From Nanobdellota archaeon (GTDB lineage: Archaea > Nanobdellota > Nanobdellia > Pacearchaeales > GW2011-AR1): a stretch of DNA of 64,000 nt. This document shows positions 1 to 64,000 of the stretch, piece after piece. The notes beneath the pieces were generated by a model. The model had not been told where the DNA came from. It worked only from the letters and a program-made list of their open reading frames with translations, and made no database searches. Within the stretch, counting starts at the first letter, position 1; the number at the start of each line of letters is the position of its first letter. Made by a program: the position numbers and the translations under genes. The stretch covers positions 1,587-65,586 of the forward strand of contig JAGVNG010000008.1 of NCBI GenBank assembly GCA_020053375.1, in the 5' to 3' direction.

Positions 1-90
1 TCAGGATTGTAGAGGGCTCTGACCCTTTCATCCAGCTTCAAGCTCTTCTAGCAAGCTTTGTCATGGCTGGGTTGGGGAAGTAGGTGAAAA

Positions 91-498
91 ATGGCAAGAA
101 ATAATACAATTAAAATAAAAAACAGTGATTTGTTTAAAAGAATATTCTTTAAGGATACGCATGATTCAGACGAAAGAGAGTTTATCAAAAAAGCTTTAAA
201 GAGCTTGGAAGAAACAGTTGAATTAAATGTTAATGCGAGAGATAAGCATTTAAGATTGTTTGTGGAAGCCAAAAGAAACGGATTATTCCGGGGGGAACCT
301 CAGTATCATTTATTAATATACCCTGAAGAAGGAAAAAAAATAATTGGTTTCTCCCTGTCGGGAAAATTAGAATATGTTTGTCAAGTAGAATTATTATCTG
401 ATACTCTAAGTCCGCTAACATTCATGTATGATTACAGAAGAAAGAGATACACCTGTGAAATTATGCTGCACAATCCGCACGATAAAAGGAAAAGATAA
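91..498 (+). CDS. hypothetical protein, ends 3 nt before the rfcL start (likely co-transcribed)
   Basis: 135-aa ORF in the track; no recognisable motifs; tight spacing to the downstream RFC gene. Confidence 0.35.
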   Translation: MARNNTIKIKNSDLFKRIFFKDTHDSDEREFIKKALKSLEETVELNVNARDKHLRLFVEAKRNGLFRGEPQYHLLIYPEEGKKIIGFSLSGKLEYVCQVELLSDTLSPLTFMYDYRRKRYTCEIMLHNPHDKRKR

Positions 499-500
499 AA

Positions 501-1673
501 ATGTCATGGGTAGAAAAATACAGACCAAGAAAATTTGTTGAAATAAGAGGGCAGAACCTTGCAGTTGAAAAAGTCCAGAATTTTATAAGAAATTTCAAGT
601 TCGGCAGGAAAGCTATTATTCTATATGGTCCTCCTGGAACAGGAAAGACAACAATTGCTCATGTGACTGCAAATGAATCAGGGGCGGAGATATTTGAGTT
701 GAATGCTTCTGACTTGAGAGACGCCACAAAAATGCAAGAAGTCTTAAGGCCCGCTCTTGAGCAAAAATCATTGGTAAGCAAATGGAAAATAATTTTGATA
801 GATGAAGTTGATGGGATATCAGCTTTAGACAGAGGCGGACTGAGTGAATTATTATACTTAATTGAAAAAGCCCAGTATCCAATAATAATAACCGCAAATG
901 ACATATGGGACAAGAAATTTTCTCCACTGAGGTCAAAATCAGAGCTGGTTCAGCTAAAGGAAATAGAATACGGGATGATAAAGGAAATTCTCATAGACAT
1001 ATTGAGAAAGGAAAGAAAATTCGTTGACATAAGCATACTCACAAACATTTCCCTAAAAGCGAGGGGGGATATAAGAGCTGCAATAAATGACCTGCAAACA
1101 ATTGCTTATGGAGATGGCAAGGGAGAAGTTCAAATAGAAGAAAGAAACAAGGAAGTTGATATCTTTCATGCATTGAGATCTGTTTTCAAGGAAAATCCTA
1201 AAAACGAAATGATGACTCTCTTTGACTCGGTTAATATGTCTCTTGATGAAATAATGCTTTGGATAGAGGAAAATATTCCTGCAGAATACCAGAAAGAGGA
1301 ATTGATGAAAGCGTATGATGCATTAAGCAGAGCGGATGTTTTCAAGGGAAGAATATACAAGCAGCAATACTGGAGATTTTTGATATACCAGAATATTTTC
1401 CTGAGCTATGCAGTCTCAGCCGCAAAAAGAGAGAAAAAAGCGGGTTTCACTTCTTATAAAAAGCCAACGAGAATATTGAAGATGTGGATGAACAACCAGA
1501 AAAATGCGATGAAAAAGACAATCGCACAGAAGTATTCAAATCTAACACACATAGGGGAAAAGAGAGCGATGAGGGATTTCCCAATCATAAAGAATATAAT
1601 CCGAAATCCCGACACAATAAAAGAATTAAGATTGAATGATGAAGAGGTTGCTTATCTGGAAAAGGAGAATTAA
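501..1673 (+). CDS. rfcL: replication factor C large subunit
   Basis: N-terminus MSWVEKYRPRKFVEIRGQ..., Walker [16 protein letters not shown] Walker B; typical archaeal RfcL length. Confidence 0.85.
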   Translation: MSWVEKYRPRKFVEIRGQNLAVEKVQNFIRNFKFGRKAIILYGPPGTGKTTIAHVTANESGAEIFELNASDLRDATKMQEVLRPALEQKSLVSKWKIILIDEVDGISALDRGGLSELLYLIEKAQYPIIITANDIWDKKFSPLRSKSELVQLKEIEYGMIKEILIDILRKERKFVDISILTNISLKARGDIRAAINDLQTIAYGDGKGEVQIEERNKEVDIFHALRSVFKENPKNEMMTLFDSVNMSLDEIMLWIEENIPAEYQKEELMKAYDALSRADVFKGRIYKQQYWRFLIYQNIFLSYAVSAAKREKKAGFTSYKKPTRILKMWMNNQKNAMKKTIAQKYSNLTHIGEKRAMRDFPIIKNIIRNPDTIKELRLNDEEVAYLEKEN

Positions 1674-1675
1674 GA

Positions 1676-2194
1676 ATGTCACATATAAATATTGAAATAA
1701 AAGCGAAATGTTCTAACCATGATAAAATAAGATGGATACTTAAGTCAAATAACGCAGATTATAAAGGAATTGATCACCAGATTGATACTTATTTTAATGT
1801 AACAAAGGGAAGATTAAAATTAAGAAAAGGAAATATAGAAAACAGCCTGATTTGGTATAGTAGAAGAGATACAAAAGGTCCAAAACAATCAAATATTCTT
1901 TTAAATGAAAATCCAACAACTTCAATTGAAAAAATTCTTAGAAGCGCCCTAAATACAACAATTATAGTTGATAAAATAAGAGAAATCTATTTTATTGAAA
2001 ATGTCAAATTCCATCTTGATAAAGTAGAAGGATTGGGGGATTTTGTGGAAATAGAGGCTATAGATTTAAATGAAAAAATTGGAAGAGAAAAATTATGTGG
2101 GCAATGCAGTCATTATGTAAATCTTTTTGAAACAAAAAAGGAAGATTTTATTGCAGGATCATATAGTGATTTACTGAAAGAATTTCTTGTTTAA
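1676..2194 (+). CDS. CYTH-domain protein (CyaB-like class IV adenylate cyclase / triphosphate tunnel metalloenzyme)
   Basis: EIEIKAK (ExExK), DTYF, GRLKLRKG, GDFVEIEA motifs characteristic of the CYTH/CyaB fold. Confidence 0.7.
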   Translation: MSHINIEIKAKCSNHDKIRWILKSNNADYKGIDHQIDTYFNVTKGRLKLRKGNIENSLIWYSRRDTKGPKQSNILLNENPTTSIEKILRSALNTTIIVDKIREIYFIENVKFHLDKVEGLGDFVEIEAIDLNEKIGREKLCGQCSHYVNLFETKKEDFIAGSYSDLLKEFLV

Positions 2195-2197
2195 ACC

Positions 2198-3253
2198 TTA
2201 GGCTGAACCCAAAGCAGCCTGTATTGATGCCCAGTCAGGAGAGACTTTTAAACCATTCACATAGATTGTTGGGGTTCCCGTTGCTGCACTACTTGCCTGA
2301 CTTGATACCGTCTGCGCATCTGAAAGTGTTTTATCATTATCAAGACAACTGTTAAACTTATTCTTATCCAAGCCTGAAATCTTTGCTGCAATTATCTTAA
2401 GCTTGTCCTTCGAATATTTTCCGTTGTTTTCCTTGCTGTCGTGTGCTGTAAATATTGCATCGTGCATTTCCCAGAATTTGACTTGCTCATTTGCGCACAA
2501 TCCTGCTTCTGCGGCATAAACCGATTCTTCTCCAAGGAAACTCATTGATACATAAACAAATTTAATTTTTCCTTCTTTTGCCATCTTTTGAACTTTCTGG
2601 GCGGAACCGATTAAATCTCCATACTGACTTTGATATTGCGCGTCAGAAACCCAAGTAGGCAGTCCAGAAGCCATAGCGCAGAAAGGACACTGGAAGTCCG
2701 AAAATTCTACGACGACATTTGTTGCGTCATCAGGTCCAAGACTTGGATACAAAGAAGGATTAGAAGTAAAAGTAGATAAGTCGGAAGGTCCTGAGTTGGA
2801 ACTTCCAGAACCAGTACCCGAAGAATCTCCATTGATTGAGCTCAACTGTCCTATTAATTTCCCGTCCTTTGTTATATAAAATGGAATATCTGTACCCTGA
2901 TACAATACATTCACCTGATAAACTCCGCTAACTTCCTTAACAGAACCTATGTTTATGTCAGTTGCGCCCTGTTCCTGTAAAGCATTCAACAAAAGATTTC
3001 CAGCTTCACTTGAGGATATAGCATTTCCTGTAAAGGAAAAATTACCAAGATTTCCTGCAATCAATACAACCACCAGAATAGCTAAAACAAAGGTGGAAAG
3101 AATCCATGGATTTTTCCTCAACTTTTCAGTTGTGTCCGTCCCTTTTGATTGTGTATGACCAATCTCCTCTTCCATCAAGGGGTTAAATAAAAACACTTTA
3201 AAAATATTGTGATAGATTAATAATCTATTTGATAAACATTCTAAACCAAACAA
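2198..3253 (-). CDS. membrane-anchored DsbA/thioredoxin-fold thiol:disulfide oxidoreductase
   Basis: N-terminal TM helix, Ser/Gly/Thr-rich linker, FSDFQCPFCA CxxC motif in a thioredoxin-like context. Confidence 0.6.
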   Translation of the reverse strand: MFGLECLSNRLLIYHNIFKVFLFNPLMEEEIGHTQSKGTDTTEKLRKNPWILSTFVLAILVVVLIAGNLGNFSFTGNAISSSEAGNLLLNALQEQGATDINIGSVKEVSGVYQVNVLYQGTDIPFYITKDGKLIGQLSSINGDSSGTGSGSSNSGPSDLSTFTSNPSLYPSLGPDDATNVVVEFSDFQCPFCAMASGLPTWVSDAQYQSQYGDLIGSAQKVQKMAKEGKIKFVYVSMSFLGEESVYAAEAGLCANEQVKFWEMHDAIFTAHDSKENNGKYSKDKLKIIAAKISGLDKNKFNSCLDNDKTLSDAQTVSSQASSAATGTPTIYVNGLKVSPDWASIQAALGSA

Positions 3254-3367
3254 TTAAAAATCTCTCTGGCTTTTTCTTATAATGTTTATTATTAAGAGGG
3301 AGTTGGTTATAAAAAAAATAGGATTTTTATCTGAACCATTCGGAGGCAAAGAAAAGGTTCAGTTCGG

Positions 3368-5824
3368 ATGCTGGAATTGCTTGCCCGCAGGAGGTTTTCA
3401 ATGGCTTACGACGTAATCATAGGGAGAAATGAGGCTGACAAAAAGAATTTTGGGAACAGGGGGCTGATATACATTGGAAAGGGATATGTAAGAATGGGAC
3501 AATATACTTCCCTGAGCAACAGGATCCTCATGGACATTGCAAGAAGCCATGTAGTTCTTGTGGCAGGAAAGAGAGGTTGTCTTGAAGGAGAAACGCTAAT
3601 TTTTACTGATAAAGGTTACAAGAAAATAAAAGATTTTGATAAAAAAAATGACAAAGTTTTATCATTCAATAAAGAAAAAAAAGAATTTGAATGGGAAAAT
3701 GCTGAATTGTTAGAATATCCAATAAAAGATGAAAAATTACTTCAAATAGAATTAAAAGATGGAAGGATAATTAATCTGACAAAAGAACATCCTTTAATGT
3801 CTTCTTATGGGAAATATGTTTATTATAGAAGGGCTTGTGATTTAAAAGTGAATGAAAAAATTGTTTTGCCCACATATTTACCAGAGGTAGAAGATGAGAG
3901 GGAAAGTTTGCAAATTGCAAGGCTTTTGGGTTATATATTAGCAGATGGAAACATTTTTATTCAAAAAGGAAAATTCAAAGACGGAAGAGGAAAATGGTAT
4001 AATGGGACAAAAGCAAGAATAAGGATAAATAATGATTGTGATGAGGTCCTATCACAAGCTAAGGAGGATTTTGAAAAAGAGTTTGGCATAATTGCAAAAA
4101 GAAAAAAAAGAAAAGATTGTAATTGTGAAATTGTGGAAACAAAACATCAAAAAATAGTAAACAAATTTTTAGAATTAGGAATTCCATCGGGAAATAAATC
4201 AGCAATTATAAGAATTCCAAAAATAGTTTTTGAGAGTTCAAATAAATTTAAAGCGAATTTTATATCTGCATTATTTGATTGTGATGGATATATTAATTCA
4301 TCGGGGAGATATATAGATTATTCCTCAAAATCAAAGAAATTTTTGGAAGATTTACAAGTATTATTAACTCACTTTAAGATAGAATCTGTTATAAGAGTAA
4401 AAAATGCTAAATGTAATGAAAAAATATTTGAGAATTATAGATTATTTATTACAGATAATAATTCTGTAGAAAATTTTAAAGAAATAGGTTTTACAAGCAG
4501 ATTCAAGCAAGAGCGGTTAGATAAGCATAAGTCAAATAAAACAAAAAGAAGAAAAACCCATTATATTAAAGAATCTCTTGTCTGTGTTAAAATTAGTTCT
4601 ATTAAGGAATTAAAGGGCATAGATAAAGTATATGATTTATCTGTGGATAAAAATCACTCATTTATAGCCAATGGGATTATATCTCATAATTCAGGAAAAT
4701 CATATACTCTTGGAGTAATCGCAGAGGAACTTTCAAATCTTCCAAAAGAAGCAAGCCAGAATATAGCATCGCTTATATTTGACACGATGGGAATATACTG
4801 GACAACAAAATACAAGAACGAAAAAGACAAGGGGCTTCTCCAAGAATGGGGATTGAAATCAAAAAACCTTAATGTAAAAATTTTTGTTCCATTTGGGCAT
4901 TTTGACAGGTATCTTGAAAAAGGGATTCCTGTTGATGAAAGGCTTGCCTTGGATATAAATGAACTGAATGCGGAGGATTGGATAATTACCTTTGGTTTGG
5001 ATATAGTAAGTCCAGTTGCAGTAATAATAGAAAGGGCAATAACAAAGCTGAAAAAAGGTAAAGATTATGATATAGATGAGCTGGTTTCGGAGATAGACAA
5101 GGATGAAAAAACTCCGAGGGAAACAAAAAATGCAGCAATAGGATTGTTTGAGGCTGCAAAAACATGGGGAATATTTGCGGGAAAAGACGAGGAGCCAACC
5201 CAAGTCAAGGATTTGGTATACGCTGGCGGAACCGTTGTTCTTGATTTAAGCGTTTATAATTCAATAGGAGCATTCAATGTAAGGGCTCTTGCAATAAGCC
5301 TGATATCCCGTAAGATATTCAACTCAAGAATGGACCAAAGGAAAGATGAAGAGGTTGAGTCCGTGGCAAGAGGGTTGGATTATTCATCAAAAATTGAAAA
5401 AAAGGAAAATCCATTGGTTTGGATGTTTATAGATGAGGCGCATGAATTCTTGCCTCTTGGCTCAAAGACAATTGCAACGGATGCGCTTGTCCAGCTGTTG
5501 AGGGAAGGAAGACAGCCCGGTATTTCATTGGTTCTTGCAACTCAGCAGCCAGGACAGATTCACAGAGATGTTATGACACAGTCAGACATAGTAATAGCAC
5601 ACAGAGTAACTTCCGAGCCGGATGTTCAGGCATTAAATTATATAATGCAAAGTTATTTAATAGAAAATGTCAAAAAGTATATGGACGACCTTCCAACATT
5701 AAAGGGCTCAGCGATTCTCCTTGACGACAATTCAGAGAGAATATATTCAATAAGAATGCGCCCAAGATTTACATGGCATGGTGGAGAAGCGCCTACGGCA
5801 ATAAGCGAGGAGAAGAAATTATAA
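3368..5824 (+). CDS. HerA/FtsK-like (DUF87-type) P-loop ATPase interrupted by an intein; probable true start at 3401 (MAYDV)
   Basis: Exteins join to VLVAGKRG|SGKSYTLGVIAEE (Walker A), FIDEAHEF (Walker B), LVLATQQPGQIHRDVMTQSDIVIAHRVTS; GGAGG Shine-Dalgarno-like 8 nt before the ATG at 3401; the ORF-track N-terminal extension is the conserved leader. Confidence 0.7.
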   Translation: MLELLARRRFSMAYDVIIGRNEADKKNFGNRGLIYIGKGYVRMGQYTSLSNRILMDIARSHVVLVAGKRGCLEGETLIFTDKGYKKIKDFDKKNDKVLSFNKEKKEFEWENAELLEYPIKDEKLLQIELKDGRIINLTKEHPLMSSYGKYVYYRRACDLKVNEKIVLPTYLPEVEDERESLQIARLLGYILADGNIFIQKGKFKDGRGKWYNGTKARIRINNDCDEVLSQAKEDFEKEFGIIAKRKKRKDCNCEIVETKHQKIVNKFLELGIPSGNKSAIIRIPKIVFESSNKFKANFISALFDCDGYINSSGRYIDYSSKSKKFLEDLQVLLTHFKIESVIRVKNAKCNEKIFENYRLFITDNNSVENFKEIGFTSRFKQERLDKHKSNKTKRRKTHYIKESLVCVKISSIKELKGIDKVYDLSVDKNHSFIANGIISHNSGKSYTLGVIAEELSNLPKEASQNIASLIFDTMGIYWTTKYKNEKDKGLLQEWGLKSKNLNVKIFVPFGHFDRYLEKGIPVDERLALDINELNAEDWIITFGLDIVSPVAVIIERAITKLKKGKDYDIDELVSEIDKDEKTPRETKNAAIGLFEAAKTWGIFAGKDEEPTQVKDLVYAGGTVVLDLSVYNSIGAFNVRALAISLISRKIFNSRMDQRKDEEVESVARGLDYSSKIEKKENPLVWMFIDEAHEFLPLGSKTIATDALVQLLREGRQPGISLVLATQQPGQIHRDVMTQSDIVIAHRVTSEPDVQALNYIMQSYLIENVKKYMDDLPTLKGSAILLDDNSERIYSIRMRPRFTWHGGEAPTAISEEKKL
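3578..4690 (+). mobile_element. intein (371 aa) with LAGLIDADG homing endonuclease domain, inserted in the Walker A motif of the host ATPase
   Basis: Starts with Cys (CLEGETLIF...), ends ...GIISHN followed by Ser; two LAGLIDADG motifs (LLGYILADGNIF, ISALFDCDGYI); removal restores GKRGSGKS. Confidence 0.8.
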
Positions 5825-5825
5825 A

Positions 5826-6224
5826 ATGGGTAAAAGAGAAAAGATTCCTAGTTGGATTGAAGAACACCTTCAATCAGAGGGAAAAACAATCAAAAGGCTA
5901 TTTAATGATATTGACTTGGTAAACCCAAATGTTCGCGAAGCTATTGAAAAAGACCCAACACTTACAGAAGAACAAAAGAAATATTTATTAAAAACAGGTT
6001 CTCTTCCTAATCAAGAAAATTACAAAGAAGATTATAATAAAAATACTAAATATAATTCCGTTACTTTCTCTATTTTCATCCTCGTTGGCATCATGCTAAT
6101 ATTCAGTTCACTAAACACCACAGGGTTTGCCGTTGCTAACATGACAGAAGCAACTCCAGGATTAAGTGGTTTAATATTAACAATCGCAGGATTGGTCGGA
6201 CTTTTTCTAACTTTAAAAAAATAA
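5826..6224 (+). CDS. small membrane protein (two C-terminal TM helices), likely in an operon with the upstream ATPase
   Basis: Starts 2 nt after the ATPase stop; hydrophobic C-terminal half. Confidence 0.4.
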   Translation: MGKREKIPSWIEEHLQSEGKTIKRLFNDIDLVNPNVREAIEKDPTLTEEQKKYLLKTGSLPNQENYKEDYNKNTKYNSVTFSIFILVGIMLIFSSLNTTGFAVANMTEATPGLSGLILTIAGLVGLFLTLKK

Positions 6225-6229
6225 TTATA

Positions 6230-6243
6230 GGACTTTAAAGTCC
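6230..6243. terminator. perfect 14-nt palindrome GGACTTTAAAGTCC between convergent genes
   Basis: Lies between the stop of the + gene (6224) and the stop of the - gene (6270). Confidence 0.4.
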
Positions 6244-6269
6244 CCTTTATCCTTATCTTATGGAGAGCG

Positions 6270-6863
6270 CTAAGCATATATCTCAATTATCTTGGCATTA
6301 ACTTTATAGATTTTTATTAATTTTAAAATTTCATCCTTATTTTCAACTGGAACCATGATGCTGCTTTTTCCTAATTTTTTCCCGCCAAGCCTTTCAATCA
6401 GTCCCTTATAGTGCTTTTTGTTTGCTTTAAATCCGTAAATTTTATTTAAAAATGCTCCTCTGTTTTTTCCAACCTTGTCCCAAAAGGCTACAATGTGCTT
6501 TTTTCCGCTGATGCCGGAAGGAACATATTTACCGTATAAAACAATTCCCGTGCTTTCAATGCTTTTTTTCAGGTTTATCCACTTGTCCAATTTGCCAATT
6601 ATCAAATTTATTTTATTATCTATCCCTTTCGATTTAAAAAGCAAGGATTCTCTGCTTTTATAAAAATTTTTAAGCACTTTTTCAATTTCATTTTTTATCT
6701 TTTTGCTCTCTTTTTTAATCCCAACAAAAATATCAACATCGCTTCCTTTTGTTGCTTCATCTTTTGCTGCTGAACCGAATAATATAATTTTTTCAATGCT
6801 TTCTTTTTCTTTCAGGTTGGCAAGAAGATATGATGAAAAATAACTTGCATAAGCTTTAATCAT
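6270..6863 (-). CDS. minimal nucleotidyltransferase (MNT) domain protein, antitoxin-like partner of the upstream HEPN gene
   Basis: LFGSAAKDEATKGSDVDIFV (GS...DxD nucleotidyltransferase motif); overlaps the HEPN ORF by 8 nt. Confidence 0.7.
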   Translation of the reverse strand: MIKAYASYFSSYLLANLKEKESIEKIILFGSAAKDEATKGSDVDIFVGIKKESKKIKNEIEKVLKNFYKSRESLLFKSKGIDNKINLIIGKLDKWINLKKSIESTGIVLYGKYVPSGISGKKHIVAFWDKVGKNRGAFLNKIYGFKANKKHYKGLIERLGGKKLGKSSIMVPVENKDEILKLIKIYKVNAKIIEIYA

Positions 6864-7266
6864 TTTCTAATTCCTTCTTTAAATCAAGAAATAAATTTAT
6901 TCTTTCATTCAAAGCATCTTCTGAAACCTTCTTTCCATAAACAAGCTCATTTCTTTCGCTCTCAATTTTGAATGCTGCATCTAAAATTTTATCAATATTT
7001 TCTATGCTATCTATTTGTGAGGTTATTTGGCTTGAAATAAGTTTTTTGGCATTATCTCTTTTCTTTTTTAGCCAAAGATGGTTTATTTTGGCTCCTGGTT
7101 TTAAGACATTTAATTTATTCAAATAAAATTCAAGAAGATTAATCATGCCGAAAGACAATGAAAATGCCAATCTTCTTTGATGCGCAGTTATCCCCCTGGA
7201 ATCTTTTAACGAACTCTCAATTTCATCCATTACTTCATCAAATATCTCCTTATATTTTTCTTTCAT
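6856..7266 (-). CDS. HEPN domain protein (toxin-like partner of MNT)
   Basis: RGITAHQRR matches the HEPN Rx4-6H motif; helical small protein; classic HEPN-MNT gene pair. Confidence 0.55.
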   Translation of the reverse strand: MKEKYKEIFDEVMDEIESSLKDSRGITAHQRRLAFSLSFGMINLLEFYLNKLNVLKPGAKINHLWLKKKRDNAKKLISSQITSQIDSIENIDKILDAAFKIESERNELVYGKKVSEDALNERINLFLDLKKELEND

Positions 7267-7366
7267 TTAAGACACCTACCAAAAACAATTAAGACACTTG
7301 TCTTTATAAATCTTTCCTCTAAATTTAAGACACTTGTCTTATATTCATTAAGACATTTGACTTAAT
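7267..7366. promoter_or_regulatory. three copies plus a half-site of the palindromic motif TTAAGACAyTTGwCTTA upstream of the HEPN-MNT operon (putative operator)
   Basis: ttaagacacttgtcttta (7289), ttaagacacttgtcttat (7325), ttaagacatttgactta (7349), half-site ttaagacacc (7267); AAGACA..TGTCTT inverted repeat. Confidence 0.45.
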
Positions 7367-7384
7367 AACCAAAACCACAAAACT

Positions 7385-8197
7385 CTAAACAACCTTAAAA
7401 TCCACTCTAATTCTTATCTTATGTGGAGCAATTTCCCCAGCGGTCTTTGTCCTTAATATTTTTATTTTCTTTTTTGCTGTCGCAGCTTCTTTTTGTATTT
7501 TATCTGTAATAATCTTTTTTTCTTCATCCCCGCAAAAATCATAATAAAACACAATTGTTCCTTTTTTGCTCAATGAAAATGCCTCTTTCAAAAAGGAATC
7601 CTTAAGCCGTGGACGGGGCATGACAATATAATCAAAATTGGAGGGAACTTTTTCATTGTTAATCTTTAATCCTCTTTTAACTTTAGTCGCAACATTCTGA
7701 ATATTGCCATTTAACATTATCACTTTATTTTTAACCTTGTTCAATCCAATATTCAATTCAGCATATTCATTCGCTTCCCTATTAATTTCATTTGAATCAA
7801 CTCTTTTTGCTTTTGAATTCTTCGCAATAACAATAGAGTAAGGCCCAACACCTGCAAACATAACCAAAACTTCACTTTCTTTTTTTATCATTGAGGCAAT
7901 CTCCTTTCTCTCATTGCTCAATCTTGGAGAAAAGTAAGTCTTATCAATATTAAACCTGAACGCGCATCCATTTTCATGATAAAGAACTTCTTTTGTCTTC
8001 TCTCCGGCAACATATTTTGTTTCCTGTTTTCTCAATCTGCCTTTAAATTTACCTGTCTTTTCAAGAACAGTTTTTATTGTTTTGTTTTCACTCATTATCC
8101 TTCTGGCAAACTTCTTCTTTGCAATTGCAGAGGCTTTTCTGTCAAATTTAACCAAAGCAATGTTTCCAAGAATATCATATGCTCTTGTGCTTTTCAT
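7385..8197 (-). CDS. Trm5/TYW2-family SAM-dependent tRNA methyltransferase
   Basis: MFAGVGPYSIVIAK motif (Trm5/Taw2 signature DMFAGVGPFS-like). Confidence 0.65.
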   Translation of the reverse strand: MKSTRAYDILGNIALVKFDRKASAIAKKKFARRIMSENKTIKTVLEKTGKFKGRLRKQETKYVAGEKTKEVLYHENGCAFRFNIDKTYFSPRLSNERKEIASMIKKESEVLVMFAGVGPYSIVIAKNSKAKRVDSNEINREANEYAELNIGLNKVKNKVIMLNGNIQNVATKVKRGLKINNEKVPSNFDYIVMPRPRLKDSFLKEAFSLSKKGTIVFYYDFCGDEEKKIITDKIQKEAATAKKKIKILRTKTAGEIAPHKIRIRVDFKVV

Positions 8198-8228
8198 GAA
8201 ACATAGAAAGAGAGAATGTTATTAAAAG

Positions 8229-8690
8229 TTATCGAAGTTTGGATATTTTCTTTTGTAATCCATCAATCTTTCCAGGTATTGCTCTTGCCGCTTTTACAGC
8301 AGAAGTAATATCTGCCATCAATTTTTTTCCTGTATAAGAACTAAAAGTGTCCCTGCCTAACTGATAAGCCATGGATGCATCAAAAGGAAGGTTTGCAAAA
8401 TTCTCATATTTTCCTCCAGCAATGGACATCAAGTCGGATGCAGTTGCAATTCCATACCATCCAAAACCTGCAGCCTTTGACAGTCCTGTGAACCAATGAT
8501 TTTTAATTTTGTCCGACACCTCACCAAGAACATCAAGAGCTCCAAAAATTGCAGCCCCATAAGGATTTGCTATATTTGGGTTGATTGAAATCTTTGAGTG
8601 ACTTCCCAAGAACTTAACCAAACTAGGAAAGAGGAAGTTTCCTCCATAAATCATTATCTTTTTTCCATTATCATTGCTTGTTTTTGCCAT
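8229..8690 (-). CDS. hypothetical protein
   Basis: 153-aa ORF; plausible promoter context upstream; no recognised motif. Confidence 0.35.
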   Translation of the reverse strand: MAKTSNDNGKKIMIYGGNFLFPSLVKFLGSHSKISINPNIANPYGAAIFGALDVLGEVSDKIKNHWFTGLSKAAGFGWYGIATASDLMSIAGGKYENFANLPFDASMAYQLGRDTFSSYTGKKLMADITSAVKAARAIPGKIDGLQKKISKLR

Positions 8691-8810
8691 GAAAGGACAT
8701 TCTGCCTATTATATTTAAATCTTTCTATTATGTAACTACTAAAAAATTACTATATTTAAGAGAAGCATGAAATAAGATAACTTTTTAAGAACAATTGCAT
8801 TAAATTTAAT

Positions 8811-9587
8811 ATGAAAAAAGAGATTGCAATATTCTCATTGTCCATTCTTCTGCTCCCCCTAATAAACGCAGCATTCACAGTCTCTGAAGTATTCTCATAC
8901 ATTGATGCTCAGTCAATTTTCATCATGGTTGCTTTCGGTGTTCTTGGTTTGATGCTTAGTGTAATCTTAAATAGATTTCCTGCTTTTCGAGGAACCCCTG
9001 CCGGAATAATAAGCCTTTTGCTATCTTTAGGAATGACTTATGGAATAAACAAATGGGTTGCAGTTAATGATTTGCTTCCAAGCATTGGAATTTCGGGAGA
9101 TATTCTGGCCTATCTCCCGATGGCATTATTAGTCATATTTGTAATTTCCCTTTTTGTTTTCAAGTGGAAGGCTTTTCTTATATCCGGATTAGTTTTAATC
9201 ATGATAACACTCTTCACGGACTTGGTATATGAAAAAACCATCGTTCTTACAATTGGAATTGTCTTTATGATAATTGGTTTGATATGGGGAATAAGAAACA
9301 GGACAAAAAAACCTCTTCCGCTTCCAACAACTCCGCAAGGACAAGCAGTCTATCAGCAAAAGCAAAGAAACCTATATGATTTGAAACAAAAATATATGGC
9401 TTATCTGTTTGCATATAATAAAAGAGGACTGGCAAAGCACGAGAGAAAAAGAATTATTCAGGCGATGGATATAATTATTGATTATGCAAGAAGAGTGGGA
9501 GTTTCAAAAAGCGATTTCTTGTCAAACAAAATCGGAGGCTCAAATGCAAAAGCCCCCGGAGATTTAAGACCTCCTTTTGATGGTTAA
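8811..9587 (+). CDS. polytopic membrane protein
   Basis: Several hydrophobic segments; basic C-terminal tail. Confidence 0.45.
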   Translation: MKKEIAIFSLSILLLPLINAAFTVSEVFSYIDAQSIFIMVAFGVLGLMLSVILNRFPAFRGTPAGIISLLLSLGMTYGINKWVAVNDLLPSIGISGDILAYLPMALLVIFVISLFVFKWKAFLISGLVLIMITLFTDLVYEKTIVLTIGIVFMIIGLIWGIRNRTKKPLPLPTTPQGQAVYQQKQRNLYDLKQKYMAYLFAYNKRGLAKHERKRIIQAMDIIIDYARRVGVSKSDFLSNKIGGSNAKAPGDLRPPFDG

Positions 9588-10624
9588 AACCATTTGCCAA
9601 GGTTTTTTTGTTTCATCTTTTCCTTGATGTCCCGAAGTCTTTCAAGCTGTTTTTCAACTCTTTCACTTGAAAAATCATGGTCTTTTACCAGAATTTTTTT
9701 TATTTTTTCCTCATCTATATTACTAAACTTTATTTCAAAGTCCTTGACTCTTGGCTTGTGGAATAATTCAAATATTTCCTTCCAGTCAAACCTGTCCTCT
9801 TCTGGAAGGCTCATCATTTGCTCCTCAACAGCCTTGAATATCAAAACAGGCTGCTTGTGCATCTTAACTAACTGCAATGCCCTTTTCTGTCCTATTCCGG
9901 GAATTCCCCTGGGATTATAATCGCTGCCGACCAGAATTCCCAAACATATGAGTTGGTCAAGATTTATCTCAAGCAAATTCAAGACTCTGGTAAGTTCTAT
10001 GACTTCTGGTTTTACTTCCACATAGCCTGAGAAGGTTTTTCTTCTTCTTGCCAGTGTCAGGTTCCTTATAAGATTAGGAGCCCCAAACAAAAGGCTGTCA
10101 TAATCCTGACTTACACTTCCTGAAATTTCTTTTTTTATTCTTGAAAGATAAGCTGCCTCAGCCTCACCTTCTCCAGGAGCCTGAATAACTCCGATTCCCA
10201 TTGCTTCCAATAGTTCCTTGCTCTCTTCAATCATCTCTTCATTCAACCTGATTAACTGACTACCATATCTTCTCATTCCCTCTGTATCTTCCATATCTCT
10301 TGACACAGCATATTTTTCCTTTGCAACGTCCCTGCTAGCTTCCCTTTTCTTATGGGTTTTATACTTCAATTCAGGAGGTTCTCCGTCAAAAACATAAACA
10401 AGCTTTATTCCGTCTTCCAAGAGAGATATGTTTCTGTAAAATATTCCTGAAAGATGGCTTGTTACTCTTTTTTGATTATCCATTAAAGGGGTTCCATCCG
10501 CCTGCCTTACTGAAGAAAGAAACTGGTAAAGAGCGTTAAAAGCGTCAACACACAGGATTTTCCCTCTTAAATCAGAGATTTCAAGTTCTTTTCGAGGTAT
10601 TATTTCACGTATATTTAGTCCCAT
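9584..10624 (-). CDS. fen: flap endonuclease 1
   Basis: MGLNIREIIP...ILCVDAFNALYQFL N-terminal XPG-N; GIGVIQAPGEGEAEAAYL; C-terminal PIP-like LGKWF. Confidence 0.9.
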   Translation of the reverse strand: MGLNIREIIPRKELEISDLRGKILCVDAFNALYQFLSSVRQADGTPLMDNQKRVTSHLSGIFYRNISLLEDGIKLVYVFDGEPPELKYKTHKKREASRDVAKEKYAVSRDMEDTEGMRRYGSQLIRLNEEMIEESKELLEAMGIGVIQAPGEGEAEAAYLSRIKKEISGSVSQDYDSLLFGAPNLIRNLTLARRRKTFSGYVEVKPEVIELTRVLNLLEINLDQLICLGILVGSDYNPRGIPGIGQKRALQLVKMHKQPVLIFKAVEEQMMSLPEEDRFDWKEIFELFHKPRVKDFEIKFSNIDEEKIKKILVKDHDFSSERVEKQLERLRDIKEKMKQKNLGKWF

Positions 10625-10679
10625 TTTGCTTTAATTAACAAGGGAGAATTTCTATTTATATTTGCTCCTTTTGTTTGGT

Positions 10680-11129
10680 TTACTCGAGGATTATGTTCGG
10701 ATGCTCCGCAGGCTCGGTTGGAAGGTGATATTTAAACAATAAGGCTCTGGCGTAACTAACTACAAAATTTCTTGCCTTTGATAGAGGAACCTGTTTTCCC
10801 TTCACATAAAGATGCTTATATCCGTGCTCTCTCATCACATTTTCAATAAGAATTCCAGAGTGGCTCAATGGCGTTCTCTGTGATGAAACGACCTTGCAGA
10901 TGGCTTTTGCAGCCTTCATCTCATCTACAGAATCATCCAAATTTTTATGATATCTATGTCTTCTAAACGCTTTAACCAAATCTTCTACAGATTTCCCCTC
11001 TTCATTGGCTCTTTGCGAAATAGCATTTGCTAAATAATGGCCGAAACCAGTAGTATCATTTCCCCCATGATCAATATAATCATTATATTCTTTCATTAAT
11101 TCATCATCATTCCAATTATATTTACCCAT
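10680..11129 (-). CDS. hypothetical protein
   Basis: 149-aa ORF, no recognised motif. Confidence 0.35.
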   Translation of the reverse strand: MGKYNWNDDELMKEYNDYIDHGGNDTTGFGHYLANAISQRANEEGKSVEDLVKAFRRHRYHKNLDDSVDEMKAAKAICKVVSSQRTPLSHSGILIENVMREHGYKHLYVKGKQVPLSKARNFVVSYARALLFKYHLPTEPAEHPNIILE

Positions 11130-11220
11130 ACTGTAGTTACTATTTAGGAGTATATAAATTTAATGGTGGATATCAGATTTAAAGTGCTAAATTTTAAGAA
11201 GGTTAAATCTCTTTAATTCT

Positions 11221-13686
11221 ATGCACACAACTTTTATTCCTATAGACTATGGCTACTTTGATTTTGAGGGCAGAAATTATATTAAGATAACAGGAAGAGA
11301 TGAAAAAGGAAAAAGATTATGCGTCATTGATTCATGTCCAATATATTTCTGGGCTATCTTAAAAGCGGGCGTCAGCGAGAAGGAAATTGAAAAACTCAGG
11401 GGAAAGATTGAGAAGATACAGCTGGATGCAAACGGACGAAAAACCAAAGTGGAGAAAGTAGAAATTCATAACAAGAATTTTTTGGGAAAACCTGTAAAAG
11501 CACTGAAGATATTCGCAACAAATTACAAGGATATGCACGAAGTAGCAGACAAGCTCGGCATTCCTGAAATAGAAAAAAGAAGGGGATATGACCTTGGCCT
11601 TATAACACACTACATAATTGAAAAGAAACTTGTGCCTCTAAACTGGTATGAAATAGAGGGTGAAGTTTTGAACAATAGCAGGGAATTTGGGGGAATTGAT
11701 TCAGCCTTGGATGTTGCCGTGTGCATCAAGCTCAAGTCGGCAAAAGAAATAGAAAACAAAACATTTGTGCCAAGAGTTTTGGCATTTGATATAGAAACTG
11801 ATGAGTTCCAGATTGGAAAAGGAGAAATTCTCATGGTTTCGCTTGTCTCCGACAATTTCAAGAAAGTTATAACCTCAAAGCAAATCAATGCAAAAGAAAA
11901 AGGCTTTGAGTTCGTGGAATACGTCAAAGATGAAGAAGAACTTTTGGAAAAGTTTGTCGCATACGTAAAAAAGCTCGCACCTGATTTTCTTGTTGGTTAT
12001 TTTAGCGATGGATTTGACATGCCTTACATAAAAGCAAGGGCAGAGTTTCATAAGATGAAGCTACCACTTGGACTTGATGGAAGTCAACCAGTTTTTCATA
12101 GAGGATCTATGACTACATGCAGAATAGATGGAATTGTGCACATTGATTTGCTAAAATTCGTAGACACTGCCTATTCACAGTATATGCAATCTGAAACCAT
12201 GTCGCTTAACGACGTGTCAAAAGAATTCTTGAATGATACAAAAAGCAATTTCGAATTTAAGTCCTCCACAAAAATGTCTGATGAAGACTGGAAAGATTAT
12301 TTTATCTACAACTTGCAGGACTCTGACTTAACTTACAGGCTTTTCTTCAAGTTCTGGCCAGACATAAGGGAATTTTCCCGTGTTCTTCAAGAGCCCTCAT
12401 TTGAAATTTCAAGAAATGGCATGTCAAAAAATGTTGAATCATTTATAATTCACAATCTCGATAGATTCAATGAAATTCCTGAAAAGCGACCGACACATGA
12501 TGAAATAGGAGAAAGAAGAACAAGAGAAAAATATGAGGGAGCTTTTGTTTTCCAGCCAATCCCGGGACTCTATGAGAATCTTGCTATCTTTGATTTCACA
12601 AGCTTTTGGCCAAGTATAATAGCTACCTTCAATCTATCCAAATCAACAATTCTTGAAAAAAAAGAGAAGAATTCTTTAGAAGTCGATATAGGAAAAAGCA
12701 AGATTTTCTTCAATAAATCTCCTGGCTTTTTCCCTGAAATGCTTAAGGAAATAATTCTTCTAAGGAAAAAATACAAGCAAGAGCTAAAAATTAAGGAAGA
12801 TGCAATCACAAAGGCAAGAAGCAATGCATTCAAACTTTTAGCAAATGCAAGCTATGGTTATCAGGGATTCTTTGGGGCAAGATATTACTGTCCAGAAGCT
12901 TCCGCCGCAACGACTGGGTTAAGCAGGGATTTCATAAAAGATATAATAAATAAGATAGACAAAGCAGGTTATAGGACAATATATTCAGACACAGACAGCA
13001 TAGCATTTCTTCTTGACAAAAAAACCGAGGCAGAAACCACTGCCTTCTTAAAAGAACTGAACAAAAAGCTTCCTGGAATAATGGAGCTTGAGCTGGAGGG
13101 TTTTTTCAAGAGAGGCATATGGGTAACAAAAAGAGCAGGGGACATAGGGGCAAAAAAGAAGTATGCATTAGTAAGCAAGGACAACAAGCTGAAAATTCGT
13201 GGCTTTGAAACAGTCAGGAGAGACTGGTGTCGGCTTGCAAGAGAAACCCAAAACAAAGTGTTAAGAATGATTCTGGAAGACGGCAATGAAAAGAAAGCCC
13301 TCATATATATCAAAGAAATAATAAAGAAAATAAGAGAGAGAAAAATAGACAGAAAGGAAATCCTTATCAGGACTCAACTAAAAAAACAGATTTCAGAATA
13401 CAAAAATATTTCTCCGCATGTAATCGCAGCGAAGAAAATGCAGGAGCAGAAGATACCAATAGATGAAGGGGCATTAATAGAATATTTCATTGCGGAAACC
13501 AGAGAGAAAAAGAAGCTGGTAAGAGAAAAAGTAAAGTTAGTTCATGAAAAGGGAGAATATGATATAAAGTATTATCTTGAAAAGCAGCTTCTTCCTGCTG
13601 TTGAAAATATTATGCAGGTATTTAATGTAGACATCAGGCAGATAATAGAAAACAAGAAGCAAGATAAATTAAGTAAATGGATATAA
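11221..13686 (+). CDS. polB: family B DNA polymerase (intein-free)
   Basis: Exo I FDIETDE, YSDTDS polymerase motif C, KKKYA motif, 821 aa. Confidence 0.9.
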   Translation: MHTTFIPIDYGYFDFEGRNYIKITGRDEKGKRLCVIDSCPIYFWAILKAGVSEKEIEKLRGKIEKIQLDANGRKTKVEKVEIHNKNFLGKPVKALKIFATNYKDMHEVADKLGIPEIEKRRGYDLGLITHYIIEKKLVPLNWYEIEGEVLNNSREFGGIDSALDVAVCIKLKSAKEIENKTFVPRVLAFDIETDEFQIGKGEILMVSLVSDNFKKVITSKQINAKEKGFEFVEYVKDEEELLEKFVAYVKKLAPDFLVGYFSDGFDMPYIKARAEFHKMKLPLGLDGSQPVFHRGSMTTCRIDGIVHIDLLKFVDTAYSQYMQSETMSLNDVSKEFLNDTKSNFEFKSSTKMSDEDWKDYFIYNLQDSDLTYRLFFKFWPDIREFSRVLQEPSFEISRNGMSKNVESFIIHNLDRFNEIPEKRPTHDEIGERRTREKYEGAFVFQPIPGLYENLAIFDFTSFWPSIIATFNLSKSTILEKKEKNSLEVDIGKSKIFFNKSPGFFPEMLKEIILLRKKYKQELKIKEDAITKARSNAFKLLANASYGYQGFFGARYYCPEASAATTGLSRDFIKDIINKIDKAGYRTIYSDTDSIAFLLDKKTEAETTAFLKELNKKLPGIMELELEGFFKRGIWVTKRAGDIGAKKKYALVSKDNKLKIRGFETVRRDWCRLARETQNKVLRMILEDGNEKKALIYIKEIIKKIRERKIDRKEILIRTQLKKQISEYKNISPHVIAAKKMQEQKIPIDEGALIEYFIAETREKKKLVREKVKLVHEKGEYDIKYYLEKQLLPAVENIMQVFNVDIRQIIENKKQDKLSKWI

Positions 13687-13790
13687 AAATAGGCATAATT
13701 TATCTTTCATTGATTCGCCTATGCTTAGTCAAACCAAAGCAGACAAGTTTAGGGGATTTTTAGATGCCAAATAATGATTGCACAACTGGA

Positions 13791-13949
13791 GGCATAAAAG
13801 CACCAATAAGAACTAAAATAAATCCGATTACATTTTTCAACAAGAAACCTTTGCTATCAACTCTAAGAAAAGGCTGAAGAAATACAATCACTCCAATTCC
13901 CATTACAATAAAATCCATAATTAAATTAAAGAAATCCTATTAATAAAGA
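13791..13949 (-). CDS. small hydrophobic peptide (52 aa, MDFIVMGIGVIVFLQPF...), below the ORF-track threshold
   Basis: Manual translation of the minus strand; a second, disrupted paralogous start (MDYILTVLGLLLVGWGAF-stop) lies at about 14110-14045. Confidence 0.25.
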
Positions 13950-14218
13950 TTTCCGTTTATTTTAGAAGCCCAATCCAAAGAGAGGAGACGTTAAAGCACC
14001 AAAGCCCCCTAAAGCTGCTCCAATTATAAACTTCAACCAAAAACCTCTTTATGTATGAATTGTAAAGGCACCCCATCCCACTAATAATAATCCAAGAACT
14101 GTTAAAATATAATCCATTTTTATTAACTGGCTTAATAGGATATACTTAATAAATATTTCTGTTTTCTGGCATTAAGCCTTGAGAAAAAGCTTAAAAGGCA
14201 TGTAAATCAAGAAAAAAC

Positions 14219-14563
14219 ATGGAAAAAATTGTATATTTTGTAATGACAGGGGTAGTGGAACATCCTGAGAGATTCCAAGAATTTTTTGAGGAATATATTC
14301 ATTCTTCTATCAGATTGCTTCCAAATACCCCCAGAGCAGCTGTTTTAAATGCAAGCATAAAAAGTCTGGCAAGATTATGTTATTGGGCAGATACAGAGAG
14401 AGATATAAAATCACGGGAAGAACTGACAAGCCGTCCAGAATTTAAAGAATACCTTGTAAATCAGGAGTTATATGGGCCTGCCACAATCATTCTTTCAAGA
14501 TACTTAGGATGCGAGGGGGAAAATATGTACATAAGAATATTTCATCCCCAAGCATTAAATTAA
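14219..14563 (+). CDS. hypothetical protein
   Basis: 114-aa ORF. Confidence 0.3.
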   Translation: MEKIVYFVMTGVVEHPERFQEFFEEYIHSSIRLLPNTPRAAVLNASIKSLARLCYWADTERDIKSREELTSRPEFKEYLVNQELYGPATIILSRYLGCEGENMYIRIFHPQALN

Positions 14564-14620
14564 GTTTTATTTAATCCAAAAACTCTTAAAAGTCTCCTTC
14601 TATTAAAACATTAAATTAAA

Positions 14621-15688
14621 ATGAAAACTCCAGAACTAAAGCCCCTTCTCGCGGAAAGACTGAAATTATTAATGCCAGACAAAGAAGACTTTAATTCCTT
14701 CCTTGAAATACTAAAGAAGCCAACCCAAAATTCAATCCGTTGCAACACTTTAAAAATCAGTCCTGAAGAACTCAAAGAAAGGCTGGAAAAAAAAGGCTGG
14801 AAAATCTCTCAGCCTTTCATAGAATATAAAGAAATTATGATAGTAGATGGAAAAATTGCTAATGAAAAAATAACTGATTCTCACATTAACAATAAGCATC
14901 AATCTGCGAGCGCTGTGCCTGGAGCTTCAGCCAAGGATAGCGAGAATAAACTACAGGATTTAGCGCCAGGCGAGCTCGGTCGTTCTCTCGAGCATCTTCT
15001 CGGATATTATTATGTCCAGGAAATTGCAAGTATGCTTCCTGTTCTTGCACTCAAGCCAAAGCCAGGAGAAACTATTCTTGATTTATGCGCTGCGCCTGGG
15101 AGCAAAACAACACAGATAGCCAGCAAAATGAAAAACTCCGGCACTCTGATTGCAAATGACGTGAATCTTGGAAGAATAAGAATTCTTGTAACTAATCTTG
15201 AGCGTTGCGGGATATCAAATACAATTGTTACAAGAAATCAGGGATTTATGCTATGCAAAAAGCTGAAATCCCAAGGATTTCAGTTTGATAAAATTCTTCT
15301 TGATGCGCCGTGTTCAGGAGAAGGCACATTAAGAAGCAATAAAGCTACTTACGAAATGTGGAATATTCAGTCAGTAAAAAATCTTTCAAATATACAAAAA
15401 GCCCTTATCGCTTCTGCAATTGATTTATTGAAAAAAGACGGTGAGCTTGTTTATAGCACATGCACTCATTCGCCCGAAGAAAATGAGGAAGTTTTGGATT
15501 TTGTTTTGAATAAATTTAAAGGAATTGTTAATGTGGAAAAAATAAACCTGCCGGTTAAATGCAGGGTTGGATTAACAAAGTGGAATGCGGAGCAATATAA
15601 TAAAGATGTTGAAAAAGCCTGCAGAATTTACCCTCAAGACAACGACACAGAGGGATTCTTTGTTGCTAAGTTAAGGAGGATAAAATAA
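14621..15688 (+). CDS. NOL1/NOP2/Sun-family RNA cytosine-C5 methyltransferase carrying a GC-rich in-frame insertion
   Basis: DLCAAPGSKTTQIA (SAM-binding), DAPCSGEGT and TCT motifs; roughly 50-aa low-complexity insert (KIANEK...SASAVPGASAK...) around nt 14849-15000. Confidence 0.8.
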   Translation: MKTPELKPLLAERLKLLMPDKEDFNSFLEILKKPTQNSIRCNTLKISPEELKERLEKKGWKISQPFIEYKEIMIVDGKIANEKITDSHINNKHQSASAVPGASAKDSENKLQDLAPGELGRSLEHLLGYYYVQEIASMLPVLALKPKPGETILDLCAAPGSKTTQIASKMKNSGTLIANDVNLGRIRILVTNLERCGISNTIVTRNQGFMLCKKLKSQGFQFDKILLDAPCSGEGTLRSNKATYEMWNIQSVKNLSNIQKALIASAIDLLKKDGELVYSTCTHSPEENEEVLDFVLNKFKGIVNVEKINLPVKCRVGLTKWNAEQYNKDVEKACRIYPQDNDTEGFFVAKLRRIK

Positions 15689-15693
15689 ATACC

Positions 15694-15990
15694 TTAAGCA
15701 GCAATTTTCTTCTTGCTCATAATAACTTCATCAAAAAGTTCAATCATTTTCTTGACAAAGGGATTTTTCACATTAAGTCTGAATAACTTTGCATTTCCTA
15801 TCTGTCTTGTTGGAACAATAACTCCTGCCATCACCAAATCATCAAAAACCCTAAACAAAGTTGTTCTTCCAATCTCAGCCCCTTCCGCAATATCACTTAT
15901 GCTATAATCCAATTCTCTCCCTTCTATAAGAAATTCTAAAACTCTTATTTTTGGAGTGTCTCCCAAAGCTTGTCTAAACAAGGTTTCCAT
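15694..15990 (-). CDS. winged-helix transcriptional regulator
   Basis: ISDIAEGAEIGRTTLFRVFDDLVMAGVI helix-turn-helix followed by a wing. Confidence 0.5.
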   Translation of the reverse strand: METLFRQALGDTPKIRVLEFLIEGRELDYSISDIAEGAEIGRTTLFRVFDDLVMAGVIVPTRQIGNAKLFRLNVKNPFVKKMIELFDEVIMSKKKIAA

Positions 15991-16089
15991 CTGCTAATCA
16001 AAAAACACATCTTTATAAATGTTCCTTTTTTGAAACATTACTGTTCCATTTAAATCCAAAATGCTTTAATAGTTATCTAAATTAATCTT

Positions 16090-16365
16090 GTGATGGATTT
16101 GCAGGCTGCAATAATGAAGAGATTTCTAAGAAAATTAGTAAACTTAAATATTTGGGGCGGAAGACATACCGAGATAAAGAATCTGCAAAAAGCCCTGCCA
16201 GATCATTTAAGAGGAACAAAAGAACACAAAAAAGCAATAAAAGAATTAATAAATCTTGGATTTTTGAATGTAAAACCATCAACGGGAGAATTGCATGTTT
16301 CTCTTAATTCCCATAAACAAAAAGAAATTTTTGAATTTTTACAGGAAAAAGATGATGAGATTTAA
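16090..16365 (+). CDS. hypothetical protein
   Basis: 91-aa ORF. Confidence 0.3.
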   Translation: MMDLQAAIMKRFLRKLVNLNIWGGRHTEIKNLQKALPDHLRGTKEHKKAIKELINLGFLNVKPSTGELHVSLNSHKQKEIFEFLQEKDDEI

Positions 16366-16374
16366 CAGTTAAAA

Positions 16375-16839
16375 ATGGAATACATAAAGATACTAACAGA
16401 ACACGAAAAGAAGAAAATTGAACAAAAACTCAATGAGCAATTTGGAATAAAGGGAATCCCAGGAAAAATTGTGATGAGAGGAGCTGAAAGACTTTCAGTC
16501 TTCACAGGCAATGCCGATGAAAAGGAAATAAGAAAGATAGAGGAAATTGCGCCAATAGAAAAAGCCGGGGTTTATTTTGCAAAACTCATAAATGAAGACA
16601 TCAAATTGACAATAGAAGGAACGCAGATACTCCAAGAGCAGATAAAAAAAGGCATTTTCGAAATAAATGACGGGCAGGCAGAAGAGTGGATGATGGGAAG
16701 GGAGTTAAACATAAAGACAGGACTAAGAGGATTTGTTGTTATGAAAAACCGAAGTGACTTGTTGGGATGCGGGAAAGCCTCTGAAAACAAGATAACTAAT
16801 TTCATTCCAAAATCAAGAAGATTGAAAAATAGAGGATAA
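16375..16839 (+). CDS. possible PUA-domain (Nip7-like) RNA-binding protein
   Basis: C-terminal GLRGFVVMKNRSDLLGCGKA resembles a PUA beta-barrel; weak. Confidence 0.3.
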   Translation: MEYIKILTEHEKKKIEQKLNEQFGIKGIPGKIVMRGAERLSVFTGNADEKEIRKIEEIAPIEKAGVYFAKLINEDIKLTIEGTQILQEQIKKGIFEINDGQAEEWMMGRELNIKTGLRGFVVMKNRSDLLGCGKASENKITNFIPKSRRLKNRG

Positions 16840-16985
16840 ATCACTCGCTGACGCTCGCTTATGACGATAATGTAATTCACGGAAATATTATTGTTAATAT
16901 AAAAACTTGCTGATAAATTTATTATGGTTATTCTCATCCACAAAACATTAAAACCCATTATTCTCTATAATTATATACAAATAAA

Positions 16986-17198
16986 ATGCCAAAGAAAACA
17001 AAAACCAAAGAAATAAAACTCCCAATGGAATTCAATCCTGGAACAGAAAAATATGAACCAAGGTTGCCTGTAAGAAAAACAAAGGAGAATGTTAAAAAAA
17101 GAATTGATAATAAATTTGATTTAATTATAATAATAATCTTAATAATTTTTGGGCTATCACTTTTTGTATATTCTCTAATATCATTACTTTCAAATTAA
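16986..17198 (+). CDS. small protein with C-terminal TM anchor
   Basis: 70-aa ORF, Lys-rich N-terminus, hydrophobic C-terminus. Confidence 0.3.
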   Translation: MPKKTKTKEIKLPMEFNPGTEKYEPRLPVRKTKENVKKRIDNKFDLIIIIILIIFGLSLFVYSLISLLSN

Positions 17199-17199
17199 A

Positions 17200-18087
17200 A
17201 TGGAACCGACAGACAAGGAAAAAATCCTGAAAGCAGGCAAAATCGCAAGCGAAACAAAGAAATACGCGAAAGCGATTGCAAAAAAAGGTGTGCCTTTGCT
17301 TGAAATAGCTGAAAAGATTGAGGCTAAAATCGAGGAACTCGGAGGAAAACCCGCATTTCCTGTAAACCTAAGCATAAACGATATTGCAGCTCATTACACT
17401 CCCGCGCATGATGACAAGACTCTTGCGAATGGATTGTTGAAAGTAGACTTAGGAGTTCACGTGGATGGATGGATTGCAGACACTGCCTTTTCATTGGACC
17501 TTGAAAACAATGAGGAGAACAAAAGGCTTATTTTGTCTTCTGAAAGCGCACTACAAATTGCATCAAAAACAATAAAGTTCGGGATAAAAAACAACGAGAT
17601 AGGCAAAAGAGTTGAAGAAGCAATAAGCTCTGGTGAAATCTCTCCAATAATAAACCTAAGCGGGCATGGCATTGACAAATATGAACTTCATTCAGGAATA
17701 ACAATTCCAAACATAGACAACGGGCAGGAAATTCCATTAAAAGAAGGTTTGTATGCAATAGAACCATTCACAACAAACGGTGCAGGCAAGGTTTATGATG
17801 GAAAAGATTCTGGAATTTATGAAATGGTGTCGGAAAGAAATATCAGAAGCCAAGGGGCAAGGGAAGTTCTGGACTTCATAATAAAAGAATATAGCACTCT
17901 TCCATTCTGTTCCAGATGGCTGCATAAAAAGCTTGGAGCAAAATCCCTATTAGTATTGAAGCAGCTCGAGGCAAATGGAAATCTTCATCAGTTTGCATTG
18001 CTTATGGAAGCCGGGCATGGAAAGGTTGCGCAAGCAGAAAATACATTCTTGGTAACAAACAAAGAAGTTATCGTGACTAGTGAGTAA
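17200..18087 (+). CDS. map: methionine aminopeptidase, type 2
   Basis: Archaeal MetAP2-like sequence (AAHYTP, VDLGVHVDGWIAD, HSGHGI-like) including pita-bread fold metal ligands. Confidence 0.85.
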   Translation: MEPTDKEKILKAGKIASETKKYAKAIAKKGVPLLEIAEKIEAKIEELGGKPAFPVNLSINDIAAHYTPAHDDKTLANGLLKVDLGVHVDGWIADTAFSLDLENNEENKRLILSSESALQIASKTIKFGIKNNEIGKRVEEAISSGEISPIINLSGHGIDKYELHSGITIPNIDNGQEIPLKEGLYAIEPFTTNGAGKVYDGKDSGIYEMVSERNIRSQGAREVLDFIIKEYSTLPFCSRWLHKKLGAKSLLVLKQLEANGNLHQFALLMEAGHGKVAQAENTFLVTNKEVIVTSE

Positions 18088-18095
18088 GTTTTGAT

Positions 18096-18695
18096 TTATC
18101 TGGGAATAAGTTCATAATATAATTTTTTGTCAGTTATCTCATTTAGAAGTATATAAGTTTGCCGAGCTTCATTTACCATCTTTTCTAAAAAAATTTTATA
18201 TTCTGGAGACACACCTCTTCTATCTGCATTTTTTAATTGATTTTCAAATGCAGGCAATTCTCTGCTGACTGTCTCCCTAAAATATTTTTCTGAATTTGAA
18301 GAAATTAAACCTTTTACGCCATTCAACCAAAGCATAAAAGAATTCCTGTTCCATTGTTTTATATGAAATTCCTCGTGATCCATTATACAGCTTAGTAAAT
18401 CTTCATATTTTTTATGACATTCATAAGTGAAAGATTTTGGATAAACTAATATTTTTCTTTTTTTAAATGGAGAAAATTGTCTGAATCTGCTAACTTGAGG
18501 CATTTCAGCATAATTATCAGTTGGAAGAAAAATTCCGTGAAAGGGAGTTCCTTCTGCATAAATAATTCTTGAAATTAAAGTTCCATTTAAAGGAATGCTA
18601 TTTAAAAAATCCTGTCTGAATTTAATATCTTTATTTCTTACCACTTCATGAAATTTTTGTTCAAGTTTCTTTTCGTCTATCATTTTATTCAACAA
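18096..18695 (-). CDS. hypothetical protein with HExxH motif (possible metallopeptidase-like)
   Basis: MDHEEFHIKQW. Confidence 0.3.
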   Translation of the reverse strand: MLNKMIDEKKLEQKFHEVVRNKDIKFRQDFLNSIPLNGTLISRIIYAEGTPFHGIFLPTDNYAEMPQVSRFRQFSPFKKRKILVYPKSFTYECHKKYEDLLSCIMDHEEFHIKQWNRNSFMLWLNGVKGLISSNSEKYFRETVSRELPAFENQLKNADRRGVSPEYKIFLEKMVNEARQTYILLNEITDKKLYYELIPR

Positions 18696-18930
18696 CCTTC
18701 CCGTTTAATTTTTCGGTTAAAGTCTTGTAAGATAAAGTCATTCTCGAACCGGTTTTGCAACCCATGCAATCATACAATTGAATCTCGGGAAGAGGACCAA
18801 AACCTGGCTGTGTGTAAGCATATGCGTAGACTGTGTCTTTTTTGCATCTTTCACAATATGCAAATATCTTTGCCGCAATTCCTTTTGCCTTTGCTTCCTC
18901 TACCCTTTGTTCAATAGTTTTGTCTGGCAT
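18685..18930 (-). CDS. small zinc-ribbon protein (paralog A)
   Basis: CERCKK...VYAYAY...CMGCK: two CxxC pairs. Confidence 0.4.
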   Translation of the reverse strand: MPDKTIEQRVEEAKAKGIAAKIFAYCERCKKDTVYAYAYTQPGFGPLPEIQLYDCMGCKTGSRMTLSYKTLTEKLNGKVVE

Positions 18931-18931
18931 T

Positions 18932-19156
18932 TTATTTAATAACCTCCTCGCTAAATTGCTGCATCAAAGTCTGATAAGCCTGTGAATTTTTGCATGCAGA
19001 GCAATTATACATTGGTTCGTTTTCTCCAAGAAAATCAGGCTGGTCAAAAGCGTATACAAAAACCCTCCCTCCCTTGCATACTCCGCAATACGCAGATAAA
19101 TTTTTAGGAGTTTCTGGAGCATTCCCATCTTGTGTTTTATTTTCGAGGGTTGTCAT
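18932..19156 (-). CDS. small zinc-ribbon protein (paralog B, in tandem with A)
   Basis: CGVCKG...VYAFDQP...CSACK: same architecture as the upstream paralog. Confidence 0.4.
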   Translation of the reverse strand: MTTLENKTQDGNAPETPKNLSAYCGVCKGGRVFVYAFDQPDFLGENEPMYNCSACKNSQAYQTLMQQFSEEVIK

Positions 19157-19482
19157 TTTAATTGCGTTCCCTCATCCAGAGTTTTTAATTTTTTAATTTT
19201 AACAAAGGCAGGTGGAAACCAATTTTTATCCTCTTCATAACCCCAAGAGTTTTTTGGAAGTAATTCGTTATGACGCAAAGCAATTCCATCAGTAGTATCC
19301 CATCCTTGTTTTAGCCAAAAATCAATTTCAGATTCCTCTTTATCTTCATAAGCTTTTATCCTATATTCCATTATTTCCTTAGAGGTTAAAGGAGTTAATC
19401 CTTCTGAAATTAAGAAAGGCATTAAATTTGTATAGGTGTTACTAAGCTTCCAATAATCTTGAATTAATTTTGTTTTTCCCAT
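19153..19482 (-). CDS. hypothetical protein
   Basis: 109-aa ORF. Confidence 0.3.
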   Translation of the reverse strand: MGKTKLIQDYWKLSNTYTNLMPFLISEGLTPLTSKEIMEYRIKAYEDKEESEIDFWLKQGWDTTDGIALRHNELLPKNSWGYEEDKNWFPPAFVKIKKLKTLDEGTQLK

Positions 19483-19574
19483 CCCCTTCCCTATCCCCCC
19501 CCATTTATAAATCTTACTATATTGTAACTACTATATAGTTATACAATTATGCAATAAAACCTCACAGTTCAGAA

Positions 19575-21902
19575 TTAACCCAAATAGCTATTACCCATAG
19601 GAATTGACGCCGTTGCTGACTTCAAAAAGTTCTCTTCAACTTTTTTATAAACTTCCAGCACACTCTTGTTTACGCTTGGCTTGACCTTTTTAAGAGCATC
19701 CTCAAAATGAACACGCGTAACCATTTTGGAACTCATAGACTCTCGAAGTGCAATAAGAGCTGCCTCTCTCGCCAGCGCCTCCAAATCAGCTCCCGTATAT
19801 CCTTCTATCTTTTTTGCAATTTCACCAAGCATCTTCTCCCTTTCCTTTTCATCATATAATTTCTTCCCGTCTCCCAATGGCATGTTCTTGGTATGTATCT
19901 TAAGAATCATCATTACTCCTTCCTTCTCTGGCGCATTCACAAGAAGAATCTTATCAAATCTTCCTGGCCGAAGAATAGCAGGATCAAGTATGTCAGGCCT
20001 GTTTGTGGCAGCAATAACCAGAATGTCCTTCAAATCAGTTATTCCATCCATTTCCGCAAGCAACTGATTTAGAACTCTTTCAGTAACCTTAGTTCCCATC
20101 TCCATTCCTCTTTTTCCTGCAAGCGCGTCTATTTCATCAAAGAATATAACACATGGAGCAACTTGCCTAGCCCTCTCGAAAATCTTTCTTACTCCTTCCT
20201 CTGACTTTCCAACCCACATGCTCAAGAGGGAAGGTCCCTTGACTTGTATGAAATTAGCTTCTGACTCTTTTGCAACAGCCTTTGCAAGCAGTGTTTTCCC
20301 TGTTCCAGGAGGCCCGTATAATAAGATTCCTCTTGAGGGCCTTATTCCCATTCTCTCGAAGCTGTCTTTGTATTTCAAAGGCCATTCAACAGCTTCTCGA
20401 AGCTCTTCCTTGACCGTGTCCAACCCTCCAACATCCGCCCATGAAACATTTGGAGTTTCAACAAAAATCTCCCTCATTGCGGAAGGCCTTACAACCTTTA
20501 GCGCGTCCAAAAAGTCCTGATGATGAATAACTAATTTTTCCAAGAACTTAGGAGATATCTGTTCGTCTCCTTCTATTTTCATATCTGGAAGAAGTTTTCT
20601 AAGAACATTAATTGCGGCTTCTTTTGCAAGCGCTTCCAAATCAGCTCCAACAAATCCGTGTGTGATGGAAGCCAATTCCTCAAGCTTGACATCTCTTGTC
20701 AAAGGCATTCCTCTAGTATGAATCTTTAGTATGTTCAATCGTCCTTCCTTATCCGGCACATTTATTTCTATTTCCCTATCAAATCTTCCAGGTCTTCTTA
20801 ATGCAGGATCAATTGCATTTATTCTGTTTGTTGCCCCTATGACTATTACTTTTCCTCTTGATTTCAATCCGTCCATCAGTGTTAAAATCTGGGAAACAAC
20901 TCTTCTCTCAACTTCTCCTGTTACTTCTTCTCTCTTTGGAGCTATGGCATCAAGCTCGTCAATAAATATAATTGCGGGCGCTGTTTTTTCAGCTTCTTCG
21001 AATATGTCCCTAATTTTTTTCTCGCTTTCTCCGTAGAATTTTGACATTATCTCAGGACCATTTAACAAGATAAAGTTTGCATCTGTTTCATTGGCAACAG
21101 CCTTTGCCAACAGTGTTTTCCCTGTTCCAGGAGGGCCATGCAATAAAACTCCCTTTGGAGGCTCTATGCCAAGCCTTTCAAAAATTTCTGGCCTTTTCAA
21201 TGGTATCTCAACCATTTCCCTTACTTTTTTTATTTCATCGCTTAACCCCCCAATATCCTCATAGGTTATCTCGGGAATTTTTTCATCGCTTATTTCAACT
21301 GCTTTGGAGTTCAAAACCAAATCAGTGTTTTCAGTGATTATAACTGGCTGGCTGGGAGTGGAATTTACCACGACAAACTTTATCTGCGTGATTCCGCCAA
21401 AGTGCCCCATATTCATTCCTTCAAAGATGTCACCAAGATTTCCGAAAATATCATTCAAATCCCCAAATTCTTCTGAAATCAAATCCCTTCTTCTCTGCAC
21501 TCCTCCCAACACCACAACATCTCCCTTCATTACGGCTCTTCCCAAAAGTCCTCTTCTAAGGCTTTCAGGATCTGCCTGAACCATTATTCCTTTTTGTGCG
21601 GGCGCTATTGTAACCTTCTTAGCTTCCTTAACTTCCGCCTTCGTAATAGTTACTGTTTCCCCTATAGCTGCTTTCGCGTTTCTCCTCAATATTCCGTCTA
21701 TTCGTATTATTCTCTCGCCGACATCTGCGGGATATGCTCTGTCTGCAATCGCAACAGTTTCTCTGTTTCCTTTTATGATTATTATATCTCCTCTTCTTAT
21801 ATCAAGATCCTTCATCGTTTCAGCATCTATTCTAGCAATTCCCTTGTATGCATCATCCTGCAATGCTTCCACAACCTTTAGCTGAACCTGTTTATTGGTC
21901 AT
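19575..21902 (-). CDS. cdc48: CDC48/VCP-like AAA+ ATPase (tandem D1/D2 AAA domains)
   Basis: Two GPPGTGKT Walker A motifs, two DExD Walker B motifs, N-terminal double-psi barrel-like region, 775 aa. Confidence 0.9.
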
Positions 21903-22278
21903 TTTTCTTTTTTATCTCCACATTTCTGTTTCTCTCAACTAGATTATTAAAATTAAGTGAGAGTGTTCCCGCCTCTTCAAAGCACAATCTTACCATGTCA
22001 TCCATTATTTTTTCCTGTTCTCTCATGAATAAGACTATCTCTCTTGGTATGGATACAGCATAACTGTTTCCCACAAGCCTCATCTTAACTCTGAAATCTT
22101 TGTTCTTTAGATTTATAAATTTGTTGTACTCTTCCTCATCTACAGGATGAATAATCTTGTCCTTGCATTTTGGGCATGCCATTGCCCTTAGAATAAATCC
22201 ATTCTTCGCTATGTTCAGCTTTTCCATTTTTGTCTCACATTTATTGCAAAGTATGGTGCTGTCAAATAAGTCTGTCAT
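21892..22278 (-). CDS. zinc-ribbon plus AbrB/SpoVT-like (swapped-hairpin) domain protein
   Basis: CNKC...CPKC ribbon; VKMRLVGNSYAVSIPREIV matches the archaeal AbrB/VapB-type pattern. Confidence 0.4.
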   Translation of the reverse strand: MTDLFDSTILCNKCETKMEKLNIAKNGFILRAMACPKCKDKIIHPVDEEEYNKFINLKNKDFRVKMRLVGNSYAVSIPREIVLFMREQEKIMDDMVRLCFEEAGTLSLNFNNLVERNRNVEIKKKNDQ

Positions 22279-22279
22279 T

Positions 22280-22528
22280 TTAGTTGATTGAAAATTTGCC
22301 TAGGAATTTATAGTTTGGACTTGAATCAACTTGTTTTTTTGGCACTTTACCTTCATAATGTTTTGAAGGCTCTTCCAATATCTCTTTGCTATAATCTCCA
22401 ATGTGACTTCCCCCTTGGGAAAATCTCATAGCCATTTCATACATTCTTGAAAATGTTTGAACAGAATAATTTCTTTGTTCCGATACTTCTCCGTATTTTC
22501 TTTCCTGAACATTTGATCTGTAATCCAT
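22280..22528 (-). CDS. hypothetical protein
   Basis: 82-aa ORF. Confidence 0.3.
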   Translation of the reverse strand: MDYRSNVQERKYGEVSEQRNYSVQTFSRMYEMAMRFSQGGSHIGDYSKEILEEPSKHYEGKVPKKQVDSSPNYKFLGKFSIN

Positions 22529-22539
22529 TTTTTATTTTT

Positions 22540-22690
22540 TTAGTTTAAGCGAAGTAGGTTAGCCGTATCGTGAGATACGGCCGGGTTGAAAGAGGTTAAC
22601 TCGTTTCCCTCATAACGAACGTCGTTGCGGCGTCATTCGGGGGAAAGAGGTTGAATAGGTATATACCTCTCGTATACACCACAAATATAC
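22540..22690. ncRNA. GC-rich putative structured RNA of unknown class
   Basis: About 55% GC island in ~30% GC DNA; hairpins GCCGTATC-GTGA-GATACGGC and AGAGGT...ACCTCT; internal repeat GAAAGAGGTT; no ORF. Confidence 0.3.
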
Positions 22691-22762
22691 ACTTTATAAA
22701 TATTTCTATGTTTTAGGCTTTGCATAAAAATTAATTTCACGTAAAGAAATAATAACTAAAAA

Positions 22763-22948
22763 TTATTCCTCATCCAGTTTGCTGATTATTTGATTTATGT
22801 TTTTTGTAACCTGTCCCATCACTTCTGACTCGTCGGCGTGAGGATGCTCTTCCTTGTATTTCATAGCATAAGAGGCTCCTGCAACAATCGCCATCTTCAG
22901 CATTTCTTTTTTAACCATTTTCTTCAGTCTCCTAAAAAATATTAACAA
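22763..22948 (-). CDS. small hypothetical protein
   Basis: 61-aa ORF, likely real start at the internal Met (MVKKEMLK). Confidence 0.25.
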   Translation of the reverse strand: MLIFFRRLKKMVKKEMLKMAIVAGASYAMKYKEEHPHADESEVMGQVTKNINQIISKLDEE

Positions 22949-23043
22949 TCAGGGTTTAAAATAATTTATATACACAAATAAACCTTTCAAAAAGGTTTCC
23001 AAAAGATAGTACATTTTAAAAACATTAGGCAAGTAATTCCTCA

Positions 23044-23682
23044 ATGGGCATCCAAAAAGAGGAGAAGAGCCTGAAAAGAATATGGAAAAAGTTTTGGTTT
23101 CTTTTATGGAAGGATGACAGTATAAAAGGATGGATATTTTCTGTTATTTTTCTGTTCGTATTTATAAAACTCATTTTCTTTCCTGTTCTCAATCTTGTAA
23201 CTGGAAGCTCTCTGCCTCTGGCAATTGTAGAATCATGCAGCATGTATCATAAAGGAGATGTGGTTTCTAACTTTAGTTTATGGTGGACAAGGCACGAGAA
23301 CAAATATGCACAGTATATAATAAATGACTTAGATTTCAAAGCATTCCCATTAAAAAAAGGGTTCAATAAGGGAGACATACTTTTAATTGTAGGAACGAAA
23401 CCGGAAAAACTGAAGGTAGGAGATATTATTGTTTTTGATGCAGAACAAAGAAACCCAATAATACATAGGATAATAAACATAAGCATTGAGGATGGCAAAT
23501 CTTTCTTTTCAACGATGGGAGATAATAATAACGGCCAGTTGAGCATTGAAAAAAAGATAAGCTCTGACCAGATTATTGGAAAAGCAGGATTCAGATTAGC
23601 TCCCCTTCTCGGATGGGTAAAACTGATATTTTACGATGGGAGCAACCCTCCTTCAGAGAGGGGATTGTGCAATGAAAATTAA
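23044..23682 (+). CDS. signal peptidase I (archaeal Sec11/S26B type)
   Basis: N-terminal TM helix, SCSMYHKGD (catalytic Ser box-like), GDIIVF...IIHRI boxes. Confidence 0.65.
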   Translation: MGIQKEEKSLKRIWKKFWFLLWKDDSIKGWIFSVIFLFVFIKLIFFPVLNLVTGSSLPLAIVESCSMYHKGDVVSNFSLWWTRHENKYAQYIINDLDFKAFPLKKGFNKGDILLIVGTKPEKLKVGDIIVFDAEQRNPIIHRIINISIEDGKSFFSTMGDNNNGQLSIEKKISSDQIIGKAGFRLAPLLGWVKLIFYDGSNPPSERGLCNEN

Positions 23683-23745
23683 AGCCTGAAAATCATTCAA
23701 AAAGGAAACTATTTAAACACGCAGTCCATAAAACCTAAATTAAAA

Positions 23746-24051
23746 ATGGAACAATCAGATTATGAAAGGTATGTAATTCAAGTATTAGAAAATCCAAATT
23801 ATCCCTGGAGAACTGTCACCGGAATAAGCAGTGAACTAAACATACCAGAAAAATTAGTTGGGAAAATATTAGGAAGTAAAAGTTTAGAAAAAAAATTAAT
23901 AAAATATCAAAAAATAGAGGGTGCAGAAATTTTATATACTACTGTAAAACATTACCGAGAAAAACAATCATTTAGAAATAGGATATTAATAAATATAAGT
24001 AGGGGGTTAACAACTGTTTTAGAAGGAATAAAAAATCTTTCAGCAGAATAA
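23746..24051 (+). CDS. hypothetical protein
   Basis: 101-aa ORF. Confidence 0.3.
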   Translation: MEQSDYERYVIQVLENPNYPWRTVTGISSELNIPEKLVGKILGSKSLEKKLIKYQKIEGAEILYTTVKHYREKQSFRNRILINISRGLTTVLEGIKNLSAE

Positions 24052-24063
24052 AAAATAAACAAA

Positions 24064-24372
24064 ATGGAATTTTGTCCAAGATGCGGAGCAGTATTAATAA
24101 AAAAAAAGAAAAATTCTGGCTGCGCGAGATGCAATTATTCATCAAAGGAAAAAATCAAGCTAACTACCTCTGAAAAAACTCCAACAAAAACAGGAGTTGT
24201 GGTTATCTCCTCAAAAGACACGGAAACCCTTCCAGTAGTTGAAGAAAAATGCAGGGTATGTGGAAACGACAAGTCATATTTCTGGACAGTTCAGACGCGT
24301 GCAGGAGATGAAGCAGAAACCAAGTTCTTCAAATGCACAAAATGTAGTAACACCTGGCGGCAGTACAGGTAA
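24064..24372 (+). CDS. tfs: transcription factor S / RNA polymerase subunit M
   Basis: N-terminal FCPRCGAVL ribbon; C-terminal CRVCGNDKSYFWTVQTRAGDEAETKFFKCTKCSNTW TFIIS-type ribbon with acidic hairpin. Confidence 0.75.
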   Translation: MEFCPRCGAVLIKKKKNSGCARCNYSSKEKIKLTTSEKTPTKTGVVVISSKDTETLPVVEEKCRVCGNDKSYFWTVQTRAGDEAETKFFKCTKCSNTWRQYR

Positions 24373-24803
24373 ACCTGGAGACAATACAGGCAATTGATAG
24401 TTTCCAGAACAATAATCAATATAAAGCTAATATTTCTGAAAAATAAATGTCAAGGGATGACAAGGAAACAAGCAAAAGGTTAACAAACCCCTACATTGAA
24501 ATCAGTAGGGATATTAATGGAACAAGTCGGAGTATTGGAATTAACTCTTCCACATTCTCACTCTGTCTTGAACACATGATTCCTGCATTTAGGGATAATG
24601 GACCTATATTTCCAGAAACGGAATTGGGAAGTGAGGTCTATTCAATTTATGGAGTTGTTGGAAGAACAATTCCTGGCTTCGGTTCTCTAAATATAGGAGA
24701 ATCTCCAATTTCAAGAACTTTAATGGGTTATTTAGCAGGCAAGATATTAAGAAAAGACCTTCCAAAAGTGCACAGGCTTTTTAATCCTTCAACATAAAAT
24801 TAA

Positions 24804-25136
24804 TCAGCTCGTTTTTCTTCCTATTCTTTCACTGTGTCCGCACTTGCCGCACTTCAGCAAAATCAAATTATCTTCATCTGAATAGAATATTCCCATGTCA
24901 ATTATTTGCGCCTTGTCATAGCCACATTTTGGACATTTATTTAGATATGTAGCCATAGGATTTCCCTCTTTTGCTACTCCCCTTCCTACTTTTTTCTTTG
25001 GCTCAAGGTTTTCTCTTGTCTTTAATACTTTGAGTTCTTTTGAAAACCCGCATTTGCCGCACTCCCCGTAAAACTTTTCCCCTTCTCTTTTTGGAATAAG
25101 CATATTCCCGCATTTTGGACAGAACTTCAATGCCAT
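24804..25136 (-). CDS. second TFS/RpoM-like paralog
   Basis: FCPKCGNML N-ribbon; CPKCGYDKAQIIDMG...SDEDNLILLKCGKCGHSE C-ribbon. Confidence 0.65.
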   Translation of the reverse strand: MALKFCPKCGNMLIPKREGEKFYGECGKCGFSKELKVLKTRENLEPKKKVGRGVAKEGNPMATYLNKCPKCGYDKAQIIDMGIFYSDEDNLILLKCGKCGHSERIGRKTS

Positions 25137-25200
25137 GAAAAAGGATAATAAATAGCCCTTTAATTAATTTTTTAAACACAGGAAATCATTAATTAGCTGA

Positions 25201-25749
25201 ATGGAATACAAAAAAAAGCAGGGGGTTTTGGAAGAGGTTTCAGAAGTGAGATTTGCAATAGACCAATATGATGATATCTTCTCTGATTTTGATCCTAGAC
25301 CCGATTCGGTAAGGGGTTTTTCAGAGGACTTTCTGTCTGAAGCAGAAAGAGCAGTTATGTCAAAAAATTCAGAAAAAATAAATTTCGTAATCATGATTGA
25401 GAAAGAAAAGAGAAATTTAAAGGAAGAAACAATCGTGAAAAACAGGCTGAAGAAATATTTCGAGAAATATTACGAGATTATGAAAAAGAAAAAAGCTGGT
25501 ATAATTAAAAAAGGTGTTTATTTCATTTTATCTGGAATAATTCTAATGTTCGCCGCAACTTTTTTGTTATTTAATTTCAAACAGGAAAGTCTCTTTACAA
25601 GCTTCTTTACCATTCTTCTAGAACCAGGTGGATGGTTTTTGTTCTGGAAAGGGCTTGAACTTGTACTCTTTGAAGCAAAGGAAGAAACTCCAGATTTGCA
25701 GTTTTATGAAAGAATGGTCAATTCAAATATAAAGTTTGATTCTGCCTGA
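25201..25749 (+). CDS. membrane protein
   Basis: Two adjacent hydrophobic helices in the C-terminal half. Confidence 0.4.
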   Translation: MEYKKKQGVLEEVSEVRFAIDQYDDIFSDFDPRPDSVRGFSEDFLSEAERAVMSKNSEKINFVIMIEKEKRNLKEETIVKNRLKKYFEKYYEIMKKKKAGIIKKGVYFILSGIILMFAATFLLFNFKQESLFTSFFTILLEPGGWFLFWKGLELVLFEAKEETPDLQFYERMVNSNIKFDSA

Positions 25750-25750
25750 T

Positions 25751-25785
25751 AAATGGCCCCGATGACCTTGGGACTAAAGCGTTAC
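25751..25785. repeat. copy 1 of the tRNA-Lys 3'-end core repeat (ATGGCCCCGATG plus a conserved tail)
   Basis: aaatggccccgatgaccttgggactaaagcgttac; the core is identical to tRNA nt 26896-26907. Confidence 0.7.
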
Positions 25786-25792
25786 TTTTTAA

Positions 25793-26083
25793 TCATAAAT
25801 CGTATCTTTTCTTATAGATTTTATCATGATGATCAAAATCAACAAAGAGGATAAAATTTCTGGATATATCAACTTTAAAAACAAGAACAAAACTAGAGTC
25901 TATATGAACTGCTTTAAATTCTTTTAAATCGTGTCTTAAATTCTTATAATGCTGGATAGATGCAGAATCAGAACTAATTATCTGCTTTATTTTTTTATTT
26001 ATAATCTCAGATTTTTTTTTGTCTTTTTTTGCTAATTTCACTATTATTAACTTAAGTTCATCTGTAATAGTAAAATCAAACAT
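25793..26083 (-). CDS. RelE/ParE-family toxin
   Basis: FKAVHIDSSFVLVFKVDISRNFILFVDFDHHDKIYK matches the RelE/ParE C-terminal core. Confidence 0.55.
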   Translation of the reverse strand: MFDFTITDELKLIIVKLAKKDKKKSEIINKKIKQIISSDSASIQHYKNLRHDLKEFKAVHIDSSFVLVFKVDISRNFILFVDFDHHDKIYKKRYDL

Positions 26084-26347
26084 TTAAGCTCCAGATAGTT
26101 TGTCAAGTTCTTGTAAACTCACCTTTTTATAGCCATGTTTCTTAAAATGATTCTTGGACACAGCAATAATTTTTTTTACATATTCCTCTGTTGCCTCTCT
26201 TTCAAGAATATCATGTCCATAAAGTTCAATAAATTTATTCAGCGCCTCTGATTTATCTTTCAACCCATATTTTAATTTTATCATACCCAAAACCCTGTTT
26301 GCATAGTCATTTAATTCAACTCTTGCTGAAATAGTTTCGTTTGTCAT
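26084..26347 (-). CDS. antitoxin (ribbon-helix-helix-like), immediately upstream of the RelE gene
   Basis: ISARVELNDYANRVLGMIKLKYGL...; gene ends where the toxin starts. Confidence 0.5.
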   Translation of the reverse strand: MTNETISARVELNDYANRVLGMIKLKYGLKDKSEALNKFIELYGHDILEREATEEYVKKIIAVSKNHFKKHGYKKVSLQELDKLSGA

Positions 26348-26422
26348 GTGATTTTATGTGTATTTGGTGTGCATTTGAGATGCATCAGGGGTATTTAAGC
26401 TTTTCTTAAATCAAAAGTGCTA

Positions 26423-26456
26423 AATGGCCCCGATGATCTTTAATATAAAGTGATAC
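26423..26456. repeat. copy 2 of the tRNA-Lys 3'-end core repeat
   Basis: aaatggccccgatgatctttaatataaagtgatac. Confidence 0.7.
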
Positions 26457-26468
26457 GGTTGTGAAAAA

Positions 26469-26843
26469 TCAATTCCCGCAAGCAATGCATTCTATTTCAA
26501 TTAATGCCCCTAAAGGCAATTCCTTAACTGCTAAAGCAACTCTTGTGGGGTAGTCTTTTTTGAAGTATTTTTGATAAATTTCATTCATTTTTGAATAATT
26601 TTTCATATCTGTAAGATAAACTCTTACCTTAACTATATTGTTTAAATTCCACCCAATTTCATTAAGAATAGTACTTATTTTTCCCAAAGCATGAAGAGTT
26701 TGGTTTTCTATTCCTTCTGCCAGTTTTCCTGTTCTGGCGTCAATTCCTACCTGTCCAGAAATTTCTAGAGTATATTTATCATCATAAAGGATAGCATCTG
26801 ATATTGGTAAGGAACCTTTATTTTCAATAAACTTTTTTACCAT
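26469..26843 (-). CDS. ridA: RidA/YjgF-family protein
   Basis: VRVYLTDMKNYSKMNEIYQKYF...PTRVALAVKELPLGALIEIECIA typical RidA core. Confidence 0.75.
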   Translation of the reverse strand: MVKKFIENKGSLPISDAILYDDKYTLEISGQVGIDARTGKLAEGIENQTLHALGKISTILNEIGWNLNNIVKVRVYLTDMKNYSKMNEIYQKYFKKDYPTRVALAVKELPLGALIEIECIACGN

Positions 26844-26896
26844 TATTAATTATAGAATAAGACCTATTTATTATTTATGGTATCAAAAAGTTTGGA

Positions 26897-27014
26897 TGGC
26901 CCCGATGGGATTTGAACCCACGACACCTGGATATCTCCTCGTTTGTACAAAGAGGTACAGAACCTAAGTCCTGCGATAAGAGTCCAGTGCTCTACCAGAC
27001 TGAGCTACGGAGCC
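26897..27014 (-). tRNA. tRNA-Lys(CTT) with a 44-nt intron at the canonical 37/38 position
   Basis: GGCTCCG-TA-GCTC-AGTCTGGTA-GAGC-A-CTGGA-CTCTTA[intron]A-TCCAG-GTGTC-GTGGG-TTCAAAT-CCCAT-CGGGGCC-A; acceptor and T stems pair (one G.U each). Confidence 0.75.
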
Positions 27015-27056
27015 TTGTTACTTGGAACGGCCAAGCTCATCTGGTGCTTTAGCCTT

Positions 27057-27078
27057 TACCAGACTGAGCTACGGAGCC
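27057..27078 (-). repeat. perfect 22-nt direct repeat of the tRNA-Lys 5' end (acceptor and D-arm)
   Basis: taccagactgagctacggagcc occurs at 26993-27014 (in the tRNA) and again at 27057-27078. Confidence 0.8.
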
Positions 27079-27184
27079 GTATCTCAGTAAATGTAACTGT
27101 ATTTAAAAGATTATTCTAAAAAGGACTTAAAAAAGTTATCCCCTATGCTTTCATTACTTTCAGGCGAATGAATGAACAAATCTA

Positions 27185-27433
27185 TTAAGATTTGTGCTTA
27201 AAGAATTCAACAGCCCTAAATCTTTTCATAACCTCGGGATAATTTCCCTCTGCTAGTGTTTTTGTCTTTGTTTCATTTAACAGCCTGAAATGATATTTGC
27301 TGACAGAACCCTTAACCTTGTCCTTCCCAGGATATTTCTTCCATCTCTTTTCTTTCCTCAGTTTGTATTGCAATACCATTTTGCCTCTTTTAGTAAACAA
27401 TTTTCCGAGATAATAAAAAGATAATAAAACCAA
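27185..27433 (-). CDS. small basic hypothetical protein
   Basis: Lys/Arg-rich 60-80-aa ORF; start ambiguous (overlaps the upstream ORF). Confidence 0.3.
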   Translation of the reverse strand: MVLLSFYYLGKLFTKRGKMVLQYKLRKEKRWKKYPGKDKVKGSVSKYHFRLLNETKTKTLAEGNYPEVMKRFRAVEFFKHKS

Positions 27434-27704
27434 TTATAATTAAAAATGACGAGATTAACGAAATTATTACAAAGCCCTTTTTTTCATATTCGCTTAGGAA
27501 TATTATAGAAACTATAATATTAAAAATTGCTAAAAGAGGTAAGAAATAAATAAGAAGAACAGTGAGATTTTCACCTAAAGAAATATCAATTATTCCAATT
27601 AACATAATTAAAAATATTAAAAGCAAAATAACCATTAACCAAAAAGAGAATCTTATTGAATACCAAACAAATCCTTTTTTATCTACCTCTTCATTAATCA
27701 TCAT
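27390..27704 (-). CDS. small membrane protein
   Basis: Three hydrophobic helices. Confidence 0.3.
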   Translation of the reverse strand: MMINEEVDKKGFVWYSIRFSFWLMVILLLIFLIMLIGIIDISLGENLTVLLIYFLPLLAIFNIIVSIIFLSEYEKKGFVIISLISSFLIIIGFIIFLLSRKIVY

Positions 27705-27800
27705 ATAATATATTCAAGAATATATTTAAATTTTACTGAATGCTAATTCAAGCCTTCTTCAAATCCAAGGCCATTCGGGGCGAGAGTAAAATTTCCTGTT

Positions 27801-28067
27801 TTATCTAATCAAAGTCTGTATATTATCAATGGCATCTGCGACATTTCTGCCTTTCTTGGTCAGTCTGATCAATTTTATTCGCCCCTTTTTCTCAAACTCA
27901 ACCAGACCCAATTCTTCAAGCGTCTGCAGAATCTTTACTGCATGGCTATATGTGCAGTCTACTTCCTTAGCCAGAATACTCCCATACCTTATTCTAACAT
28001 TCTTTTTCAAAGACACCAGCATTAGAGCCGGCTTTCTCCTGAAAAAGATATCAAAGTTGTCTTTCAT
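27801..28067 (-). CDS. winged-helix DNA-binding protein
   Basis: YSHAVKILQTLEELGLVEFEKKGRIKLIRLTKKG: HTH plus wing. Confidence 0.5.
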   Translation of the reverse strand: MKDNFDIFFRRKPALMLVSLKKNVRIRYGSILAKEVDCTYSHAVKILQTLEELGLVEFEKKGRIKLIRLTKKGRNVADAIDNIQTLIR

Positions 28068-28134
28068 TGTAGGTGATTGTATATATCCTTTTAATATGGA
28101 TATCTTAATGTATATATCCAGAAAATATCTTCCT

Positions 28135-28227
28135 TTTAAATCTTTTGGAAGATAGTTCCTAAAAAGTTTATTGAGACTTTATCGATTTAAATCTTTTGGA
28201 AGATAGTTCCTAAAAAGTTTATTGAGA
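28135..28227. repeat. two perfect 42-nt tandem copies (period 51 nt) in the divergent promoter region
   Basis: tttaaatcttttggaagatagttcctaaaaagtttattgaga at 28135-28176 and 28186-28227. Confidence 0.85.
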
Positions 28228-28276
28228 ATTTTTTGCTTGTCAGAATATTTATTAATAGACGTATCTATAAAATTTT

Positions 28277-28906
28277 GTGAAAGAAAAAATACCAACCAGA
28301 AAAACAAAGATATTGGCGATCGGAGACATACACGGTGACACCGGGCTTGTCAAAAAGCTTGCCGAAAAGGCGCAAAAAGAAAATGTTGATATTGTGATAC
28401 TTGCAGGAGACTTAACTTTTGCAGAAATGTCAGTCAAAGATCTTATAGGGCCTTTTGCTAAGGCAAAAAAAGATGTTTTGCTTATTCCGGGAAATCATGA
28501 ATCAGCTTCCACAATAAACTTCCTTGCAGAAATGTACAAGCCATATGCAAAAAATCTTCATGGATATTCATTCAAAAGAGGAAACCTCGGAATCTTTGGT
28601 TCAGGAGGAACGGACATAGGAATTCATTGGATGCCTGATGCGGAAATCTTCAATCTTTTGCAAAAAGGGCATAATGAAATAAAAGATATGCACAAAAAGA
28701 TAATGATTACACATATGCACCCCCTCGGAAGCAAAGCAGAAGAATTTGGATTTAAGGGCTCAAAAGCAATAACAAAGGCAGTGTATAAATTCAAGCCAGA
28801 TGTGCTAATAACCTCGCATATACATGAAGCTTCAGGGCTTGAGGAAAACTTTGGGAAGACAAGAGTGATAAATGTAAGCAGAAAAGAAAAGGTGTTTGAG
28901 ATATAA
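28277..28906 (+). CDS. calcineurin-like metallophosphoesterase
   Basis: ILAIGDIHGD, ILAGDLT, GNHE motifs. Confidence 0.75.
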   Translation: MKEKIPTRKTKILAIGDIHGDTGLVKKLAEKAQKENVDIVILAGDLTFAEMSVKDLIGPFAKAKKDVLLIPGNHESASTINFLAEMYKPYAKNLHGYSFKRGNLGIFGSGGTDIGIHWMPDAEIFNLLQKGHNEIKDMHKKIMITHMHPLGSKAEEFGFKGSKAITKAVYKFKPDVLITSHIHEASGLEENFGKTRVINVSRKEKVFEI

Positions 28907-28908
28907 AT

Positions 28909-29169
28909 TTAATCTCCTTCGTTTTCCTCAGAAGCACTACCAATATTATGAGGTTTTGTATCTCTAATTCTTATTCTAAGAAGTTCTCCTGCCAGTTTTG
29001 AATCCTCTTTAGGCAATTTTTCATTGGACAAAGAATCTAAGGCTTTGCAAAAAACCATATAACGACTAAAAGAATCCCTTGAATGAAAAGCCTTCAATTC
29101 AATTTTCCCTATATAATCACATAATTTAGATGAATATTCTACTCCCATACAAAACATAATTTTAACCAA
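28909..29169 (-). CDS. hypothetical protein
   Basis: 86-aa ORF. Confidence 0.3.
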   Translation of the reverse strand: MVKIMFCMGVEYSSKLCDYIGKIELKAFHSRDSFSRYMVFCKALDSLSNEKLPKEDSKLAGELLRIRIRDTKPHNIGSASEENEGD

Positions 29170-29248
29170 TATAAAAGATTATGTTTTGTTTAATGGTTAT
29201 AATCAAGATAATATAAATACTTTTAAATGAAAAGATGTACACATCTTT

Positions 29249-29614
29249 ATGAATACGGCAAGAATTAACCGAAAGATAACAAGATTAAACAGGCAATTAG
29301 GGGATTCTGGTGTTCCTGTTCCAAGAGATGGGCTTCCCGCATCATATTATGTTAGGAAAAACCGAGAAAAATTAAGAGAGAGATTAAAAGAAAGTTCATT
29401 AGAACAGGATGCAAAAAAATTTGCATTATGGGCAATGGGAAAAAAAGGGGAAGCTCCCTTTAATCCATTTACAGATACTAAAAGAATTCATGAAATAGTG
29501 CAATACCTAAATAATCATAATTATATCCACACCATAGGTCAAACCCCTAAAGAATTAATAGCCCATGGATATCATCTTACCCCTGAGGGTAAGAAATGGG
29601 CTTATGAAAAGTAA
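29249..29614 (+). CDS. hypothetical protein
   Basis: 121-aa ORF. Confidence 0.3.
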   Translation: MNTARINRKITRLNRQLGDSGVPVPRDGLPASYYVRKNREKLRERLKESSLEQDAKKFALWAMGKKGEAPFNPFTDTKRIHEIVQYLNNHNYIHTIGQTPKELIAHGYHLTPEGKKWAYEK

Positions 29615-29680
29615 TCCTCAATAATTCTCCCTTACAAAACCTATAAAAGCCTGGGGATATCCTTATTTCTAAATTATAAA

Positions 29681-32176
29681 ATGCTCAGAAAAAGAAAGAT
29701 AAAGCCAAAAGAGCAAAAAGCCGCAGAGGAATTCTTTCCAGTTGATGCAGAGGATATTAAAAGAACAACTGAAAAAATAGTTAGAGAGATTCCCTCTTCA
29801 AACATTTTGGGAGCTGTAACAAAAATAATAAAAACAGAAGAAAAACAGGTTGAAAAAGCGATAAAATCGTTGACCAAGCCGAGGAGCCGTGTAAAAAGGC
29901 CAAAAAAGATAACCGAAGAAAAGAAGGAATATTCCCCTTCTAAAATAATCCTAAAACAAGGAGGCTATGAGATGATAATAACCGAGAAGCCTCAAGCAGC
30001 CTTGAAGATTGCAAATGCCTTAGGAAAGGCGTTAGGAAAAGATGTAAGGGGGGTTCCATATTACGAAGTGAACAGGCAAGGAAAAAAAATAATTGTTGCG
30101 TGTGCGGTTGGCCATCTTTTTACACTCAGACAAAACAATCCCAGTCAAAAATTGCCTGTGTTTGACATAAGTTGGGTTCCAAATTATCTTGCTCTAAAAA
30201 AAGACTTTACAAAAAGGTACTATGATACTTTGATGAAACTTGCAAAAGACGCAGGAAGCATAACAATAGCAACAGACTATGATATTGAAGGAGAGGTGAT
30301 AGGATTAAATGTAATGAGGTTTATCTGCAACCAGAAAGACGCAAACAGGATGAAATTCTCAACCCTCACAGATAAGGAATTAGATGAGGCTTACATTTCC
30401 AAGGCAAACAGCCTCAATTGGGGACAGGCAATTGCAGGAGAGACAAGACATTATCTTGACTGGTTTTACGGAATAAATCTCAGCAGAGCGTTAATGAATG
30501 CGATAAAGCTCACGGGAAAATTCAAAATAATGTCTATAGGAAGAGTTCAGGGGCCTGCCTTAAATCTTATTGTTAAAAAGGAAAGAGAAATTGAAGCATT
30601 CAAACCGCAGACATATTGGCAAGCTTTCATAACCCTCGCAAAACCCGCAGTTGAATTAAAATACGTGAAGGATATATTCGACAAGGCAGAACTATCAAAA
30701 TTTGATAATATCATAGGAAAAAAAGCAACGGTGACAACAACGAAATCACAGCAAGTTATTCCTCCAAATCCTCCATTTAATCTCACAAACTTGCAGACAG
30801 AAGCATATGCTCTTCATGGAATAACTCCCTCAGCAGCCCTGAGAGCCGCACAGTCATTATACCTCGCAGGGTTAATATCATATCCAAGAACATCAAGCCA
30901 AAAGCTTCCTGATTCAATAGATTATACAACAATATTAAAGAAACTTGCGAGGCAATACAACACCGAATCATTAATCAAAAGGAGCGCTCCTGTAGAAGGA
31001 AAGAAAACAGACCCTGCCCATCCCTCAATATATCCAACTGGAAACACACAAAATCTTGATGGAGACGAGGCAAAGGTATACAATCTTATTGCAAGAAGAT
31101 TTATTTCATTGTTCTGCGGAGATGCTGTTGTTGATAATAAAAATATAAAGGCAGAGGTTAATATTGAAGGAAAAATTGCTAATGATAAAACTAATAAATT
31201 AAGAGGTAAAATTGGCGATAAAGATTCAGCTATTAACAGTAATATCAATAATAATACAAATAAGCGAGCCGCTGTGTCTGGAGCTTCAGCCAAGAAAGGC
31301 GAGCGAGATAATATTCTCATCTTCTCAGCAAGAGGCAGCGCTATTGCAGACAAAGGATGGATGGAAGTTTATCCTACAAAAATTATTGAAAAGACTCTGC
31401 CCGATGCAAACGGAGAAATAAAAATAGGAAAATCGCGAGCAGAGGAAAAAGAAACCCAGCCGCCGCATAGATATTCACCTGCTTCCATACTCTCTGAATT
31501 GGAAAAAAGAAATTTGGGAACAAAAGCCACACGAGCAGCAATCCTTGAGACATTATATGACCGTGGCTATGTTAAGGAAAAAAGCATTGAGGCAACTCCA
31601 CTTGGAATCTCGCTGATATCAACTCTTGAAAGGCATTCACCAATTATAATAAATGAAGAATTGACAAGAAGCTTTGAGAAAGACATGGACCAGATTCTTC
31701 AATCAAAGAAAGACTTGAATGTAAAGGAAGAAAAAGTCAAGGAAAAGGCTAAGCAAGCCATAACGGAAATAACAACGCAATTTGAAAAAGAAGGAAGCAA
31801 AATAGGGGAGGAACTTATGGAGGCGCAGGAAGAGGAAAGGCAGAATCAAAGAGAAAAAAATAAAATAATGCTTTGCCCTGTTTGCAATAAGGGAAGTCTT
31901 GCAATAACATACTCAAAAAAGAACAGAAAGTTTTTCATCGCCTGCAATGCATATCCTGACTGCAAAACAACTTATTCCTTGCCTCCTTTCGGAACAGTCA
32001 AAAAATTAGAGCCTGAAAAGCTCTGTGAGAAATGCAATTATCCTATGCTAATGTCTCTGCAAAAGGGAAAGAAGCCATGGATATTCTGCTTCAACAGAGA
32101 GTGTCCCACAAATCAGGAGAGGTTGAAGAAGTATAGGGAGAAGAAAGAACAGGAGAACAAAAATGCAAATAGTTAA
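29681..32176 (+). CDS. topA: type IA DNA topoisomerase with C-terminal zinc ribbons and a GC-rich in-frame insertion
   Basis: Toprim (MIITEKPQAALKIANALG, ATDYDIEGEVIG), active-site region GLISYPRTSS, C-terminal CPVC...C / C..C ribbons; low-complexity insert KIANDK...RAAVSGASAKK at about nt 31169-31310. Confidence 0.85.
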   Translation: MLRKRKIKPKEQKAAEEFFPVDAEDIKRTTEKIVREIPSSNILGAVTKIIKTEEKQVEKAIKSLTKPRSRVKRPKKITEEKKEYSPSKIILKQGGYEMIITEKPQAALKIANALGKALGKDVRGVPYYEVNRQGKKIIVACAVGHLFTLRQNNPSQKLPVFDISWVPNYLALKKDFTKRYYDTLMKLAKDAGSITIATDYDIEGEVIGLNVMRFICNQKDANRMKFSTLTDKELDEAYISKANSLNWGQAIAGETRHYLDWFYGINLSRALMNAIKLTGKFKIMSIGRVQGPALNLIVKKEREIEAFKPQTYWQAFITLAKPAVELKYVKDIFDKAELSKFDNIIGKKATVTTTKSQQVIPPNPPFNLTNLQTEAYALHGITPSAALRAAQSLYLAGLISYPRTSSQKLPDSIDYTTILKKLARQYNTESLIKRSAPVEGKKTDPAHPSIYPTGNTQNLDGDEAKVYNLIARRFISLFCGDAVVDNKNIKAEVNIEGKIANDKTNKLRGKIGDKDSAINSNINNNTNKRAAVSGASAKKGERDNILIFSARGSAIADKGWMEVYPTKIIEKTLPDANGEIKIGKSRAEEKETQPPHRYSPASILSELEKRNLGTKATRAAILETLYDRGYVKEKSIEATPLGISLISTLERHSPIIINEELTRSFEKDMDQILQSKKDLNVKEEKVKEKAKQAITEITTQFEKEGSKIGEELMEAQEEERQNQREKNKIMLCPVCNKGSLAITYSKKNRKFFIACNAYPDCKTTYSLPPFGTVKKLEPEKLCEKCNYPMLMSLQKGKKPWIFCFNRECPTNQERLKKYREKKEQENKNANS

Positions 32177-32300
32177 AAATTAAGGATTCTTTAGTCCCCA
32201 TGGAGACCATCAAAGTTAGGATTATATCTGGAGAAGAATATAAACAAAGATTAGCAGATTATCATAAAAATAATCCCTAAAGCCAATCCCCCAAGCTTCT

Positions 32301-33554
32301 TTATTGGCTAAGCCTCTCATTTATTTTCTTTAAATTAAATAAGATTATCTTTTGCAAATTTGAAAGAAGTTTTGCATCTTCCCTGACTCTAGCTGCTTTG
32401 GTGTAGCCAAGATATTCATCCAATAATCCAAAAGGGATATCTAAAATAGGAACATTCTTTGACTGGAGTAAGTGAAAGGTAACTAATCTTGTGGTCCTGC
32501 TGTTTCCATCCTCAAATGGGTGAATATGCTGAAATTCATTATGAAAATAAACTGCGAAATTCAATATCTCTTTAAGAGACACTTTTTCTTTTTTAATGAA
32601 CTCGTTGTATTTTTTAATTAATTCCTCAAGTTCTCTTTCAATATTTTTAGCCTTTGTAATCTTAAAATTAGGATTTCCTGAAATATGGACTTTAATCTTT
32701 CTTATTTTCCCTGCAATATTAAGGTTATGTTGCATTGCCAAAAAATGATAATCTAAAATAGTTTGTAAGGTTAAAGGATTCTTATCGCGGCTATCTTTTA
32801 ACATTTGTAAAAGAGCCTTTTGATAATTTTTTACTTCATCTATATCTTCACTTTTCAGATTAGCGGGAATTATCTTATCTTTTAATATTCTTTTTGTTTC
32901 ATTGAGAGTTATAGGATTTCCTTCTAAAGCCAAACTATGATGAATAAAAGAAACCTCAAATTCACTGATAATCTGTTGATATCTGGCTTCATTTTCTCTT
33001 TTTAGCCTTCTAAACTTAGTGAGCTCTTTCTCAATATCTTCTAGGTAATTTGTTATATCCTCTGTAATAACTTTATGCCTGTATCCAAAGTAAAATAGGA
33101 GATTATTTAATAAAATATTATAAAAAACTTTAACTTTTAGGGGTTTTTCTGAAATTATAAGAAGCAATCCATTTTTGTATAAAATATCAATATATTTTCT
33201 AAAAGTAACTGAATGCAAATTAACATCGCGGGGGGTTATCTCTTTTTTCTGTAAAGCTCTGCTAACAAATTGAGCAAGCCCAGGATTTAATAGTTCATTA
33301 TAATTTATATCATTTCGCAAACAATGATAAATTATTTCATAAAGAAGATTTGAATTTTCTGTCTTTTTTGCCTGAAATCCGTAGCTAGTTTTTGCCAATA
33401 GCCCTTCTTGCATTAATTCTGTAAGAAGGCGATGAATATTGTCATATTCCCTTTCATTCTTCTTGAATTTTTTAGCCACTTCAATGGGTTTTATAGCATG
33501 TCTGTTTGTGTAAACAGCTTCAAACACATCATATTTAGTTACCATAAAATGCAT
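32301..33554 (-). CDS. Fic-family protein with C-terminal winged-helix-like region
   Basis: HPFEDGNSRTTR approximates the Fic motif HPFx[DE]GNGRxxR (second Gly replaced by Ser). Confidence 0.55.
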   Translation of the reverse strand: MHFMVTKYDVFEAVYTNRHAIKPIEVAKKFKKNEREYDNIHRLLTELMQEGLLAKTSYGFQAKKTENSNLLYEIIYHCLRNDINYNELLNPGLAQFVSRALQKKEITPRDVNLHSVTFRKYIDILYKNGLLLIISEKPLKVKVFYNILLNNLLFYFGYRHKVITEDITNYLEDIEKELTKFRRLKRENEARYQQIISEFEVSFIHHSLALEGNPITLNETKRILKDKIIPANLKSEDIDEVKNYQKALLQMLKDSRDKNPLTLQTILDYHFLAMQHNLNIAGKIRKIKVHISGNPNFKITKAKNIERELEELIKKYNEFIKKEKVSLKEILNFAVYFHNEFQHIHPFEDGNSRTTRLVTFHLLQSKNVPILDIPFGLLDEYLGYTKAARVREDAKLLSNLQKIILFNLKKINERLSQ

Positions 33555-33639
33555 AATCTTTTGATATTTAAAAATCTTTCTATTTTACACCATTTATCGG
33601 GAAAAATCCTATAAATAGTGAATTATAGAACAATAATTC

Positions 33640-34854
33640 TCACAGCCAATCCCCCAAACTTCTCTGAGTCCTTACTTGTTCGAGAAGTTTGCTGCTTTTA
33701 AGAAAGGGAGAATTATCAAATCCAAACTTAATCATTCCTATTTTTGTTGAGCTTTCAAGAAGCTCTTCCAGCTTTGTGAAGTCAAGCTTCTTGTTTGCGA
33801 GCGCTTTTCTAACAGATTCGCGCACTACCCACACACCCAGAGCAGCCCAATAACTTGGCGTTTCTATTCTGATTGCCAGCACTCCTGCCTGCTTGTTTAT
33901 TTTGTTTAGGTATTCCAATATAGGAAGCCTCGACGCATAATATCCCCCTGCAGTTGCATATGCATATTCTTTTCTTCCTGAATACGGCTCAAAATCAGTT
34001 GATGCCCTTATCCTATTGGAGGGATTCCATGAACTTCCAGGGAGATAAAGCTCAAATAATTCATAGCTCCACGTGCTTGGAAACAATAGGATAATGTAAT
34101 GATTTCCAAGAAAGCTCCCATAGAATAATTCATAATTTTCAATCCACTTGTTTTTCTTTACTTTTTCAAGCAGTTGCTTTCCAAGGGTGTCGTCTGTTGC
34201 GGTTATGCTCCATCTAGTAGGAACGAGTTTTCTATTTTTCTTTAGTCCAAGAACTCCTATGCTCAATATCTTGCTCAACACATATTCATCAAAATTATTC
34301 TTGCGTAAAACTCTGAAAGCATCTGTTGCCTTCATATCATCATTCATAACCTTGTCAAGTTTTCTGTCTATTTTTACATTAGAGACTATCTTTGCAGATT
34401 TCATGCCTGCCCTCATTCCATGCGGCGTCAGAATCTGGTCCTTTTCCCTTCCAATGCTGACTTTATTTTTAAGCTCAATCTCAACATCAACAGGCTTTGA
34501 CGCGGTTGCTATCTCTTGGGCAATCTGCACAAATTTGCTGCTGTGCCTAACGTCTGTAACATTTGATTGAAATCTGGAGTTCAGAAGACTATCTCTTAAT
34601 TTAACAACATCGTTTATCTGAAAGTTTTTATCCGCCCAGTATTTTGGCTGGTCATAAACCCACGCATCCTCATCCCTCTGCAAAGGACTTAAGATACCCA
34701 CATTTACAAGGGGGTAATGAAGCTTTGAGCCGACAAAAACGCTTGGGGGAGAGCTTCCATCTAAATGGGAAATGCTATCAAAACTTTTATATTTAAAATT
34801 AAGTTCGGATATTTTCTTTATTATCTCAAATTTTATGTCTTTTTCCTGTTCCAT
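33640..34854 (-). CDS. possible Nre-family DNA-repair protein with C-terminal PIP box
   Basis: About 400 aa, C-terminal QRSLGDWL fits the PCNA-interacting Qxx[LIM]xx[FWY][FWYL] motif; family assignment tentative. Confidence 0.35.
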   Translation of the reverse strand: MEQEKDIKFEIIKKISELNFKYKSFDSISHLDGSSPPSVFVGSKLHYPLVNVGILSPLQRDEDAWVYDQPKYWADKNFQINDVVKLRDSLLNSRFQSNVTDVRHSSKFVQIAQEIATASKPVDVEIELKNKVSIGREKDQILTPHGMRAGMKSAKIVSNVKIDRKLDKVMNDDMKATDAFRVLRKNNFDEYVLSKILSIGVLGLKKNRKLVPTRWSITATDDTLGKQLLEKVKKNKWIENYELFYGSFLGNHYIILLFPSTWSYELFELYLPGSSWNPSNRIRASTDFEPYSGRKEYAYATAGGYYASRLPILEYLNKINKQAGVLAIRIETPSYWAALGVWVVRESVRKALANKKLDFTKLEELLESSTKIGMIKFGFDNSPFLKSSKLLEQVRTQRSLGDWL

Positions 34855-34984
34855 CTTAACTAATCAGAATAAACTTGTTTAAAATCTTTAAGAACTACCA
34901 AGAAGTTGCTAATCTGATAATACCTCTAACAAATCTATGCCAAAAATGATTTATTAATTAACTATTTTTCCAATATAATCTCTG

Positions 34985-35725
34985 TTATATCCATCCTCTC
35001 CTAAAAACACCCTCATTTCTTATCTCAAAATTCATTTCCTTTACAGGCAGGCTTCTATGCTTCAATAATACTGCCTTTTTTTTGCTTCCTTCTGTCTTCA
35101 ATTCTATGATGCATTTGCACCAGTATTTCATCAAATCCCCTCCCACGAGGCTTATTCTTTTTTCAACCCCTTTTTCAAATTCTTCTTTTGACAAAAAATC
35201 AGAATAAACCTGATTGGTGATTATGATTGGAATATTGTATTTTCTTGATATCTCTGACAGGATCTTCATCTGGTTTGCAATATCCCTATTGACATCCCTT
35301 ATTTTTTCATCATTTTTTAGCTTGATTGCGTCCCCCAATTCAAGCCGGTAATGCATTGCCATCCCATCAACTACTATCATCTCAATCTTTTCTTTTTTTA
35401 TAATTTCAGGCAGCTTCTGAAAATGCTTTTTCTGCTCTTCAAAGTCAGTCGGTTCTATAAGCAGGATGTTTCCAAGCACTTCTTCATAGCTGTCCCCTGC
35501 CATCTGTTTTACTCTTTCAGAAGAAAAACCGCCCTCAGTGTCAATGTAAAGCACCTTATTCCTCTTTTTCGCCTGGCTGCACACCGCAAGTATGCATAGG
35601 TTGGTTTTCCCGCTTCCAGGCGGACCTGCTATCATTGTTATTACGCCCTTTTCATAGCCTCCATAAAGCCATTTGTTGAAATCAAAGCTTCCTGTAGAAA
35701 TTTTTCCTGCCTGCGGGACATCCAT
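34985..35725 (-). CDS. radB: RadB-type RecA/RadA paralog
   Basis: MIAGPPGSGKTNLC Walker A, IVVDGMAMHYR, 246 aa with no N-terminal HhH domain. Confidence 0.7.
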   Translation of the reverse strand: MDVPQAGKISTGSFDFNKWLYGGYEKGVITMIAGPPGSGKTNLCILAVCSQAKKRNKVLYIDTEGGFSSERVKQMAGDSYEEVLGNILLIEPTDFEEQKKHFQKLPEIIKKEKIEMIVVDGMAMHYRLELGDAIKLKNDEKIRDVNRDIANQMKILSEISRKYNIPIIITNQVYSDFLSKEEFEKGVEKRISLVGGDLMKYWCKCIIELKTEGSKKKAVLLKHRSLPVKEMNFEIRNEGVFRRGWI

Positions 35726-35766
35726 GCTGAAAAGAATCAGGGAGGATTAATAAGAATTATTGTGAT

Positions 35767-36003
35767 TTAAGCCGATTTAAGAGGCTTGAATTTAGCTATT
35801 GACAAGCCCTCTTTTTTGGCAAGCTCCTCAAGGGAAATTGAATTAACTCCTATTGTTTTTGCCATCTGCCCATGAATCATTCTGCCTTTTAATTTTTGAA
35901 CAACCAAATAATAAGTGGAACCATTGGATTCATTATATTTAATAACCCCTCCGCCCCCTTTTGCATACTTTCTTAGTTCCGATAATAATTCTTCACGATT
36001 CAT
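35767..36003 (-). CDS. hypothetical protein
   Basis: 78-aa ORF. Confidence 0.3.
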   Translation of the reverse strand: MNREELLSELRKYAKGGGGVIKYNESNGSTYYLVVQKLKGRMIHGQMAKTIGVNSISLEELAKKEGLSIAKFKPLKSA

Positions 36004-36056
36004 TAAAAATGGTGCTATTTTGTGTTTAAAAACAAATCTGTATCAGAAAATATCTT

Positions 36057-36320
36057 TTATTTCAGCTTCTTAAAATTAGCCTCTATTTTGTCAAGCTCTT
36101 TTGTAAGATGGGATATAGCTTCAGCGATTGCTTTTTTTGCCGTTTTCCCTTTTGTCTTAACAATAAGAATAGGATTTTCGCTTGCGTGCCCTCTCTTCCA
36201 TGCAGCAAGTGTGACTGCAGTGTCCTTATTGAGATATACTCTCAATATTTCGGCCATGGTCAAATTGTCAAATTCTATTTCAACTTCTTCCTTAGTGTCT
36301 TTAAGAATATTTAACTCCAT
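36057..36320 (-). CDS. rpoL: DNA-directed RNA polymerase subunit L (Rpo11)
   Basis: MELNILKDTKEEVEIEFDNLTMAEILRVYLNKD...ILIVKTKG resembles the Rpo11/RpoL dimerisation fold. Confidence 0.65.
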   Translation of the reverse strand: MELNILKDTKEEVEIEFDNLTMAEILRVYLNKDTAVTLAAWKRGHASENPILIVKTKGKTAKKAIAEAISHLTKELDKIEANFKKLK

Positions 36321-36389
36321 GCATGAAAATCACAATTTCAGTTTATAAAACTTTCCGACAGAAAGTTTTGCTTAAAAAAACCGCGGTTT

Positions 36390-37100
36390 TTACTTCTTAA
36401 AAATCAACTTTCTGATTTCCTCTTCAGATAAATCCTTGTCGGCTTTTTTCTTCACTTCTTTTAAATCAAAAATTGTCAGCTCGTCTGGATTCTTTTTGCC
36501 TAGGTCAAGAAAGGGTGTAGGAACAAAATCATGAACAGAATTCTTGGTATTTTCCATGGTCATCTTTGAAGTTTCTTTTAATAGATTAATCTCTAGATAG
36601 CCTTGAATTTTGTTGAGAAGGTAATTATTCTCTGGCAGGATTCCTTCCTCCGCCATCTTTATCGCAGCCTCTGCCTCCCCTATTGCATCCGCCATCTGCT
36701 TCTGCGTGACATGCTTTGATCTTCTCGCTCTCATTATTATCCAATGAAAGTTATCTACTAAATCGGGTCTTGGCTTTGCTTCCTGCTTAATTTTTTCAGC
36801 ATAGTTTTTGTCAACCATTGCCCTAAGGCTTTTCTCCTGCCTGATCAGATAGTCGCTCTTTTCAACTTTTCGTTCATTTAAATTCTTTAGTCCAGACATT
36901 CTTGAAAGCCTCTCATAAGTTGTTGGCTTTCTCTCTATTTCCTTTAGCTGAAATGCAGTTGGCCTTCTTAATATGGGAAAATCCGAGAAAGCAGAACAGC
37001 CTTCGCATATCTTAACCAATCCTTCTTTTGTTATTGCGTCAAACAGTTGGGCATTTTTATCAGAAATCCCGCACTTAAAACATTCAGCCATAACAGTCAA
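36390..37100 (-). CDS. zinc-ribbon plus XRE-type HTH protein (MBF1-like)
   Basis: N-terminal CFKC...CEGC ribbon; HTH VTQKQMADAIGEAEAAIKMAE. Confidence 0.5.
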   Translation of the reverse strand: MTVMAECFKCGISDKNAQLFDAITKEGLVKICEGCSAFSDFPILRRPTAFQLKEIERKPTTYERLSRMSGLKNLNERKVEKSDYLIRQEKSLRAMVDKNYAEKIKQEAKPRPDLVDNFHWIIMRARRSKHVTQKQMADAIGEAEAAIKMAEEGILPENNYLLNKIQGYLEINLLKETSKMTMENTKNSVHDFVPTPFLDLGKKNPDELTIFDLKEVKKKADKDLSEEEIRKLIFKK

Positions 37101-37144
37101 AAGAAAGAAACCCTTTTTTAAGATTTCTGTGATGAAAACATCAG

Positions 37145-37801
37145 TTACCTGAGATATTTTTCTATGTCTGTTGCAGAAGTCAGATTATAAAGAACATCTT
37201 TATCATTGATTATGACAGCAGGATATCTATCAATCTTAAACCCAGCCAAGAGTGATTTTAATGATATAATATTGTTGTTTACTGCAATAGGTATGAGCAC
37301 TATTTTTTCCCCGCTTTTCTGCTTCAAGTCAAATAAGATTCTGGACCATACTATCTGCTGTGCTTTTTCTGTTAAGTCATTGGTATTATAATTGTAAAGA
37401 TAAATAACCTCATTAAAATCGCTTCCGCATTTCTCTCTAGTCTTCATCACATTTATCCAAAGAATTGTTCTCAGCAGATCATATCTCTTATGTGCTGCGT
37501 TAATGCTGTCCGTTATTTTGCCTGAATCCTCGTACTTTTCAAGTATCTGTGCTTCGTTATATATCTTATCGGCAAACTGAATGTCATAATTAATTGATTC
37601 ATTACAACTGACATTCTTCAAGTCAGAAATCCTATTCAAAGCTATAGAGTCCATTAGTGATATTTCAGAAAGCGCATAATATTCATTTATAGTATTCAGC
37701 CTGCTGCTTTCAAAGGAAACCCCAATCATAAGACCAATTATGAATACAACCATCGCCAGTAAAAATGCCTCTAAAAAAGCTCTTTTTGGATTGTCAAACA
37801 T
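37145..37801 (-). CDS. membrane-anchored hypothetical protein
   Basis: N-terminal TM helix; 218 aa. Confidence 0.35.
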   Translation of the reverse strand: MFDNPKRAFLEAFLLAMVVFIIGLMIGVSFESSRLNTINEYYALSEISLMDSIALNRISDLKNVSCNESINYDIQFADKIYNEAQILEKYEDSGKITDSINAAHKRYDLLRTILWINVMKTREKCGSDFNEVIYLYNYNTNDLTEKAQQIVWSRILFDLKQKSGEKIVLIPIAVNNNIISLKSLLAGFKIDRYPAVIINDKDVLYNLTSATDIEKYLR

Positions 37802-37811
37802 TTTCTTTTAT

Positions 37812-39041
37812 TTACCAGGAATATCCGCCTTTTAAATAATTATACACAGAGACTATCAATATTATTGGATAAACTGAAAGATAGAAGATTGTATAGCCTG
37901 CCAGCGTCAAAATTCCCTCATTTCTATGGTCTTTTTCTTTGAGGAAAGAAATAACAAATATTGTAAAAGAAAGCCCCAGAATAAAGAGAAATATTCCGTA
38001 GAATGACAAAATGCTGGGGGTAAGATTTATTTCCCTAAGAGTAAGAATGGCTGTCTGCGCTTCTACAGAATAGACTGTGGAAAGATAATTGACAAATATT
38101 CTTCTTCCAAAATTATATAGTTGTATTGCAAGCCCTATGCCCCCTATAATCCACGAAGAAATAAAAAATGGCAATATGAAACTTCCGAGTGAGCCCTTTT
38201 TCATAAAAAGATGCCTGTATTTTTTTATGGTTTGTATTCCGCCGATGTTCCACCTTATTCTTTGTCGGTACCACTGCCTCAGTGTGTCAGGAATAACGGT
38301 AAGAACCTTCGATGTCATAGACATCTCCACCTTATATCCTCTTGAAACAAGGTTCCATGTAATCTCAATATCTTCCGTGACATTTTTCTCATCAAAACCG
38401 CCTATCTCAATAAATATTTTTTTTCTGTAAATTGCCAACGGCCCAGGAGTCACATATATTGCTTCCAGAAACCCCAAAAGTTTTCTCGTAAATGCTATGA
38501 CTTTATATTCCAAAGATTGAAGCCTTTCTATTGTCTTTTTTCTGTTCTTGGCAATTATTAAGGCAGTTACGCCTGCAACTTTTTCGTTATTAAAAAATCC
38601 CATGGCTTTTGATATTGCATCCGTGTCAGGGAAGGAGTCGGCATCCGTAAATCCTATCATCTCTGATTTTGCAAATTTTGCCCCGAAGTTTTTTGCATTA
38701 GCTGCCCTTCCTGTATTCTGGGGAGTCTGCAATGCAACAACATTAGAATATCTCGCCGCAAGCCGCTTTATTATCTTATATGAGCCGTCTGTGCTGCAAT
38801 CATCAACAACATAAATCCTATTCAACCCAGAATAGTCAGATGCCATTAAAGCTTTAACAGTTGCCTCGATCGTATCCTCCTCGTTGTAACATGGAACAAC
38901 CATATCCAGTGAATAAATTTTCTTTGTCTTTGGGCAGTATAGCATATCCTTCTTATTTTGCAGGTATACGATTGTGAAAAGAAAAAGAAAAAATAATGCA
39001 ATAAATGCATATGCAAGATAAACTATAGTCAGAGCATCCAT
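37812..39041 (-). CDS. family 2 glycosyltransferase with multiple TM helices (processive synthase-like)
   Basis: VVPCYNEEDTI, VDDCSTDGS, DADS-like motifs and a QxxRW-like RQRIRW. Confidence 0.8.
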   Translation of the reverse strand: MDALTIVYLAYAFIALFFLFLFTIVYLQNKKDMLYCPKTKKIYSLDMVVPCYNEEDTIEATVKALMASDYSGLNRIYVVDDCSTDGSYKIIKRLAARYSNVVALQTPQNTGRAANAKNFGAKFAKSEMIGFTDADSFPDTDAISKAMGFFNNEKVAGVTALIIAKNRKKTIERLQSLEYKVIAFTRKLLGFLEAIYVTPGPLAIYRKKIFIEIGGFDEKNVTEDIEITWNLVSRGYKVEMSMTSKVLTVIPDTLRQWYRQRIRWNIGGIQTIKKYRHLFMKKGSLGSFILPFFISSWIIGGIGLAIQLYNFGRRIFVNYLSTVYSVEAQTAILTLREINLTPSILSFYGIFLFILGLSFTIFVISFLKEKDHRNEGILTLAGYTIFYLSVYPIILIVSVYNYLKGGYSW

Positions 39042-39042
39042 T

Positions 39043-39654
39043 TTATGTTCCCTCTGCTTTGGCCGCGCCTGGACGAAGTTTCTCCTCTATCTTGACCACG
39101 CTTGGGCGAGATTTCTCCTCTTCAGCTTTATTCCCTATTTCCTGCAATGAACTTCCCTCGCTAACGCTAAAATAATCATAAAAGTCATCGCTTAGAGTCA
39201 ATTCACTGGTGTGCCCTGCCTTCTTTTTTTTAATCAAGTTCAGCTCTGCAAATCTTTTAATGTGGTCATATGCCTTGTTTCCTCTTATCTTTATTATTAC
39301 AGACTGCTTGATTGGCTGCTTGAATGCTATTATCGCGAGTGTTTCCTGTTCTGCCTTTGAAAATTCGCTGCTTCCAGTGGCAAGCTTGTTTACTATGCTG
39401 GAATATTCTCTCTTGACATCCATCTTCCACATTTCGTTCTTTTCAATTATTTCAAGCGCAGAATTATCTTTTTCATACTTTTCTTGGAGCTTTTCTATGA
39501 AAGTTTTTATTATAACAGGGTTTAAATCAGAAAGGGAGACAAGCTCCTGCATATTGAGAAACCTTCCCGAAACAAAAAAAACGGCTTCCAGCCTTTTCAT
39601 ATCCTCTTTTTCTCTTGCGCCATCCACCTCATCAAGTGTCCTGCTCGTAACCAT
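39043..39654 (-). CDS. scpB: segregation and condensation protein B
   Basis: LEAVFFVSGRFLNMQEL... (ScpB EAxLFxSxEPL signature), tandem winged helices. Confidence 0.7.
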   Translation of the reverse strand: MVTSRTLDEVDGAREKEDMKRLEAVFFVSGRFLNMQELVSLSDLNPVIIKTFIEKLQEKYEKDNSALEIIEKNEMWKMDVKREYSSIVNKLATGSSEFSKAEQETLAIIAFKQPIKQSVIIKIRGNKAYDHIKRFAELNLIKKKKAGHTSELTLSDDFYDYFSVSEGSSLQEIGNKAEEEKSRPSVVKIEEKLRPGAAKAEGT

Positions 39655-39685
39655 TAATATGAAAAATCCTTAGGATTTATAAGTA

Positions 39686-40246
39686 TTGTTAAATAATAAA
39701 AATAAAAGGGTATTAAATTTATATCCCTCATTTATAATGATAAAGAAAAAATTATTGATTATTTTGTTAGTTATCGTCTCTCTAATATTTCTTCTGTTTA
39801 TCATAAGATTAATCAGCCCAAAAGAAATAGACGATGTAACGCCAGGGATATTCTGCGAAACAAAATATCTGGAAAAGAGCGATATCTTATGGGTAATTCC
39901 TGATTTCGACAACACTGCGATTTCAGAAAACGCATCATGGTGTAAGCACATATTAAGCCTGAATAAGACTCTTGGAATGCATGGTATCATGCACGCATAT
40001 GATGAATTCCTTGTTGACAGAAACAATGAATATCTTTACAGGGGAATAAAAATATTTGAAGATTGTTTTGGCTTCAGACCAGAAATGTTCAAGCCGCCCC
40101 AGCTGAAGATATCCGATAGCAACACGAAGCTGATAGAAGGCAATAATCTTAAATTAAAAATGAATTTTAATCAGTTAGTGCATAAGGTTTATCACTGCAA
40201 TGATGAACCTGAATTTGTTAAAAATAAGGTTATTGATTGGGTTTAA
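39686..40246 (+). CDS. hypothetical protein with N-terminal TM helix
   Basis: 186-aa ORF. Confidence 0.35.
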   Translation: MLNNKNKRVLNLYPSFIMIKKKLLIILLVIVSLIFLLFIIRLISPKEIDDVTPGIFCETKYLEKSDILWVIPDFDNTAISENASWCKHILSLNKTLGMHGIMHAYDEFLVDRNNEYLYRGIKIFEDCFGFRPEMFKPPQLKISDSNTKLIEGNNLKLKMNFNQLVHKVYHCNDEPEFVKNKVIDWV

Positions 40247-41739
40247 ATCCTAAACCTCAATATCGCGCCTATGCCAGAAAGCTTTGCAAACTGGTCTCCT
40301 TCTGTCGTGTCCGTCGAAACAATCTCAAAATTGGCAGATGTGCTTTCAGCCAGTTTCTTGAATTCCTTCATCTTCTTCTTGTCATAACTCTTGGAGATTA
40401 TGATGGTATCCACCGCACCATATCCCACTGCTTTTCTTATTTCATCCTCATTATAGATTGACATTTCTCCCCTATTTCCGAGCCTTTCAAAGAATTTTTC
40501 AAGAAGTTTTTTCTCTTTTACTATTTCCTGACTGGCGAGTATATCCTGCGATCTTTCAACTAATTCCTTCAGTCCCGATTCATCTGAATCGCCTATGTCT
40601 TTTCTGCCTATTATTTTTTCCCTTAACTTTGTGACGAGATATTCCCCGTCAATAAACTCGTCTTTTGTTGGAATAGGTCCTCCTATAAGTATGCCTTTCA
40701 GCTTAGGCATTTCAAAAAAAACCTTTTTCATTTCATCTGCTATCCGTTTGTAAAATTCTTTTGTGAGCCCCTCGGTTATTCTGTGGAATCTCTGGCTTGA
40801 ATTATGGACAACAAAACCATTGGCGATAAAATTTCCTTGCTCGGTTTCTATGTCAATGAGATTAAAATCACCGCTTCGTTCCTTGATATTAATAATCTTT
40901 AATTCTAAAATAGCATGATTATTTGAACAAATTAAAATATCTCCTACTTTCAAATTTCGCGCAATAACTTCTTCAATATTAAGTTTATTTTTTTTAAAGA
41001 ATGTATGGTCAAAAGAGCATATAATTGATTCTTCATCCTCAACAATAATCTCTAAAACTTTATCTTTAATATTTTCCCATTTATTTTTTATTCTGGTAAA
41101 AACTATTTTATTAGATTCAAAGTTTAAGCCTCTTATTTTATCATTTATTTTTAAATCAATTATATCTTTATTTTTATTATTTAAACTAACCCGGCTATCA
41201 GGACTCAAGCATTGTCCACCTGCCCTCACCTTGCTGGGAACCCCTGATGTCATCTTTTGGATTACTTCTATTCTTTTTCCCTCCAGCAATCCTATTGTGG
41301 CTTCCTTCCTGTCCATCACAAGAAGTCCAAAAACCTCTTTTACTGCGAGCATTTCCCGTAGCGGGTCAAGTATGAATTCCTTGTCACACCTGTACATCCT
41401 AACTTTAAGGGGTGTTGGGGGCTCAATTGCCCATATCTGCAAGTCTTCCTGGCTTTCTGTCTTGGAAACATTTCCGCAAAATATTGCAAACCCTGTTTCA
41501 GGAGTTTTTTTGTAGTCTTTCAAAAACCTTGTAATCTTGTCAAGGGCATTTGTGACATCTTTTCTTGTTGAAGTTGATTTTATGTTCTTGGCCGTTGATT
41601 TTTCCGCTTCAAGCTGGTCTGCAACAGTGTAGATGTTCTGCCCCTCGGGGATATACACCGTGATAAGTTCTGTTGCCCTTGCCCTGTGTTCGCCAAGCTC
41701 TTCCACCAGCTCCTCAAGTTCTTCTTTATTTATTTTCAT
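40243..41739 (-). CDS. prf1: peptide chain release factor aRF1 interrupted by a mini-intein directly after the GGQ motif
   Basis: Exteins join to ...SKVRAGGQ|SSQRFHRITEGL... (eRF1 GGQ loop); N-terminal domain with NIKS-like NIKSTSTRKD. Confidence 0.8.
   Translation of the reverse strand: MKINKEELEELVEELGEHRARATELITVYIPEGQNIYTVADQLEAEKSTAKNIKSTSTRKDVTNALDKITRFLKDYKKTPETGFAIFCGNVSKTESQEDLQIWAIEPPTPLKVRMYRCDKEFILDPLREMLAVKEVFGLLVMDRKEATIGLLEGKRIEVIQKMTSGVPSKVRAGGQCLSPDSRVSLNNKNKDIIDLKINDKIRGLNFESNKIVFTRIKNKWENIKDKVLEIIVEDEESIICSFDHTFFKKNKLNIEEVIARNLKVGDILICSNNHAILELKIINIKERSGDFNLIDIETEQGNFIANGFVVHNSSQRFHRITEGLTKEFYKRIADEMKKVFFEMPKLKGILIGGPIPTKDEFIDGEYLVTKLREKIIGRKDIGDSDESGLKELVERSQDILASQEIVKEKKLLEKFFERLGNRGEMSIYNEDEIRKAVGYGAVDTIIISKSYDKKKMKEFKKLAESTSANFEIVSTDTTEGDQFAKLSGIGAILRFRI
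40801..41211 (-). mobile_element. mini-intein (137 aa, no endonuclease domain) inserted after GGQ of aRF1
   Basis: Begins with Cys (CLSPDSRVSL), ends ...NGFVVHN followed by Ser; excision restores the canonical GGQSSQRF. Confidence 0.7.
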
Positions 41740-41797
41740 AAAATAAATTATACGAAATTTTTAATTTCAGTTTTGTATATTTTGGCATTTTCTTTAG

Positions 41798-44191
41798 TTA
41801 ATCAACAAATTCAACTTTGAATTCTTTTCCTTCTTTAATTTCCTTTGCATTTGTGACATTTTTTAGGTCTTGATGAAATTCTTTTAATGAATTATAAGTT
41901 TTTTTATCCAAAGTTAATACTACAGGAAAATTCAGTGGCTTTTTATCCTCTGTTTTCTTGCTTCTAACTTTAGAAATCAAATCCGTAAAAACAAAAAATC
42001 TATTAGCCCATCCCAATTCTCTCCAATTTCCTTCCGCTAACTCTTGTTTTTTATTATATTCTGGCCATTTAGAAATATGGATGCTCTTATCTTTTTCATT
42101 TTTTCTGTAATATTTTTGATAAAGCTCCTCTGTTATAAAAGGCATTATCGGGGCAATTAATTTTAGGATTGTTAATAAGGATTGATAGAGGGTATAAAAT
42201 GCGGATTCTTTTTCCTGCTTGCTTCCATTGTAGACTCTCCACTTAGCTATTTCAAGGTAATTATCACAAAAAAATTTCCAAAATAATTCATCTATATTAG
42301 ATTTAGCCTTTGAGTAATCATATCCCTCAAAACGAGAGGTAGCGGTAAATACACAATTATTAACTATCTTTAAAAATAATTCATCAATCTTCTCCATCTT
42401 CTTCGGCTTCTTGGGCTTGTAGTCCTTGAGGTTCATGAAAACAAAATTTGAGGCATTTTTCAGTTTTGTAATGAACTTCTTTCCAGCTAGAACATCCTCT
42501 TCCCTGTAATCCATGTTTTCGCCAAGCTTTGAGCCAGACGCCCAGAATCTTAAAGCATCTGCCCCATATTTGTCCATTACATCATTTGGATTGATAACAT
42601 TTCCCTTTGATTTGGACATCTTTTCTCCATGCAGTGTCACAAACCCAGATATCATTATATTATTCCATGGAAGCTTTTTTTCATGCAGGTAAGACTTGAC
42701 AATAGTGTAAAATGTCCACGTTCTTATTATTTCATGCGCCTGAGCCCTTAGAGAATGGGGAATTTTTATCTTTTTGCTTCCAACCAATGATGATATTATT
42801 TGAGGCGTAAGTGAGGAAGTCGCCCACGTGTCAAGAACTTTTGTTTCTCCTACAGCCTCGGCTTTGCAGACAGGGCAGGTTATTTTGATGTTCGTTGGGT
42901 CAATAGGAAGCTCTCTTTCATCAGGAAGAATAATTTCCCCACAGCTTTTGCATTCCCAGACTGGAATTGGAATCCCGAAATACCTGTCCCTTGAAATTGT
43001 CCAGTCCCAATCCAGTCCATTAACCCAGCTTTCATATCTTTTTCTCATGTATTCTGGATACCACTTTATTTTTTTCCCGAGTGAAATCCATTCTTTTTTC
43101 TTGTCAAGAATTTTTATGAACCATTGCTCGGTTGGAAGAAATTCTATCTCTGTCCCGCACTTATCATGAACATTCAACGCATGAACTATCGGTTCCTCTT
43201 TCACAATAAGGTTTTTTGTTCTCAGCTCATCAATTATCTTCTTCCTCGCATCCTTTATTTTCATTCCTTTGCAGATTCCGCTGTTAAGAGTTCCGTCATA
43301 ATTGAAAATTATCTTTGGTACCAAATTGTGCCTTCTAATAGCCTCCGCATCATACTTGTCTCCATAAGAACAAACCATCATTGCTCCTGTTCCCTTTTTC
43401 ATATCTGCAGACTCATCCGCTATAATAGGAACCTCCCAGCCAAATAATGGAACCTTGGCTTTAACTTGGCCAAGCTTGGACGAGTTTCCCTTTCCCTTTG
43501 TCCATTGGTATCTCTTGTCTTTTGGATTCACAAATATGGCAACACATGCAGAAAGCAATTCAGGCCTTGTCGTTGAAACTGGCAAGTCTGTTCCGCCCGC
43601 AGAAAACTTAAGTGTCAAAAACAGGCTTTTCTCCTCCTTGTCCTCAAGCTCTGCCTGCGCAATTGCAGTCTGACATTCAACACACCATATTGTCGGAAAG
43701 TCTTTCTTGTATATCAAACCTTTTTTGTATAAATCAATGAATGATTTCTGCGAGATTTTCCTGCTGTTCTTGTCTATTGTCGAATAAAACATGTCATAAT
43801 CCGCGCTTATTCCTAAGTTTTTCCATTGCTGAACAAAATCAGGAGTTATCTTCCTTAGAGTCCAAAGACACTGATCAATAAATTCTCCTCGTGGCATATT
43901 TCTGCTTTTTATGCTATTTAGCTTCTCAACCAATCTTTCTGTCGGCAAGCCGTTATCGTCTGTGCCAAATGGATAAAAAACATTTTCCCCCATCATTCTT
44001 CTGAATCTTGCTATGAAATCCTGCTGTGAATAAGAAAAGGCATGGCCGACATGCATGTCCCCAGAAACAGTTGGAGGAGGGGTATCTATGCCATAAACTT
44101 TACCCTTCTTTTTCGGATCAAATTTGTAAATCTTTTCCTTTGCCCAGTAATCAAGTATTTCTTTCTCGTAATTTCTTATTTCCCCGTCCAT
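41798..44191 (-). CDS. valS: valyl-tRNA synthetase (compact)
   Basis: DTPPPTVSGDMHVGHAF (HIGH region in a ValRS-like PPPxxTG context), KMSKSKGN. Confidence 0.7.
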   Translation of the reverse strand: MDGEIRNYEKEILDYWAKEKIYKFDPKKKGKVYGIDTPPPTVSGDMHVGHAFSYSQQDFIARFRRMMGENVFYPFGTDDNGLPTERLVEKLNSIKSRNMPRGEFIDQCLWTLRKITPDFVQQWKNLGISADYDMFYSTIDKNSRKISQKSFIDLYKKGLIYKKDFPTIWCVECQTAIAQAELEDKEEKSLFLTLKFSAGGTDLPVSTTRPELLSACVAIFVNPKDKRYQWTKGKGNSSKLGQVKAKVPLFGWEVPIIADESADMKKGTGAMMVCSYGDKYDAEAIRRHNLVPKIIFNYDGTLNSGICKGMKIKDARKKIIDELRTKNLIVKEEPIVHALNVHDKCGTEIEFLPTEQWFIKILDKKKEWISLGKKIKWYPEYMRKRYESWVNGLDWDWTISRDRYFGIPIPVWECKSCGEIILPDERELPIDPTNIKITCPVCKAEAVGETKVLDTWATSSLTPQIISSLVGSKKIKIPHSLRAQAHEIIRTWTFYTIVKSYLHEKKLPWNNIMISGFVTLHGEKMSKSKGNVINPNDVMDKYGADALRFWASGSKLGENMDYREEDVLAGKKFITKLKNASNFVFMNLKDYKPKKPKKMEKIDELFLKIVNNCVFTATSRFEGYDYSKAKSNIDELFWKFFCDNYLEIAKWRVYNGSKQEKESAFYTLYQSLLTILKLIAPIMPFITEELYQKYYRKNEKDKSIHISKWPEYNKKQELAEGNWRELGWANRFFVFTDLISKVRSKKTEDKKPLNFPVVLTLDKKTYNSLKEFHQDLKNVTNAKEIKEGKEFKVEFVD

Positions 44192-44297
44192 GAGATTTTG
44201 AATACAACAACTTTTAAAAACTATTTGGATTTAGCTAAAAGTATGAATATCCTATTCACGGATGCTGGAATTGTGAAAAACCCGCAGGAGGTTTTCA

Positions 44298-44456
44298 ATG
44301 GCAGATAATCCAATAAGCCTTCCCGGAGGATACGGGGGCTTGACAAGATTCAGCGAAGAATATGAAAGCAGGTTCAATCTAAAGCCAGAACACATAATTG
44401 TAATGGTGGTTCTTATAATCCTATTCAGAGTTTCTCTCACATTTATCTATGGATAA
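44298..44456 (+). CDS. secG: preprotein translocase subunit Sec61beta (52 aa, below the ORF-track threshold)
   Basis: MADNPISLPGGYGGLTRFSEEYESRFNLKPEHIIVMVVLIILF: conserved GL-R-[YF]-x-E-E and KPEHVI followed by a TM helix; GGAGG SD 8 nt upstream. Confidence 0.55.
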   Translation: MADNPISLPGGYGGLTRFSEEYESRFNLKPEHIIVMVVLIILFRVSLTFIYG

Positions 44457-44477
44457 ACTTTAATCTATTTAACTAAA

Positions 44478-44807
44478 ATGTTTAACCTTGACCCAAAAAA
44501 AATGCAGTCTGTCATGAAACAAATGGGAATTTCCCAGCAGGATATCCCTGCGCTGAAAGTCATAATCGAAAAACAGGATGGTGGAAAGATAATAGTAAAT
44601 AATCCTTCTGTTGCAAAGATTTCGATGCAAGGTCAGGAATCTTTTCAAATTTCTGGAGATATTTCTGAAGAAGCTGAAAAAGAGGGATTTTCTGAAAAAG
44701 ACATCAAAACAATTATTGAAAAAACAGGGTGCTCTGAGAAAGAGGCAAAAAAGGCTATTGAAAAAACAGGGGATTTGGCTGAATCAATAATGCTTCTGAG
44801 CAAATAA
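44478..44807 (+). CDS. nac: nascent polypeptide-associated complex alpha subunit
   Basis: NAC domain (KKMQSVMKQMGI...KIIVNNPSV) plus C-terminal UBA (KDIKTIIEKTGCSEKEAKKAIEKTGDLAESIMLL). Confidence 0.8.
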   Translation: MFNLDPKKMQSVMKQMGISQQDIPALKVIIEKQDGGKIIVNNPSVAKISMQGQESFQISGDISEEAEKEGFSEKDIKTIIEKTGCSEKEAKKAIEKTGDLAESIMLLSK

Positions 44808-44911
44808 TTCATTTTCTCATTTAAAACTAACTACTCTTAAAGTGCAAAAAGATATAAAAAGGTCATTTCCTTGGGATATTATGCTTCTAAAAACACGGGA
44901 TTACTATAGAA

Positions 44912-45352
44912 ATGGAAGAGATAATACAAGAAAAAATAAGCGCGGATCACCTGTTATATGTGAGTTTAAAATACACTAAGACATGTGATGTAATTGTTAA
45001 TCTTATTCTGAGATGGAGAAAAATGATTGAAAAGAGCATAAGCGAGATATCAAAACACGCCAAAAAAAAGAAAAAGATATCCTCAATTCCTGATAATCCA
45101 AAAGGGCAGATAGAACTCATAAGGAAACTGATGAAAAAAGACCAGAACTTCATTGATGTAATTGACATGTATGAAATGTTCAGGAAAATAGAAGAATTAA
45201 GGAAGGAGAGAATAGGAGAATTCAGAAAAAACGTTACTTTGAAGGTAATTTACAAGGGAGAGGAGATAAGCATAAATCTGGAAAAACTTAAGATATACGC
45301 CGAGAAATTAGAAAAATTCATAACCTCTACTAAGCAATTTCTTCTGTCATAG
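44912..45352 (+). CDS. hypothetical protein
   Basis: 146-aa ORF. Confidence 0.35.
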   Translation: MEEIIQEKISADHLLYVSLKYTKTCDVIVNLILRWRKMIEKSISEISKHAKKKKKISSIPDNPKGQIELIRKLMKKDQNFIDVIDMYEMFRKIEELRKERIGEFRKNVTLKVIYKGEEISINLEKLKIYAEKLEKFITSTKQFLLS

Positions 45353-45415
45353 GCCCTTGCTTGGGCGCATGGTTCTCTACAATAAGATTTAAAAAATAGT
45401 TTACTCTAAAATTAT

Positions 45416-46207
45416 ATGCATAAAATAATTGTTATAACTTCTGGAAAAGGGGGGGTTGGAAAAACAACCACCGCGATAAATCTGGGCGCGGCAATAAATC
45501 AGTTCGGGGGGGATGTTGTAGTCATTGATGCAAATCTTTCCACGCCCAACGTGGGAGTTCATCTTAATTCTCCAGAAGCGCCTGTAAATCTAAATCACGT
45601 TTTGTCCGACAAGGCAGAGGTTTTTGAGGCAGTATATGAGCACGAGTCTGGACTAAAAATAATTCCTTCTTCACTTTCCATAAAAGAGCTAAAGAAGATA
45701 AGACCGGAAAAAATGAAAGACTATAGAAAAGATTTCAGGAAAATTGCTGATTACATAATAATGGACAGTTCAGCAGGATTGGGAACAGAGGCTCTTTCTG
45801 TCATAGATGTCGCTGATGAAATAATAATAGTAAGCAATCCTGAAATGCCTGCCATAACAGATGCTCTTAAAACAATAAGGATTGCAGAACAGATGCGGAA
45901 GCCAATAATAGGAGTTATAATAACAAGGGTAAGAAAAAATGACGCAGAATTGCAGCCAGACGTTGTCAGGGACATGCTGGAAGTGCCCATATTGGGAATG
46001 GTTCCAGAAGATTCAACCATACAGGAAGCTCTGTCTATGAAAAATGCAGTGGTTCATACTCATCCAAAAAGCGCATCCGCTCGCGCATACAAGGAAATAG
46101 CTGCTAGAATAATGGGCGTGAAATATGATTCTGAAAAAGATACGGAAAACATTCTGGAAAAAATCCTACGGAAATTCAAAATAACAAAATGGGAAAAAAA
46201 GCGATAA
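45416..46207 (+). CDS. minD: MinD/ParA-family P-loop ATPase
   Basis: ITSGKGGVGKTTTAINLG deviant Walker A. Confidence 0.8.
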   Translation: MHKIIVITSGKGGVGKTTTAINLGAAINQFGGDVVVIDANLSTPNVGVHLNSPEAPVNLNHVLSDKAEVFEAVYEHESGLKIIPSSLSIKELKKIRPEKMKDYRKDFRKIADYIIMDSSAGLGTEALSVIDVADEIIIVSNPEMPAITDALKTIRIAEQMRKPIIGVIITRVRKNDAELQPDVVRDMLEVPILGMVPEDSTIQEALSMKNAVVHTHPKSASARAYKEIAARIMGVKYDSEKDTENILEKILRKFKITKWEKKR

Positions 46208-47022
46208 ATAGTTTTATTCCAAAGAAATTATTGTTCTTATTTATTATTTTTATTCTCGCCGCAAATGCAAGCGCGCAGGAGCTTCCAAATTTTCAGGACA
46301 AGCATGTCAATGACTTTGCGCATGTGTTCAGCGATAATGAATCACAGCAGTTAAAAACAATTCTGATTGAGCTTGAGCAAAACACAACAGCAGAGGTGGT
46401 TGTTGTGACTGTCAATACTACTTTCCCATTAACTCCTGCACAATATCGAACAGAACTATTCAATTATTGGAAAATAGGAAAAGCAGACAAGGATAACGGA
46501 CTGCTGATATTGTATTCCCGGAGCGAAAATAGGATTGAGGTGGAGACAGGTTATGGTTTGGAGGGAATTCTGCCTGATTCCAAATTAGGAAGAATGCTTG
46601 ATGATTATTATGTGCCGCAGCGTGATAATGGAAATGTTACACAAGGCATCCTCTCGTTTACACAAGAAGTTTCTAAAGTTATCAAAAATAACTCAGCAGA
46701 AATATTATCTCCCTCTAAAAATAACAATTACATTGCAGATTTATTCCCTTATATTATTTTCATTCTAATTTTTATTGCAATGTCTCTTATGTCCAGAAGA
46801 AAAAATAAAAAATGCGCAAAAGACGGCTTGATAATGAAATATATTGGCATGGCTGGAGGCTATTCCATTTACAAATGCGCAAATGGACATATTATCAAAG
46901 AGAAGGGTAGCAGAAACATGAGTGGAGCACTTATCGGCGCAGGAATGAGTGGAGGAGGTGGAGGTTTCGGTGGCGGAGGCTTTGGCGGGGGCATGAGCGG
47001 CGGCGGAGGAGCAGGAAGATAG
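46189..47022 (+). CDS. TPM-domain (YgcG/TLP18.3-like) protein with C-terminal TM and Gly-rich tail
   Basis: HVNDFAHVFSDNE...GLLILYSRSENRIEVETGYGLEGILPD. Confidence 0.65.
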   Translation: MGKKAINSFIPKKLLFLFIIFILAANASAQELPNFQDKHVNDFAHVFSDNESQQLKTILIELEQNTTAEVVVVTVNTTFPLTPAQYRTELFNYWKIGKADKDNGLLILYSRSENRIEVETGYGLEGILPDSKLGRMLDDYYVPQRDNGNVTQGILSFTQEVSKVIKNNSAEILSPSKNNNYIADLFPYIIFILIFIAMSLMSRRKNKKCAKDGLIMKYIGMAGGYSIYKCANGHIIKEKGSRNMSGALIGAGMSGGGGGFGGGGFGGGMSGGGGAGR

Positions 47023-47052
47023 TTTTTTAAACAATAAATATATTTTATTAAG

Positions 47053-47646
47053 ATGAAAACAGATAATTTCTTCAAGAGAAACAAAACATGGATTATTATT
47101 CTGGCAGTTGTTTTAATCTTATTGTTTTATTTTGTTGGAAGATATAATGCTTTCATCACCTTGGACCAGAATGTCAATGGAAAATGGTCAGAAGTTGAAA
47201 ATCAATACCAGAGGCAAGCGGACTTGGTTCCTAATCTTGTCTCAGTAGTATCAAGCTCTGTAAGCGTTGAAACTAATTTTGTCAAGGAAGTTATTGCAGC
47301 CAGAACAGCATGGTCAAGCGCTTCAAGCCAGTTCCAAAAAGATGTTGCAGGAGTCCAGATGAACAATGGAGTTTCTGCGCTGGTAAGCGCTGTTGCAGAG
47401 AATTATCCCGTATTGCAAGCAAACAAGCAATATGTTGCACTGACTGATGAACTGGCAGGAACACAAAACAGGATTGCAACTGCGCGTGGAAGATATATTG
47501 AAAGCATACAGTCTTACAACGTCGCAATCAAGAGATTCCCTTCGAGCCTGCTTGCAGGCATTTACGGATTTGGGGGAAAGGATTATTATCAGGCAGAGCT
47601 TGATTCCATGGAAACCCCTGATCTTGGAACAGGACAGCTTCCTTAG
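47053..47646 (+). CDS. lemA: LemA-family protein
   Basis: N-terminal TM helix, QRQADLVPNLV; typical LemA-TPM gene pair. Confidence 0.7.
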   Translation: MKTDNFFKRNKTWIIILAVVLILLFYFVGRYNAFITLDQNVNGKWSEVENQYQRQADLVPNLVSVVSSSVSVETNFVKEVIAARTAWSSASSQFQKDVAGVQMNNGVSALVSAVAENYPVLQANKQYVALTDELAGTQNRIATARGRYIESIQSYNVAIKRFPSSLLAGIYGFGGKDYYQAELDSMETPDLGTGQLP

Positions 47647-47780
47647 AGATTTCTCGAAAGTTAGCGCCAAACAATAAAACACAATAAGTTAATATAAAAA
47701 CTTCATTATAAAAATTATATATAAATGAATATTAGCATTTAATAAAATCTATAAATCATCTTTTCTTTAATATAGATAAA

Positions 47781-48125
47781 ATGACAGAAGGCATAATTTC
47801 TTTCTCAGATTGGCAAAACCTTGATTTGAGGGTTGGAAAAATCATCAAGGTCGAGGACATAGAAGGCGCTGACAAATTATACAATCTTTCAATAGATTTG
47901 GGAAAAGAGCTGGGAAAAAGGACGCTTGTCGCAGGAATAAAACCCTATTACAAACCCTCAGAACTAAAAAACAAGTTATGTATAGTTTTCTCAAACCTTC
48001 AGCCAAGAACACTTAAAGGAATAGAAAGCCAGGGAATGCTTTTGGCAGCGGTATCAAAAGATGAAAAAGAAGTCAGGCTTCTCTGTCCTGATGCGGAAGT
48101 GGAATTGGGAAGCAAAGTTAGGTAG
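47781..48125 (+). CDS. tRNA-binding protein (Trbp111/CsaA-type OB fold)
   Basis: LDLRVGKIIKVEDIEGADKLYNLSIDLGKE...SQGMLLAA. Confidence 0.75.
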   Translation: MTEGIISFSDWQNLDLRVGKIIKVEDIEGADKLYNLSIDLGKELGKRTLVAGIKPYYKPSELKNKLCIVFSNLQPRTLKGIESQGMLLAAVSKDEKEVRLLCPDAEVELGSKVR

Positions 48126-48208
48126 ATTAGGCGAATTCTATTAAAAATCGATAAATTTATAAATAAACCAAACTTATATATATTCATAAGTCAAGTTAAT
48201 CTTAAAAA

Positions 48209-48850
48209 ATGGAAATTCCACTAAACTTGAAACTGAAGAAAAAATCTCAGAAAGAGATAGCGTATGCTCAAGATATTTTAATAGGGGAACTTTATAATTT
48301 TTTTCCAAATGCTGTAATTCACGGAGGAACAGCGATATGGCGTTGTTATAATGGAAATAGATTCTCTGAGGATATTGATGTTTATATGCCTAGAGAAATG
48401 AATAAAATAGATAATTTTTTTAAGAATTTGAAAAAAAAGGGTTTTAGAATAATTAAAAGAAGGATAAAAGAAAATTCCCTTTATTCAGAAATTATGATTA
48501 ACAACTCATCGGTAAGATTTGAAGCAACCTTTCAGGTTAAAAAACCCTCTTTAAAAAAGTATGAAACATCAGAAAGTTTTTTCATTAATGTATTCACCTT
48601 ATCTGTGAAAGAATTGATTATGGAAAAAGTCAATGCCTATTTAAACAGGAGAAAAATACGGGATTTGTATGATATTTTCTTTTTATTAAACCATGCTGAG
48701 AGAGAGAGAGATGTAAAAGACTATTTAAATAGGCTGGTTAAAAATTTCGAGAAACCCGTAGATGAGGGGAATTTGGCAACTATTATTATTTCTGGAGCTG
48801 TTCCTGATTCTAAACAGCTTCTGGAGGCTATAAAGGGATGGGTAAAATAA
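48209..48850 (+). CDS. AbiEii/AbiGii-family nucleotidyltransferase toxin
   Basis: HGGTAIWRCYNGNRFSEDIDVYMP (GGTAL...R.SEDiD signature of DUF1814/AbiEii). Confidence 0.65.
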   Translation: MEIPLNLKLKKKSQKEIAYAQDILIGELYNFFPNAVIHGGTAIWRCYNGNRFSEDIDVYMPREMNKIDNFFKNLKKKGFRIIKRRIKENSLYSEIMINNSSVRFEATFQVKKPSLKKYETSESFFINVFTLSVKELIMEKVNAYLNRRKIRDLYDIFFLLNHAERERDVKDYLNRLVKNFEKPVDEGNLATIIISGAVPDSKQLLEAIKGWVK

Positions 48851-49425
48851 AGTATATTAACAAAATAAGAAAATTTTTCAAAGAAAGCCCCGTAGTCAGC
48901 ATAACCTCTCTAAAAAAATTCATTGGAAAAAAAAATAATGATTATATATATTTAATTATTAACAACTTGCTCAAAAAAGTGGAAATAAAAAGGATAACAA
49001 AGGGCTATTACACCATTCACGAAGACCCTTCTCTGGCTGTCTTTTGTTTTAAACCATCTTATTTGGGATTGCAGGATGCATTAAGTTTTCATGAGCTTTG
49101 GGAGCAGGAAACAAATCCTATCATAATTACTTCAAGAAAAGTAAGAAGGGGGATAAGAAAAATATTTTTGCATAATATAATTTTAAAAAATATAAATAGT
49201 AAATATGTATTTGGCTTTAACTATGAAAAACAGGGAGATTTTTATTTTCCATACTCTGACATGGAAAAGACTTTCATTGACATGATTTATTTTAAACAGT
49301 ATTTAGACAAAGAAACAAAAGAAAACATTGTCAAAAAACTTGACAGGAAAAAATTGAATTCTTACCTAAAAGCCTATCCAAAGATATTCAGAAGAAGGGT
49401 ATTGAATTTGCTGAAATCAAAGTAA
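48838..49425 (+). CDS. possible AbiEi-like winged-helix partner
   Basis: IKRITKGYYTIHEDP resembles the AbiEi N-terminal wHTH; overlaps the upstream gene by 13 nt. Confidence 0.35.
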   Translation: MGKIKYINKIRKFFKESPVVSITSLKKFIGKKNNDYIYLIINNLLKKVEIKRITKGYYTIHEDPSLAVFCFKPSYLGLQDALSFHELWEQETNPIIITSRKVRRGIRKIFLHNIILKNINSKYVFGFNYEKQGDFYFPYSDMEKTFIDMIYFKQYLDKETKENIVKKLDRKKLNSYLKAYPKIFRRRVLNLLKSK

Positions 49426-49490
49426 ATTTCTTATAAATATGCTTGAAATATGTTTTTATGAAATGGAAATTATATCTAGCTTTAATTCTC

Positions 49491-49538
49491 TTCTTTGCCC
49501 CGATAAAAGACATAGAACTGGGAAGCGAGGTTAGATAA
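49491..49538. repeat. intergenic repeat family B, copy 1
   Basis: ttctttgccccgataaaagacatagaactgggaagcgaggttagataa. Confidence 0.8.
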
Positions 49539-49600
49539 TGATATTTCTGCCTGTGTGTCTACATAGAAAGTTTTATAAATAATGTAGACGTACATTTTTC

Positions 49601-50062
49601 ATGGCATACACTGAAATAAAAGCACGAAACAGAAATAAGTATTTTTATAGAGTTGTCTCAGTAAGACAAGGAAACAAGATTAACAAAAAAAGAATATATT
49701 TAGGAGTTAATTTGAATAAGCAAGTCTTGTCAAATAAAGAATCAGAAGCCGACAAATCCCTTTCAGATGAAAAAATCAAAAAGAATATAGAAAAAATAAA
49801 GCCAAAAATAATTGAAATCCTGAAAAAATATAAGATTAAGAGGGCTAGTTTATTTGGAAGTTACGTAAGAGGGAAACAAAAAAAAGGAAGTGATATTGAT
49901 ATTTTGATTCAGCCAGCAGAAAATATGAGTATATTAGATCTTTCTGGATTAAAAATTGAATTGGAAAAGGATTTGAGTAAAAAAGTGGACTTAATTAGTT
50001 ATAAATATATTCATCCTTATTTAAAAGATAGAATTCTAGAAAGCGAGGTAAAAATATTATGA
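49601..50062 (+). CDS. minimal nucleotidyltransferase (MntA-like antitoxin)
   Basis: LFGSYVRGKQKKGSDIDILI. Confidence 0.7.
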   Translation: MAYTEIKARNRNKYFYRVVSVRQGNKINKKRIYLGVNLNKQVLSNKESEADKSLSDEKIKKNIEKIKPKIIEILKKYKIKRASLFGSYVRGKQKKGSDIDILIQPAENMSILDLSGLKIELEKDLSKKVDLISYKYIHPYLKDRILESEVKIL

Positions 50063-50406
50063 AAAGGGATATAAACTTGTTTCTTTATGACATAATTGAG
50101 GCAATTAATGATATCTTGGAGTCTGTTAAAAGCCTCTCAAAAGAAGAGTTTTTAGACAACAAAGATGTTAAAGATGCTAATATAAGAAGATTGGAAATTA
50201 TAGGAGAAGCTGTGAAGAACATACCAATTTCTTTTAGAGAAAAATATCCAGATACCCCTTGGAACAAAATCGCTGGAACGAGAGATATAATAACGCATGG
50301 GTATTTTATAATTGACCTGGATGCTGTCTGGAAAGTTATTAAAAAAGACTTGCCAAAACTAAAAAAACAAATAAAAAAGATAAAGGGTGAATTGGCTTTA
50401 AAATAG
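50059..50406 (+). CDS. HepT-like HEPN toxin (DUF86)
   Basis: RDIITHGYF (Rx4HxY HEPN motif); 4-nt overlap with the upstream MNT gene. Confidence 0.65.
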   Translation: MKRDINLFLYDIIEAINDILESVKSLSKEEFLDNKDVKDANIRRLEIIGEAVKNIPISFREKYPDTPWNKIAGTRDIITHGYFIIDLDAVWKVIKKDLPKLKKQIKKIKGELALK

Positions 50407-50421
50407 AATTTTATTGCTTTC

Positions 50422-50468
50422 TTCTCTGCCCCGATGAAGGCATAGAATTGGGAAGCAGGGTGAGATAA
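50422..50468. repeat. intergenic repeat family B, copy 2
   Basis: ttctctgccccgatgaaggcatagaattgggaagcagggtgagataa. Confidence 0.8.
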
Positions 50469-50529
50469 TTTTCTTACCATATAAGAAAATTAACTTAAAT
50501 TAGGGTTTTTTCTTACCAAATAGGAAAAT

Positions 50530-50964
50530 TTATAATTTAATTAGCTCTTCAAATTTTCTTTTTATTTCCGGTAAAACTTTTTCAGCAAATTTTATAGATT
50601 CCCTACATTTTTCAACAGATATTTTTTCTGCCTGATAAACTGATTTATTTCTGAGAATTCTATAATTATCCAGAATATTAATCTTCTCTTCAGATAAATA
50701 TCTGTTCTTTATCAAGAAAGCAATTAAAGCCTCATGCGATAATGGCTTATATTTTGATAATTGCATTAGCGCCTGAGAAGATTCCCTGATAACTTCATAA
50801 GCATCCTCAAAAATTAAGGGAGCGTTATCTTCTTTAATCTGTTCTTTGAGTATTCTATTTAATCTAACTTCTGCTTTTTCTAATAATGATTTAGCCAAGC
50901 TAACATTCAGGACGGTTTTTTCAACTTGCCTTTCCTTTTCATAATATTCAAATGGTTTTATCAT
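50530..50964 (-). CDS. HEPN-like helical protein, partner of the upstream MNT gene
   Basis: Helical 144-aa protein, 4-nt overlap with the MNT ORF; HEPN motif not clear-cut. Confidence 0.4.
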   Translation of the reverse strand: MIKPFEYYEKERQVEKTVLNVSLAKSLLEKAEVRLNRILKEQIKEDNAPLIFEDAYEVIRESSQALMQLSKYKPLSHEALIAFLIKNRYLSEEKINILDNYRILRNKSVYQAEKISVEKCRESIKFAEKVLPEIKRKFEELIKL

Positions 50965-51488
50965 TTTATTAGTTCAATATAACCCTCAAGCACAATGCCA
51001 TTAGCTAGAGAATTTTTAAACTCTTTTTTCATGTTATCAATATCTGAATTTATTATATTTATTTTTCTATTTAATCTTTTTTCAAAATTAGTCAAGTCTG
51101 GCAGATTTTTTTTATTTGACAAAATACACAAGTCAATATCGCTCTTTTCTGTATCTGATCCTTTTGAATAGCTTCCAAATAAAATTATGGCTTGCGGTTC
51201 CTCGTAAAAGCCTCTCAGATAATTTATCAGCCCGCTTTCGTATAATGAATAAAAATTATACAATCTTTTGATTAAATAAAATCTATTGGCAAAATTTGGC
51301 TTTACTTCTTCTGTAACCTTTTCTTTCTTAGAAATTAATAAACCCTCTTTCTTTAATTTTTTAATAATCTTGATTATGCCAGGAGGAGATAATCCCGTTA
51401 TTCTTGAAAGTTCCCTTATATGAAAGCTCTTGTTGGGATTTTTAAAAAATATCTCAATCACTTTTAGATTGTTATCTTTAGTTATCAT
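50961..51488 (-). CDS. nucleotidyltransferase with N-terminal winged-helix domain
   Basis: IILFGSYSKGSDTEKSDIDLCIL; N-terminal ELSRITGLSPPGIIKIIKKLKKEGLL. Confidence 0.65.
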   Translation of the reverse strand: MITKDNNLKVIEIFFKNPNKSFHIRELSRITGLSPPGIIKIIKKLKKEGLLISKKEKVTEEVKPNFANRFYLIKRLYNFYSLYESGLINYLRGFYEEPQAIILFGSYSKGSDTEKSDIDLCILSNKKNLPDLTNFEKRLNRKINIINSDIDNMKKEFKNSLANGIVLEGYIELIK

Positions 51489-51526
51489 ATGTAAACTATA
51501 AATGACGGCTGATATTTAAAGTTTAC

Positions 51527-51573
51527 GGTTCCCTTCTTCAGCCAGACAAGGACATAGAATTGGGAAGCAAAGT
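51527..51573. repeat. intergenic repeat family B, copy 3 (diverged 5' part)
   Basis: ttcttcagccagacaaggacatagaattgggaagcaaagtaagataa. Confidence 0.75.
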
Positions 51574-51658
51574 AAGATAAAAAATATATCTCTATATTCT
51601 CCCAAAATAAACCGTCATCCTAACTAATCCCCTAAAAATTAAAATCTTGGCTGCTTGC

Positions 51659-52420
51659 TTAAACAATAGCTTCCCATCCAGTACAATAAGTGTAAGAATA
51701 GAAATACTCATCAGCAACACCCGCATCACATTGTGCTTTAGTCCAGTATTTGCATGAACCCAATCCTGAAGATTTAGGACTATCTTGAACATAACCTACC
51801 TGAGTAATTCCCACATTTGCATGAGGTCCGCCACCACAAGTTGCAGCAGGATAAGCAGGATTAATTGCACCTGATTGACATTCGGGGTTAGGTACTGCAT
51901 CTGTATTCCAAGCACAATATTTGATAGTACGAGCAGTATAGACCCATGCATCAAGCACTATATTTGTTGAAAGTGGATTAATATAAGCATAATCAGTAAC
52001 CCCTGTATTCACAGGCTTAAGAGATAAAGAACTGGTTATTGTTGTGCCAGGTGCCAAAGCCTCACAAATCCAAGCACTTCCTGTCCATTTCAAGAAAGTT
52101 CCAGAAGCACACGAGCTAGGCTGTTGTATACCACTAGAAGTCGTCACATCCGCACAACTCCAATAACCATATGGTTCATTTCCCCCTTCGTAATTCCATT
52201 GCAAAAACTGACCCCCAGCACATCCACTAGGAGGTGCAATCTGATTTGCAACCCCATCTAAAGTATGTCCTGGATTTGGAGTAACCCCCGGTCGCACGGA
52301 ATAGAGAGCATAAACACCCGTAGCTAATAATATTACCGCAAAGACAGCAATTATTGTATAAGAAAGCCTATTTGAGATATTAAACCTCTTAGAATTTTTT
52401 AACCCCTTTTTTCTTACCAT
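51659..52420 (-). CDS. Cys/Gly/Thr-rich secreted or surface protein, compositionally atypical (higher GC)
   Basis: N-terminal TM/signal anchor, about 14 Cys, low Lys content, unlike neighbouring genes. Confidence 0.45.
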   Translation of the reverse strand: MVRKKGLKNSKRFNISNRLSYTIIAVFAVILLATGVYALYSVRPGVTPNPGHTLDGVANQIAPPSGCAGGQFLQWNYEGGNEPYGYWSCADVTTSSGIQQPSSCASGTFLKWTGSAWICEALAPGTTITSSLSLKPVNTGVTDYAYINPLSTNIVLDAWVYTARTIKYCAWNTDAVPNPECQSGAINPAYPAATCGGGPHANVGITQVGYVQDSPKSSGLGSCKYWTKAQCDAGVADEYFYSYTYCTGWEAIV

Positions 52421-52505
52421 CTTTGTTACGATTAGTTAGAATTTAGTATTTAAATATCTTTTGATGATAAAGGATAATAATAGAGGAGAAAGGAGGTTAT
52501 CTTTA

Positions 52506-53954
52506 TTATTCACTCGCAATCTTTCTAAACAGTATTTCAGACTTCTTAATTTTTCCAACTTTCAGCGGTTTTTTAATGTTCTCAATCTTTATCTCAAAAC
52601 CAAAGATTTTTGCAATTTTCTCGCTAGTTGAGGGAATAAAAGGCCATAACAGAATTGCAATTGCCTTTATGCTGTCCGCGAGTTCATAGAGAACTTTTTT
52701 GTTGTGTGTCTCCCATGGCTTTTTATTCTGAACATATTCATTGCATGCGTCTATAAAAGCAAAGATTTCATTCAATACCTTGTCAAACTCATAATTTTCA
52801 AGCAGTTTCTCTATCTTCTTCAGATCAAGTTTTTTTAACAGCTTATTTTCGCATTTTTCCAGACCATATTTTTCGGCGAGAGCTGAAACCCTTGAGACCA
52901 AATTTCCCAGCTTGTCAGCAAGCTCATTATTGTATCTATCAACAAGAACCTTCTCTGAAAAGTCGCCGTCTTCTCCGAAAGGGATGTGTCTAAGCAAAAA
53001 GTATCTTAGAGAGTCTGAAGAATATTTTTTAGATAATTCTAAGGGATTTATAGTAATCCCCCTGGCTTTGCTTAATTTTTCACCTTCCAAATTGATGAAA
53101 CCATGAACGACAACTTTTGGAAGGTCTAGGTTAAGGGCTCTTAAAATAGAAAACCAAAGAACTGTGTGGTGCCAAACGATATCCGAACCTATAAAATGTG
53201 TTGCTGGCCAAAAATCTTTGAATTTTTGGTTTGGATAATCTACTGTAGTTAAGTAATTATTAAGCGCCTCAAACCAAACAAATTCTGTTAAACTCTTATC
53301 AAAAGGAAGAGGAATCCCCCATCTAACATTTTTTCTGCTTATATTCAAATCCCTTAATGGTTCCTTTAATCTATTAAGAATTTCTTTTCTCTTTTTTTCT
53401 GGCCAAATAGAGCCGGGATTTTTCTTTATGTAATTAATAAGAAAATTTCTGTATTTACTAAGCTTAAAGAAATAACCTTCTTCTTTAACTTGCTCTACGG
53501 GTTTTTTATGTATAGAGCAGTTTCCGTCAATCAAGTCTTTCTCAGTATAATAAGTTTCACAATCTACGCAGTAAAGACCTTCATAAAATCCCTTATAGAT
53601 TTCACCCCTATTATACAATTCATTGAGAATATTTTGTGCAACTTTTTTGTGCCTCTGTTCTATGGTCATGATAAAATCATCATAAGAAATATTAAGAGCT
53701 TTAGATAATTCTTTAAATTGCTCGGAAATCTCTTTAACAAATTCTAAAGGATTTTTGCCTGCTTTCTCAGCAGCTCTTTGAATTTTGAGACCATGACAGT
53801 CGGTTCCTGTGCTAAAATGAACCTTGAAACCCTTTAGTCTTTTCCATCTAGCTAAAACATCTGTGCAAATTTTTTCATATGCATGCCCTAAATGAAAAGT
53901 TGACGAAGGGTAATCTATAGCGGTGCTTACCTGGAAATTTTTATCTGTTGTCAT
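52506..53954 (-). CDS. metG: methionyl-tRNA synthetase (short form)
   Basis: PSSTFHLGHAYEKICTDVLARWKRLKG (HIGH region, MetRS-like), CxxC knuckle CVDC, KLSKAR (KMSKS-like). Confidence 0.8.
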   Translation of the reverse strand: MTTDKNFQVSTAIDYPSSTFHLGHAYEKICTDVLARWKRLKGFKVHFSTGTDCHGLKIQRAAEKAGKNPLEFVKEISEQFKELSKALNISYDDFIMTIEQRHKKVAQNILNELYNRGEIYKGFYEGLYCVDCETYYTEKDLIDGNCSIHKKPVEQVKEEGYFFKLSKYRNFLINYIKKNPGSIWPEKKRKEILNRLKEPLRDLNISRKNVRWGIPLPFDKSLTEFVWFEALNNYLTTVDYPNQKFKDFWPATHFIGSDIVWHHTVLWFSILRALNLDLPKVVVHGFINLEGEKLSKARGITINPLELSKKYSSDSLRYFLLRHIPFGEDGDFSEKVLVDRYNNELADKLGNLVSRVSALAEKYGLEKCENKLLKKLDLKKIEKLLENYEFDKVLNEIFAFIDACNEYVQNKKPWETHNKKVLYELADSIKAIAILLWPFIPSTSEKIAKIFGFEIKIENIKKPLKVGKIKKSEILFRKIASE

Positions 53955-54912
53955 ATTTTATGTTCCTATTAATAATATTCTTTTCAGCCTTTTTTAAAGC
54001 TTTTATTTTATTTTTATGTTTAATATATTGTCTCAAAAGATTAAATAACTTTAATAAAGAATCTTTTCTATTGACGCGTATTTGAAAATAGTTTTGGCTA
54101 TGTCCATAGCCTTCTGGGCTAAAATATTTACTAGTATCCGATTCATACGGCCCATTACAAACAATGCCTAATTTATTCAAATTATTGCAGATAAATGATA
54201 AGATATTTTTATTATAATTTCCTATTTGAAAAACTGCTTGTTTATTATAAATACCTATATTCCCTTCAGCATCTGTAAAGCCTGCAAGAAAGGATAAGAA
54301 TAATTTTTCATTTTTTTCTATCCAAGGGGGAATTTCCTTGCTTAATAAGAAAATAAAGGACTCATTAAGGGCAACCCATATATTTATTTTTTTGTTTCTT
54401 GCTGTTTTAATTTTAACTTTTCCATATTCTTTAAATAAGCTCTTTATTAACTCTATTTGTTCTTTTATTGTGCTTCCGCTTGCAACAGTAATTGTTTTGC
54501 TATTTGGCCAAATTTTTCTTACTCCTAAATCACCTATTCTAAATCCTATTAAATATGCTTTTTCTATTAAATTACTAGAAAAGTCCTTTCTTTTATTAAC
54601 TATATTGGAAGTAGCTAAATCTCTTGTTCCAATCCCATATTCTTTTAATTTTCTATGAACCGTGCCTCTACTAAACCCATACCTTTTTTCTATTTTCCAC
54701 GTAGACAGCTTTTTATTTAAATAATACTCAATAAGTTTATTTTTTTGGGGCACATTAGAATTAAGTTCGTAAGGAGTTCTTCTTTTAATATTAAATCTAA
54801 CTAGCCTTTTCCAAACAGTTGCCTGACAACAATTTAATTTTTGAGCAATTTGATAAGTATTAAGTTTTTGGTTTGTATATAATTCGTTCAACTGAGAAGA
54901 AGAAATCTTCAC
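53941..54912 (-). CDS. free-standing LAGLIDADG homing endonuclease with N-terminal tandem HTH domains
   Basis: LIGFRIGDLGV and LAGFTDAEGNIG LAGLIDADG motifs; N-terminal TYQIAQKLNCCQATVWKRL and STWKIEKRYGFSRGTVHRKL HTHs; overlaps the metG start by 14 nt. Confidence 0.65.
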   Translation of the reverse strand: MKISSSQLNELYTNQKLNTYQIAQKLNCCQATVWKRLVRFNIKRRTPYELNSNVPQKNKLIEYYLNKKLSTWKIEKRYGFSRGTVHRKLKEYGIGTRDLATSNIVNKRKDFSSNLIEKAYLIGFRIGDLGVRKIWPNSKTITVASGSTIKEQIELIKSLFKEYGKVKIKTARNKKINIWVALNESFIFLLSKEIPPWIEKNEKLFLSFLAGFTDAEGNIGIYNKQAVFQIGNYNKNILSFICNNLNKLGIVCNGPYESDTSKYFSPEGYGHSQNYFQIRVNRKDSLLKLFNLLRQYIKHKNKIKALKKAEKNIINRNIKYDNR

Positions 54913-55098
54913 CTCTATACTCGTTAAATAATTAAATGAAGCAACTATATAAATTATGGCACTACTTTGTAAGTAGTAATAAATCTATTACCACTATTAT
55001 AACGTAAAATTTCTTTGTCATGACCATAATTAATCCCCAATATATTTAAACATAACTGATGACATAAACCTTTTAAAGAACAGCTAATTGATATCAAA

Positions 55099-55770
55099 AT
55101 GTTCGGCAAAAAAATCTGCCAAAGGTGCAAAGAGAAAGTCAGCAACAAATACAGCTTTTGCCCTCATTGCGGAAATCTATTTGGAAAAAAGAAAGAAGAT
55201 GGCTATGGCATGCTTGGGATAGATGATGAAATGGAGCTGCAACAGAATCCCTTTGAAGTCCTTTTAGGAGGAATGGGAAGCAGTGTATTAAACAAAATGT
55301 TTGGGGGCGCGGTAAAGATGCTTGAAAAAGAACTGGAAAAGGAATTCAAGAACCAGAATCAAAATCAGAATATGCCTCAAAGAACTAATTTTGAGATAAT
55401 AATCAATGGAAAGAGAATCAATCCCGAGAACATAAAATTCACGCAGAGGATAATTGAGCCTGAAAACAAGCCGAAGAAGAAGGCAACTCCAAAGATGTCA
55501 ACGGAGAGCCTGAAGAAGATATCCAAGCTTCCGAAAAAAGAACCTTCAACAAACATAAGAAGGCTGGCTAACAAGATTATATACGAGCTGGACATCCCAG
55601 GAGTCAAGTCAATGGAGGATATCTCAATAACTAGGCTTGAGAACAGCATAGAAGTCAAGGCGGTGGCGGAGAGCAAAGCCTACTCAAAGATTATACCGAT
55701 AAATCTCCCAATAACAAATTACGAGCTTTCAGACGGCAAACTGATTCTTGAATTGGATGCAAAGAACTAA
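55099..55770 (+). CDS. zinc-ribbon protein with C-terminal Hsp20/alpha-crystallin-like domain
   Basis: CQRCK...CPHCG ribbon; YELDIPGVKSMEDISITRLENSIEVKAV resembles the ACD beta-sandwich. Confidence 0.45.
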   Translation: MFGKKICQRCKEKVSNKYSFCPHCGNLFGKKKEDGYGMLGIDDEMELQQNPFEVLLGGMGSSVLNKMFGGAVKMLEKELEKEFKNQNQNQNMPQRTNFEIIINGKRINPENIKFTQRIIEPENKPKKKATPKMSTESLKKISKLPKKEPSTNIRRLANKIIYELDIPGVKSMEDISITRLENSIEVKAVAESKAYSKIIPINLPITNYELSDGKLILELDAKN

Positions 55771-55825
55771 AAGTTGATATTTTTCTCGGGATAATCTTTA
55801 TAAACAATAGGAGCATTAATCTGAT

Positions 55826-56491
55826 ATGCAGATTCCTTCTAACATATCTACAGAACTGGCAGAAGAAGTAGGTTGGCACATTGGTGATGGAAGCATGAAT
55901 TTTTATAAAAACAGAGGAAAACTAAAAGGTCTCTATCAATTAAGGGGTCATATTGAAGATGATAAAGAGCATTATGAAAAAAGAATTAGACCTCTATTTG
56001 AAAAATTATTTGGTGTCAAATTGAGTATAAGAGACATGCCTTCTACAAGAGTTGTTGGATTTCAAATATGGAACAATGATTTAATCAACTTCAAGAAAAA
56101 TCTTGGACTTCCATTAGGATATAAATATAAAGTAGAAATTCCAACTGCATTCTTATTAAAGGGTAGTTTAAAAAGAGCCGTCATTAAAGGAATTTTTGAT
56201 ACAGATGGGGGAATTTATCTGCAAAGAAAAAATAATAAATTATATCCCCGGATATACATAACCACTATTTCCCTTGTATTATCTGAACAATTATTAAGAA
56301 TATTTGATGAATTCAGTCTTCGTGCTACAAGATATTCTCAATTATATAATAAAAAATTTAATAGAAAAAGGAGTTATATTGTAACAATTAGGGGAGTAGA
56401 TATGTTCCATAAATTTATGAAAGAGATTTCACCAAAAAATCCAAAGCATATTAAGAAATATCTGGATTTTCTCAACTCGCAAAACCTATAA
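55826..56491 (+). CDS. free-standing single-chain LAGLIDADG homing endonuclease
   Basis: EVGWHIGDGSMN and IKGIFDTDGGIY LAGLIDADG motifs. Confidence 0.65.
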   Translation: MQIPSNISTELAEEVGWHIGDGSMNFYKNRGKLKGLYQLRGHIEDDKEHYEKRIRPLFEKLFGVKLSIRDMPSTRVVGFQIWNNDLINFKKNLGLPLGYKYKVEIPTAFLLKGSLKRAVIKGIFDTDGGIYLQRKNNKLYPRIYITTISLVLSEQLLRIFDEFSLRATRYSQLYNKKFNRKRSYIVTIRGVDMFHKFMKEISPKNPKHIKKYLDFLNSQNL

Positions 56492-56517
56492 ATAGGTAAA
56501 TTTCTCTAAATACTGAT

Positions 56518-56628
56518 GAGCCTGTAGTTCAGCCTGGTTAGAACGTCGCTCTGATATAATGCTCAAAGAAGCAGTTCCAAGAGAATTTAGAAAGGCGAAG
56601 GTCCACAGTTCAAATCTGTGCAGGCTCA
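56518..56628 (+). tRNA. tRNA-Ile(GAT) with a ~36-nt intron at the canonical position
   Basis: GAGCCTG-TA-GTTC-AGCCTGGTTA-GAAC-G-TCGCT-CTGATA[intron]A-GGCGA-AGGTC-CACAG-TTCAAAT-CTGTG-CAGGCTC-A. Confidence 0.7.
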
Positions 56629-56667
56629 TTTTTGAGAATTGTATTAAAAGATATAAATCATTAAAAT

Positions 56668-57093
56668 TTATATTTCTCCAAATAGAGAATATTCTAAAGA
56701 TTCCAGAGGCATATTTTTCCTAATTATCTGAAAACATTTTTCTTTTTTTTGACGAGCTCTCTCTCTCGTAATTTTGTATTTTTCTCCTATATCTTCTAAA
56801 GAATGAGATCTCTTATAAGGAGGAAGCCCAAAATACATCTTCATTATATCTTTTCCCCCTGCTGACAAACAATTTAAGCTGGTGTCCACAATTCCATTTA
56901 ATTCTTCTATTCTAAGTATATCAATTTTAGACCTAATATTTTTTGCTTTATTGTTCTCGTGGTTGGAACCGAGTAAAGCATATTCTAAAAATTTTATGAG
57001 GGGGCGATATTCATTTAATGCCCCTTGCACTTCCCAGTAAGTCAACTTGCCTTTTTGCTCAGTTCTTATATCTGCTTCCATTTTATTTGCCAT
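56668..57093 (-). CDS. small protein with sigma-70 region-4-like HTH
   Basis: HSLEDIGEKYKITRERARQKKEKCFQIIRK closely resembles the region 4.2 HTH consensus. Confidence 0.4.
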   Translation of the reverse strand: MANKMEADIRTEQKGKLTYWEVQGALNEYRPLIKFLEYALLGSNHENNKAKNIRSKIDILRIEELNGIVDTSLNCLSAGGKDIMKMYFGLPPYKRSHSLEDIGEKYKITRERARQKKEKCFQIIRKNMPLESLEYSLFGEI

Positions 57094-57178
57094 ATCTAAT
57101 TCAATTAAACGGTTGGTTTATAAATTTTGGGGGTTGTTATTGTATAATTATCGAATTTGCTACTATCTCCCGCCTAAT

Positions 57179-57706
57179 CTACGCCTGCGTTCCCATTGGT
57201 CTCCTCTTCCCCCTCCCACTAAACCTATGCCCTGGATTTCTGGACCAGTATTCGTAAATGTCTCCTCTGCCTCCTCTTCCGCTAAATCTATGTAAAGCCC
57301 TCGCGTCCCTTCCGAAATAATTACAAGATACGCTAGTATTATTATTAGATGGAAGGAATTTATTAGTATTTTTATCTAAATCTATCTTTAACTTATCTAA
57401 ATCCATTGACTTCTCTTGACAGGAATATAGAATAGTTTTAGATGAAATCCATCTTCCATGTATATTGTAATAGATTGCAAAATCAGTATTGTGATTATAA
57501 GTATTTCCTTTATATTTTCCTTCTCCTGACTCAACCGAATTTCTATAAGCTTTTTCTGCCTCAAATACTAAATTTTCAATTTGTGGTGATGCCTCTTTTT
57601 TTTGCAATTCTTCTAATAACTCTTGAAACTTGATAACAAAATTTAAATCTACTCCGTCTCTTGAAATCGTATCATTCCATTTTTTTATCAATTTTTCTAA
57701 TTCCAT
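57179..57706 (-). CDS. hypothetical protein with C-terminal RGG-like repeats
   Basis: HRFSGRGGRG...HRFSGRGKRRP repeated. Confidence 0.35.
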   Translation of the reverse strand: MELEKLIKKWNDTISRDGVDLNFVIKFQELLEELQKKEASPQIENLVFEAEKAYRNSVESGEGKYKGNTYNHNTDFAIYYNIHGRWISSKTILYSCQEKSMDLDKLKIDLDKNTNKFLPSNNNTSVSCNYFGRDARALHRFSGRGGRGDIYEYWSRNPGHRFSGRGKRRPMGTQA

Positions 57707-57806
57707 TTTTTATCTTAATTCAAGTTTAGATTGTTTTTCAAACAATGAATAACTATAAATATCTTATGTCCAAAAAGAAACATTTTTAAGGCAAAATATA
57801 CATATA

Positions 57807-58391
57807 TTGGACATGTCTATAGCAAAACAGGTTTTTGAGTGGTTAGAAAATTATCCCTATTTAAAATGGGGGTTAAAAAATGATTTTGTCAATTTTTCTT
57901 CTGTGGCAAGAAAAATACAGAAAGAATTGAATATAAAAAATTTTGATGCCATCTTAGTAGCGATAAGAAGATACCAAGAAAACTTAAGATTAATAGAAAA
58001 CACCAAGATAAAAGAAATAATTAAAGAGTGTAGTCTAGAAATAAGAACAAAAATTAATGTTTACGTTACAAAAAATATGGATTTTGATGTATTAAAGAAT
58101 ATTGGAAAATTTAATTTGGTGTCTGGTAAAGAGTGGTATGTGTTGATAACAGATAAAAAATTAAAATTAAATACTATTAAATATGAAGAAGAGGTGGTTG
58201 AGGTTTCTATAAAGAGTAATAAAGAAATAGAAAATTGCCCGGGATTTGCAGCCTTTATTTATTCATCTCTTGCAGAAGCAGGAATCAATATTATAGAAAC
58301 ATATAGTATGTGGACAGAGACAATACTTATCTTAAACAAAAAGGATTTGGCTAATACTATTTATTGTTTAGAAAAAATAGGAATAAAATAA
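57807..58391 (+). CDS. ACT-domain protein
   Basis: C-terminal NCPGFAAFIYSSLAEAGINIIETYSMWTETILIL is a typical ACT beta-alpha-beta-beta-alpha-beta segment. Confidence 0.4.
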   Translation: MDMSIAKQVFEWLENYPYLKWGLKNDFVNFSSVARKIQKELNIKNFDAILVAIRRYQENLRLIENTKIKEIIKECSLEIRTKINVYVTKNMDFDVLKNIGKFNLVSGKEWYVLITDKKLKLNTIKYEEEVVEVSIKSNKEIENCPGFAAFIYSSLAEAGINIIETYSMWTETILILNKKDLANTIYCLEKIGIK

Positions 58392-58462
58392 ATCTATATT
58401 TAGAGCAAGCGTCTAAAATCTAAAACCCTAACCTTTAAAAATAAACTTTTTCTTGATAAATA

Positions 58463-59074
58463 ATGGCAAAGAAAAGCGAGGCAAAACCTGCAGCGCAAAA
58501 ACCCGCGGAGTCCCAAAAAGGTTTTTATCATTTTATAAGAGAAGCCTGGAAAAAACCAGACATGAAAGTCCTTCGAGAAAGAATGACTGAATGGAGAAAG
58601 GATGAAGCATTCAAGAGAGTTGACAAACCCTTGAGGCTTGACAGGGCACGAAGTCTTGGCTATAAGGCAAAAAAGGGATTTGTGGTTGTAAGAGTGAGAA
58701 TCTTGAGGGGCGGACACAAAAGGCACAGGCCAAATAAAAAGAGAAGAAGCAAGAGACTGCATGGAAGAAAAAATCTTAGCATGAACTACAAGGAAATTGC
58801 GGAGCAGAGGGTTGCAAGAAAATATCCAAACCTGGAAGTATTAAATTCATATCAGGTGGGAAAAGACGGAGTCCATTATTTCTTCGAGGTAATTCTTGTG
58901 AACCCAGAGGCTCCTGAGATAAAAAGCGATAAGACAATCAATTGGGTAGCAAGGCCTGAAAACAGAAATAGGGTAATGAGAGGACTTACCTCTGCAGGAA
59001 AGAAAGCCCGAGGATTGCGAGATAATTCTCCAACAAATAAGTCAAGACCTTCAAAGTCAGTTGGAAGCATATAA
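58463..59074 (+). CDS. rpl15e: 50S ribosomal protein L15e
   Basis: GFYHFIREAWKKP...LGYKAKKGFVVVRVRILRGG...VHYFFEVILVNPE. Confidence 0.85.
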   Translation: MAKKSEAKPAAQKPAESQKGFYHFIREAWKKPDMKVLRERMTEWRKDEAFKRVDKPLRLDRARSLGYKAKKGFVVVRVRILRGGHKRHRPNKKRRSKRLHGRKNLSMNYKEIAEQRVARKYPNLEVLNSYQVGKDGVHYFFEVILVNPEAPEIKSDKTINWVARPENRNRVMRGLTSAGKKARGLRDNSPTNKSRPSKSVGSI

Positions 59075-59119
59075 GATACATCACAATAATTTTTATAAGG
59101 TGAAAAGTCGTTTTAAAAA

Positions 59120-59539
59120 ATGGAAAATTTACATGAGACTATTAATTCTATTGAGAGTCTTTTAGACAGAAATAATCCTAAATATATTAATATTCATCCT
59201 AATTTAAAATTAAGATTTGTGAAAAGAAAATTGGAGTTAATGGTTAATGAGTTGGTAAAAAGATTGGGAGGAAAAGAAGTTTTAGACATAATTTGGCCTG
59301 AAGGAGGGATATGTAATGCTTATATAAATAAAGAGGGAGCTATATATTATATAGAATCCGATTGTGAAGGTTCTTGGGAGGGACTGACAGATTTAAGAAA
59401 ATATTTTGATGATAAAATAAGGTTATTTAGTGAAGCGCATTCTCTTTATAAAACGCTTCTTCAGAATGCGATATATGATATTTCAGAAGGTTTGTTAAAA
59501 TTTAAAGAAGACAGAAGTTTAGAAAAGATAGCAACCTAA
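59120..59539 (+). CDS. hypothetical protein
   Basis: 139-aa ORF. Confidence 0.3.
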   Translation: MENLHETINSIESLLDRNNPKYINIHPNLKLRFVKRKLELMVNELVKRLGGKEVLDIIWPEGGICNAYINKEGAIYYIESDCEGSWEGLTDLRKYFDDKIRLFSEAHSLYKTLLQNAIYDISEGLLKFKEDRSLEKIAT

Positions 59540-59580
59540 CCTTCACAACTTTTTTAAAACCCTTAGTCCATTAACTTTTT

Positions 59581-60192
59581 ATGACATTCACTCTTCCTCT
59601 TTTGAATTATGCATACAATTCTCTTGAGCCTTACATAGATGCGCAGACAATGAAGATTCACCACACAAAGCATCATCAGGCATATATCGACAAATTAAAT
59701 GCAACCTTGGAAAAATATCCAAAACTCCAAAAAGAGTCTGCAGAGGATTTGTTAAAAAACCTAAACTCTATTGATGAAGATGTGAGAATCGCGGTGAGAA
59801 ATCACGGAGGAGGACATGTCAATCATTCCTTCTTTTGGAAAATTCTCAAGGTAGAAGTTGAACCAACAGGAGAAGTTATAAAAGCTATCAATAAAAAGTT
59901 CGGAAATTTCAACAGCTTCAAGGAAAAATTCAGGGATGCATGTCTTACACTTTTCGGAAGTGGATGGGTATGGCTTGCTGTAAACAAGAAGAAGGATTTG
60001 GAAATAATCAAATCTCCAAACCAGGACAATCCTTTATCCGACGGAAAAACTCCTGTGCTGGGAATTGACTTGTGGGAACATGCTTATTATCTTAAGTACC
60101 AGAATAAAAGAGCAGATTATGTCGAAGCATTTTTTAATGTGATAGATTGGGAAAAAGTAAATGAGAATTATGTTAATTCTTCTGGGGCTTAA
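59581..60192 (+). CDS. sod: Fe/Mn superoxide dismutase
   Basis: [28 protein letters not shown]..., DLWEHAYY. Confidence 0.9.
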   Translation: [203 protein letters not shown]

Positions 60193-60231
60193 GTTTTAAA
60201 AGTTCTGTTGGCTTAATAGAATAATATAAAA

Positions 60232-61959
60232 ATGAAGTATTCAAAGCTCTGTGAGTTATACGACAATATTTCAGGAACACCAAAGCGTCTTGAAAAGACA
60301 GACATACTTGCGAAATTCCTGAAAGAGCTTGCGGATTCGGACAAGGAAGCATTATATCTTCTTCTGGGAGAAATTTATGCCGATTATGATGAAAAGAGAA
60401 TTGGCATAAGCAATCAGCTAGTGATTAAGGCAATTGCAAAATCAACAGGGACTCCCAATGAAAAAGTGGTTCATGAATGGAAGGTAATCGGGGACCTTGG
60501 AAAAGTTGCTGAAAAACTTGTTTCTAAGAAAAAGCAATCAACTCTTTCATCGCATTCCGAAGTTACTGTCCAAAAGGTTCTTGAGAATTTGAGAAAACTG
60601 CCTGACTTAGAAGGTAAGGGAACAGTGGAAAAGAAAATCTCTCTGATAACCGAACTCCTGTCGTCTGCCTCGCCAAAAGAGGCATTGTACATAATTAGAA
60701 CACTTCTTTCTGACTTGAGAATAGGAATAAAGGAAAGCACCATCAGAGACGCGCTCGCGAAAGCATTTTTCAAGGAAAGTAAAAAAGACGCAATAAGAGA
60801 AATACAGGATGCCATAGACAAATCAAATGACATAGTTGAAGTTTTTGAGATGACTAAAAAAGGAAAGCTAAAGGACTTAAAGAAAGTGCACCTTGAAATT
60901 GGGAAACCCATCAAAGTCATGCTTGCCCAAAAAGCAAAAAACATCAAAGAAGCTTTTGAGGCTGTTGGAAAGCCATGCGCAATTGAATACAAGTATGACG
61001 GATTCAGAATGCTGATTCACAAGAAGGGCAATGAGGTAATCCTATTCACCAGAAGACTGGAAAATGTAACAAAGCAGTTTCCAGAGGTTATTGATTATGT
61101 AAAAAAATATGCCCGGGGAGATTCATTTATTCTTGATTCAGAGGCAGTTGGCTTTAACAGGCAAACAAAACAATACACTTCTTTCCAGAACATAAGCCAG
61201 AGAATAAGAAGAAAATATGATATAGAAAAACTGCAAGACGAGCTTCCAGTAGAGGTAAATGTTTTTGACATTCTTTATTATAATGGTGAGGCTCTTCTTG
61301 ACAAGCCTTTTAAGGAAAGAACAGAATTAATTAGGAAGATAGTGAAAAGTTCTCCTTACAAAATAATTCATGCAAAGCAGATAATAACCTCTGATGAAAA
61401 AAAAGCTAATGAGTTCTACAAGCAGGCATTAAAAGATAACCAAGAGGGAGTTATGTTCAAGAATCTCACTGCTATTTACCAGCCAGGAAAAAGAGTTGGA
61501 CATATGCTTAAAATAAAACCCGAAGGCAGAGACTTGGATTTGGTTATTACAGGAGCAGAATATGGAACAGGAAAGCGTTCAGGATGGTTTTCAAGTTTCA
61601 TCTTGTCATGCAAGGATGAAAAAACAGGAAAATATCTTGAGATAGGAAAAATGGGAACAGGGGTGAAGGAAAAATCCACAGCGCAGTCTGGGATAGGAAT
61701 ATCATTTAATGAACTTACTGAAAAACTCAAGCCATTAATCACAAAAGAGTCTGGAAAGACGGTTGAAATAAAACCAAAAATAGTTGTTGCAATAACATAT
61801 CAGGAAATCCAGCCTTCTCCAAATTACAATTCAGGCTTTGCATTGAGATTCCCCCGGTTCACTGCATTGCGTCCAGATAAAAGTCCTAGTGACGCCAATA
61901 CATTAGATAACGTCAAGAAGGATTTTGGAAGGCAGAAAAGAAACTGGCGATATGGCTAA
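60232..61959 (+). CDS. lig: ATP-dependent DNA ligase
   Basis: KYDGFRM (KxDG adenylation motif), EGVMFK, DLVITGAEYG. Confidence 0.85.
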   Translation: MKYSKLCELYDNISGTPKRLEKTDILAKFLKELADSDKEALYLLLGEIYADYDEKRIGISNQLVIKAIAKSTGTPNEKVVHEWKVIGDLGKVAEKLVSKKKQSTLSSHSEVTVQKVLENLRKLPDLEGKGTVEKKISLITELLSSASPKEALYIIRTLLSDLRIGIKESTIRDALAKAFFKESKKDAIREIQDAIDKSNDIVEVFEMTKKGKLKDLKKVHLEIGKPIKVMLAQKAKNIKEAFEAVGKPCAIEYKYDGFRMLIHKKGNEVILFTRRLENVTKQFPEVIDYVKKYARGDSFILDSEAVGFNRQTKQYTSFQNISQRIRRKYDIEKLQDELPVEVNVFDILYYNGEALLDKPFKERTELIRKIVKSSPYKIIHAKQIITSDEKKANEFYKQALKDNQEGVMFKNLTAIYQPGKRVGHMLKIKPEGRDLDLVITGAEYGTGKRSGWFSSFILSCKDEKTGKYLEIGKMGTGVKEKSTAQSGIGISFNELTEKLKPLITKESGKTVEIKPKIVVAITYQEIQPSPNYNSGFALRFPRFTALRPDKSPSDANTLDNVKKDFGRQKRNWRYG

Positions 61960-62485
61960 TATTAAACCTGTCAAAATAATCCACAAAGGTTCCATCTTCG
62001 TCTAATATATTTCCTTTATGTTTGATAACCCCTTCAAAATAACGCTTATCTTTGAGCCATCCATACATTAATTCGTCTCCAGCATTCTTCGGAACAAGGG
62101 GTACGTCTCTTTCATCAATCCATAAAGGTGTTCCTTCATTGCCTTCCCCCTTTAGTTCGCCACTATAATTTTTGGCACTAAAAACATATACCAAAAAATC
62201 CGTAGGATTTTTCCAATTGGGAAAAATTCTTTCTTTATTGTCAAATAAAATAACTCCTCTTAGTTTAGGCTTAATCAAAATCAAACCTGTTTCCTCATTT
62301 GTTTCTCTTATTGCCGATTCCAATCTTCCATCAAGGTTATCCAAACCTTTTTCGTTACTATCTAATTTTCCACCAGGCAAGGCATACAACCCTGAATTAG
62401 GGTCATTTTCCCTTACTTTCTTTTTCATCATCAAAACTTTGTCTTCAGCAGAGAGGTAGGAAATTGTTGCATATTTCATTTCCAC
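61913..62485 (-). CDS. NUDIX hydrolase
   Basis: GGKLDSNEKGLDNLDGRLESAIRETNEETGL (Nudix box GX5EX7REUXEEXGU). Confidence 0.75.
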   Translation of the reverse strand: MEMKYATISYLSAEDKVLMMKKKVRENDPNSGLYALPGGKLDSNEKGLDNLDGRLESAIRETNEETGLILIKPKLRGVILFDNKERIFPNWKNPTDFLVYVFSAKNYSGELKGEGNEGTPLWIDERDVPLVPKNAGDELMYGWLKDKRYFEGVIKHKGNILDEDGTFVDYFDRFNISHIASFFSAFQNPS

Positions 62486-62500
62486 AAATAAAAACAGGGC

Positions 62501-63520
62501 TTAATAAAAATTTGTATACTTCTGTTCAACTTTTTTCCTTAATTTAAAAGCATTAGCCCACTTTGCATAAGCGTTCCATCCTTGGAGGATTTCCGCCATT
62601 TTACTGCCTGATATTTTTCCTCGATTAAATTTTCCCATTTTTCTTTCAATATTTTTTATATTCTTTTTTCTTAATAATTTATAATAATAGAAATTCCTGA
62701 AACCGACAAAATCAATTCCTCTTGATAATAAGATAATTCTTGACTTATCTGGGTGAAGTTCCAGTTTTAATTTTTCTTCTAAGAATTGACTTATTCGTTC
62801 TTTCAAATTTTCTAATTGTTCTTTTGAATTGTGCAAAATAACAAAATCATCAACATATCTTATGTAATGCTTAGCTTTAAGCAAGTGTTTGACAAAATAG
62901 TCAAGTTCATTAAGATAAACATTTGCAAAAAATTGGGATGTTAAATTCCCTAAGGGCATTCCCTTTCCAGAGGGATTGTCTGAAACATTATTATTCAAAA
63001 TTCTTTTAATAAGCCAGATTACTCCTTCATCTTTTATCCTTCTTTTTATTATATTAAGAAGGATTTTATGATTAACTTCCTGAAAATAATGCTTTATGTC
63101 TGCTTTAAGGCAATATCCAGAAGAAGCATGGTTTTTGGTAACTTTTCTTCTAAATCTTTCAAATCGCTTCAAAGCAAATAAATTTCCTCTGCCTTTTCTG
63201 TTTGCGCATGAATCATAGATGAATGTCCTATCAAAAATAGGCTCAATAACCCTTACCAATGCATGATGAACAACCCTATCTTTAAAATTAGATTTTGAGA
63301 TTTTTCTCGTTTTTGGGTCTCTCAAAATGAATGTTATCAGAGATTTTGGTTTATAATAAAAGTATTTCAGTTCATAGTGCAGTGCTTTTAAATTATCCCT
63401 CAAATTTTTTTCAAATTCAATGACGTAATCTTTTTTTGTTTTGCTCTTTCTTGCCTTTTGCCATGCAAGAATTAAATTTCTCATTGAATAAATTTTAGGA
63501 TAAAGATTATCAGTTTCCAT
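62501..63520 (-). CDS. diversity-generating retroelement (DGR) reverse transcriptase
   Basis: RT motifs: RKISKSNFKDRVVHHAL (1/2), CLKADIKHYF (3), GMPLGNLTSQFFANVYLNELD (4; LGNLTSQ is the DGR-type [ILV]GxxxSQ rather than QGxxxSP), YIRYVDDFVIL (5, YxDD), LELHPDKSRII (6/7), IDFVGF; compact 339 aa; TR immediately upstream. Confidence 0.85.
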   Translation of the reverse strand: METDNLYPKIYSMRNLILAWQKARKSKTKKDYVIEFEKNLRDNLKALHYELKYFYYKPKSLITFILRDPKTRKISKSNFKDRVVHHALVRVIEPIFDRTFIYDSCANRKGRGNLFALKRFERFRRKVTKNHASSGYCLKADIKHYFQEVNHKILLNIIKRRIKDEGVIWLIKRILNNNVSDNPSGKGMPLGNLTSQFFANVYLNELDYFVKHLLKAKHYIRYVDDFVILHNSKEQLENLKERISQFLEEKLKLELHPDKSRIILLSRGIDFVGFRNFYYYKLLRKKNIKNIERKMGKFNRGKISGSKMAEILQGWNAYAKWANAFKLRKKVEQKYTNFY

Positions 63521-63550
63521 ATTAGCATCAAAGTCCTGAAAATATGGGCT

Positions 63551-63676
63551 ATTCCGAGGTCAGAATTCCTGTTGGAAGGATTCCTGTTGCAGTTGAGGTT
63601 AGCCCTGTCAGAATTGGCATTGAACCTGGCAACTTTTAGCCAATTTACCAATTCAAAAACTTTAAAAGTTTTCACC
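63551..63676 (-). repeat. DGR template repeat (TR). Only 63551-63627 can be aligned inside the window; the upstream boundary is inferred
   Basis: 63554-63627 aligns to VR 63927-64000 with 14 mismatches, all at TR adenines on the minus strand; the in-frame translation is Asn(AAC/AAT)-rich (FNANSDRANLNCNRNPSNRN). Confidence 0.8.
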
Positions 63677-63698
63677 GAATCTGTCCGCGGACAGATTC
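63677..63698. promoter_or_regulatory. perfect 22-nt palindrome GAATCTGTCCGCGGACAGATTC between the target-gene stop and the TR
   Basis: Self-complementary over its full length; sits at the likely 5' boundary of the TR transcript. Confidence 0.4.
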
Positions 63699-63892
63699 TG
63701 TATTTTATGACTTAAAATAAATCTAAATAATGTTCTAGTAAATTGACGTGTAGTCCATATTTATCTCTCTTGCTTCAGCATTTTTCAATTGCTCATTTTA
63801 AAAGATGCTTAAAAGACACTTTCAGGACAAACCATCAAATGAATGGATGTTTAAAAATTTTGTGTTTGTTCTTATAAATGTTTCCAGCGAGC

Positions 63893-64000
63893 CTATCCTC
63901 GCTTACCCTCCATAACGCCAAAAACCCCGAGGCCAGAATCCCAGTCGGAAGGATCCCTGCTGCAGTCGAGGCCAGCCCTGCCAGAACAGGCATCGAACCC
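63893..64000 (-). CDS. 3' end of the DGR target gene (truncated by the window edge) containing the variable repeat (VR 63924-64000)
   Basis: Minus-strand frame reads ...GFDACSGRAGLDCSRDPSDWDSGLGVFGVMEGKRG-stop (TAG at 63893-63895), codon-for-codon parallel to the TR with N->D/C/G/S substitutions. Confidence 0.75.
   Translation of the reverse strand, partial: GFDACSGRAGLDCSRDPSDWDSGLGVFGVMEGKRG

Follow-up and report, generated by a model that had tools for sequence, protein, structure and literature searches.

Selfish repeats that sit in frame in essential genes are a textbook case in Rickettsia and, to our knowledge, are barely documented in archaea. In the AT-rich mitochondrial genome of yeast, mobile GC clusters form short GC-rich blocks that are sometimes coding or nested, and most of these clusters are palindromic and have defined target duplications. 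In Plasmodium, which also has an AT-rich genome, housekeeping proteins contain Asn/Lys-rich disordered inserts, the length of which is altered by slippage; we know of no homologous cassette common to different Plasmodium genes. For the Rickettsia palindromic elements (RPEs; Ogata et al. 2000), the review PMC2229807 lists inserts in 19 reading frames and reports that the gmk product remains active; the elements are palindromic, and their terminal inverted repeats are some 12 bp long (PMC2229807, Table 1). Palindromic repetitive elements with coding potential were described in Methanocaldococcus jannaschii by Suyama et al. (2005, as cited in PMC2229807).

The cassette described here, two copies of which lie in the window (the whole 64-kb stretch of DNA that was analyzed), resembles the RPEs in being a repeat of around 100–150 bp that is in frame in unrelated housekeeping genes and is apparently translated and tolerated; between genes, where RPEs occur too, only its core motifs are found. 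It differs from them in having neither a palindrome nor terminal inverted repeats, in its hypervariable interior, and in its position at the same codon in orthologs across a whole order; it has no sequence relationship to the RPEs, and it is archaeal (DPANN) whereas they are alphaproteobacterial. The M. jannaschii elements are a precedent in archaea for open-frame repeats that have become part of protein genes but, by their description as cited, are set apart by being palindromic. The nested GC blocks of the cassette, of 24 nt and of around 60 nt, behave similarly to the yeast GC clusters, which belong to another domain of life and have the palindrome and target duplication that are absent from the window cassette. 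As in Plasmodium, the translated cassette is an Asn/Lys-rich disordered loop, the length of which changes by tandem duplication; its conserved arms and GC core nevertheless show a common descent of the cassettes. Finally, the patchy occupancy of a fixed site in conserved genes recalls inteins and bulge–helix–bulge (BHB) introns, from which the cassette differs in its size (35–48 aa), its Gly-Lys start, the lack of splice-junction residues or of a BHB signature, and the preservation of the frame.

Two Homologous Cassettes in Unrelated Genes

The first host gene (14621..15688, + strand) was recognized from its open reading frame (ORF) and translation as encoding a 355-aa NOL1/NOP2/Sun (RsmB/F-type) RNA m5C methyltransferase (NSUN), the orthologs of which belong to Pfam PF01189/PF17125. 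The second (29681..32176, + strand) is an ORF for an 831-aa DNA topoisomerase IA with Toprim, Topoisom_bac, and zinc ribbon domains. Alignment with 120 NSUN orthologs and 73 genomic loci sets the borders of copy 1 at 14849..14953 (+ strand; 35 aa, GKIANEKITDSHINNKHQSASAVPGASAKDSENKL), where it takes the place of the N in the uninserted hairpin turn, E-N-D/E-L; the sequence-only reading had given an insert of around 50 aa, which included QDLAPGELGRSLEHLLG, a host sequence conserved in all orthologs. Copy 2 (31169..31312, + strand; 48 aa, GKIANDKTNKLRGKIGDKDSAINSNINNNTNKRAAVSGASAKKGERDN) was delimited against 120 topoisomerase orthologs. Both copies are in frame within their host ORFs, which are open through the cassette, as had been claimed.

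Judged from their sequences, 14849-14953 and 31169-31312 are end-to-end DNA homologs and not compositional look-alikes, which bears out the earlier proposal of a single repeat in two unrelated housekeeping genes. They begin with a conserved 5' arm, GA(T/A)GGAAAAATTGCTAATGA(A/T)AAAA, which encodes (D/E)GKIAN(E/D)K and is located in copy 1 at 14846..14870 (+ strand; 92% identical to 31166-31190), and the identical 17-nt start within it, GGAAAAATTGCTAATGA, occurs exactly twice in the window, at 14849-14865 and 31169-31185. In other genomes, too, the inserts in NSUN, topoisomerase, and aminopeptidase open with the peptide EGK[F/I/Y]AN[D/E]K. On the 3' side, a GC block, GCTGTG[C/T]CTGGAGCTTCAGCCAAG, is present at 14912-14935 and 31271-31294, has no third site in the window even when three mismatches are allowed, and has no match in any of 100 shuffled sequences. 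Over 34 ungapped nucleotides, the block is 88% identical between the two copies, and the seven residues shared in its 24-nt part are encoded by identical codons, several of them rare; given the codon usage of the window, the chance of such identity from two independent encodings is ~5e-4 for the 24-nt block and ~8e-3 for the 5' block.

In copy 1 (+ strand throughout), the core that characterizes the flavor of the window cassette starts with GCGAGCG (14906..14912), the first unit of a doublet found in the same place in relatives L005 (GCGAGCGATAGCGAGCG) and L084 (GCGAGCGGTAGCGAGCG). A 24-nt GC-rich block, CTGTGCCTGGAGCTTCAGCCAAGG (14913..14936), which encodes AVPGASAK, is nested between this unit and the second, GCGAG (14940..14944), after which comes the 3' arm, AATAAACTA. 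In copy 2, the 5' arm has undergone an internal tandem duplication of 36 nt (31169..31240, + strand; GKIANDKTNKLR / GKIGDKDSAINS, units 31169-31204 and 31205-31240, with the repeat pair AGGAAAAATTG / AGGTAAAATTG 36 nt apart), which explains the unequal spacing of the blocks in the two copies. Its GC-rich core (31264..31307, + strand) consists of GCGAGCCG, the 24-nt block CTGTGTCTGGAGCTTCAGCCAAGA (31272-31295), and AAGGCGAGCGAG; a 1-nt indel shifts the first GCGAGC to another reading frame, which gives KRA, not SAS. There are only two full cassettes within the 64-kb window, and a further copy of the core doublet, GCGAGCGTCAGCGAG, lies on the − strand at 16844..16858, just past the stop codon that closes ORF 16375-16839 on the + strand and also within the minus-strand ORF 16572-16958.

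Protein Context and Class of the Element

In the AF2 models of the window proteins, which are otherwise confident (mean pLDDT 88.2 for NSUN and 80.3 for topoisomerase IA), both cassettes are low-confidence hairpin tips. The pLDDT of NSUN residues 80-110 is below ~60, and that of residues 87-98 and 100-104 below 50, while the beta-strand 72-79 extends into G77-K78-I79 of the cassette. In the topoisomerase, strands 482-494 and 545-557 form a hairpin that carries the cassette at its tip, and residues 498-538 have a pLDDT below 50. On these models, the window cassettes are predicted disordered loops at the tips of beta-hairpins, a surface site, in agreement with the surface loops that had been anticipated. 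The tryptic peptides predicted from the cassette sequences include ITDSHINNK and HQSASAVPGASAK.

The palindromic character of the Rickettsia elements, which the sequence-only reading had taken as its analogy, is not shared by this cassette. The folding z-scores of the two window copies are −0.36 and −1.67 relative to shuffles, there are no terminal inverted repeats and no inverted repeat common to both copies, and no direct repeat that might be a target-site duplication flanks either of them; a palindromic element or MITE was therefore rejected. An archaeal BHB intron was rejected too, since a BHB scan is at chance level (0 matches vs. 1.5 in shuffles for the NSUN copy; 5 vs. 2.2 for the topoisomerase copy), gives no match at the cassette borders, and the frame is always kept. 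The window itself has no tRNA according to ARAGORN and two long, apparently intron-containing ones according to Rfam. Inteins have a Hint domain of at least ~130 aa, an N-terminal Cys or Ser, and a C-terminal His-Asn followed by Cys, Ser, or Thr; the cassettes, with 35 and 48 aa, start with GK and end with KL or DN, and this identity was also rejected. The window contains the template/variable pair of a diversity-generating retroelement (DGR; ~63554-63626 and 63927-63999), which is unrelated to the cassette, and the template repeat has no match to it, so that neither a DGR variable region nor a link to the DGR reverse transcriptase was retained. No Rfam 15 covariance model came close to its gathering score with either the window cassette or the hairpin-bearing element of relative L034, the identity of a C/D-box sRNA was checked and found to be unsupported, and neither a transposase nor a recombinase has so far been connected with the cassettes. 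What the cassette does have in common with the RPE-like functional class is a homologous, in-frame, stop-free DNA repeat in unrelated genes and, in the AF2 models, insertion at surface loops.

Distribution in Relatives

The insert is present at the same hairpin turn in 58 of 120 NSUN orthologs, and on a neighbor-joining tree of these 120 sequences, its distribution takes ~27 parsimony gain/loss changes. The claim that it is absent from homologs therefore holds for about half of the NSUN orthologs and fails for the other half. Topoisomerase has an insert, again at one site, in some 20–25 of 120 orthologs. In all 24 inserted NSUN genes for which the genomic DNA was read, the 33–234 extra nucleotides keep the frame and contain no stop. 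The cassette family is lineage-wide in the Pacearchaeota/Nanoarchaeota. Within a sample of host genes that is biased because only the NSUN neighborhood was covered, the methionine aminopeptidase of related genomes has the same cassette architecture (L030, IEEKINANNKSEVAGSSVNNPSLGWEG), PolB has a related insert of another flavor, with a hairpin element in common with NSUN, and further related inserts are found in Trm5/TYW2 and in a PUA-like protein of relatives. On the 608-kb contig Ga0376277_0000080, there are three clear copies and one possible copy within ~40 kb: the cassette is in NSUN, aminopeptidase, and topoisomerase, the first two of which have an exact 18-nt run, AAAATGTTAATAATAAAA, in common, and a peptide in Trm5 looks related to it.

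Several sub-flavors, namely, QSASDSER, NKRAEGER, the F3 hairpin element (which encodes GEQFHETKLQNSQRE), and a G-rich type, are common to NSUN and topoisomerase, and the G-rich type is additionally found in aminopeptidase. The flavor of the window (the GCGAGCG doublet with QSAS/NKRA) was observed in NSUN and topoisomerase only. The window NSUN, the window topoisomerase, and the topoisomerase of relative L083 carry its 24-nt block, which neither L084 nor L005 has in its NSUN cassette; L083 and L084 are close relatives present in the Hainich H51 samples. Exact-sequence look-ups of the window NSUN protein returned no record. The further copies of the GC block for which the sequence-only reading had suggested a search were seen neither in the 64 kb, beyond the two, nor in exact-pattern scans of public collections, from which the source genome is evidently missing: an exact 20-nt scan of GTDB genomes gave no match, and one of JGI metagenomes gave two, which are in GC-rich bacterial DNA and were discarded as chance. 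A word-indexed search with a profile of 14 cassette peptides returned nothing at E ≤ 10, and an exhaustive HMMER search with the cassette profile across 1.84 billion representatives returned a single NSUN fragment, the cassette being too short and too variable for such searches. The extra peptide NAQAWSFG in P0028 was considered as the window block in another frame and was rejected, because the DNA (L085: AATGCCCAAGCGTGGTCGTTCGGG) shows another GC-rich block, the insertion site of which is shifted by 5 nt.

Between the NSUN cassette of the window and the topoisomerase cassette of L083, identity over the 3' 77 nt of the former is 88%, compared with 79–82% for orthologous host DNA and 73% for orthologous topoisomerase cassettes, a contrast that involves short stretches (77 nt) and alone has a p of roughly 0.04. 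In L034, the NSUN cassette has 89% identity to the PolB cassette over 74 nt, and both contain a hairpin sequence that is absent from the PolB orthologs of L032 and L052; in the same NSUN gene, 21 nt of host sequence are duplicated around the cassette, which is of another flavor. The closer resemblance among paralogous than among orthologous copies suggests copying between genes.

Core motifs alone, and not the whole cassette, are found outside ORFs. In L014 (9755) and L074 (4777 and 10690), no ORF of at least 120 aa covers the GCGAGCG(T)CAGCGAGC doublet. A compact G-quadruplex core of another flavor is antisense in the Trm5 gene of L069 and is also intergenic, and the F3 hairpin-bearing flavor in L011 is outside ORFs of more than 100 aa and contains TGA and TAA triplets.

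Proposed Origin and Spread of the Cassette

Since copies of the same cassette occur patchily in unrelated essential genes, they behave like the in-frame selfish repeats of Rickettsia, and by this analogy, the best reading of the cassette is as a probable non-palindromic archaeal element of the RPE kind. We lean toward a translated, tolerated DNA cassette that is copied between genes via recombination or some route of transposition. The element would be a cassette of ~100–150 nt, specific to the Pacearchaeota/Nanoarchaeota, at a beta-hairpin turn and translated as a disordered loop. In this cassette, the conserved 5' arm (GAWGGAAAAWTTGCTAATGAWAAA, E/D-G-K-I/F-A-N-D/E-K) prolongs the host strand and is followed by an AT-rich tract for Asn, Lys, Asp, and Ser, the length of which shifts via tandem duplication or slippage, by a conserved DSH(I/V)NN stretch, by a GC-rich core (here the direct GCGAGCG doublet) that would take GC-rich micro-insertions of 20–60 nt, of which the shared 24-nt block would be the one of the window lineage, and by a short 3' arm. 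Copies would pass at the DNA level between unrelated genes of one genome, probably by non-allelic gene conversion or by template switching with the conserved arms as primers, a mechanism of copying that we infer; the first colonization of a gene might involve a dedicated transposition activity. Only insertions that leave the reading frame intact and fall within surface hairpins would survive selection, and the cassette itself would be selfish or neutral, with no functional domain.

The location of all inserts of a gene at one codon also fits a single old insertion followed by many losses and by lateral exchange of alleles. It could be, then, that each gene had one old, lineage-specific loop expansion that varied by slippage and was lost repeatedly, and that the likeness between genes is due to composition, allelic recombination, or lateral transfer in the Pacearchaeota, with no copying from gene to gene. 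Along with the fixed codon, such loops would account for the many inserted orthologs, for the AT-rich tract, which does vary by tandem duplication, and for short remnants such as EGYKNGKEL, which suggest decay via internal deletion. The sequence-only reading had held that an insert at the same position in orthologs would mean an ancestral domain; many orthologs do have it there, but the ~27 changes and the sub-variants that cross gene boundaries make a simple ancestral domain insufficient. The identical rare codons across the 24-nt block, its distribution among the NSUN and topoisomerase cassettes of the window and its relatives, the sub-flavors common to two or even three genes, and the greater closeness of same-genome copies all argue against ancestral loops, which we regard as quite unlikely. 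The mobile repeat that had been proposed from the sequence is upheld in part, namely, in its DNA homology, its in-frame site at predicted disordered hairpin tips, and its several host genes, and core motifs are also seen between genes; its mechanism of mobility is an inference.

Rather than being selfish, the cassette might be a protein module under selection, in which a flexible arm rich in Lys and Asn ends in a tip rich in Gly, Arg, and Ser; it would add the binding of nucleic acids or partners and spread because it is useful. NSUN, topoisomerase IA, PolB, Trm5, and the PUA-like host should, from their Pfam families, act on nucleic acids (methionine aminopeptidase is a host too), GGRG/RGG-like stretches are present in many flavors, and the (E)GK[F/I]AN[D/E]K start, which lengthens the host strand, is conserved as protein. 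Such a module is difficult to reconcile with the half of NSUN orthologs that do without it, with an interior that is hypervariable in both length and sequence, and with the same DNA being read in other frames or antisense and occurring outside ORFs; moreover, the bias of the host sample toward the NSUN neighborhood weakens the argument from the hosts, and we find this explanation doubtful. If, instead, the cassette acted as RNA, either as a BHB intron or as an mRNA segment that regulates through its structure or a G-quadruplex, its coding would be incidental. This could be the meaning of the hairpins in other flavors, where changes look compensatory (GTGGCAT/ATGCCAC, GTGACAT/ATGTCAC, and GCGATTT/AAATCGC), of the compact sense-strand GGGYGGGYGGGTGGG motifs, which are far from expectation at ~35% GC, and of the changes of C14918 to T and G14936 to A between the window blocks, which would be compensatory in a 5-bp stem, a pair that L083 breaks. 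Yet an excised intron would not need to be in frame and stop-free, as all the inserts read from genomic DNA are, and with no BHB match at the borders, folding energies no better than those of shuffles, and no Rfam family, an RNA-level element seems very improbable.

A bolder version of the preferred reading, the copying of a tolerated cassette between genes, is that an active archaeal insertion system not described before has left the cassettes as its footprint. Maybe enzyme-driven, this system would target the codons of beta-hairpin turns in conserved genes and create a landing pad for smaller GC-rich, G-quadruplex, and hairpin micro-elements, and some copies may have gained a use in the information-processing enzymes of DPANN archaea, as arms that bind nucleic acids or as G-quadruplex switches in the mRNA. 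We consider this speculative and unlikely.

Significance

Throughout one order of DPANN archaea, which are ultra-small, cassettes are found at fixed hairpin tips of enzymes of replication, RNA modification, and protein maturation, and these tips also host nested GC-rich and G-quadruplex micro-elements. The cassettes affect protein alignment, modeling, and phylogenetic placement, one symptom being a bimodality in the length of marker genes. They are a marker for recombination both between genes and between lineages, and, in a minimal genome, they constitute a natural experiment in how far essential enzymes can put up with disordered sequence.

Two Copies of One Cassette in the Window

Judging from its nearest protein relatives, the window (GC content around 35%) derives from a DPANN archaeon of the Pacearchaeota/Nanoarchaeota group. 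The 17-mer GGAAAAATTGCTAATGA occurs in it at two exact sites: at 14849, in the ORF of a NOL1/NOP2/Sun (NSUN) RNA methyltransferase (14621-15688, 355 aa), and at 31169, in that of a topoisomerase IA (29681-32176, 831 aa). The common start claimed by the sequence-only reading is therefore exact. A scan of the window placed the 24-mer GCTGTG[C/T]CTGGAGCTTCAGCCAAG at 14912 and 31271, with no third site in the window when up to three mismatches were allowed and matches in 0 of 100 shuffles. Given the codon usage of the window, the same codons would be expected with P ~5e-4 if the seven common residues had been encoded independently twice, and with P ~8e-3 for the 5' block. The likeness of the two inserts is confirmed as real, not a by-product of composition.

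Alignment with the 120 best NSUN relatives delimits the NSUN cassette to 14849-14953 (35 aa, rather than the roughly 50 aa first proposed, the last 16 residues of which, QDLAPGELGRSLEHLL..., are conserved host sequence), and alignment with topoisomerase relatives delimits the second cassette to 31169-31312 (48 aa). The two blocks are spaced 35 nt apart in NSUN and 74 nt apart in the topoisomerase because, in the latter, the 5' arm is tandemly duplicated (36 nt, GKIANDKTNKLR / GKIGDKDSAINS); this duplication aside, the cassettes are colinear end to end.

Position in the Host Proteins and Translation

The NSUN relatives fall into two length classes: a short one (317-323 aa), with the turn ...IMIIE-N-D/E-L-x-PGELG, and a long one (340-400 aa), in which (E)GK[F/I/Y]AN[D/E]K ... 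x-L-[I/Q/V] stands in place of 'N'. An insert is present in 58 of the 120 sequences, and its distribution on a neighbour-joining tree of the NSUN host part requires around 27 parsimony changes. Most topoisomerase relatives have the turn ...IKADVDG-LMFSAKG, which carries an insert in some 20-25 of 120. The idea that the NSUN insert is absent from homologues thus holds for the uninserted relatives only; orthologues do carry inserts at the same position, which had been named as evidence against mobility, but they do so patchily.

In confident AlphaFold2 models built with around 90 homologues (mean pLDDT 88 for NSUN and 80 for the topoisomerase), NSUN strand 72-79 continues into G77-K78-I79, after which pLDDT falls below ~60 at residues 80-110 and below 50 at 87-98 and 100-104. 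In the topoisomerase, strands 482-494 and 545-557 enclose the cassette, with pLDDT below 50 at residues 498-538. Both cassettes are thus predicted to be disordered beta-hairpin tips, in line with the surface loops proposed earlier. The topoisomerase also has a Lys/Glu-rich N-terminal extension (residues 1-78, 29681-29914) with predicted disorder (pLDDT below 50 at residues 24-78).

Are the inserts translated or removed? Eighty genomic loci were fetched via conserved NSUN peptides downstream of the insert site, so that the sample is free of gene-calling bias, and the NSUN frame was scored in 72 of them, in locus L084 and in the window. The anchor distance separates around 50 uninserted genes (156-162 nt) from around 24 inserted ones (192-393 nt), and every inserted gene scored keeps the frame with zero stop codons. 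A scan of the window cassettes for bulge-helix-bulge motifs gave chance-level counts, with none at the cassette borders; an Rfam search with the cassette gave no match; and folding, a check named by the sequence-only reading, was no better than that of shuffles (z = -0.36 and -1.67). Judging from these sequences, the inserts are translated and not spliced out. An intein is ruled out by the size and the junction residues.

A Family with Several Cores and Several Hosts

The inserts form a dynamic family found throughout the lineage and have a common architecture: a 5' arm, a variable-length Asn/Lys/Asp/Ser tract, a (D)S(H)(I/V)NN stretch and a GC-rich core. The core comes as a GCGAGCG doublet (peptide QSASDSER or NKRAEGER by frame), as compact G-quadruplex-type runs (GGVGG, GGGRGSGG), or as F3, a flavour of ~60 nt with two hairpins (GEQFHETKLQNSQREKLRIG); each is seen in NSUN and topoisomerase of various genomes. 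F3 is placed within the G-run of the G-rich flavour, and locus L085 (protein P0028) carries, 5 nt off the window's insertion point, a GC-rich block of 24 nt that is unrelated; the core takes up differing micro-insertions.

Further insert sites were sought by all-against-all ORF comparison in the fetched loci, with host proteins named by Pfam. In the methionine aminopeptidase (M24) of L030, IEEKINANNKSEVAGSSVNNPSLGWEG has the full architecture; this enzyme also has inserts in L007, L011 and L019, and none in the window (17200-18087). Inserts were likewise found in the PolB exonuclease region (L032, L034, L052), in Trm5/TYW2 (L013, L020, L045, L065, L069), in a small PUA-like protein adjoining NSUN (L032, L069) and at a second NSUN site (L010, L013). 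The 608-kb contig Ga0376277_0000080 has the cassette in NSUN, aminopeptidase and topoisomerase, with an exact 18-nt run common to the first two, and a peptide within its Trm5 looks related.

Three insert types are without this architecture: a two-hairpin element, ISSEAIRN...SLKETSGCLS (NSUN and PolB), the related ISHEQKL... (NSUN and topoisomerase), and the short KVDGQGNLG (NSUN and topoisomerase). The two-hairpin element (~80 nt) lies in-frame in L034 (10205-10378 and 4521-4658), L032 (5331-5462) and L052 (2256-2375), with stem differences that look compensatory; in L034, 21 nt of host sequence (CCTGAAGTAATGATTGTTGAA) are duplicated around the NSUN copy, and a 19-nt piece of the element lies outside any ORF (2937-2955). 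A 62-nt tandem repeat of 2.2 copies outside any ORF (L014, 3498-3633) includes ATCAGCCATGAGCAG, the coding sequence of the 'ISHEQ' flavour in NSUN (L010) and topoisomerase orthologues. In topoisomerase orthologues P0150, P0164, P0170, P0184 and P0240, the host strand is duplicated around the insert VISHEQKLKGKLSEENHRLSR (IDNKKVSVKVNN ... IDNKKVSAIVDN; ~36 nt), a feature with no counterpart in the window copies. Near the NSUN C-terminus, SGWAGGE replaces TKWNAEQ in L007 (7678-7694), L059 (6779-6799) and L079 (2872-2886); since its coding DNA is a compact G-quadruplex motif (GGGTTGGGCGGGTGGGG), this motif type is present at a second NSUN site.

Probable Copying from Gene to Gene

Over its 3'-terminal 77 nt, the window's NSUN cassette has 88% identity to the cassette in the topoisomerase of the related genome L083 (P0122). 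For comparison, identity is 79-82% in the adjoining host DNA of orthologues and 73% between the orthologous topoisomerase cassettes themselves. The 24-nt block, placed between the two GCGAG units, is common to both window cassettes and the L083 topoisomerase; in NSUN, the cassettes of L005 and of L084 (P0002, sampled in the aquifer that also yielded L083) lack it. The NSUN and PolB cassettes of L034 agree to 89% over a 74-nt stretch and have a hairpin sequence in common, whereas L032 and L052 have a different, apparently covarying stem in the orthologous PolB. Within a genome, paralogous copies thus resemble one another more closely than orthologues from different genomes do, a contrast that rests on short lengths; such a pattern is what transposition or non-allelic gene conversion would leave.

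Conservation is at the level of DNA rather than peptide. In the topoisomerase copy, a 1-nt indel shifts the first GCGAGC to another frame, giving KRA and not SAS; GGGCGGGCGGGTGGG is antisense in the L069 Trm5 insert (encoding PTRPP), and its motif type lies outside ORFs of at least 120 aa in L030 and L014. F3 in L011, outside any ORF above 100 aa, has a perfect 10-bp stem and includes TGA and TAA triplets. The doublet GCGAGCG(T)CAGCGAG(C) is found outside ORFs in L014 (one site) and L074 (two sites), and in the window at 16844-16858, directly past the end of ORF 16375-16839. GCGAGCG itself occurs 33 times in 1.2 Mb (13.4 expected).

Other Features of the Window

A diversity-generating retroelement (DGR) occupies the right edge (62501-64000, minus strand). 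Its reverse transcriptase (62501-63520, minus strand; Pfam RVT_1) has an LGNLTSQ motif, which we take to be typical of DGR enzymes, and adjoins a NUDIX gene (61913-62485). The template (~63554-63626) and variable (~63927-63999) repeats differ, within 75 nt, by 15 mismatches, every one of them at an adenine of the template. The space between the repeats contains an Rfam RT-16 RNA (63631-63779, 62 bits), and the target gene extends beyond the window. The cassette bears no relation to the template repeat, and a tie between it and the DGR was rejected.

Rfam finds tRNA genes at 26897-27014 (minus strand) and 56518-56628 (plus strand), which, being 118 and 111 nt long, presumably contain introns; ARAGORN called none in the window. 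The sequence ...AAATGGCCCCGATG is directly repeated at 25739-25764, 26410-26435 and 26882-26907; these three copies, the third overlapping the 3' end of the first tRNA gene, may be tRNA-end duplications of integration type. Repeats of 62 nt that end in ...AGAATTGGGAAGCA..GT.AG.TAA form a family at or near ORF ends (48064-48125, 50407-50468, 51519-51580), and a 51-nt tandem duplication (28135-28236, 92% identical) overlaps ORF 27829-28155 at its end and extends into the stretch ahead of ORF 28277-28906. The sole G-quadruplex-type motif of the window, GGGGGGGGATAGGGAAGGGGATGGG (19478-19502, minus strand), falls, for almost its whole length, between ORFs 19153-19482 and 19575-21902. ORF 46189-47022 has a Gly-rich C-terminal tail (GGGGGFGGGGFGGGMSGGGGAGR, 46951-47022) from the window's most GC-rich stretch.

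Nature of the Cassette

The window cassette lacks inverted terminal repeats as well as flanking direct repeats, which rules out a classical MITE or Rickettsia palindromic element (RPE). Exact-pattern scans of public collections, made for the further copies to which the sequence-only reading had looked, and profile searches returned none, because the cassette is short and variable and its source genome lies outside those sets. The analogy with RPEs holds in that the cassette is in-frame, translated and probably copied between genes, and fails on structure: the cassette works like RPEs and like the coding repeats that PMC2229807 cites for Methanocaldococcus, but it falls outside both as structurally defined. 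The account that needs the fewest assumptions is a DNA cassette that is translated, tolerated and copied by recombination. Its arms would lengthen a host hairpin while its interior drifts freely, and recombination would copy it from one cassette-bearing site to another, the colonisation of new genes being rare.

Follow-up and report, generated by a model that had tools for sequence, protein, structure and literature searches.

Around the tRNA-Lys gene of the 64-kb stretch analyzed here (the window), short copies of both ends of the gene are found, and genes lie between the copies of its 3' end. This raises the question of whether the repeats are traces of insertions and, if so, how the inserted genes came to this place. 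The 12-nt string ATGGCCCCGATG occurs three times in the 64-kb window, always on the plus strand (25753, 26424 and 26896); in shuffled sequences 0.09 matches are expected on average, and no shuffle reached three. The three direct copies of the tRNA 3' end described in the initial annotation are thus confirmed, with the middle copy at 26424 rather than 26425.

The tRNA-Lys(CUU) gene itself (26897–27014, minus strand; Rfam tRNA, 58.2 bits) consists of exon 1 (26977–27014), a canonical intron of 44 nt (26933–26976) and exon 2 (26897–26932). Intron-less orthologues, which align to 26896–26932 plus 26977–27014, define the intron boundaries, and the intron scores (4,5,3) in the bulge-helix-bulge (BHB) test. 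ARAGORN in its default mode did not detect the gene. The first core copy, CATCGGGGCCAT on the minus strand (26896–26907), comprises the last 3 nt of the T-stem, the 3' acceptor strand, the discriminator A and a single T. This copy serves as an attB/attI-like junction between the tRNA and the first cassette, and its sequence is the place of the cassette boundaries in all related arrays. The additional tail ascribed to the two distal copies is also present: they align over 39 nt with 77% identity overall, and 13 of 21 positions match beyond the core. No repeats of its ends accompany the other tRNA gene in the window, tRNA-Ile (56518–56628).

The insertion behind tRNA-Lys has a length of 1,143 bp, composed of 472 bp with a RidA gene and 671 bp with a YafQ/RelE-like gene pair. 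Cassette 1 (26425–26896, minus strand) contains a TATA-like sequence ATAAATAATAAATA at 26865–26878 and the RidA gene at 26469–26843 (minus strand), whose assignment was corroborated by a full-length RidA/YjgF match above threshold (PF01042, E = 3.5e-30; 104.9 bits versus a cutoff of 27.3). Cassette 2 (25754–26424, minus strand) contains a TATA-like sequence GCTTAAATA at 26392–26400, followed by a putative antitoxin of 87 aa (26084–26347, minus strand), for which family searches returned no match, and a YafQ/RelE-like toxin of 96 aa (25793–26083, minus strand). In view of the missing family match, the RHH assignment of the antitoxin in the initial annotation is only putative. The match of the toxin to YafQ_toxin is weak (17.8 bits versus a cutoff of 30), and so are its matches to PDB entries (HP0892 at E = 0.16). 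Its family comprises 1,111 homologues in Pacearchaeota/Nanoarchaeota with the source names RelE, YafQ or ParE, some of them with PF05016. Together with RidA, this putative toxin-antitoxin (TA) pair makes up all genes between the repeats, and all three are located on the minus strand. The G+C content of the cassettes is 0.26–0.31 versus 0.33–0.38 in the flanks. On the chromosomal side the array is marked by a conserved convergent gene of 182 aa without a known family (25201–25749, plus strand). Exact database look-ups of the window proteins gave no records. A conserved neighbor of 82 aa (27185–27433), considered as a possible accessory factor, has no match in Pfam, PADLOC or the PDB.

Empty sites and variable arrays in related loci

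For comparison, at least 120 metagenomic tRNA-Lys loci selected by an exact 31-nt tRNA match were available. A scan of genome contigs with the loose pattern ATGGCCCCGATGRNNTT listed mostly G+C-rich bacteria, with L011 and L018 as the useful matches. Three related loci (L229, L225 and L162) are empty sites. [quoted passage not shown] Consequently, the window carries a two-cassette insertion of 1,143 bp, and this empty-site comparison identifies the 3' repeats as insertion junctions at the tRNA, as had been supposed.

The two cassettes are separable. Cassette 1 is absent from all three empty sites and from L243, a contig of a single-cell genome that holds the TA cassette only, whereas another array (L259) contains a RidA gene of 85% identity with the same cassette start. 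Counterparts of cassette 2 with 76–84% nucleotide identity were found at differing array positions in L136, L237, L235, L175, L164, L146 and L238. In the metagenomes of the Hainich aquifer (ERZ1292623-43; array variants L251–L258) an identical toxin cassette was found in at least three arrangements: in the order tRNA, TA, DUF218, MazG-like; in the order cassX, TA, DUF218; and in the order cassX, TA, flank. Every junction in these arrays is located at CATCGGGGCCAT. The earlier proposal of a successive accretion of separate RidA and TA cassettes is therefore supported both by L243 and by the combinatorial arrays within one aquifer population.

Among the matches listed (at least 120), an extra downstream core is present in 28 loci, 17 of which hold 21 gene cassettes; a stricter count, limited to listed loci whose downstream sequence reaches 800 nt or more, gives a gene cassette in 11 of 82. 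These frequencies are rough, as the related contigs are mostly short and all of them came from a search for an exact 31-nt tRNA match. Both CUU and UUU genes for tRNA-Lys carry cassettes. The 21 cassettes of the 17 listed loci measure 0.33–1.9 kb, contain one or two genes each and are nearly all co-oriented with the tRNA; L252 has at least three of them. Many carry near their start a putative BRE/TATA-like element, AAAGATTTAAATA, 15–35 nt after the core. Their toxin-related cargo includes YafQ/RelE, ParE-like and HicAB pairs. The other cargo comprises RidA, a methyltransferase, DJ-1/PfpI, HhH-GPD, a radical SAM protein with TrmB, DUF218, a MazG-like protein and a solute symporter.

The cassette end site and the proposed mode of movement

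Each cassette ends in a site of about 32 nt with the consensus TTTTAAnnAAAAnGTAACACTTTAGTTnAAAGGT, followed by a core of 11–12 bp that is identical to the last T-stem bases, the 3' acceptor strand and the discriminator of the tRNA. In cassette 1 this is a type 2 site, ACAACCGTATCACTTTATATTAAAGAT plus CATCGGGGCCAT (26424–26468, minus strand), which was also found in L139, L126, L155 and L252. The type 1 site of cassette 2, TTAAAAAGTAACGCTTTAGTCCCAAGGT plus CATCGGGGCCAT (25753–25797, minus strand), forms the distal junction with the chromosome, and the sequence past its core is orthologous to the sequence that directly follows the tRNA in L229. Twenty-two cassette ends (cassette 1 and 21 others) align without gaps over about 44 nt with a mean column identity of 71%, also between cassettes with unrelated cargo. 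A T-loop-like GTTCCAA adjoining the core is retained. Within the 64-kb window GTAWCRCTTTA is located only at the two cassette ends, so that the suspicion of a terminator motif scattered throughout the genome was not borne out.

An attC-like hairpin was rejected for the site: two candidate hairpins showed no real covariation, and the predicted structure of the site is no better than in shuffled sequences (z = -0.6 and -0.5). GTTRRRY is missing at the cassette boundaries, and no dyad symmetry of the dif, lox or FRT type, as employed by simple tyrosine recombinases, was seen by inspection around the 12-bp core and its flanks. With respect to a casposon or MITE-type transposon, direct repeats are present whose identity varies in length from 11 to 19 nt, and terminal inverted repeats are weak (TGATAC / GTATCA).

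Recombinases were searched for by motif regular expressions, by a phmmer search of 1,383 ORFs from a XerA seed, and by Pfam analysis of about 45 window proteins. Neither tyrosine or serine recombinases nor transposases or Cas1 were found in the 64-kb window or in the roughly 130 related loci listed, which agrees with the initial observation that the locus has no integrase gene. The arrays and the sequences next to them contain no integrase fragments, related cassettes likewise have no integrase, and the cassettes of the window encode only RidA and the TA pair; family matches of the cassette proteins reveal no recombinase among them. The only integrase-family protein among the related contigs is a XerA-like gene in L144. 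It lies 6 kb upstream of the tRNA, on the side opposite to the cassette insertion, and was rejected as a nearby recombinase. Five scans of viral contigs (with the tRNA 3' exon, the cassette end, the type 1 site, a 19-nt T-loop-plus-core sequence and the toxin protein) yielded nothing relevant; two matches in G+C-rich phages are due to chance. Neither a virus or plasmid with the end site nor a circular cassette junction was seen in these searches.

Boundaries at the core, empty sites, a common end site and identical cassettes at different positions are thus observed. We read the locus as an integron-like, trans-mobilized cassette array anchored on a tRNA gene. Taken as a whole, the locus is probably best explained by an integrase-less array of two cassettes at the 3' end of tRNA-Lys(CUU), plus a 5' leader. 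The repeats had been attributed to insertions that were either old or trans-mobilized; trans-mobilization fits better than old scars because unrelated cargo has the same conserved end site. The cassettes would move as circles and be integrated by conservative site-specific recombination of core against core. A new cassette would enter next to the tRNA and regenerate the tRNA end, in which case the RidA cassette would have arrived after the TA cassette. The recombinase would act in trans and be encoded at another place in the genome or by a different element.

Another scheme dispenses with a dedicated recombinase: after DNA uptake, homologous or short-homology recombination of the host could use the 12-bp core and the junctions of about 44 nt. 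The failure to find a recombinase in the window and the related loci agrees with this, as do junctions between cassettes of the same type, which are near-identical over 45–90 nt (end site, core and promoter). Furthermore, L253 has a longer tRNA-like stretch (AAATCC) ahead of the core than other copies of this cassette, as variable crossovers would give. On the tRNA side, however, only 11–18 nt of identity are offered, the breakpoints are precise, and a specific 32-nt site conserved across unrelated cargo indicates recognition by a protein rather than plain homology. We therefore consider host recombination improbable as the general explanation, but some of the shuffling could result from short-homology recombination without a dedicated enzyme.

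Slightly less probable still is that the cassettes are decayed remnants of larger proviruses or plasmids that carried an integrase, inserted into tRNA-Lys and lost the rest by deletion. Islands that integrate at tRNA genes classically show partial tRNA repeats and tandem accretion, and the T-loop-like GTTCCAA beside the core is what one would expect to remain of the tRNA 3' half in an old attP copy. Loss of the integrase after integration has been documented in archaea (PMC8371274). Independent deletions, however, would not give 21 cassettes of such small size with unrelated cargo and the same end site, nor do they account for identical cassettes at different array positions in one population or for the lack of integrase fragments.

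For the trans-mobilized array a wider role may be considered. Tentatively, and with somewhat less than even confidence, we propose that Pacearchaeota/Woesearchaeota (DPANN) possess a gene-capture platform of their own, in which the tRNA-Lys 3' end docks promoter-bearing mini-cassettes through the site of about 44 nt and the recombinase that would move them is possibly encoded by the host. The same machinery may also give rise to short stackable 5' inserts, to short palindromic 3' units and to flips of the tRNA gene within conserved flanks. A hidden tRNA on the strand opposite to the short 3' units was not detected at E values up to 10 or at the gathering score.

The 5' duplicate of tRNA-Lys

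Nucleotides 1–22 of the tRNA (acceptor 5' strand and 5' part of the D-arm) are present a second time at 27057–27078 (minus strand). This distal copy is identical to 26993–27014 over 22 nt, or over 25 nt with one mismatch, and is separated from the gene by a spacer of 42 nt, exactly as first reported; GGCTCCGTAGCTC occurs twice in the window versus 0.00 expected. The spacer, an insert of family A (27015–27056, minus strand), contains ACCAGATGAGC, which is complementary to the D-arm sequence GCTCAGTCTGGT. Insert and distal copy fold as a hairpin (-21.5 kcal/mol, z = -2.4).

Such duplicates recur in 25 of 91 related loci among the matches listed and fall into six insert families, which stack up to three deep. 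Across loci the distance between the distal fragment and the proximal copy is 56–148 nt; in the window it is 64 nt. The 5' insert is missing in close relatives, for example in L165, which has a 99% identical tRNA with the intron included. The two copies are not identical to each other in L223 and L235, and this speaks against a simple local duplication. A search for additional copies of the tRNA 5' end that are inverted or lie far upstream, as gene-carrying 5' cassettes would have, found none. The 5' duplicate is a recurrent feature separate from the 3' cassettes. Hence, the explanation of all tRNA repeats as traces of insertion holds for the 3' repeats, while the 5' duplicate with its recurrent families is not a one-off integrase scar.

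The promoter region read from the sequence upstream of the distal copy (27079–27108, minus strand) comprises a TATA box, TTTTAAATA, at 27100–27108 (minus strand), i.e. at -30 to -22 from G1 of the distal copy, and the leader CTGAGATAC at 27079–27087 (minus strand). The distance from TATA box to G1 is the same as in the tRNA-Ile of the window and in the single-copy tRNA-Lys genes of L229, L143 and L217. Since the promoter belongs to the distal copy, the primary transcript most likely includes the 64 additional nucleotides as a 5' leader that folds into a hairpin and would be removed by RNase P, rather than as a spliced intron; transcription start and processing are deduced from the promoter position only. 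A gene for the RNase P subunit p30 is present in a related Woesearchaeota contig.

The initial annotation had offered a second, non-canonical D-loop intron as an alternative. In such an intron the distal copy would be exon 1, and the 64 nt between this copy and nucleotide 23 would be spliced out. The position of the promoter at the canonical distance from the distal and not the proximal copy would suit such an intron, as would the recurrence of the feature. In family C, moreover, the inverted segment covaries with the D-loop of the host (GGTTA/AAACC in L193 versus GGCTA/AAGCC in L205 and L188), and splicing endonucleases of DPANN archaea reportedly tolerate relaxed motifs (PMC5829648). Nevertheless, neither a BHB nor a half-BHB was found at any of 23 offsets in the 30 loci tested. 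Nothing but trivially self-complementary tetramers gives a central helix, and at every offset the outer helix has 0–1 bp versus 5 bp in the control. Inserts up to three deep and the missing insert in L165 also speak against splicing. An intron is therefore very unlikely.

Hardly credible, finally, is that the motif repeated on the 3' side is purely an RNA-level signal (a terminator or tRNA-like 3' processing site) and no recombination junction: it does follow stop codons closely, with T-runs behind it, and resembles a hairpin plus an acceptor 3' strand, but it is confined to the two cassette ends in 64 kb, its structure is no better than in shuffles and lacks covariation, and boundaries of insertions and deletions between genomes coincide with it. 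The end site may, however, have a dual role as recombination junction and RNA-level signal.

Relation to known systems and significance

The arrays share several features with archaeal integrons and CALINs (Ghaly et al. 2022, PMC9668308): the cassettes are small and co-oriented, mostly contain a single gene, end in a recombination site and lack their own recombinase, TA cargo is prominent, and the array order varies within populations. In contrast to an attI beside intI, the docking site here is the 3' end of a tRNA, and IntI is found neither in the window nor adjoining any array. The site is conserved in sequence (about 44 nt, with a 12-bp core from the tRNA), while attC is structured, variable in sequence and marked by GTTRRRY. 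Integron cassettes are promoterless and depend on a common Pc, whereas those described here appear to have promoters of their own. The archaeal-integron paper (PMC9668308) makes no mention of tRNA.

With tRNA-integrating islands the locus shares an intact tRNA gene on one side and, on the other, a direct repeat of the gene's 3' part; displaced partial repeats of the tRNA accompany each insertion, and in the tycheposon islands of Prochlorococcus newer elements likewise push older ones outward (Hackl et al., 10.1101/2020.12.28.424599). These islands have tyrosine recombinases, often replication genes and cargo of up to about 10 kb (10.1101/2020.12.28.424599). The units described here are only 0.33–1.9 kb long, contain no mobility genes and have one common end site.

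The arrays also resemble integrase-less elements mobilized in trans, namely pseudo-SCC at rlmH (by CcrAB) and IMEX at dif (by XerCD), in that non-autonomous units stand in tandem, with short direct repeats, at the 3' end of a conserved gene and would depend on a recombinase from another locus. Those elements belong to another domain of life and differ in target and site; here a XerA-like gene was seen in a single related contig, L144.

The 5' duplicate resembles disrupted archaeal tRNA genes (BHB introns, the split tRNA-Lys of Nanoarchaeum equitans and tRNA-Thr fragments) in that a promoter-bearing 5' fragment lies upstream. It differs from them by its six recurrent insert families, by the lack of a BHB and by the lack of a recombinase gene between the copies. 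A split tRNA of the Nanoarchaeum equitans type was rejected: the extra 3' cores have neither a canonical T-arm nor an anticodon half, and the pairing partner of the 5' insert is the D-arm of the insert's own copy rather than a 3' half. Integration of mobile elements has been proposed as a source of tRNA fragments and introns (Sugahara et al. 2012, PMC3293823). The 5' inserts represent a new kind of tRNA gene disruption and bear on the origin of both.

No prior description of tRNA-Lys cassette arrays in DPANN was found among the papers searched. Tools for finding integrons search for IntI and attC hairpins and would therefore miss such arrays. The combination of tRNA-Lys, the CATCGGGGCCAT core and the GTAWCACTTTA site defines a search image that can be used to hunt for the recombinase by phyletic profiling. 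DPANN archaea have tiny genomes and few recognized mobile elements. If the proposed platform is real, it would provide them with an integron-like route of gene flow for accessory genes of the toxin-antitoxin, stress and repair type.

The tRNA-Lys gene and its repeated ends

The window is archaeal in character and AT-rich, and its close homologues and syntenic contigs originate from Pacearchaeota/Woesearchaeota-type DPANN archaea. Rfam detected two tRNAs, both with introns, against none by ARAGORN in default mode. The tRNA-Lys(CUU) (27014..26897, minus strand, 58.2 bits) was missed by ARAGORN because of its intron. This intron (44 nt, 26933-26976, between exon 1, 26977-27014, and exon 2, 26897-26932) sits at the canonical position, 37/38, and forms a good bulge-helix-bulge (BHB) whose central, outer and inner helices measure 4, 5 and 3 bp. 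[quoted passage not shown] As the initial annotation had stated, this core occurs three times in direct orientation (25753, 26424, given there as 26425, and 26896), compared with an average of 0.09, and never three, in shuffled sequences. On the tRNA strand the core reads CATCGGGGCCAT; it runs from the last three bases of the T-stem through the 3' acceptor strand and the discriminator A to a single T. The reported perfect duplicate of tRNA nt 1-22 was likewise found upstream at 27078..27057, separated from the gene by a 42-nt spacer. Elsewhere in the window, a free-standing LAGLIDADG_3 protein (221 aa, within 55826-56628, plus strand) ends 27 nt ahead of a tRNA-Ile(GAU) with an intron of about 37 nt, and the eRF1 gene (498 aa, 40243-41739, minus strand) contains an intein-like insert with an Intein_splicing match at residues 191-271.

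Downstream on the tRNA strand follow RidA (26843..26469, minus; PF01042, E=3.5e-30), core copy 2, an 87-aa protein (26347..26084, minus), a 96-aa YafQ/RelE-like toxin (26083..25793, minus), core copy 3 and the end of a convergent 182-aa gene. Of the RidA gene and RelE/RHH pair proposed earlier, RidA is clear; the toxin is RelE-like by the names of its homologues (1,111 in Pacearchaeota/Nanoarchaeota, named RelE/YafQ/ParE), its own Pfam match being weak, and the 87-aa partner matched no family. The G+C content of the cassettes (0.26-0.31) is lower than that of the flanks. Other addiction- or defence-type genes of the window encode an AbiEii-type nucleotidyltransferase toxin (48209-48850, plus), a Fic/DOC protein (417 aa, 32301-33554, minus; PADLOC PDC-S04/SoFic-like) and an MNT-type nucleotidyltransferase (6270-6863, minus). 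The region 61913-63779 (minus) is a possible retron-like or defence-type reverse transcriptase (RT) module of a DPANN archaeon. In the order of its strand it holds an Rfam RT-16 RNA (63631-63779, 62.2 bits), a stand-alone RT (339 aa, RVT_1, 62501-63520; its best PADLOC matches are UG/DRT-type and generic RT models) and a NUDIX protein (61913-62485).

Gene cassettes between the core copies

The window was compared with at least 120 metagenomic loci with an exact match to the 31-nt tRNA-Lys 3' exon, two genome loci (L011, L018) and the contexts of cassette proteins. Locus frequencies are rough because of this exact-match selection, the listing of at least 120 loci and the mostly short contigs. 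The window's flanking genes are common to many related loci. In the empty-site comparison suggested with the initial annotation, the orthologue of the 182-aa gene directly follows the tRNA in L229, where the equivalents of positions 25764 and 26897 are neighbours; therefore, the window carries a 1,143-bp insertion, composed of a RidA cassette (472 bp) and a toxin-antitoxin (TA) cassette (671 bp). L225 and L162 are empty too, L203, with the closest flanks (80-83%), has neither cassette, and L243, a 273-kb single-cell genome contig of the same synteny, has the TA cassette only.

Extra core copies downstream of the tRNA occur in 28 of the 120 listed loci; a chance origin is not expected for so G+C-rich an 11-mer in AT-rich DNA. 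The 3' repeats are cassette junctions. Seventeen of the 120 listed loci contain 21 gene cassettes of 0.33-1.9 kb (11 of the 82 listed loci whose downstream sequence reaches 800 nt or more), at both CUU and UUU tRNA-Lys genes. Each holds one or two genes, nearly always oriented as the tRNA, and the cargo includes the window's TA family, other RelE/ParE pairs, HicAB, RidA, a methyltransferase, DJ-1/PfpI, an HhH-GPD protein, radical SAM with TrmB, DUF218, a MazG-like protein and a solute symporter. This unrelated cargo shares one end site: 22 cassette ends align with zero gaps to the consensus TTTTAAnnAAAAnGTAACACTTTAGTTnAAAGGT followed by CATCGGGGCCAT. Both subtypes of the site are present once in the window (type 1, 25753-25797; type 2, 26424-26468). 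With the T-loop-like GTTCCAA retained in type 1, the end site resembles the 3' half of the tRNA in diverged form. Cassettes start with a BRE/TATA-like AAAGATTTAAATA 15-35 nt past the core, the window's equivalents being GCTTAAATA (26392-26400) and ATAAATAATAAATA (26865-26878). A general terminator, the alternative raised initially, is unsuitable, since GTAWCRCTTTA occurs at the two cassette ends only in 64 kb. A hairpin was also rejected: two candidate stems lack real covariation, and shuffled versions fold about as well as the window's two sites (z = -0.6, -0.5).

In Hainich aquifer metagenomes, a toxin of identical protein sequence (P0023) occurs in at least three arrangements: tRNA, TA, DUF218, MazG-like (L252, cores at 47, 707, 1409 and 1812); symporter cassette, TA, DUF218 (L251, L257); and symporter cassette, TA, chromosomal flank (L253, L256, L258). 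All junctions fall exactly at CATCGGGGCCAT. Across environments, the window's TA cassette adjoins the tRNA in L235, L238 and L243 and is second in the window and L164, and L259 is a different array with an 85%-identical RidA and the same cassette start. Together, these arrangements are evidence for ongoing cassette movement.

Compared with window 24800-27400, the tRNA-Lys is inverted relative to conserved flanking genes (82-aa ORF, TFS) in many related genomes (L165, L161, L221, L203, L143, L131 and L239). In L165 the tRNA, intron included, matches that of the window at 99% identity, yet it is flipped and has neither 5' insert nor cassettes. Gene-less units of 72-99 nt lie just downstream of tRNA-Lys in L143, L147, L171, L175, L176, L180, L193 and L217 (tandem in L171 and L176), beginning with an inverted T-loop (GGGATTTGAAC) and ending with CAAATCC and the core. 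With the T-arm they form a 36-bp quasi-palindrome centred on GGCC; no tRNA was found on their opposite strand.

The 5' duplicate and short inserts

In 25 of 91 listed metagenomic loci and both genome loci, the tRNA 5' end is present two or three times, at spacings of 56-148 nt. The inserts between the copies belong to six families, three of which (A, B, C) come after a repeated nt 1-22/26 and three (D, E, F) after a repeated nt 1-12/16. The window's insert is of family A (AAAGCTAAAGCTAACCAGATGAGCTTAGCC...). Inserts can be stacked (F then A in L150, D then B in L235) or tandem (L134, L193); they never contain genes, and no distant copies of the tRNA 5' end were found. Families A-C contain a D-arm-complementary segment, which in family C covaries with the host D-loop, and the window's distal copy and insert fold into a hairpin (-21.5 kcal/mol, z = -2.4). 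A second, D-loop intron, as considered initially, is rejected because 30 loci tested at every offset yielded no BHB (outer helix 0-1 bp versus 5 bp in the control).

A TATA box (27100-27108) lies 22 nt ahead of the distal copy, the same distance as for the window's tRNA-Ile and single-copy tRNA-Lys genes such as L229, and none precedes the proximal copy; by this arrangement, the 64 extra nt are probably transcribed. As for all statements here at the RNA level, we infer from sequence that RNase P, whose p30 subunit is encoded on a related Woesearchaeota contig, would remove them as a 5' leader. In L223 and L235 the copies differ at a variable D-loop position, which argues against purely local duplication and for imported sequence. 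The 56-75 bp units seem too small to travel as circles.

The leader motif CTGAG(A/C)TAC (window 27079-27087; L229, L203, L143, L201, L150, L223) is the reverse complement of tRNA nt 7-15 (GTAGCTCAG). Together with these nucleotides, the native leader makes up a 9-6-9 palindrome whose centre is GGCTCC of the acceptor 5' strand. Separately, a 51-nt tandem duplication (28135-28236, 92% identity) lies between winged-helix and metallophosphoesterase genes.

Putative recombination mechanism and known systems

The cassette anatomy fits conservative site-specific recombination of core against core. In such a reaction, the tRNA-end core would be the target of a cassette circle (end site, core, start). 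An intact tRNA, together with cassette-specific bases that remain with the cassette immediately left of the core, would place the crossover within the 12 bp of the core. The newest cassette would be nearest the tRNA, and RidA thus a later arrival than the TA pair. Both the recombinase and the circular intermediate are what we infer from this anatomy; no circular cassette junction was seen. The initial statement that an integrase gene is missing here agrees with negative searches by motif regex, by phmmer seeded with XerA and a resolvase (1,383 ORFs from the window and every locus) and by Pfam for recombinase, transposase and Cas1 (about 45 window proteins). A single XerA-like gene, in L144, was discarded as a nearby enzyme, being 6 kb off on the other side of the tRNA. 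No viral contigs with the site were found, and inspection revealed no dyad symmetry of the core. Shuffling through short-homology recombination at conserved junctions remains a rival, but it accounts poorly for a specific 32-nt site kept across cargo and for insertion at the tRNA with just 11-18 nt of identity.

The array behaves like an integron or an integrase-free attC-site cluster, but fails the defining tests for integrons: it has no IntI and no attC structure, and its cassettes have their own promoters. The archaeal-integron paper does not mention tRNA (PMC9668308). With tRNA islands and tycheposon islands the array shares the tRNA-fragment signature, but neither their integrase nor their size. 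The literature searched gave no account of such arrays at tRNA-Lys in DPANN archaea. The array resembles pseudo-SCC and IMEX elements, which are integrase-less and depend on a recombinase in trans.

What the first reader, a model, noticed from the sequence alone, without database searches (positions are those of the whole stretch)
40801..41211. Mini-intein inserted immediately after the catalytic GGQ motif of release factor aRF1
The aRF1 ORF reads ...SKVRAGGQ then CLSPDSRVSL...NGFVVHN then SSQRFHRITEGL. Removing the 137-aa C...HN segment restores the canonical eRF1 GGQSxxRF loop, so this is an intein in the most conserved, catalytically essential site of the protein. It has no endonuclease domain and a +1 Ser nucleophile. 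aRF1 is not among the commonly cited intein hosts, and the insertion point inside the GGQ loop is notable because splicing must be essentially obligate.
Basis: partly seen in the sequence, partly recalled or inferred. Interest (0 to 1): 0.6.

Follow-up and report, generated by a model that had tools for sequence, protein, structure and literature searches.

The report
Mini-intein splitting aRF1's catalytic GGQ loop
The archaeal translation-termination factor gene in this window is interrupted, right after its catalytic Gly-Gly-Gln motif, by a genuine 137-residue self-splicing protein element (a mini-intein) that turns out to be widespread but apparently undescribed in DPANN archaea.

Summary
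Window 40801..41211 (minus strand) encodes a 137-aa C…HN segment between GGQ and SSQRF of a 498-aa aRF1, and removing it restores a colinear 361-aa aRF1. It is a canonical class-1 mini-intein: Cys1, block B SxxH, block F Asp, terminal His-Asn and +1 Ser are invariant across relatives. The AlphaFold model (pLDDT 96.6) matches solved inteins at TM 0.8-0.9. There is no endonuclease domain.

It is not unique. At the same site and in the same gene neighbourhood, related DPANN archaea carry empty alleles (~361 aa), mini-intein alleles (130-149 aa inteins) or full-length LAGLIDADG inteins (421-512 aa). This is a complete homing cycle. At least 64 GTDB species-representative loci carry the intein.

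The window's intein is far closer to inteins in distant hosts (83% nt) than the host genes are to each other (64.5% nt), which suggests lateral acquisition.

Ten literature searches found no description of an aRF1/eRF1 intein. Verdict: a real, mechanistically ordinary intein at a new host site, so a new member of a known kind, of moderate interest.

Side observation: a Woesearchaeota clade has GG[W/F]SQ in place of GGQS.

The parts
40243..41739 (-). aRF1 precursor gene (498 aa including the intein; the end coordinate includes the TAA stop)
   Evidence: ORF list. TIGR03676 aRF1_eRF1 383 bits. Pfam eRF1_1/2/3. Identical protein P0001 is in public data.
41212..41739 (-). N-extein, aa 1-176: aRF1 N domain with NIKS (41575..41586) and YxCxxxF (41374..41394), plus the first part of the M domain, ending in GGQ
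   Evidence: Translation and motif coordinates. Alignment to aRF1 4AF1.
41212..41220 (-). GGQ catalytic motif; its Gln is the intein's -1 residue
   Evidence: GGQ is invariant in alignment A2.
40801..41211 (-). 137-aa class-1 mini-intein (HINT splicing domain only, no homing endonuclease); 25% GC against 41% for the exteins
   Evidence: Coordinates and GC. Blocks. AF2 model with pLDDT 96.6. Foldseek hits to inteins at TM 0.8-0.9. PDB profile hit to gp41-1, E 5.8e-15.
41197..41211 (-). Block A: Cys1-Leu-Ser-Pro-Asp (Cys1 is the first nucleophile)
   Evidence: C1 is invariant and L2 is at least 90% conserved in 46 mini-inteins.
41005..41016 (-). Block B: Ser66-Phe-Asp-His69 (an SxxH variant of TxxH)
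   Evidence: S66 and H69 are invariant. The same SxxH aligns to CSEEH of gp41-1.
40801..40854 (-). Blocks F and G: D120-I-E-T-E...N-F-I-A-N-G-F-V-V-H136-N137
   Evidence: D120, E122, F128, H136 and N137 are invariant.
40798..40800 (-). +1 Ser (first C-extein residue, second nucleophile)
   Evidence: This Ser is invariant in all intein-bearing alleles.
40243..40800 (-). C-extein, aa 314-498 plus stop: SSQRF..., the rest of the M domain, and the C domain

Best explanation
The segment is a canonical class-1 mini-intein sitting in the catalytic GGQ loop of the archaeon's release factor aRF1.

Inferred mechanism (standard class-1 chemistry; the sequence supplies every residue it needs):
1. The 498-aa precursor is translated.
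2. Cys1 performs an N-S acyl shift on the Gln176-Cys177 bond, helped by block B Ser66/His69.
3. The +1 Ser attacks the thioester to form a branched ester.
4. Asn137 cyclises, helped by His136 and Asp120, and releases the 137-aa intein.
5. An O-N shift restores a normal Gln-Ser peptide bond. The product is a 361-aa aRF1 with an intact GGQSSQRF loop.

A 16-kDa domain at the loop that must reach the peptidyl-transferase centre should block catalysis. The precursor is therefore presumably inactive and splicing is effectively obligatory (inferred).

Evolution: it is the endonuclease-less stage of a homing element that targets this exact site across DPANN archaea. Empty, full-length LAGLIDADG and mini alleles all occur at the same syntenic locus. 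The window's copy belongs to a mini-intein lineage that is much more similar between hosts than the host genes are. It was therefore most likely acquired laterally, with crossovers inside the highly conserved flanks, rather than being a recent deletion of the full-length intein found in its closest relative.
For: Shown:
- Exact in-frame insertion and restoration of a colinear aRF1.
- Catalytic residues C1, S66, H69, D120, H136, N137 and +1 Ser are invariant over 46 mini-inteins that are otherwise only 36-74% identical to the window's.
- The AF2 model (pLDDT 96.6) is a HINT fold: NpuDnaB 4o1r TM 0.89, rmsd 1.4; TvoVMA 4o1s TM 0.90; gp41-1 6qaz.
- A profile search of PDB sequences returns inteins and related HINT domains only, 19 hits, best gp41-1 at E 5.8e-15.
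- Intein dN/dS is 0.18-0.24, indicating purifying selection.
- Three allele states occur at one site. Among the 119 classifiable top hits, 20 are empty, 58 carry inteins of 133-149 aa and 41 carry inteins of 430/431 aa with LGYYLGDG and GGFFDAEG motifs.
- The gene order ValRS-aRF1-...-ScpB is shared by the window (mini), L080 (full), L081 (empty) and L083 (mini).
- In GTDB species representatives, at least 64 of 79 loci have GGQ|C...HN|S. Their labels are Woese-, Pace-, Nano-, Iain-/Diapherotrites, Aenigmat- and Micr-archaeota, plus Nanohalobium and Forterrea.
- Discordance: the closest exteins are P0005 (94%, full-length intein) and P0031 (89%, empty).
- Window vs P0011: extein 64.5% nt / 66% aa, but intein 83% nt / 76% aa.
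- The window's intein is only 36-39% identical to the splicing domain of full-length inteins.
- At least 30 state changes are needed on the extein tree of 119 tips.
Against: - Splicing itself is not demonstrated; it is inferred from residues, fold and conservation.
- PF14890 (32.9 bits) and TIGR01445 (22.1 bits) fall just below their curated cutoffs.
- Lateral transfer of an endonuclease-less intein needs either a helper endonuclease or plain recombination, and no co-conversion tract is visible. Even the 10 codons next to the junction resemble the window's own lineage.
- The intein's extreme AT content (25% GC) lowers the ceiling for synonymous divergence and inflates nucleotide similarity somewhat.
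- The extein tree is a quick NJ tree without support values.
- Single-copy status of aRF1 is known only for these 64 kb.
Confidence: 0.9

Rival explanations
1. Same intein, different history. The mini-intein is an old, fixed, vertically inherited remnant in this lineage. The empty and full-length alleles in the closest relatives arose by later precise loss or replacement. There was no lateral acquisition of the mini-intein.
For: - Mini-inteins are much more diverse than the 431-aa full-length inteins, which form one tight cluster. This is what old residents look like next to a recently spreading element.
- No co-conversion tract is visible next to the junction.
- The element has no endonuclease of its own.
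- AT-biased composition can inflate the nucleotide identity of the intein.
Against: - The intein is more similar than the essential, slowly evolving host protein at the amino-acid level as well (76% vs 66%; pN 0.11 vs 0.23) for window vs P0011/P0012. Composition does not explain this.
- The window's extein is nested among 20 empty and 3 full-length alleles, with only one other mini allele in a 25-tip clade.
Confidence: 0.2
2. The intein is a conditional switch rather than a passive parasite. Splicing would be gated by redox state, temperature or host contact. The unspliced precursor could still bind stop codons and aEF1-alpha without hydrolysing, so it would throttle translation termination.
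For: - The position in the catalytic loop means precursor and product must differ in activity (inference).
- Retention across many DPANN phyla after endonuclease loss, with purifying selection.
- Conditional protein splicing is established for other archaeal inteins (RadA, cited in PMC4760082).
Against: - There is no conserved second cysteine or CPGC-type trap. Apart from C1, the cysteines in the window's intein (C65, C95) are not conserved.
- Empty alleles are common in the closest relatives, so the host does not need the intein.
- Purifying selection on splicing residues is expected for any intein in an essential gene.
Confidence: 0.08
3. The segment is a lineage-specific insertion domain or a dead intein that stays in the mature protein, or an assembly artefact.
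For: Two intein HMMs score slightly below their curated cutoffs. The segment's GC content differs sharply from the rest of the gene.
Against: - All splicing residues are intact and invariant.
- The fold is HINT with high confidence.
- The insertion sits in a loop that must enter the peptidyl-transferase centre.
- The same architecture is seen in about 100 independent assemblies from several sources.
- The lower GC of the intein is general: 64 of 65 loci.
Confidence: 0.02

Closest known systems
gp41-1 mini/split intein (cyanophage-like, PDB 6QAZ/6RIZ)
   Same: It is the best sequence match among solved structures to the aRF1 intein profile (E 5.8e-15) and a fold match (TMq 0.82). It is of similar size (128 aa), has Cys1, the unusual Ser-x-x-His block B (CSEEH vs CSFDH), terminal HN, and lacks an endonuclease. 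Its Ser +1 nucleophile is from my own knowledge.
   Different: gp41-1 is naturally split and sits in a phage gp41 helicase. Identity is only about 24%. The aRF1 intein is contiguous and sits in a translation factor.
Archaeal mini-inteins with solved structures (NpuDnaB 4O1R, TvoVMA 4O1S, Pho/Pab CDC21-1 6RPQ/6RPP, Mvu/Mja TFIIB 5O9I/5O9J)
   Same: HINT horseshoe fold with TM 0.83-0.90. Class-1 residue set. Insertion in a catalytic or highly conserved motif of an essential informational protein.
   Different: The host proteins are replication, ATPase or transcription factors. Sequence identity is 19-23%.
aIF2 / IF-2 inteins of Euryarchaeota (listed in Novikova et al. 2016, PMC4760082)
   Same: Inteins in an archaeal translation factor.
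   Different: The host is an initiation GTPase with a P-loop-type site. That survey states that core translation components contain few inteins, and its main text does not mention a release factor.
Full-length LAGLIDADG inteins at the same aRF1 GGQ site (e.g. P0005, NCBI MEK6829440.1, annotated 'LAGLIDADG family homing endonuclease')
   Same: Identical insertion point, same syntenic gene, same block residues.
   Different: These are 431 aa with a two-motif LAGLIDADG domain between blocks B and F. Their splicing domain is only 36-39% identical to the window's mini-intein.

Membership tests
Intein (HINT superfamily), class 1 | In-frame insertion in a conserved host protein whose removal restores a colinear host sequence | tested here: met
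   Removal gives a 361-aa aRF1 that aligns gap-free through GGQSSQRF to 4AF1, 3AGK and 1DT9. Empty alleles of 359-364 aa exist in close relatives.
Intein (HINT superfamily), class 1 | Block A N-terminal nucleophile (Cys/Ser1) | tested here: met
   Cys1 is invariant in 46 mini-inteins and in all GTDB loci.
Intein (HINT superfamily), class 1 | Block B T-x-x-H | tested here: met
   Present as S66-F-D-H69. Both S and H are invariant in the family. The same Ser variant is found in gp41-1.
Intein (HINT superfamily), class 1 | Block F Asp and block G penultimate His + terminal Asn | tested here: met
   D120, H136 and N137 are invariant. TIGR01443 intein_Cterm scores 19.5 bits against a cutoff of 15.6.
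Intein (HINT superfamily), class 1 | +1 nucleophile (Cys/Ser/Thr) on the C-extein | tested here: met
   Ser314 is invariant.
Intein (HINT superfamily), class 1 | HINT fold | tested here: met
   AF2 model with pLDDT 96.6 and pTM 0.89. 65 PDB matches at E<=0.001. All 50 listed matches are inteins or HINT domains, with TMq up to 0.90.
Intein (HINT superfamily), class 1 | Curated HMM thresholds (Pfam PF14890, TIGR01445) | tested here: inconclusive
   PF14890 scores 32.9 bits against a GA of 35.8. TIGR01445 scores 22.1 against 24.5. Both E-values are significant but sub-threshold.
Intein (HINT superfamily), class 1 | Demonstrated protein splicing | not testable with these tools
   Needs expression and mass spectrometry.
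Mini-intein | No homing-endonuclease domain between blocks B and F | tested here: met
   The segment is 137 aa with no LAGLIDADG/HNH hit. Alignment with 431-aa relatives shows a single ~294-aa gap exactly where their LAGLIDADG domain lies.
Class 3 intein (considered) | No Cys/Ser1 requirement; Trp-Cys-Thr triad with the block F Cys as nucleophile | tested here: not met
   Cys1 is present and invariant. Block F (LIDIETEQGNF) has no Cys.
Bacterial intein-like (BIL) / Hog HINT domains (considered) | HINT domain in variable, non-conserved host contexts, often lacking the +1 nucleophile or the C-terminal Asn | tested here: not met
   The host is a universally conserved protein, the insertion point is fixed, and HN plus +1 Ser are present. 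BIL2 and Hedgehog appear only as fold neighbours.
aRF1 (TIGR03676) | Three eRF1 domains with NIKS, YxCxxxF and GGQ motifs | tested here: met
   383 bits against a cutoff of 234.7. Pfam eRF1_1/2/3. Motif coordinates.

The most novel reading that the evidence does not exclude
The GGQ-site intein is more than a parasite. On this reading, in genome-reduced DPANN archaea the endonuclease-less form is retained and passed between lineages for one of two reasons. Either it acts as a post-translational gate on translation termination, with the precursor acting as a non-hydrolysing stop-codon binder. Or it acts as a 'vaccine' allele that protects the single essential aRF1 gene from cleavage by the co-circulating full-length LAGLIDADG intein.
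Probability: 0.1. Interest if true: 0.65.

Novelty: new member of a known kind. Interest (0 to 1): 0.4.

Why it matters
It adds a class-I release factor, at its catalytic GGQ loop, to the list of intein hosts. Published surveys say that core translation components contain few inteins.

The allele family is large, spans most DPANN phyla, and shows all three stages of the homing cycle at one syntenic locus. That makes it a clean natural system for studying intein gain, endonuclease loss and precise loss in uncultivated archaea.

It also matters for annotation. Many of these genes are labelled 'hypothetical protein' or 'LAGLIDADG family homing endonuclease', so aRF1 can look absent from DPANN genomes.

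Practically, a compact 137-aa Cys1/Ser+1 intein related to the fast gp41-1 intein could be a candidate for protein engineering.

The mechanism itself is textbook, so the conceptual advance is modest.

Tried and rejected
- A word-indexed homology search with the 137-aa intein alone found only one fragment. The low-complexity, AT-driven composition defeats the word index. The exhaustive phmmer search was needed instead.
- A single-sequence AlphaFold run was useless (pLDDT 41.5). It was redone with the alignment.
- I looked for a co-conversion tract of donor extein sequence next to the junction to support lateral transfer and found none.
- I looked for mosaicism along the extein against the closest full and empty alleles and found no clear pattern.
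- I considered that the window's mini-intein is a recent deletion derivative of the 431-aa intein in its closest relative. This is rejected: identity in the splicing domain is only 36-39%.
- I considered a class-3 intein, a BIL domain and a non-splicing insertion. All are rejected (see the membership tests).
- I looked for a second aRF1 in the window and found none.
- I looked for an aRF1-type homing endonuclease in the window. There are only the HerA intein's LAGLIDADG and a weakly similar free-standing LAGLIDADG ORF.
- Ten literature searches and three targeted paper look-ups found no aRF1/eRF1 intein. Supplementary tables of the main surveys were not available. InBase could not be queried.

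Full report
**1. Observation.**
The finding's coordinates are exact, but the gene lies on the minus strand. The ORF 40243..41739 (-) encodes a 498-aa protein. Residues 177-313 (CLSPDSRV...NGFVVHN, 137 aa) correspond to 40801..41211. They are preceded by ...SKVRAGGQ and followed by SSQRFHRITEGL.

The whole protein scores 383 bits on the aRF1 equivalog TIGR03676 (cutoff 234.7). It also hits Pfam eRF1_1/2/3, with the eRF1_2 match split in two by the insertion. After deleting the 137 residues, the 361-aa product aligns without a gap across VPSKVRAGGQSSQRFHRI to solved aRF1 from Halobacterium (4AF1, E 1.2e-67), to Aeropyrum (3AGK), and to human eRF1 (1DT9). NIKS and YxCxxxF are present in the N domain.

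**2. It is an intein.**
- *HMM hits.* PF14890 gives E 6.9e-8 (32.9 bits, just under GA 35.8). TIGR01443 (C-terminal splicing region) is above its cutoff. TIGR01445 is just below.
- *Conserved residues.* An alignment of 46 mini-inteins from the same site is only 36-74% identical to the window's copy. The invariant positions are C1, W45, S66, H69, D120, E122, F128, H136 and N137. That covers blocks A, B (as SxxH), F and G, and the +1 Ser is invariant too.
- *Fold.* With this alignment AlphaFold2 gives pLDDT 96.6 and pTM 0.89; a single-sequence run had failed. All 50 listed Foldseek hits against the PDB are inteins or HINT domains: NpuDnaB 4O1R (TM 0.89, rmsd 1.4), TvoVMA 4O1S (0.90), PhoCDC21-1 and gp41-1.
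- *Closest solved relative.* By sequence profile this is the gp41-1 intein (E 5.8e-15), which shares the Ser-x-x-His block B.
- *No endonuclease.* No endonuclease domain is present. Compared with full-length relatives, the mini form lacks a single ~294-aa block between blocks B and F. That block carries two LAGLIDADG motifs, LGYYLGDG and GGFFDAEG.
- *Selection.* Intein dN/dS is 0.18-0.24.

**3. It is one allele of a large family.**
A database search with the precursor returned 3406 aRF1-like proteins. Of the 120 best, 119 could be classified:
- 20 are empty (359-364 aa).
- 58 carry a 133-149-aa intein.
- 41 carry a 430/431-aa intein.

All intein-bearing alleles have the insertion between GGQ and S(S/A)QRF. 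The one remaining protein (P0072) also has GGQ|C...HN|S, but its C-extein reads SSQRY and was missed by the pattern.

An exhaustive phmmer search with the intein against 1.84 billion representatives found 141 hits. About 21 of them, from much more divergent aRF1s, again have GGQ|C...HN|S. The nearest non-aRF1 relatives are ~30% identical HINT domains in tandem-HINT proteins and in T4-like portal proteins.

In one genome per GTDB species, at least 64 of 79 retrieved loci have the intein at this site. Intein sizes are 130-149, 421-434 or 486-512 aa. The MAGs are labelled Woese-, Pace-, Nano-, Iain-/Diapherotrites, Aenigmat- and Micr-archaeota, Nanohalobium and Forterrea.

In an extein-only search centred on a Woesearchaeota clade, 13 of 120 hits carried the intein.

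**4. Same locus, three states.**
The gene order is ValRS - aRF1 - (DUF2334) - ScpB - GT2. It is shared by the window (mini), L080/P0005 (431-aa intein), L081/P0031 (empty) and L083/P0011 (mini). These are therefore orthologous loci in different stages of the homing cycle.

**5. History of the window's copy.**
- *Closest host genes.* The closest exteins are P0005 (94% aa, full-length intein) and P0031 (89%, empty). On an NJ extein tree the window sits in a 25-tip clade with 20 empty, 3 full-length and only one other mini allele. At least 30 state changes are needed over 119 tips, against a shuffled mean of 49.7.
- *Closest inteins.* The closest inteins (P0011/P0012, 76% aa) sit in exteins that are only ~66% identical. 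At the DNA level the figures are 83% for the intein and 64.5% for the extein. Non-synonymous divergence of the intein is half that of the essential host protein (0.11 vs 0.23).
- *Relation to full-length inteins.* The window's mini-intein is only 36-39% identical to the splicing domain of the 431-aa inteins. Those form one tight cluster, whereas the minis form many.
- *Reading.* The 431-aa element is currently spreading. The minis are older and diverse. The window's lineage obtained its mini-intein laterally.
- *Caveats.* No co-conversion tract is detectable, which would require crossovers inside the ~30 nt of near-invariant DNA flanking the site. AT-biased composition inflates nucleotide similarity. 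This part therefore remains an inference, and the vertical-remnant rival gets about 0.2.

**6. Composition.**
The intein is 25% GC against 41% for the exteins and 34.7% for the window. This is general: the intein GC is below the extein GC in 64 of 65 GTDB loci, by 7.9 points on average, for minis and full-length inteins alike. It therefore reflects weaker constraint in AT-biased genomes and is not a specific mark of recent arrival.

**7. Mechanism (inferred from established class-1 intein chemistry).**
1. N-S shift at Gln176-Cys177.
2. Attack by the +1 Ser.
3. Asn137 cyclisation.
4. O-N shift that regenerates GGQ-S.

The GGQ loop must reach the peptidyl-transferase centre, so a 16-kDa insert there should abolish hydrolysis. 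The N domain (stop-codon reading) and the C domain remain intact. Splicing should therefore be effectively obligatory. No second aRF1 is in the window, but the rest of the genome is unknown.

**8. Novelty.**
Ten full-text searches and targeted reading found no aRF1/eRF1 intein. The papers read were the main prokaryotic intein survey (PMC4760082), a eukaryotic one (PMC10710043) and the release-factor evolution review (PMC6514570). The survey states that core translation components contain few inteins.

The sequences themselves are public, often labelled 'hypothetical protein' or 'LAGLIDADG family homing endonuclease'. I therefore rate it a new member of a known kind: a new host and insertion site with a textbook mechanism.

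**9. Seen in passing.**
- *A second intein.* A full-length LAGLIDADG intein interrupts a HerA/DUF87 ATPase at 3368..5824.
- *A free-standing endonuclease.* A free-standing LAGLIDADG_3 ORF lies at 55826..56491.
- *A GGQ variant in related loci.* A set of Woesearchaeota/'Nanoarchaeia' aRF1s has V/A-G-G-[W/F]-S-Q-x-R-Y instead of A-G-G-Q-S-x-x-R-F. It accounts for 40 of 120 hits, with and without the intein. The genes are at the same ValRS-aRF1-ScpB locus, use ordinary TGG/TTT codons, and all three stop codons are in use nearby. The GGxSQ arrangement is the one reported for Vms1-like release factors (PMC6514570), which suggests the catalytic Gln has moved two positions. Whether these genomes also hold a GGQ copy is unresolved.

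Noticed in passing
window 3368..5824 (+): A second intein in the window. An 818-aa HerA/DUF87-type ATPase is interrupted at about aa 78-441 by a full-length intein (PF14890 67.5 bits; LAGLIDADG_3 73.9 bits). Its endonuclease is distantly similar to that of the 431-aa aRF1 inteins (E 8.7e-15).
   Followed up: partly
window 55826..56491 (+): A free-standing 221-aa ORF with a LAGLIDADG_3 domain (PF14528 35.4 bits, cutoff 22.5). It has weak similarity to the aRF1-intein endonuclease profile (E 4.5e-5). It is a possible stand-alone homing endonuclease; its target is unknown.
   Followed up: partly
L060 1324..3678, L062 2497..4854, L085 4001..5095, L086 4001..5092; proteins P0261-P0288 and others: A set of Woesearchaeota/'Nanoarchaeia' aRF1s lacks the universal GGQ glutamine. 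The motif is GG[W/F]-S-Q-x-R-Y (codons TGG/TTT) instead of GGQ-S-x-x-R-F. It accounts for 40 of 120 hits, some with the intein between W and S. The genes sit at the same ValRS-aRF1-ScpB locus as GGQ orthologues, and all three stop codons are used nearby. GGF forms are scattered on the extein tree. The GGxSQ pattern matches that reported for Vms1-like release factors (PMC6514570), which suggests a catalytic Gln shifted by two residues. Sole copy or paralogue is unresolved.
   Followed up: partly
protein P0159 (875 aa, acidic, halophile-like): An aRF1 with AGGF|C...HN|SQQRF and a ~500-aa LAGLIDADG intein at the same site. This is a GGxSQ-type variant outside the Woesearchaeota group.
   Followed up: no
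L018-L071 (GTDB loci): Outside Pacearchaeota the full-length aRF1 inteins fall in a distinct size class of 486-512 aa (against 421-434 aa). This suggests a different or extended endonuclease/DNA-binding module. The domain content was not examined.
   Followed up: no
window 40801..41211 and 65 GTDB loci: The intein DNA is consistently more AT-rich than its host gene (window 25% vs 41% GC). The intein is lower in 64 of 65 loci, by 7.9 points on average, for both mini and full-length forms.
   Followed up: yes
proteins P0122, P0124, P0133, P0141, P0143: The nearest non-aRF1 relatives of the intein include proteins made of several tandem HINT domains joined head to tail (...VHN|CF...). One example is 700 aa with about 5 repeats. 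Their nature is unknown.
   Followed up: no
window 1..64000: No tRNA genes were detected in 64 kb. The window is dense in archaeal informational genes: PolB, CDC48, TopA, ValRS-type and MetRS synthetases, ATP-dependent DNA ligase, Nre and ScpB. This is consistent with a Pacearchaeota/Nanoarchaeota (DPANN) genome.
   Followed up: partly
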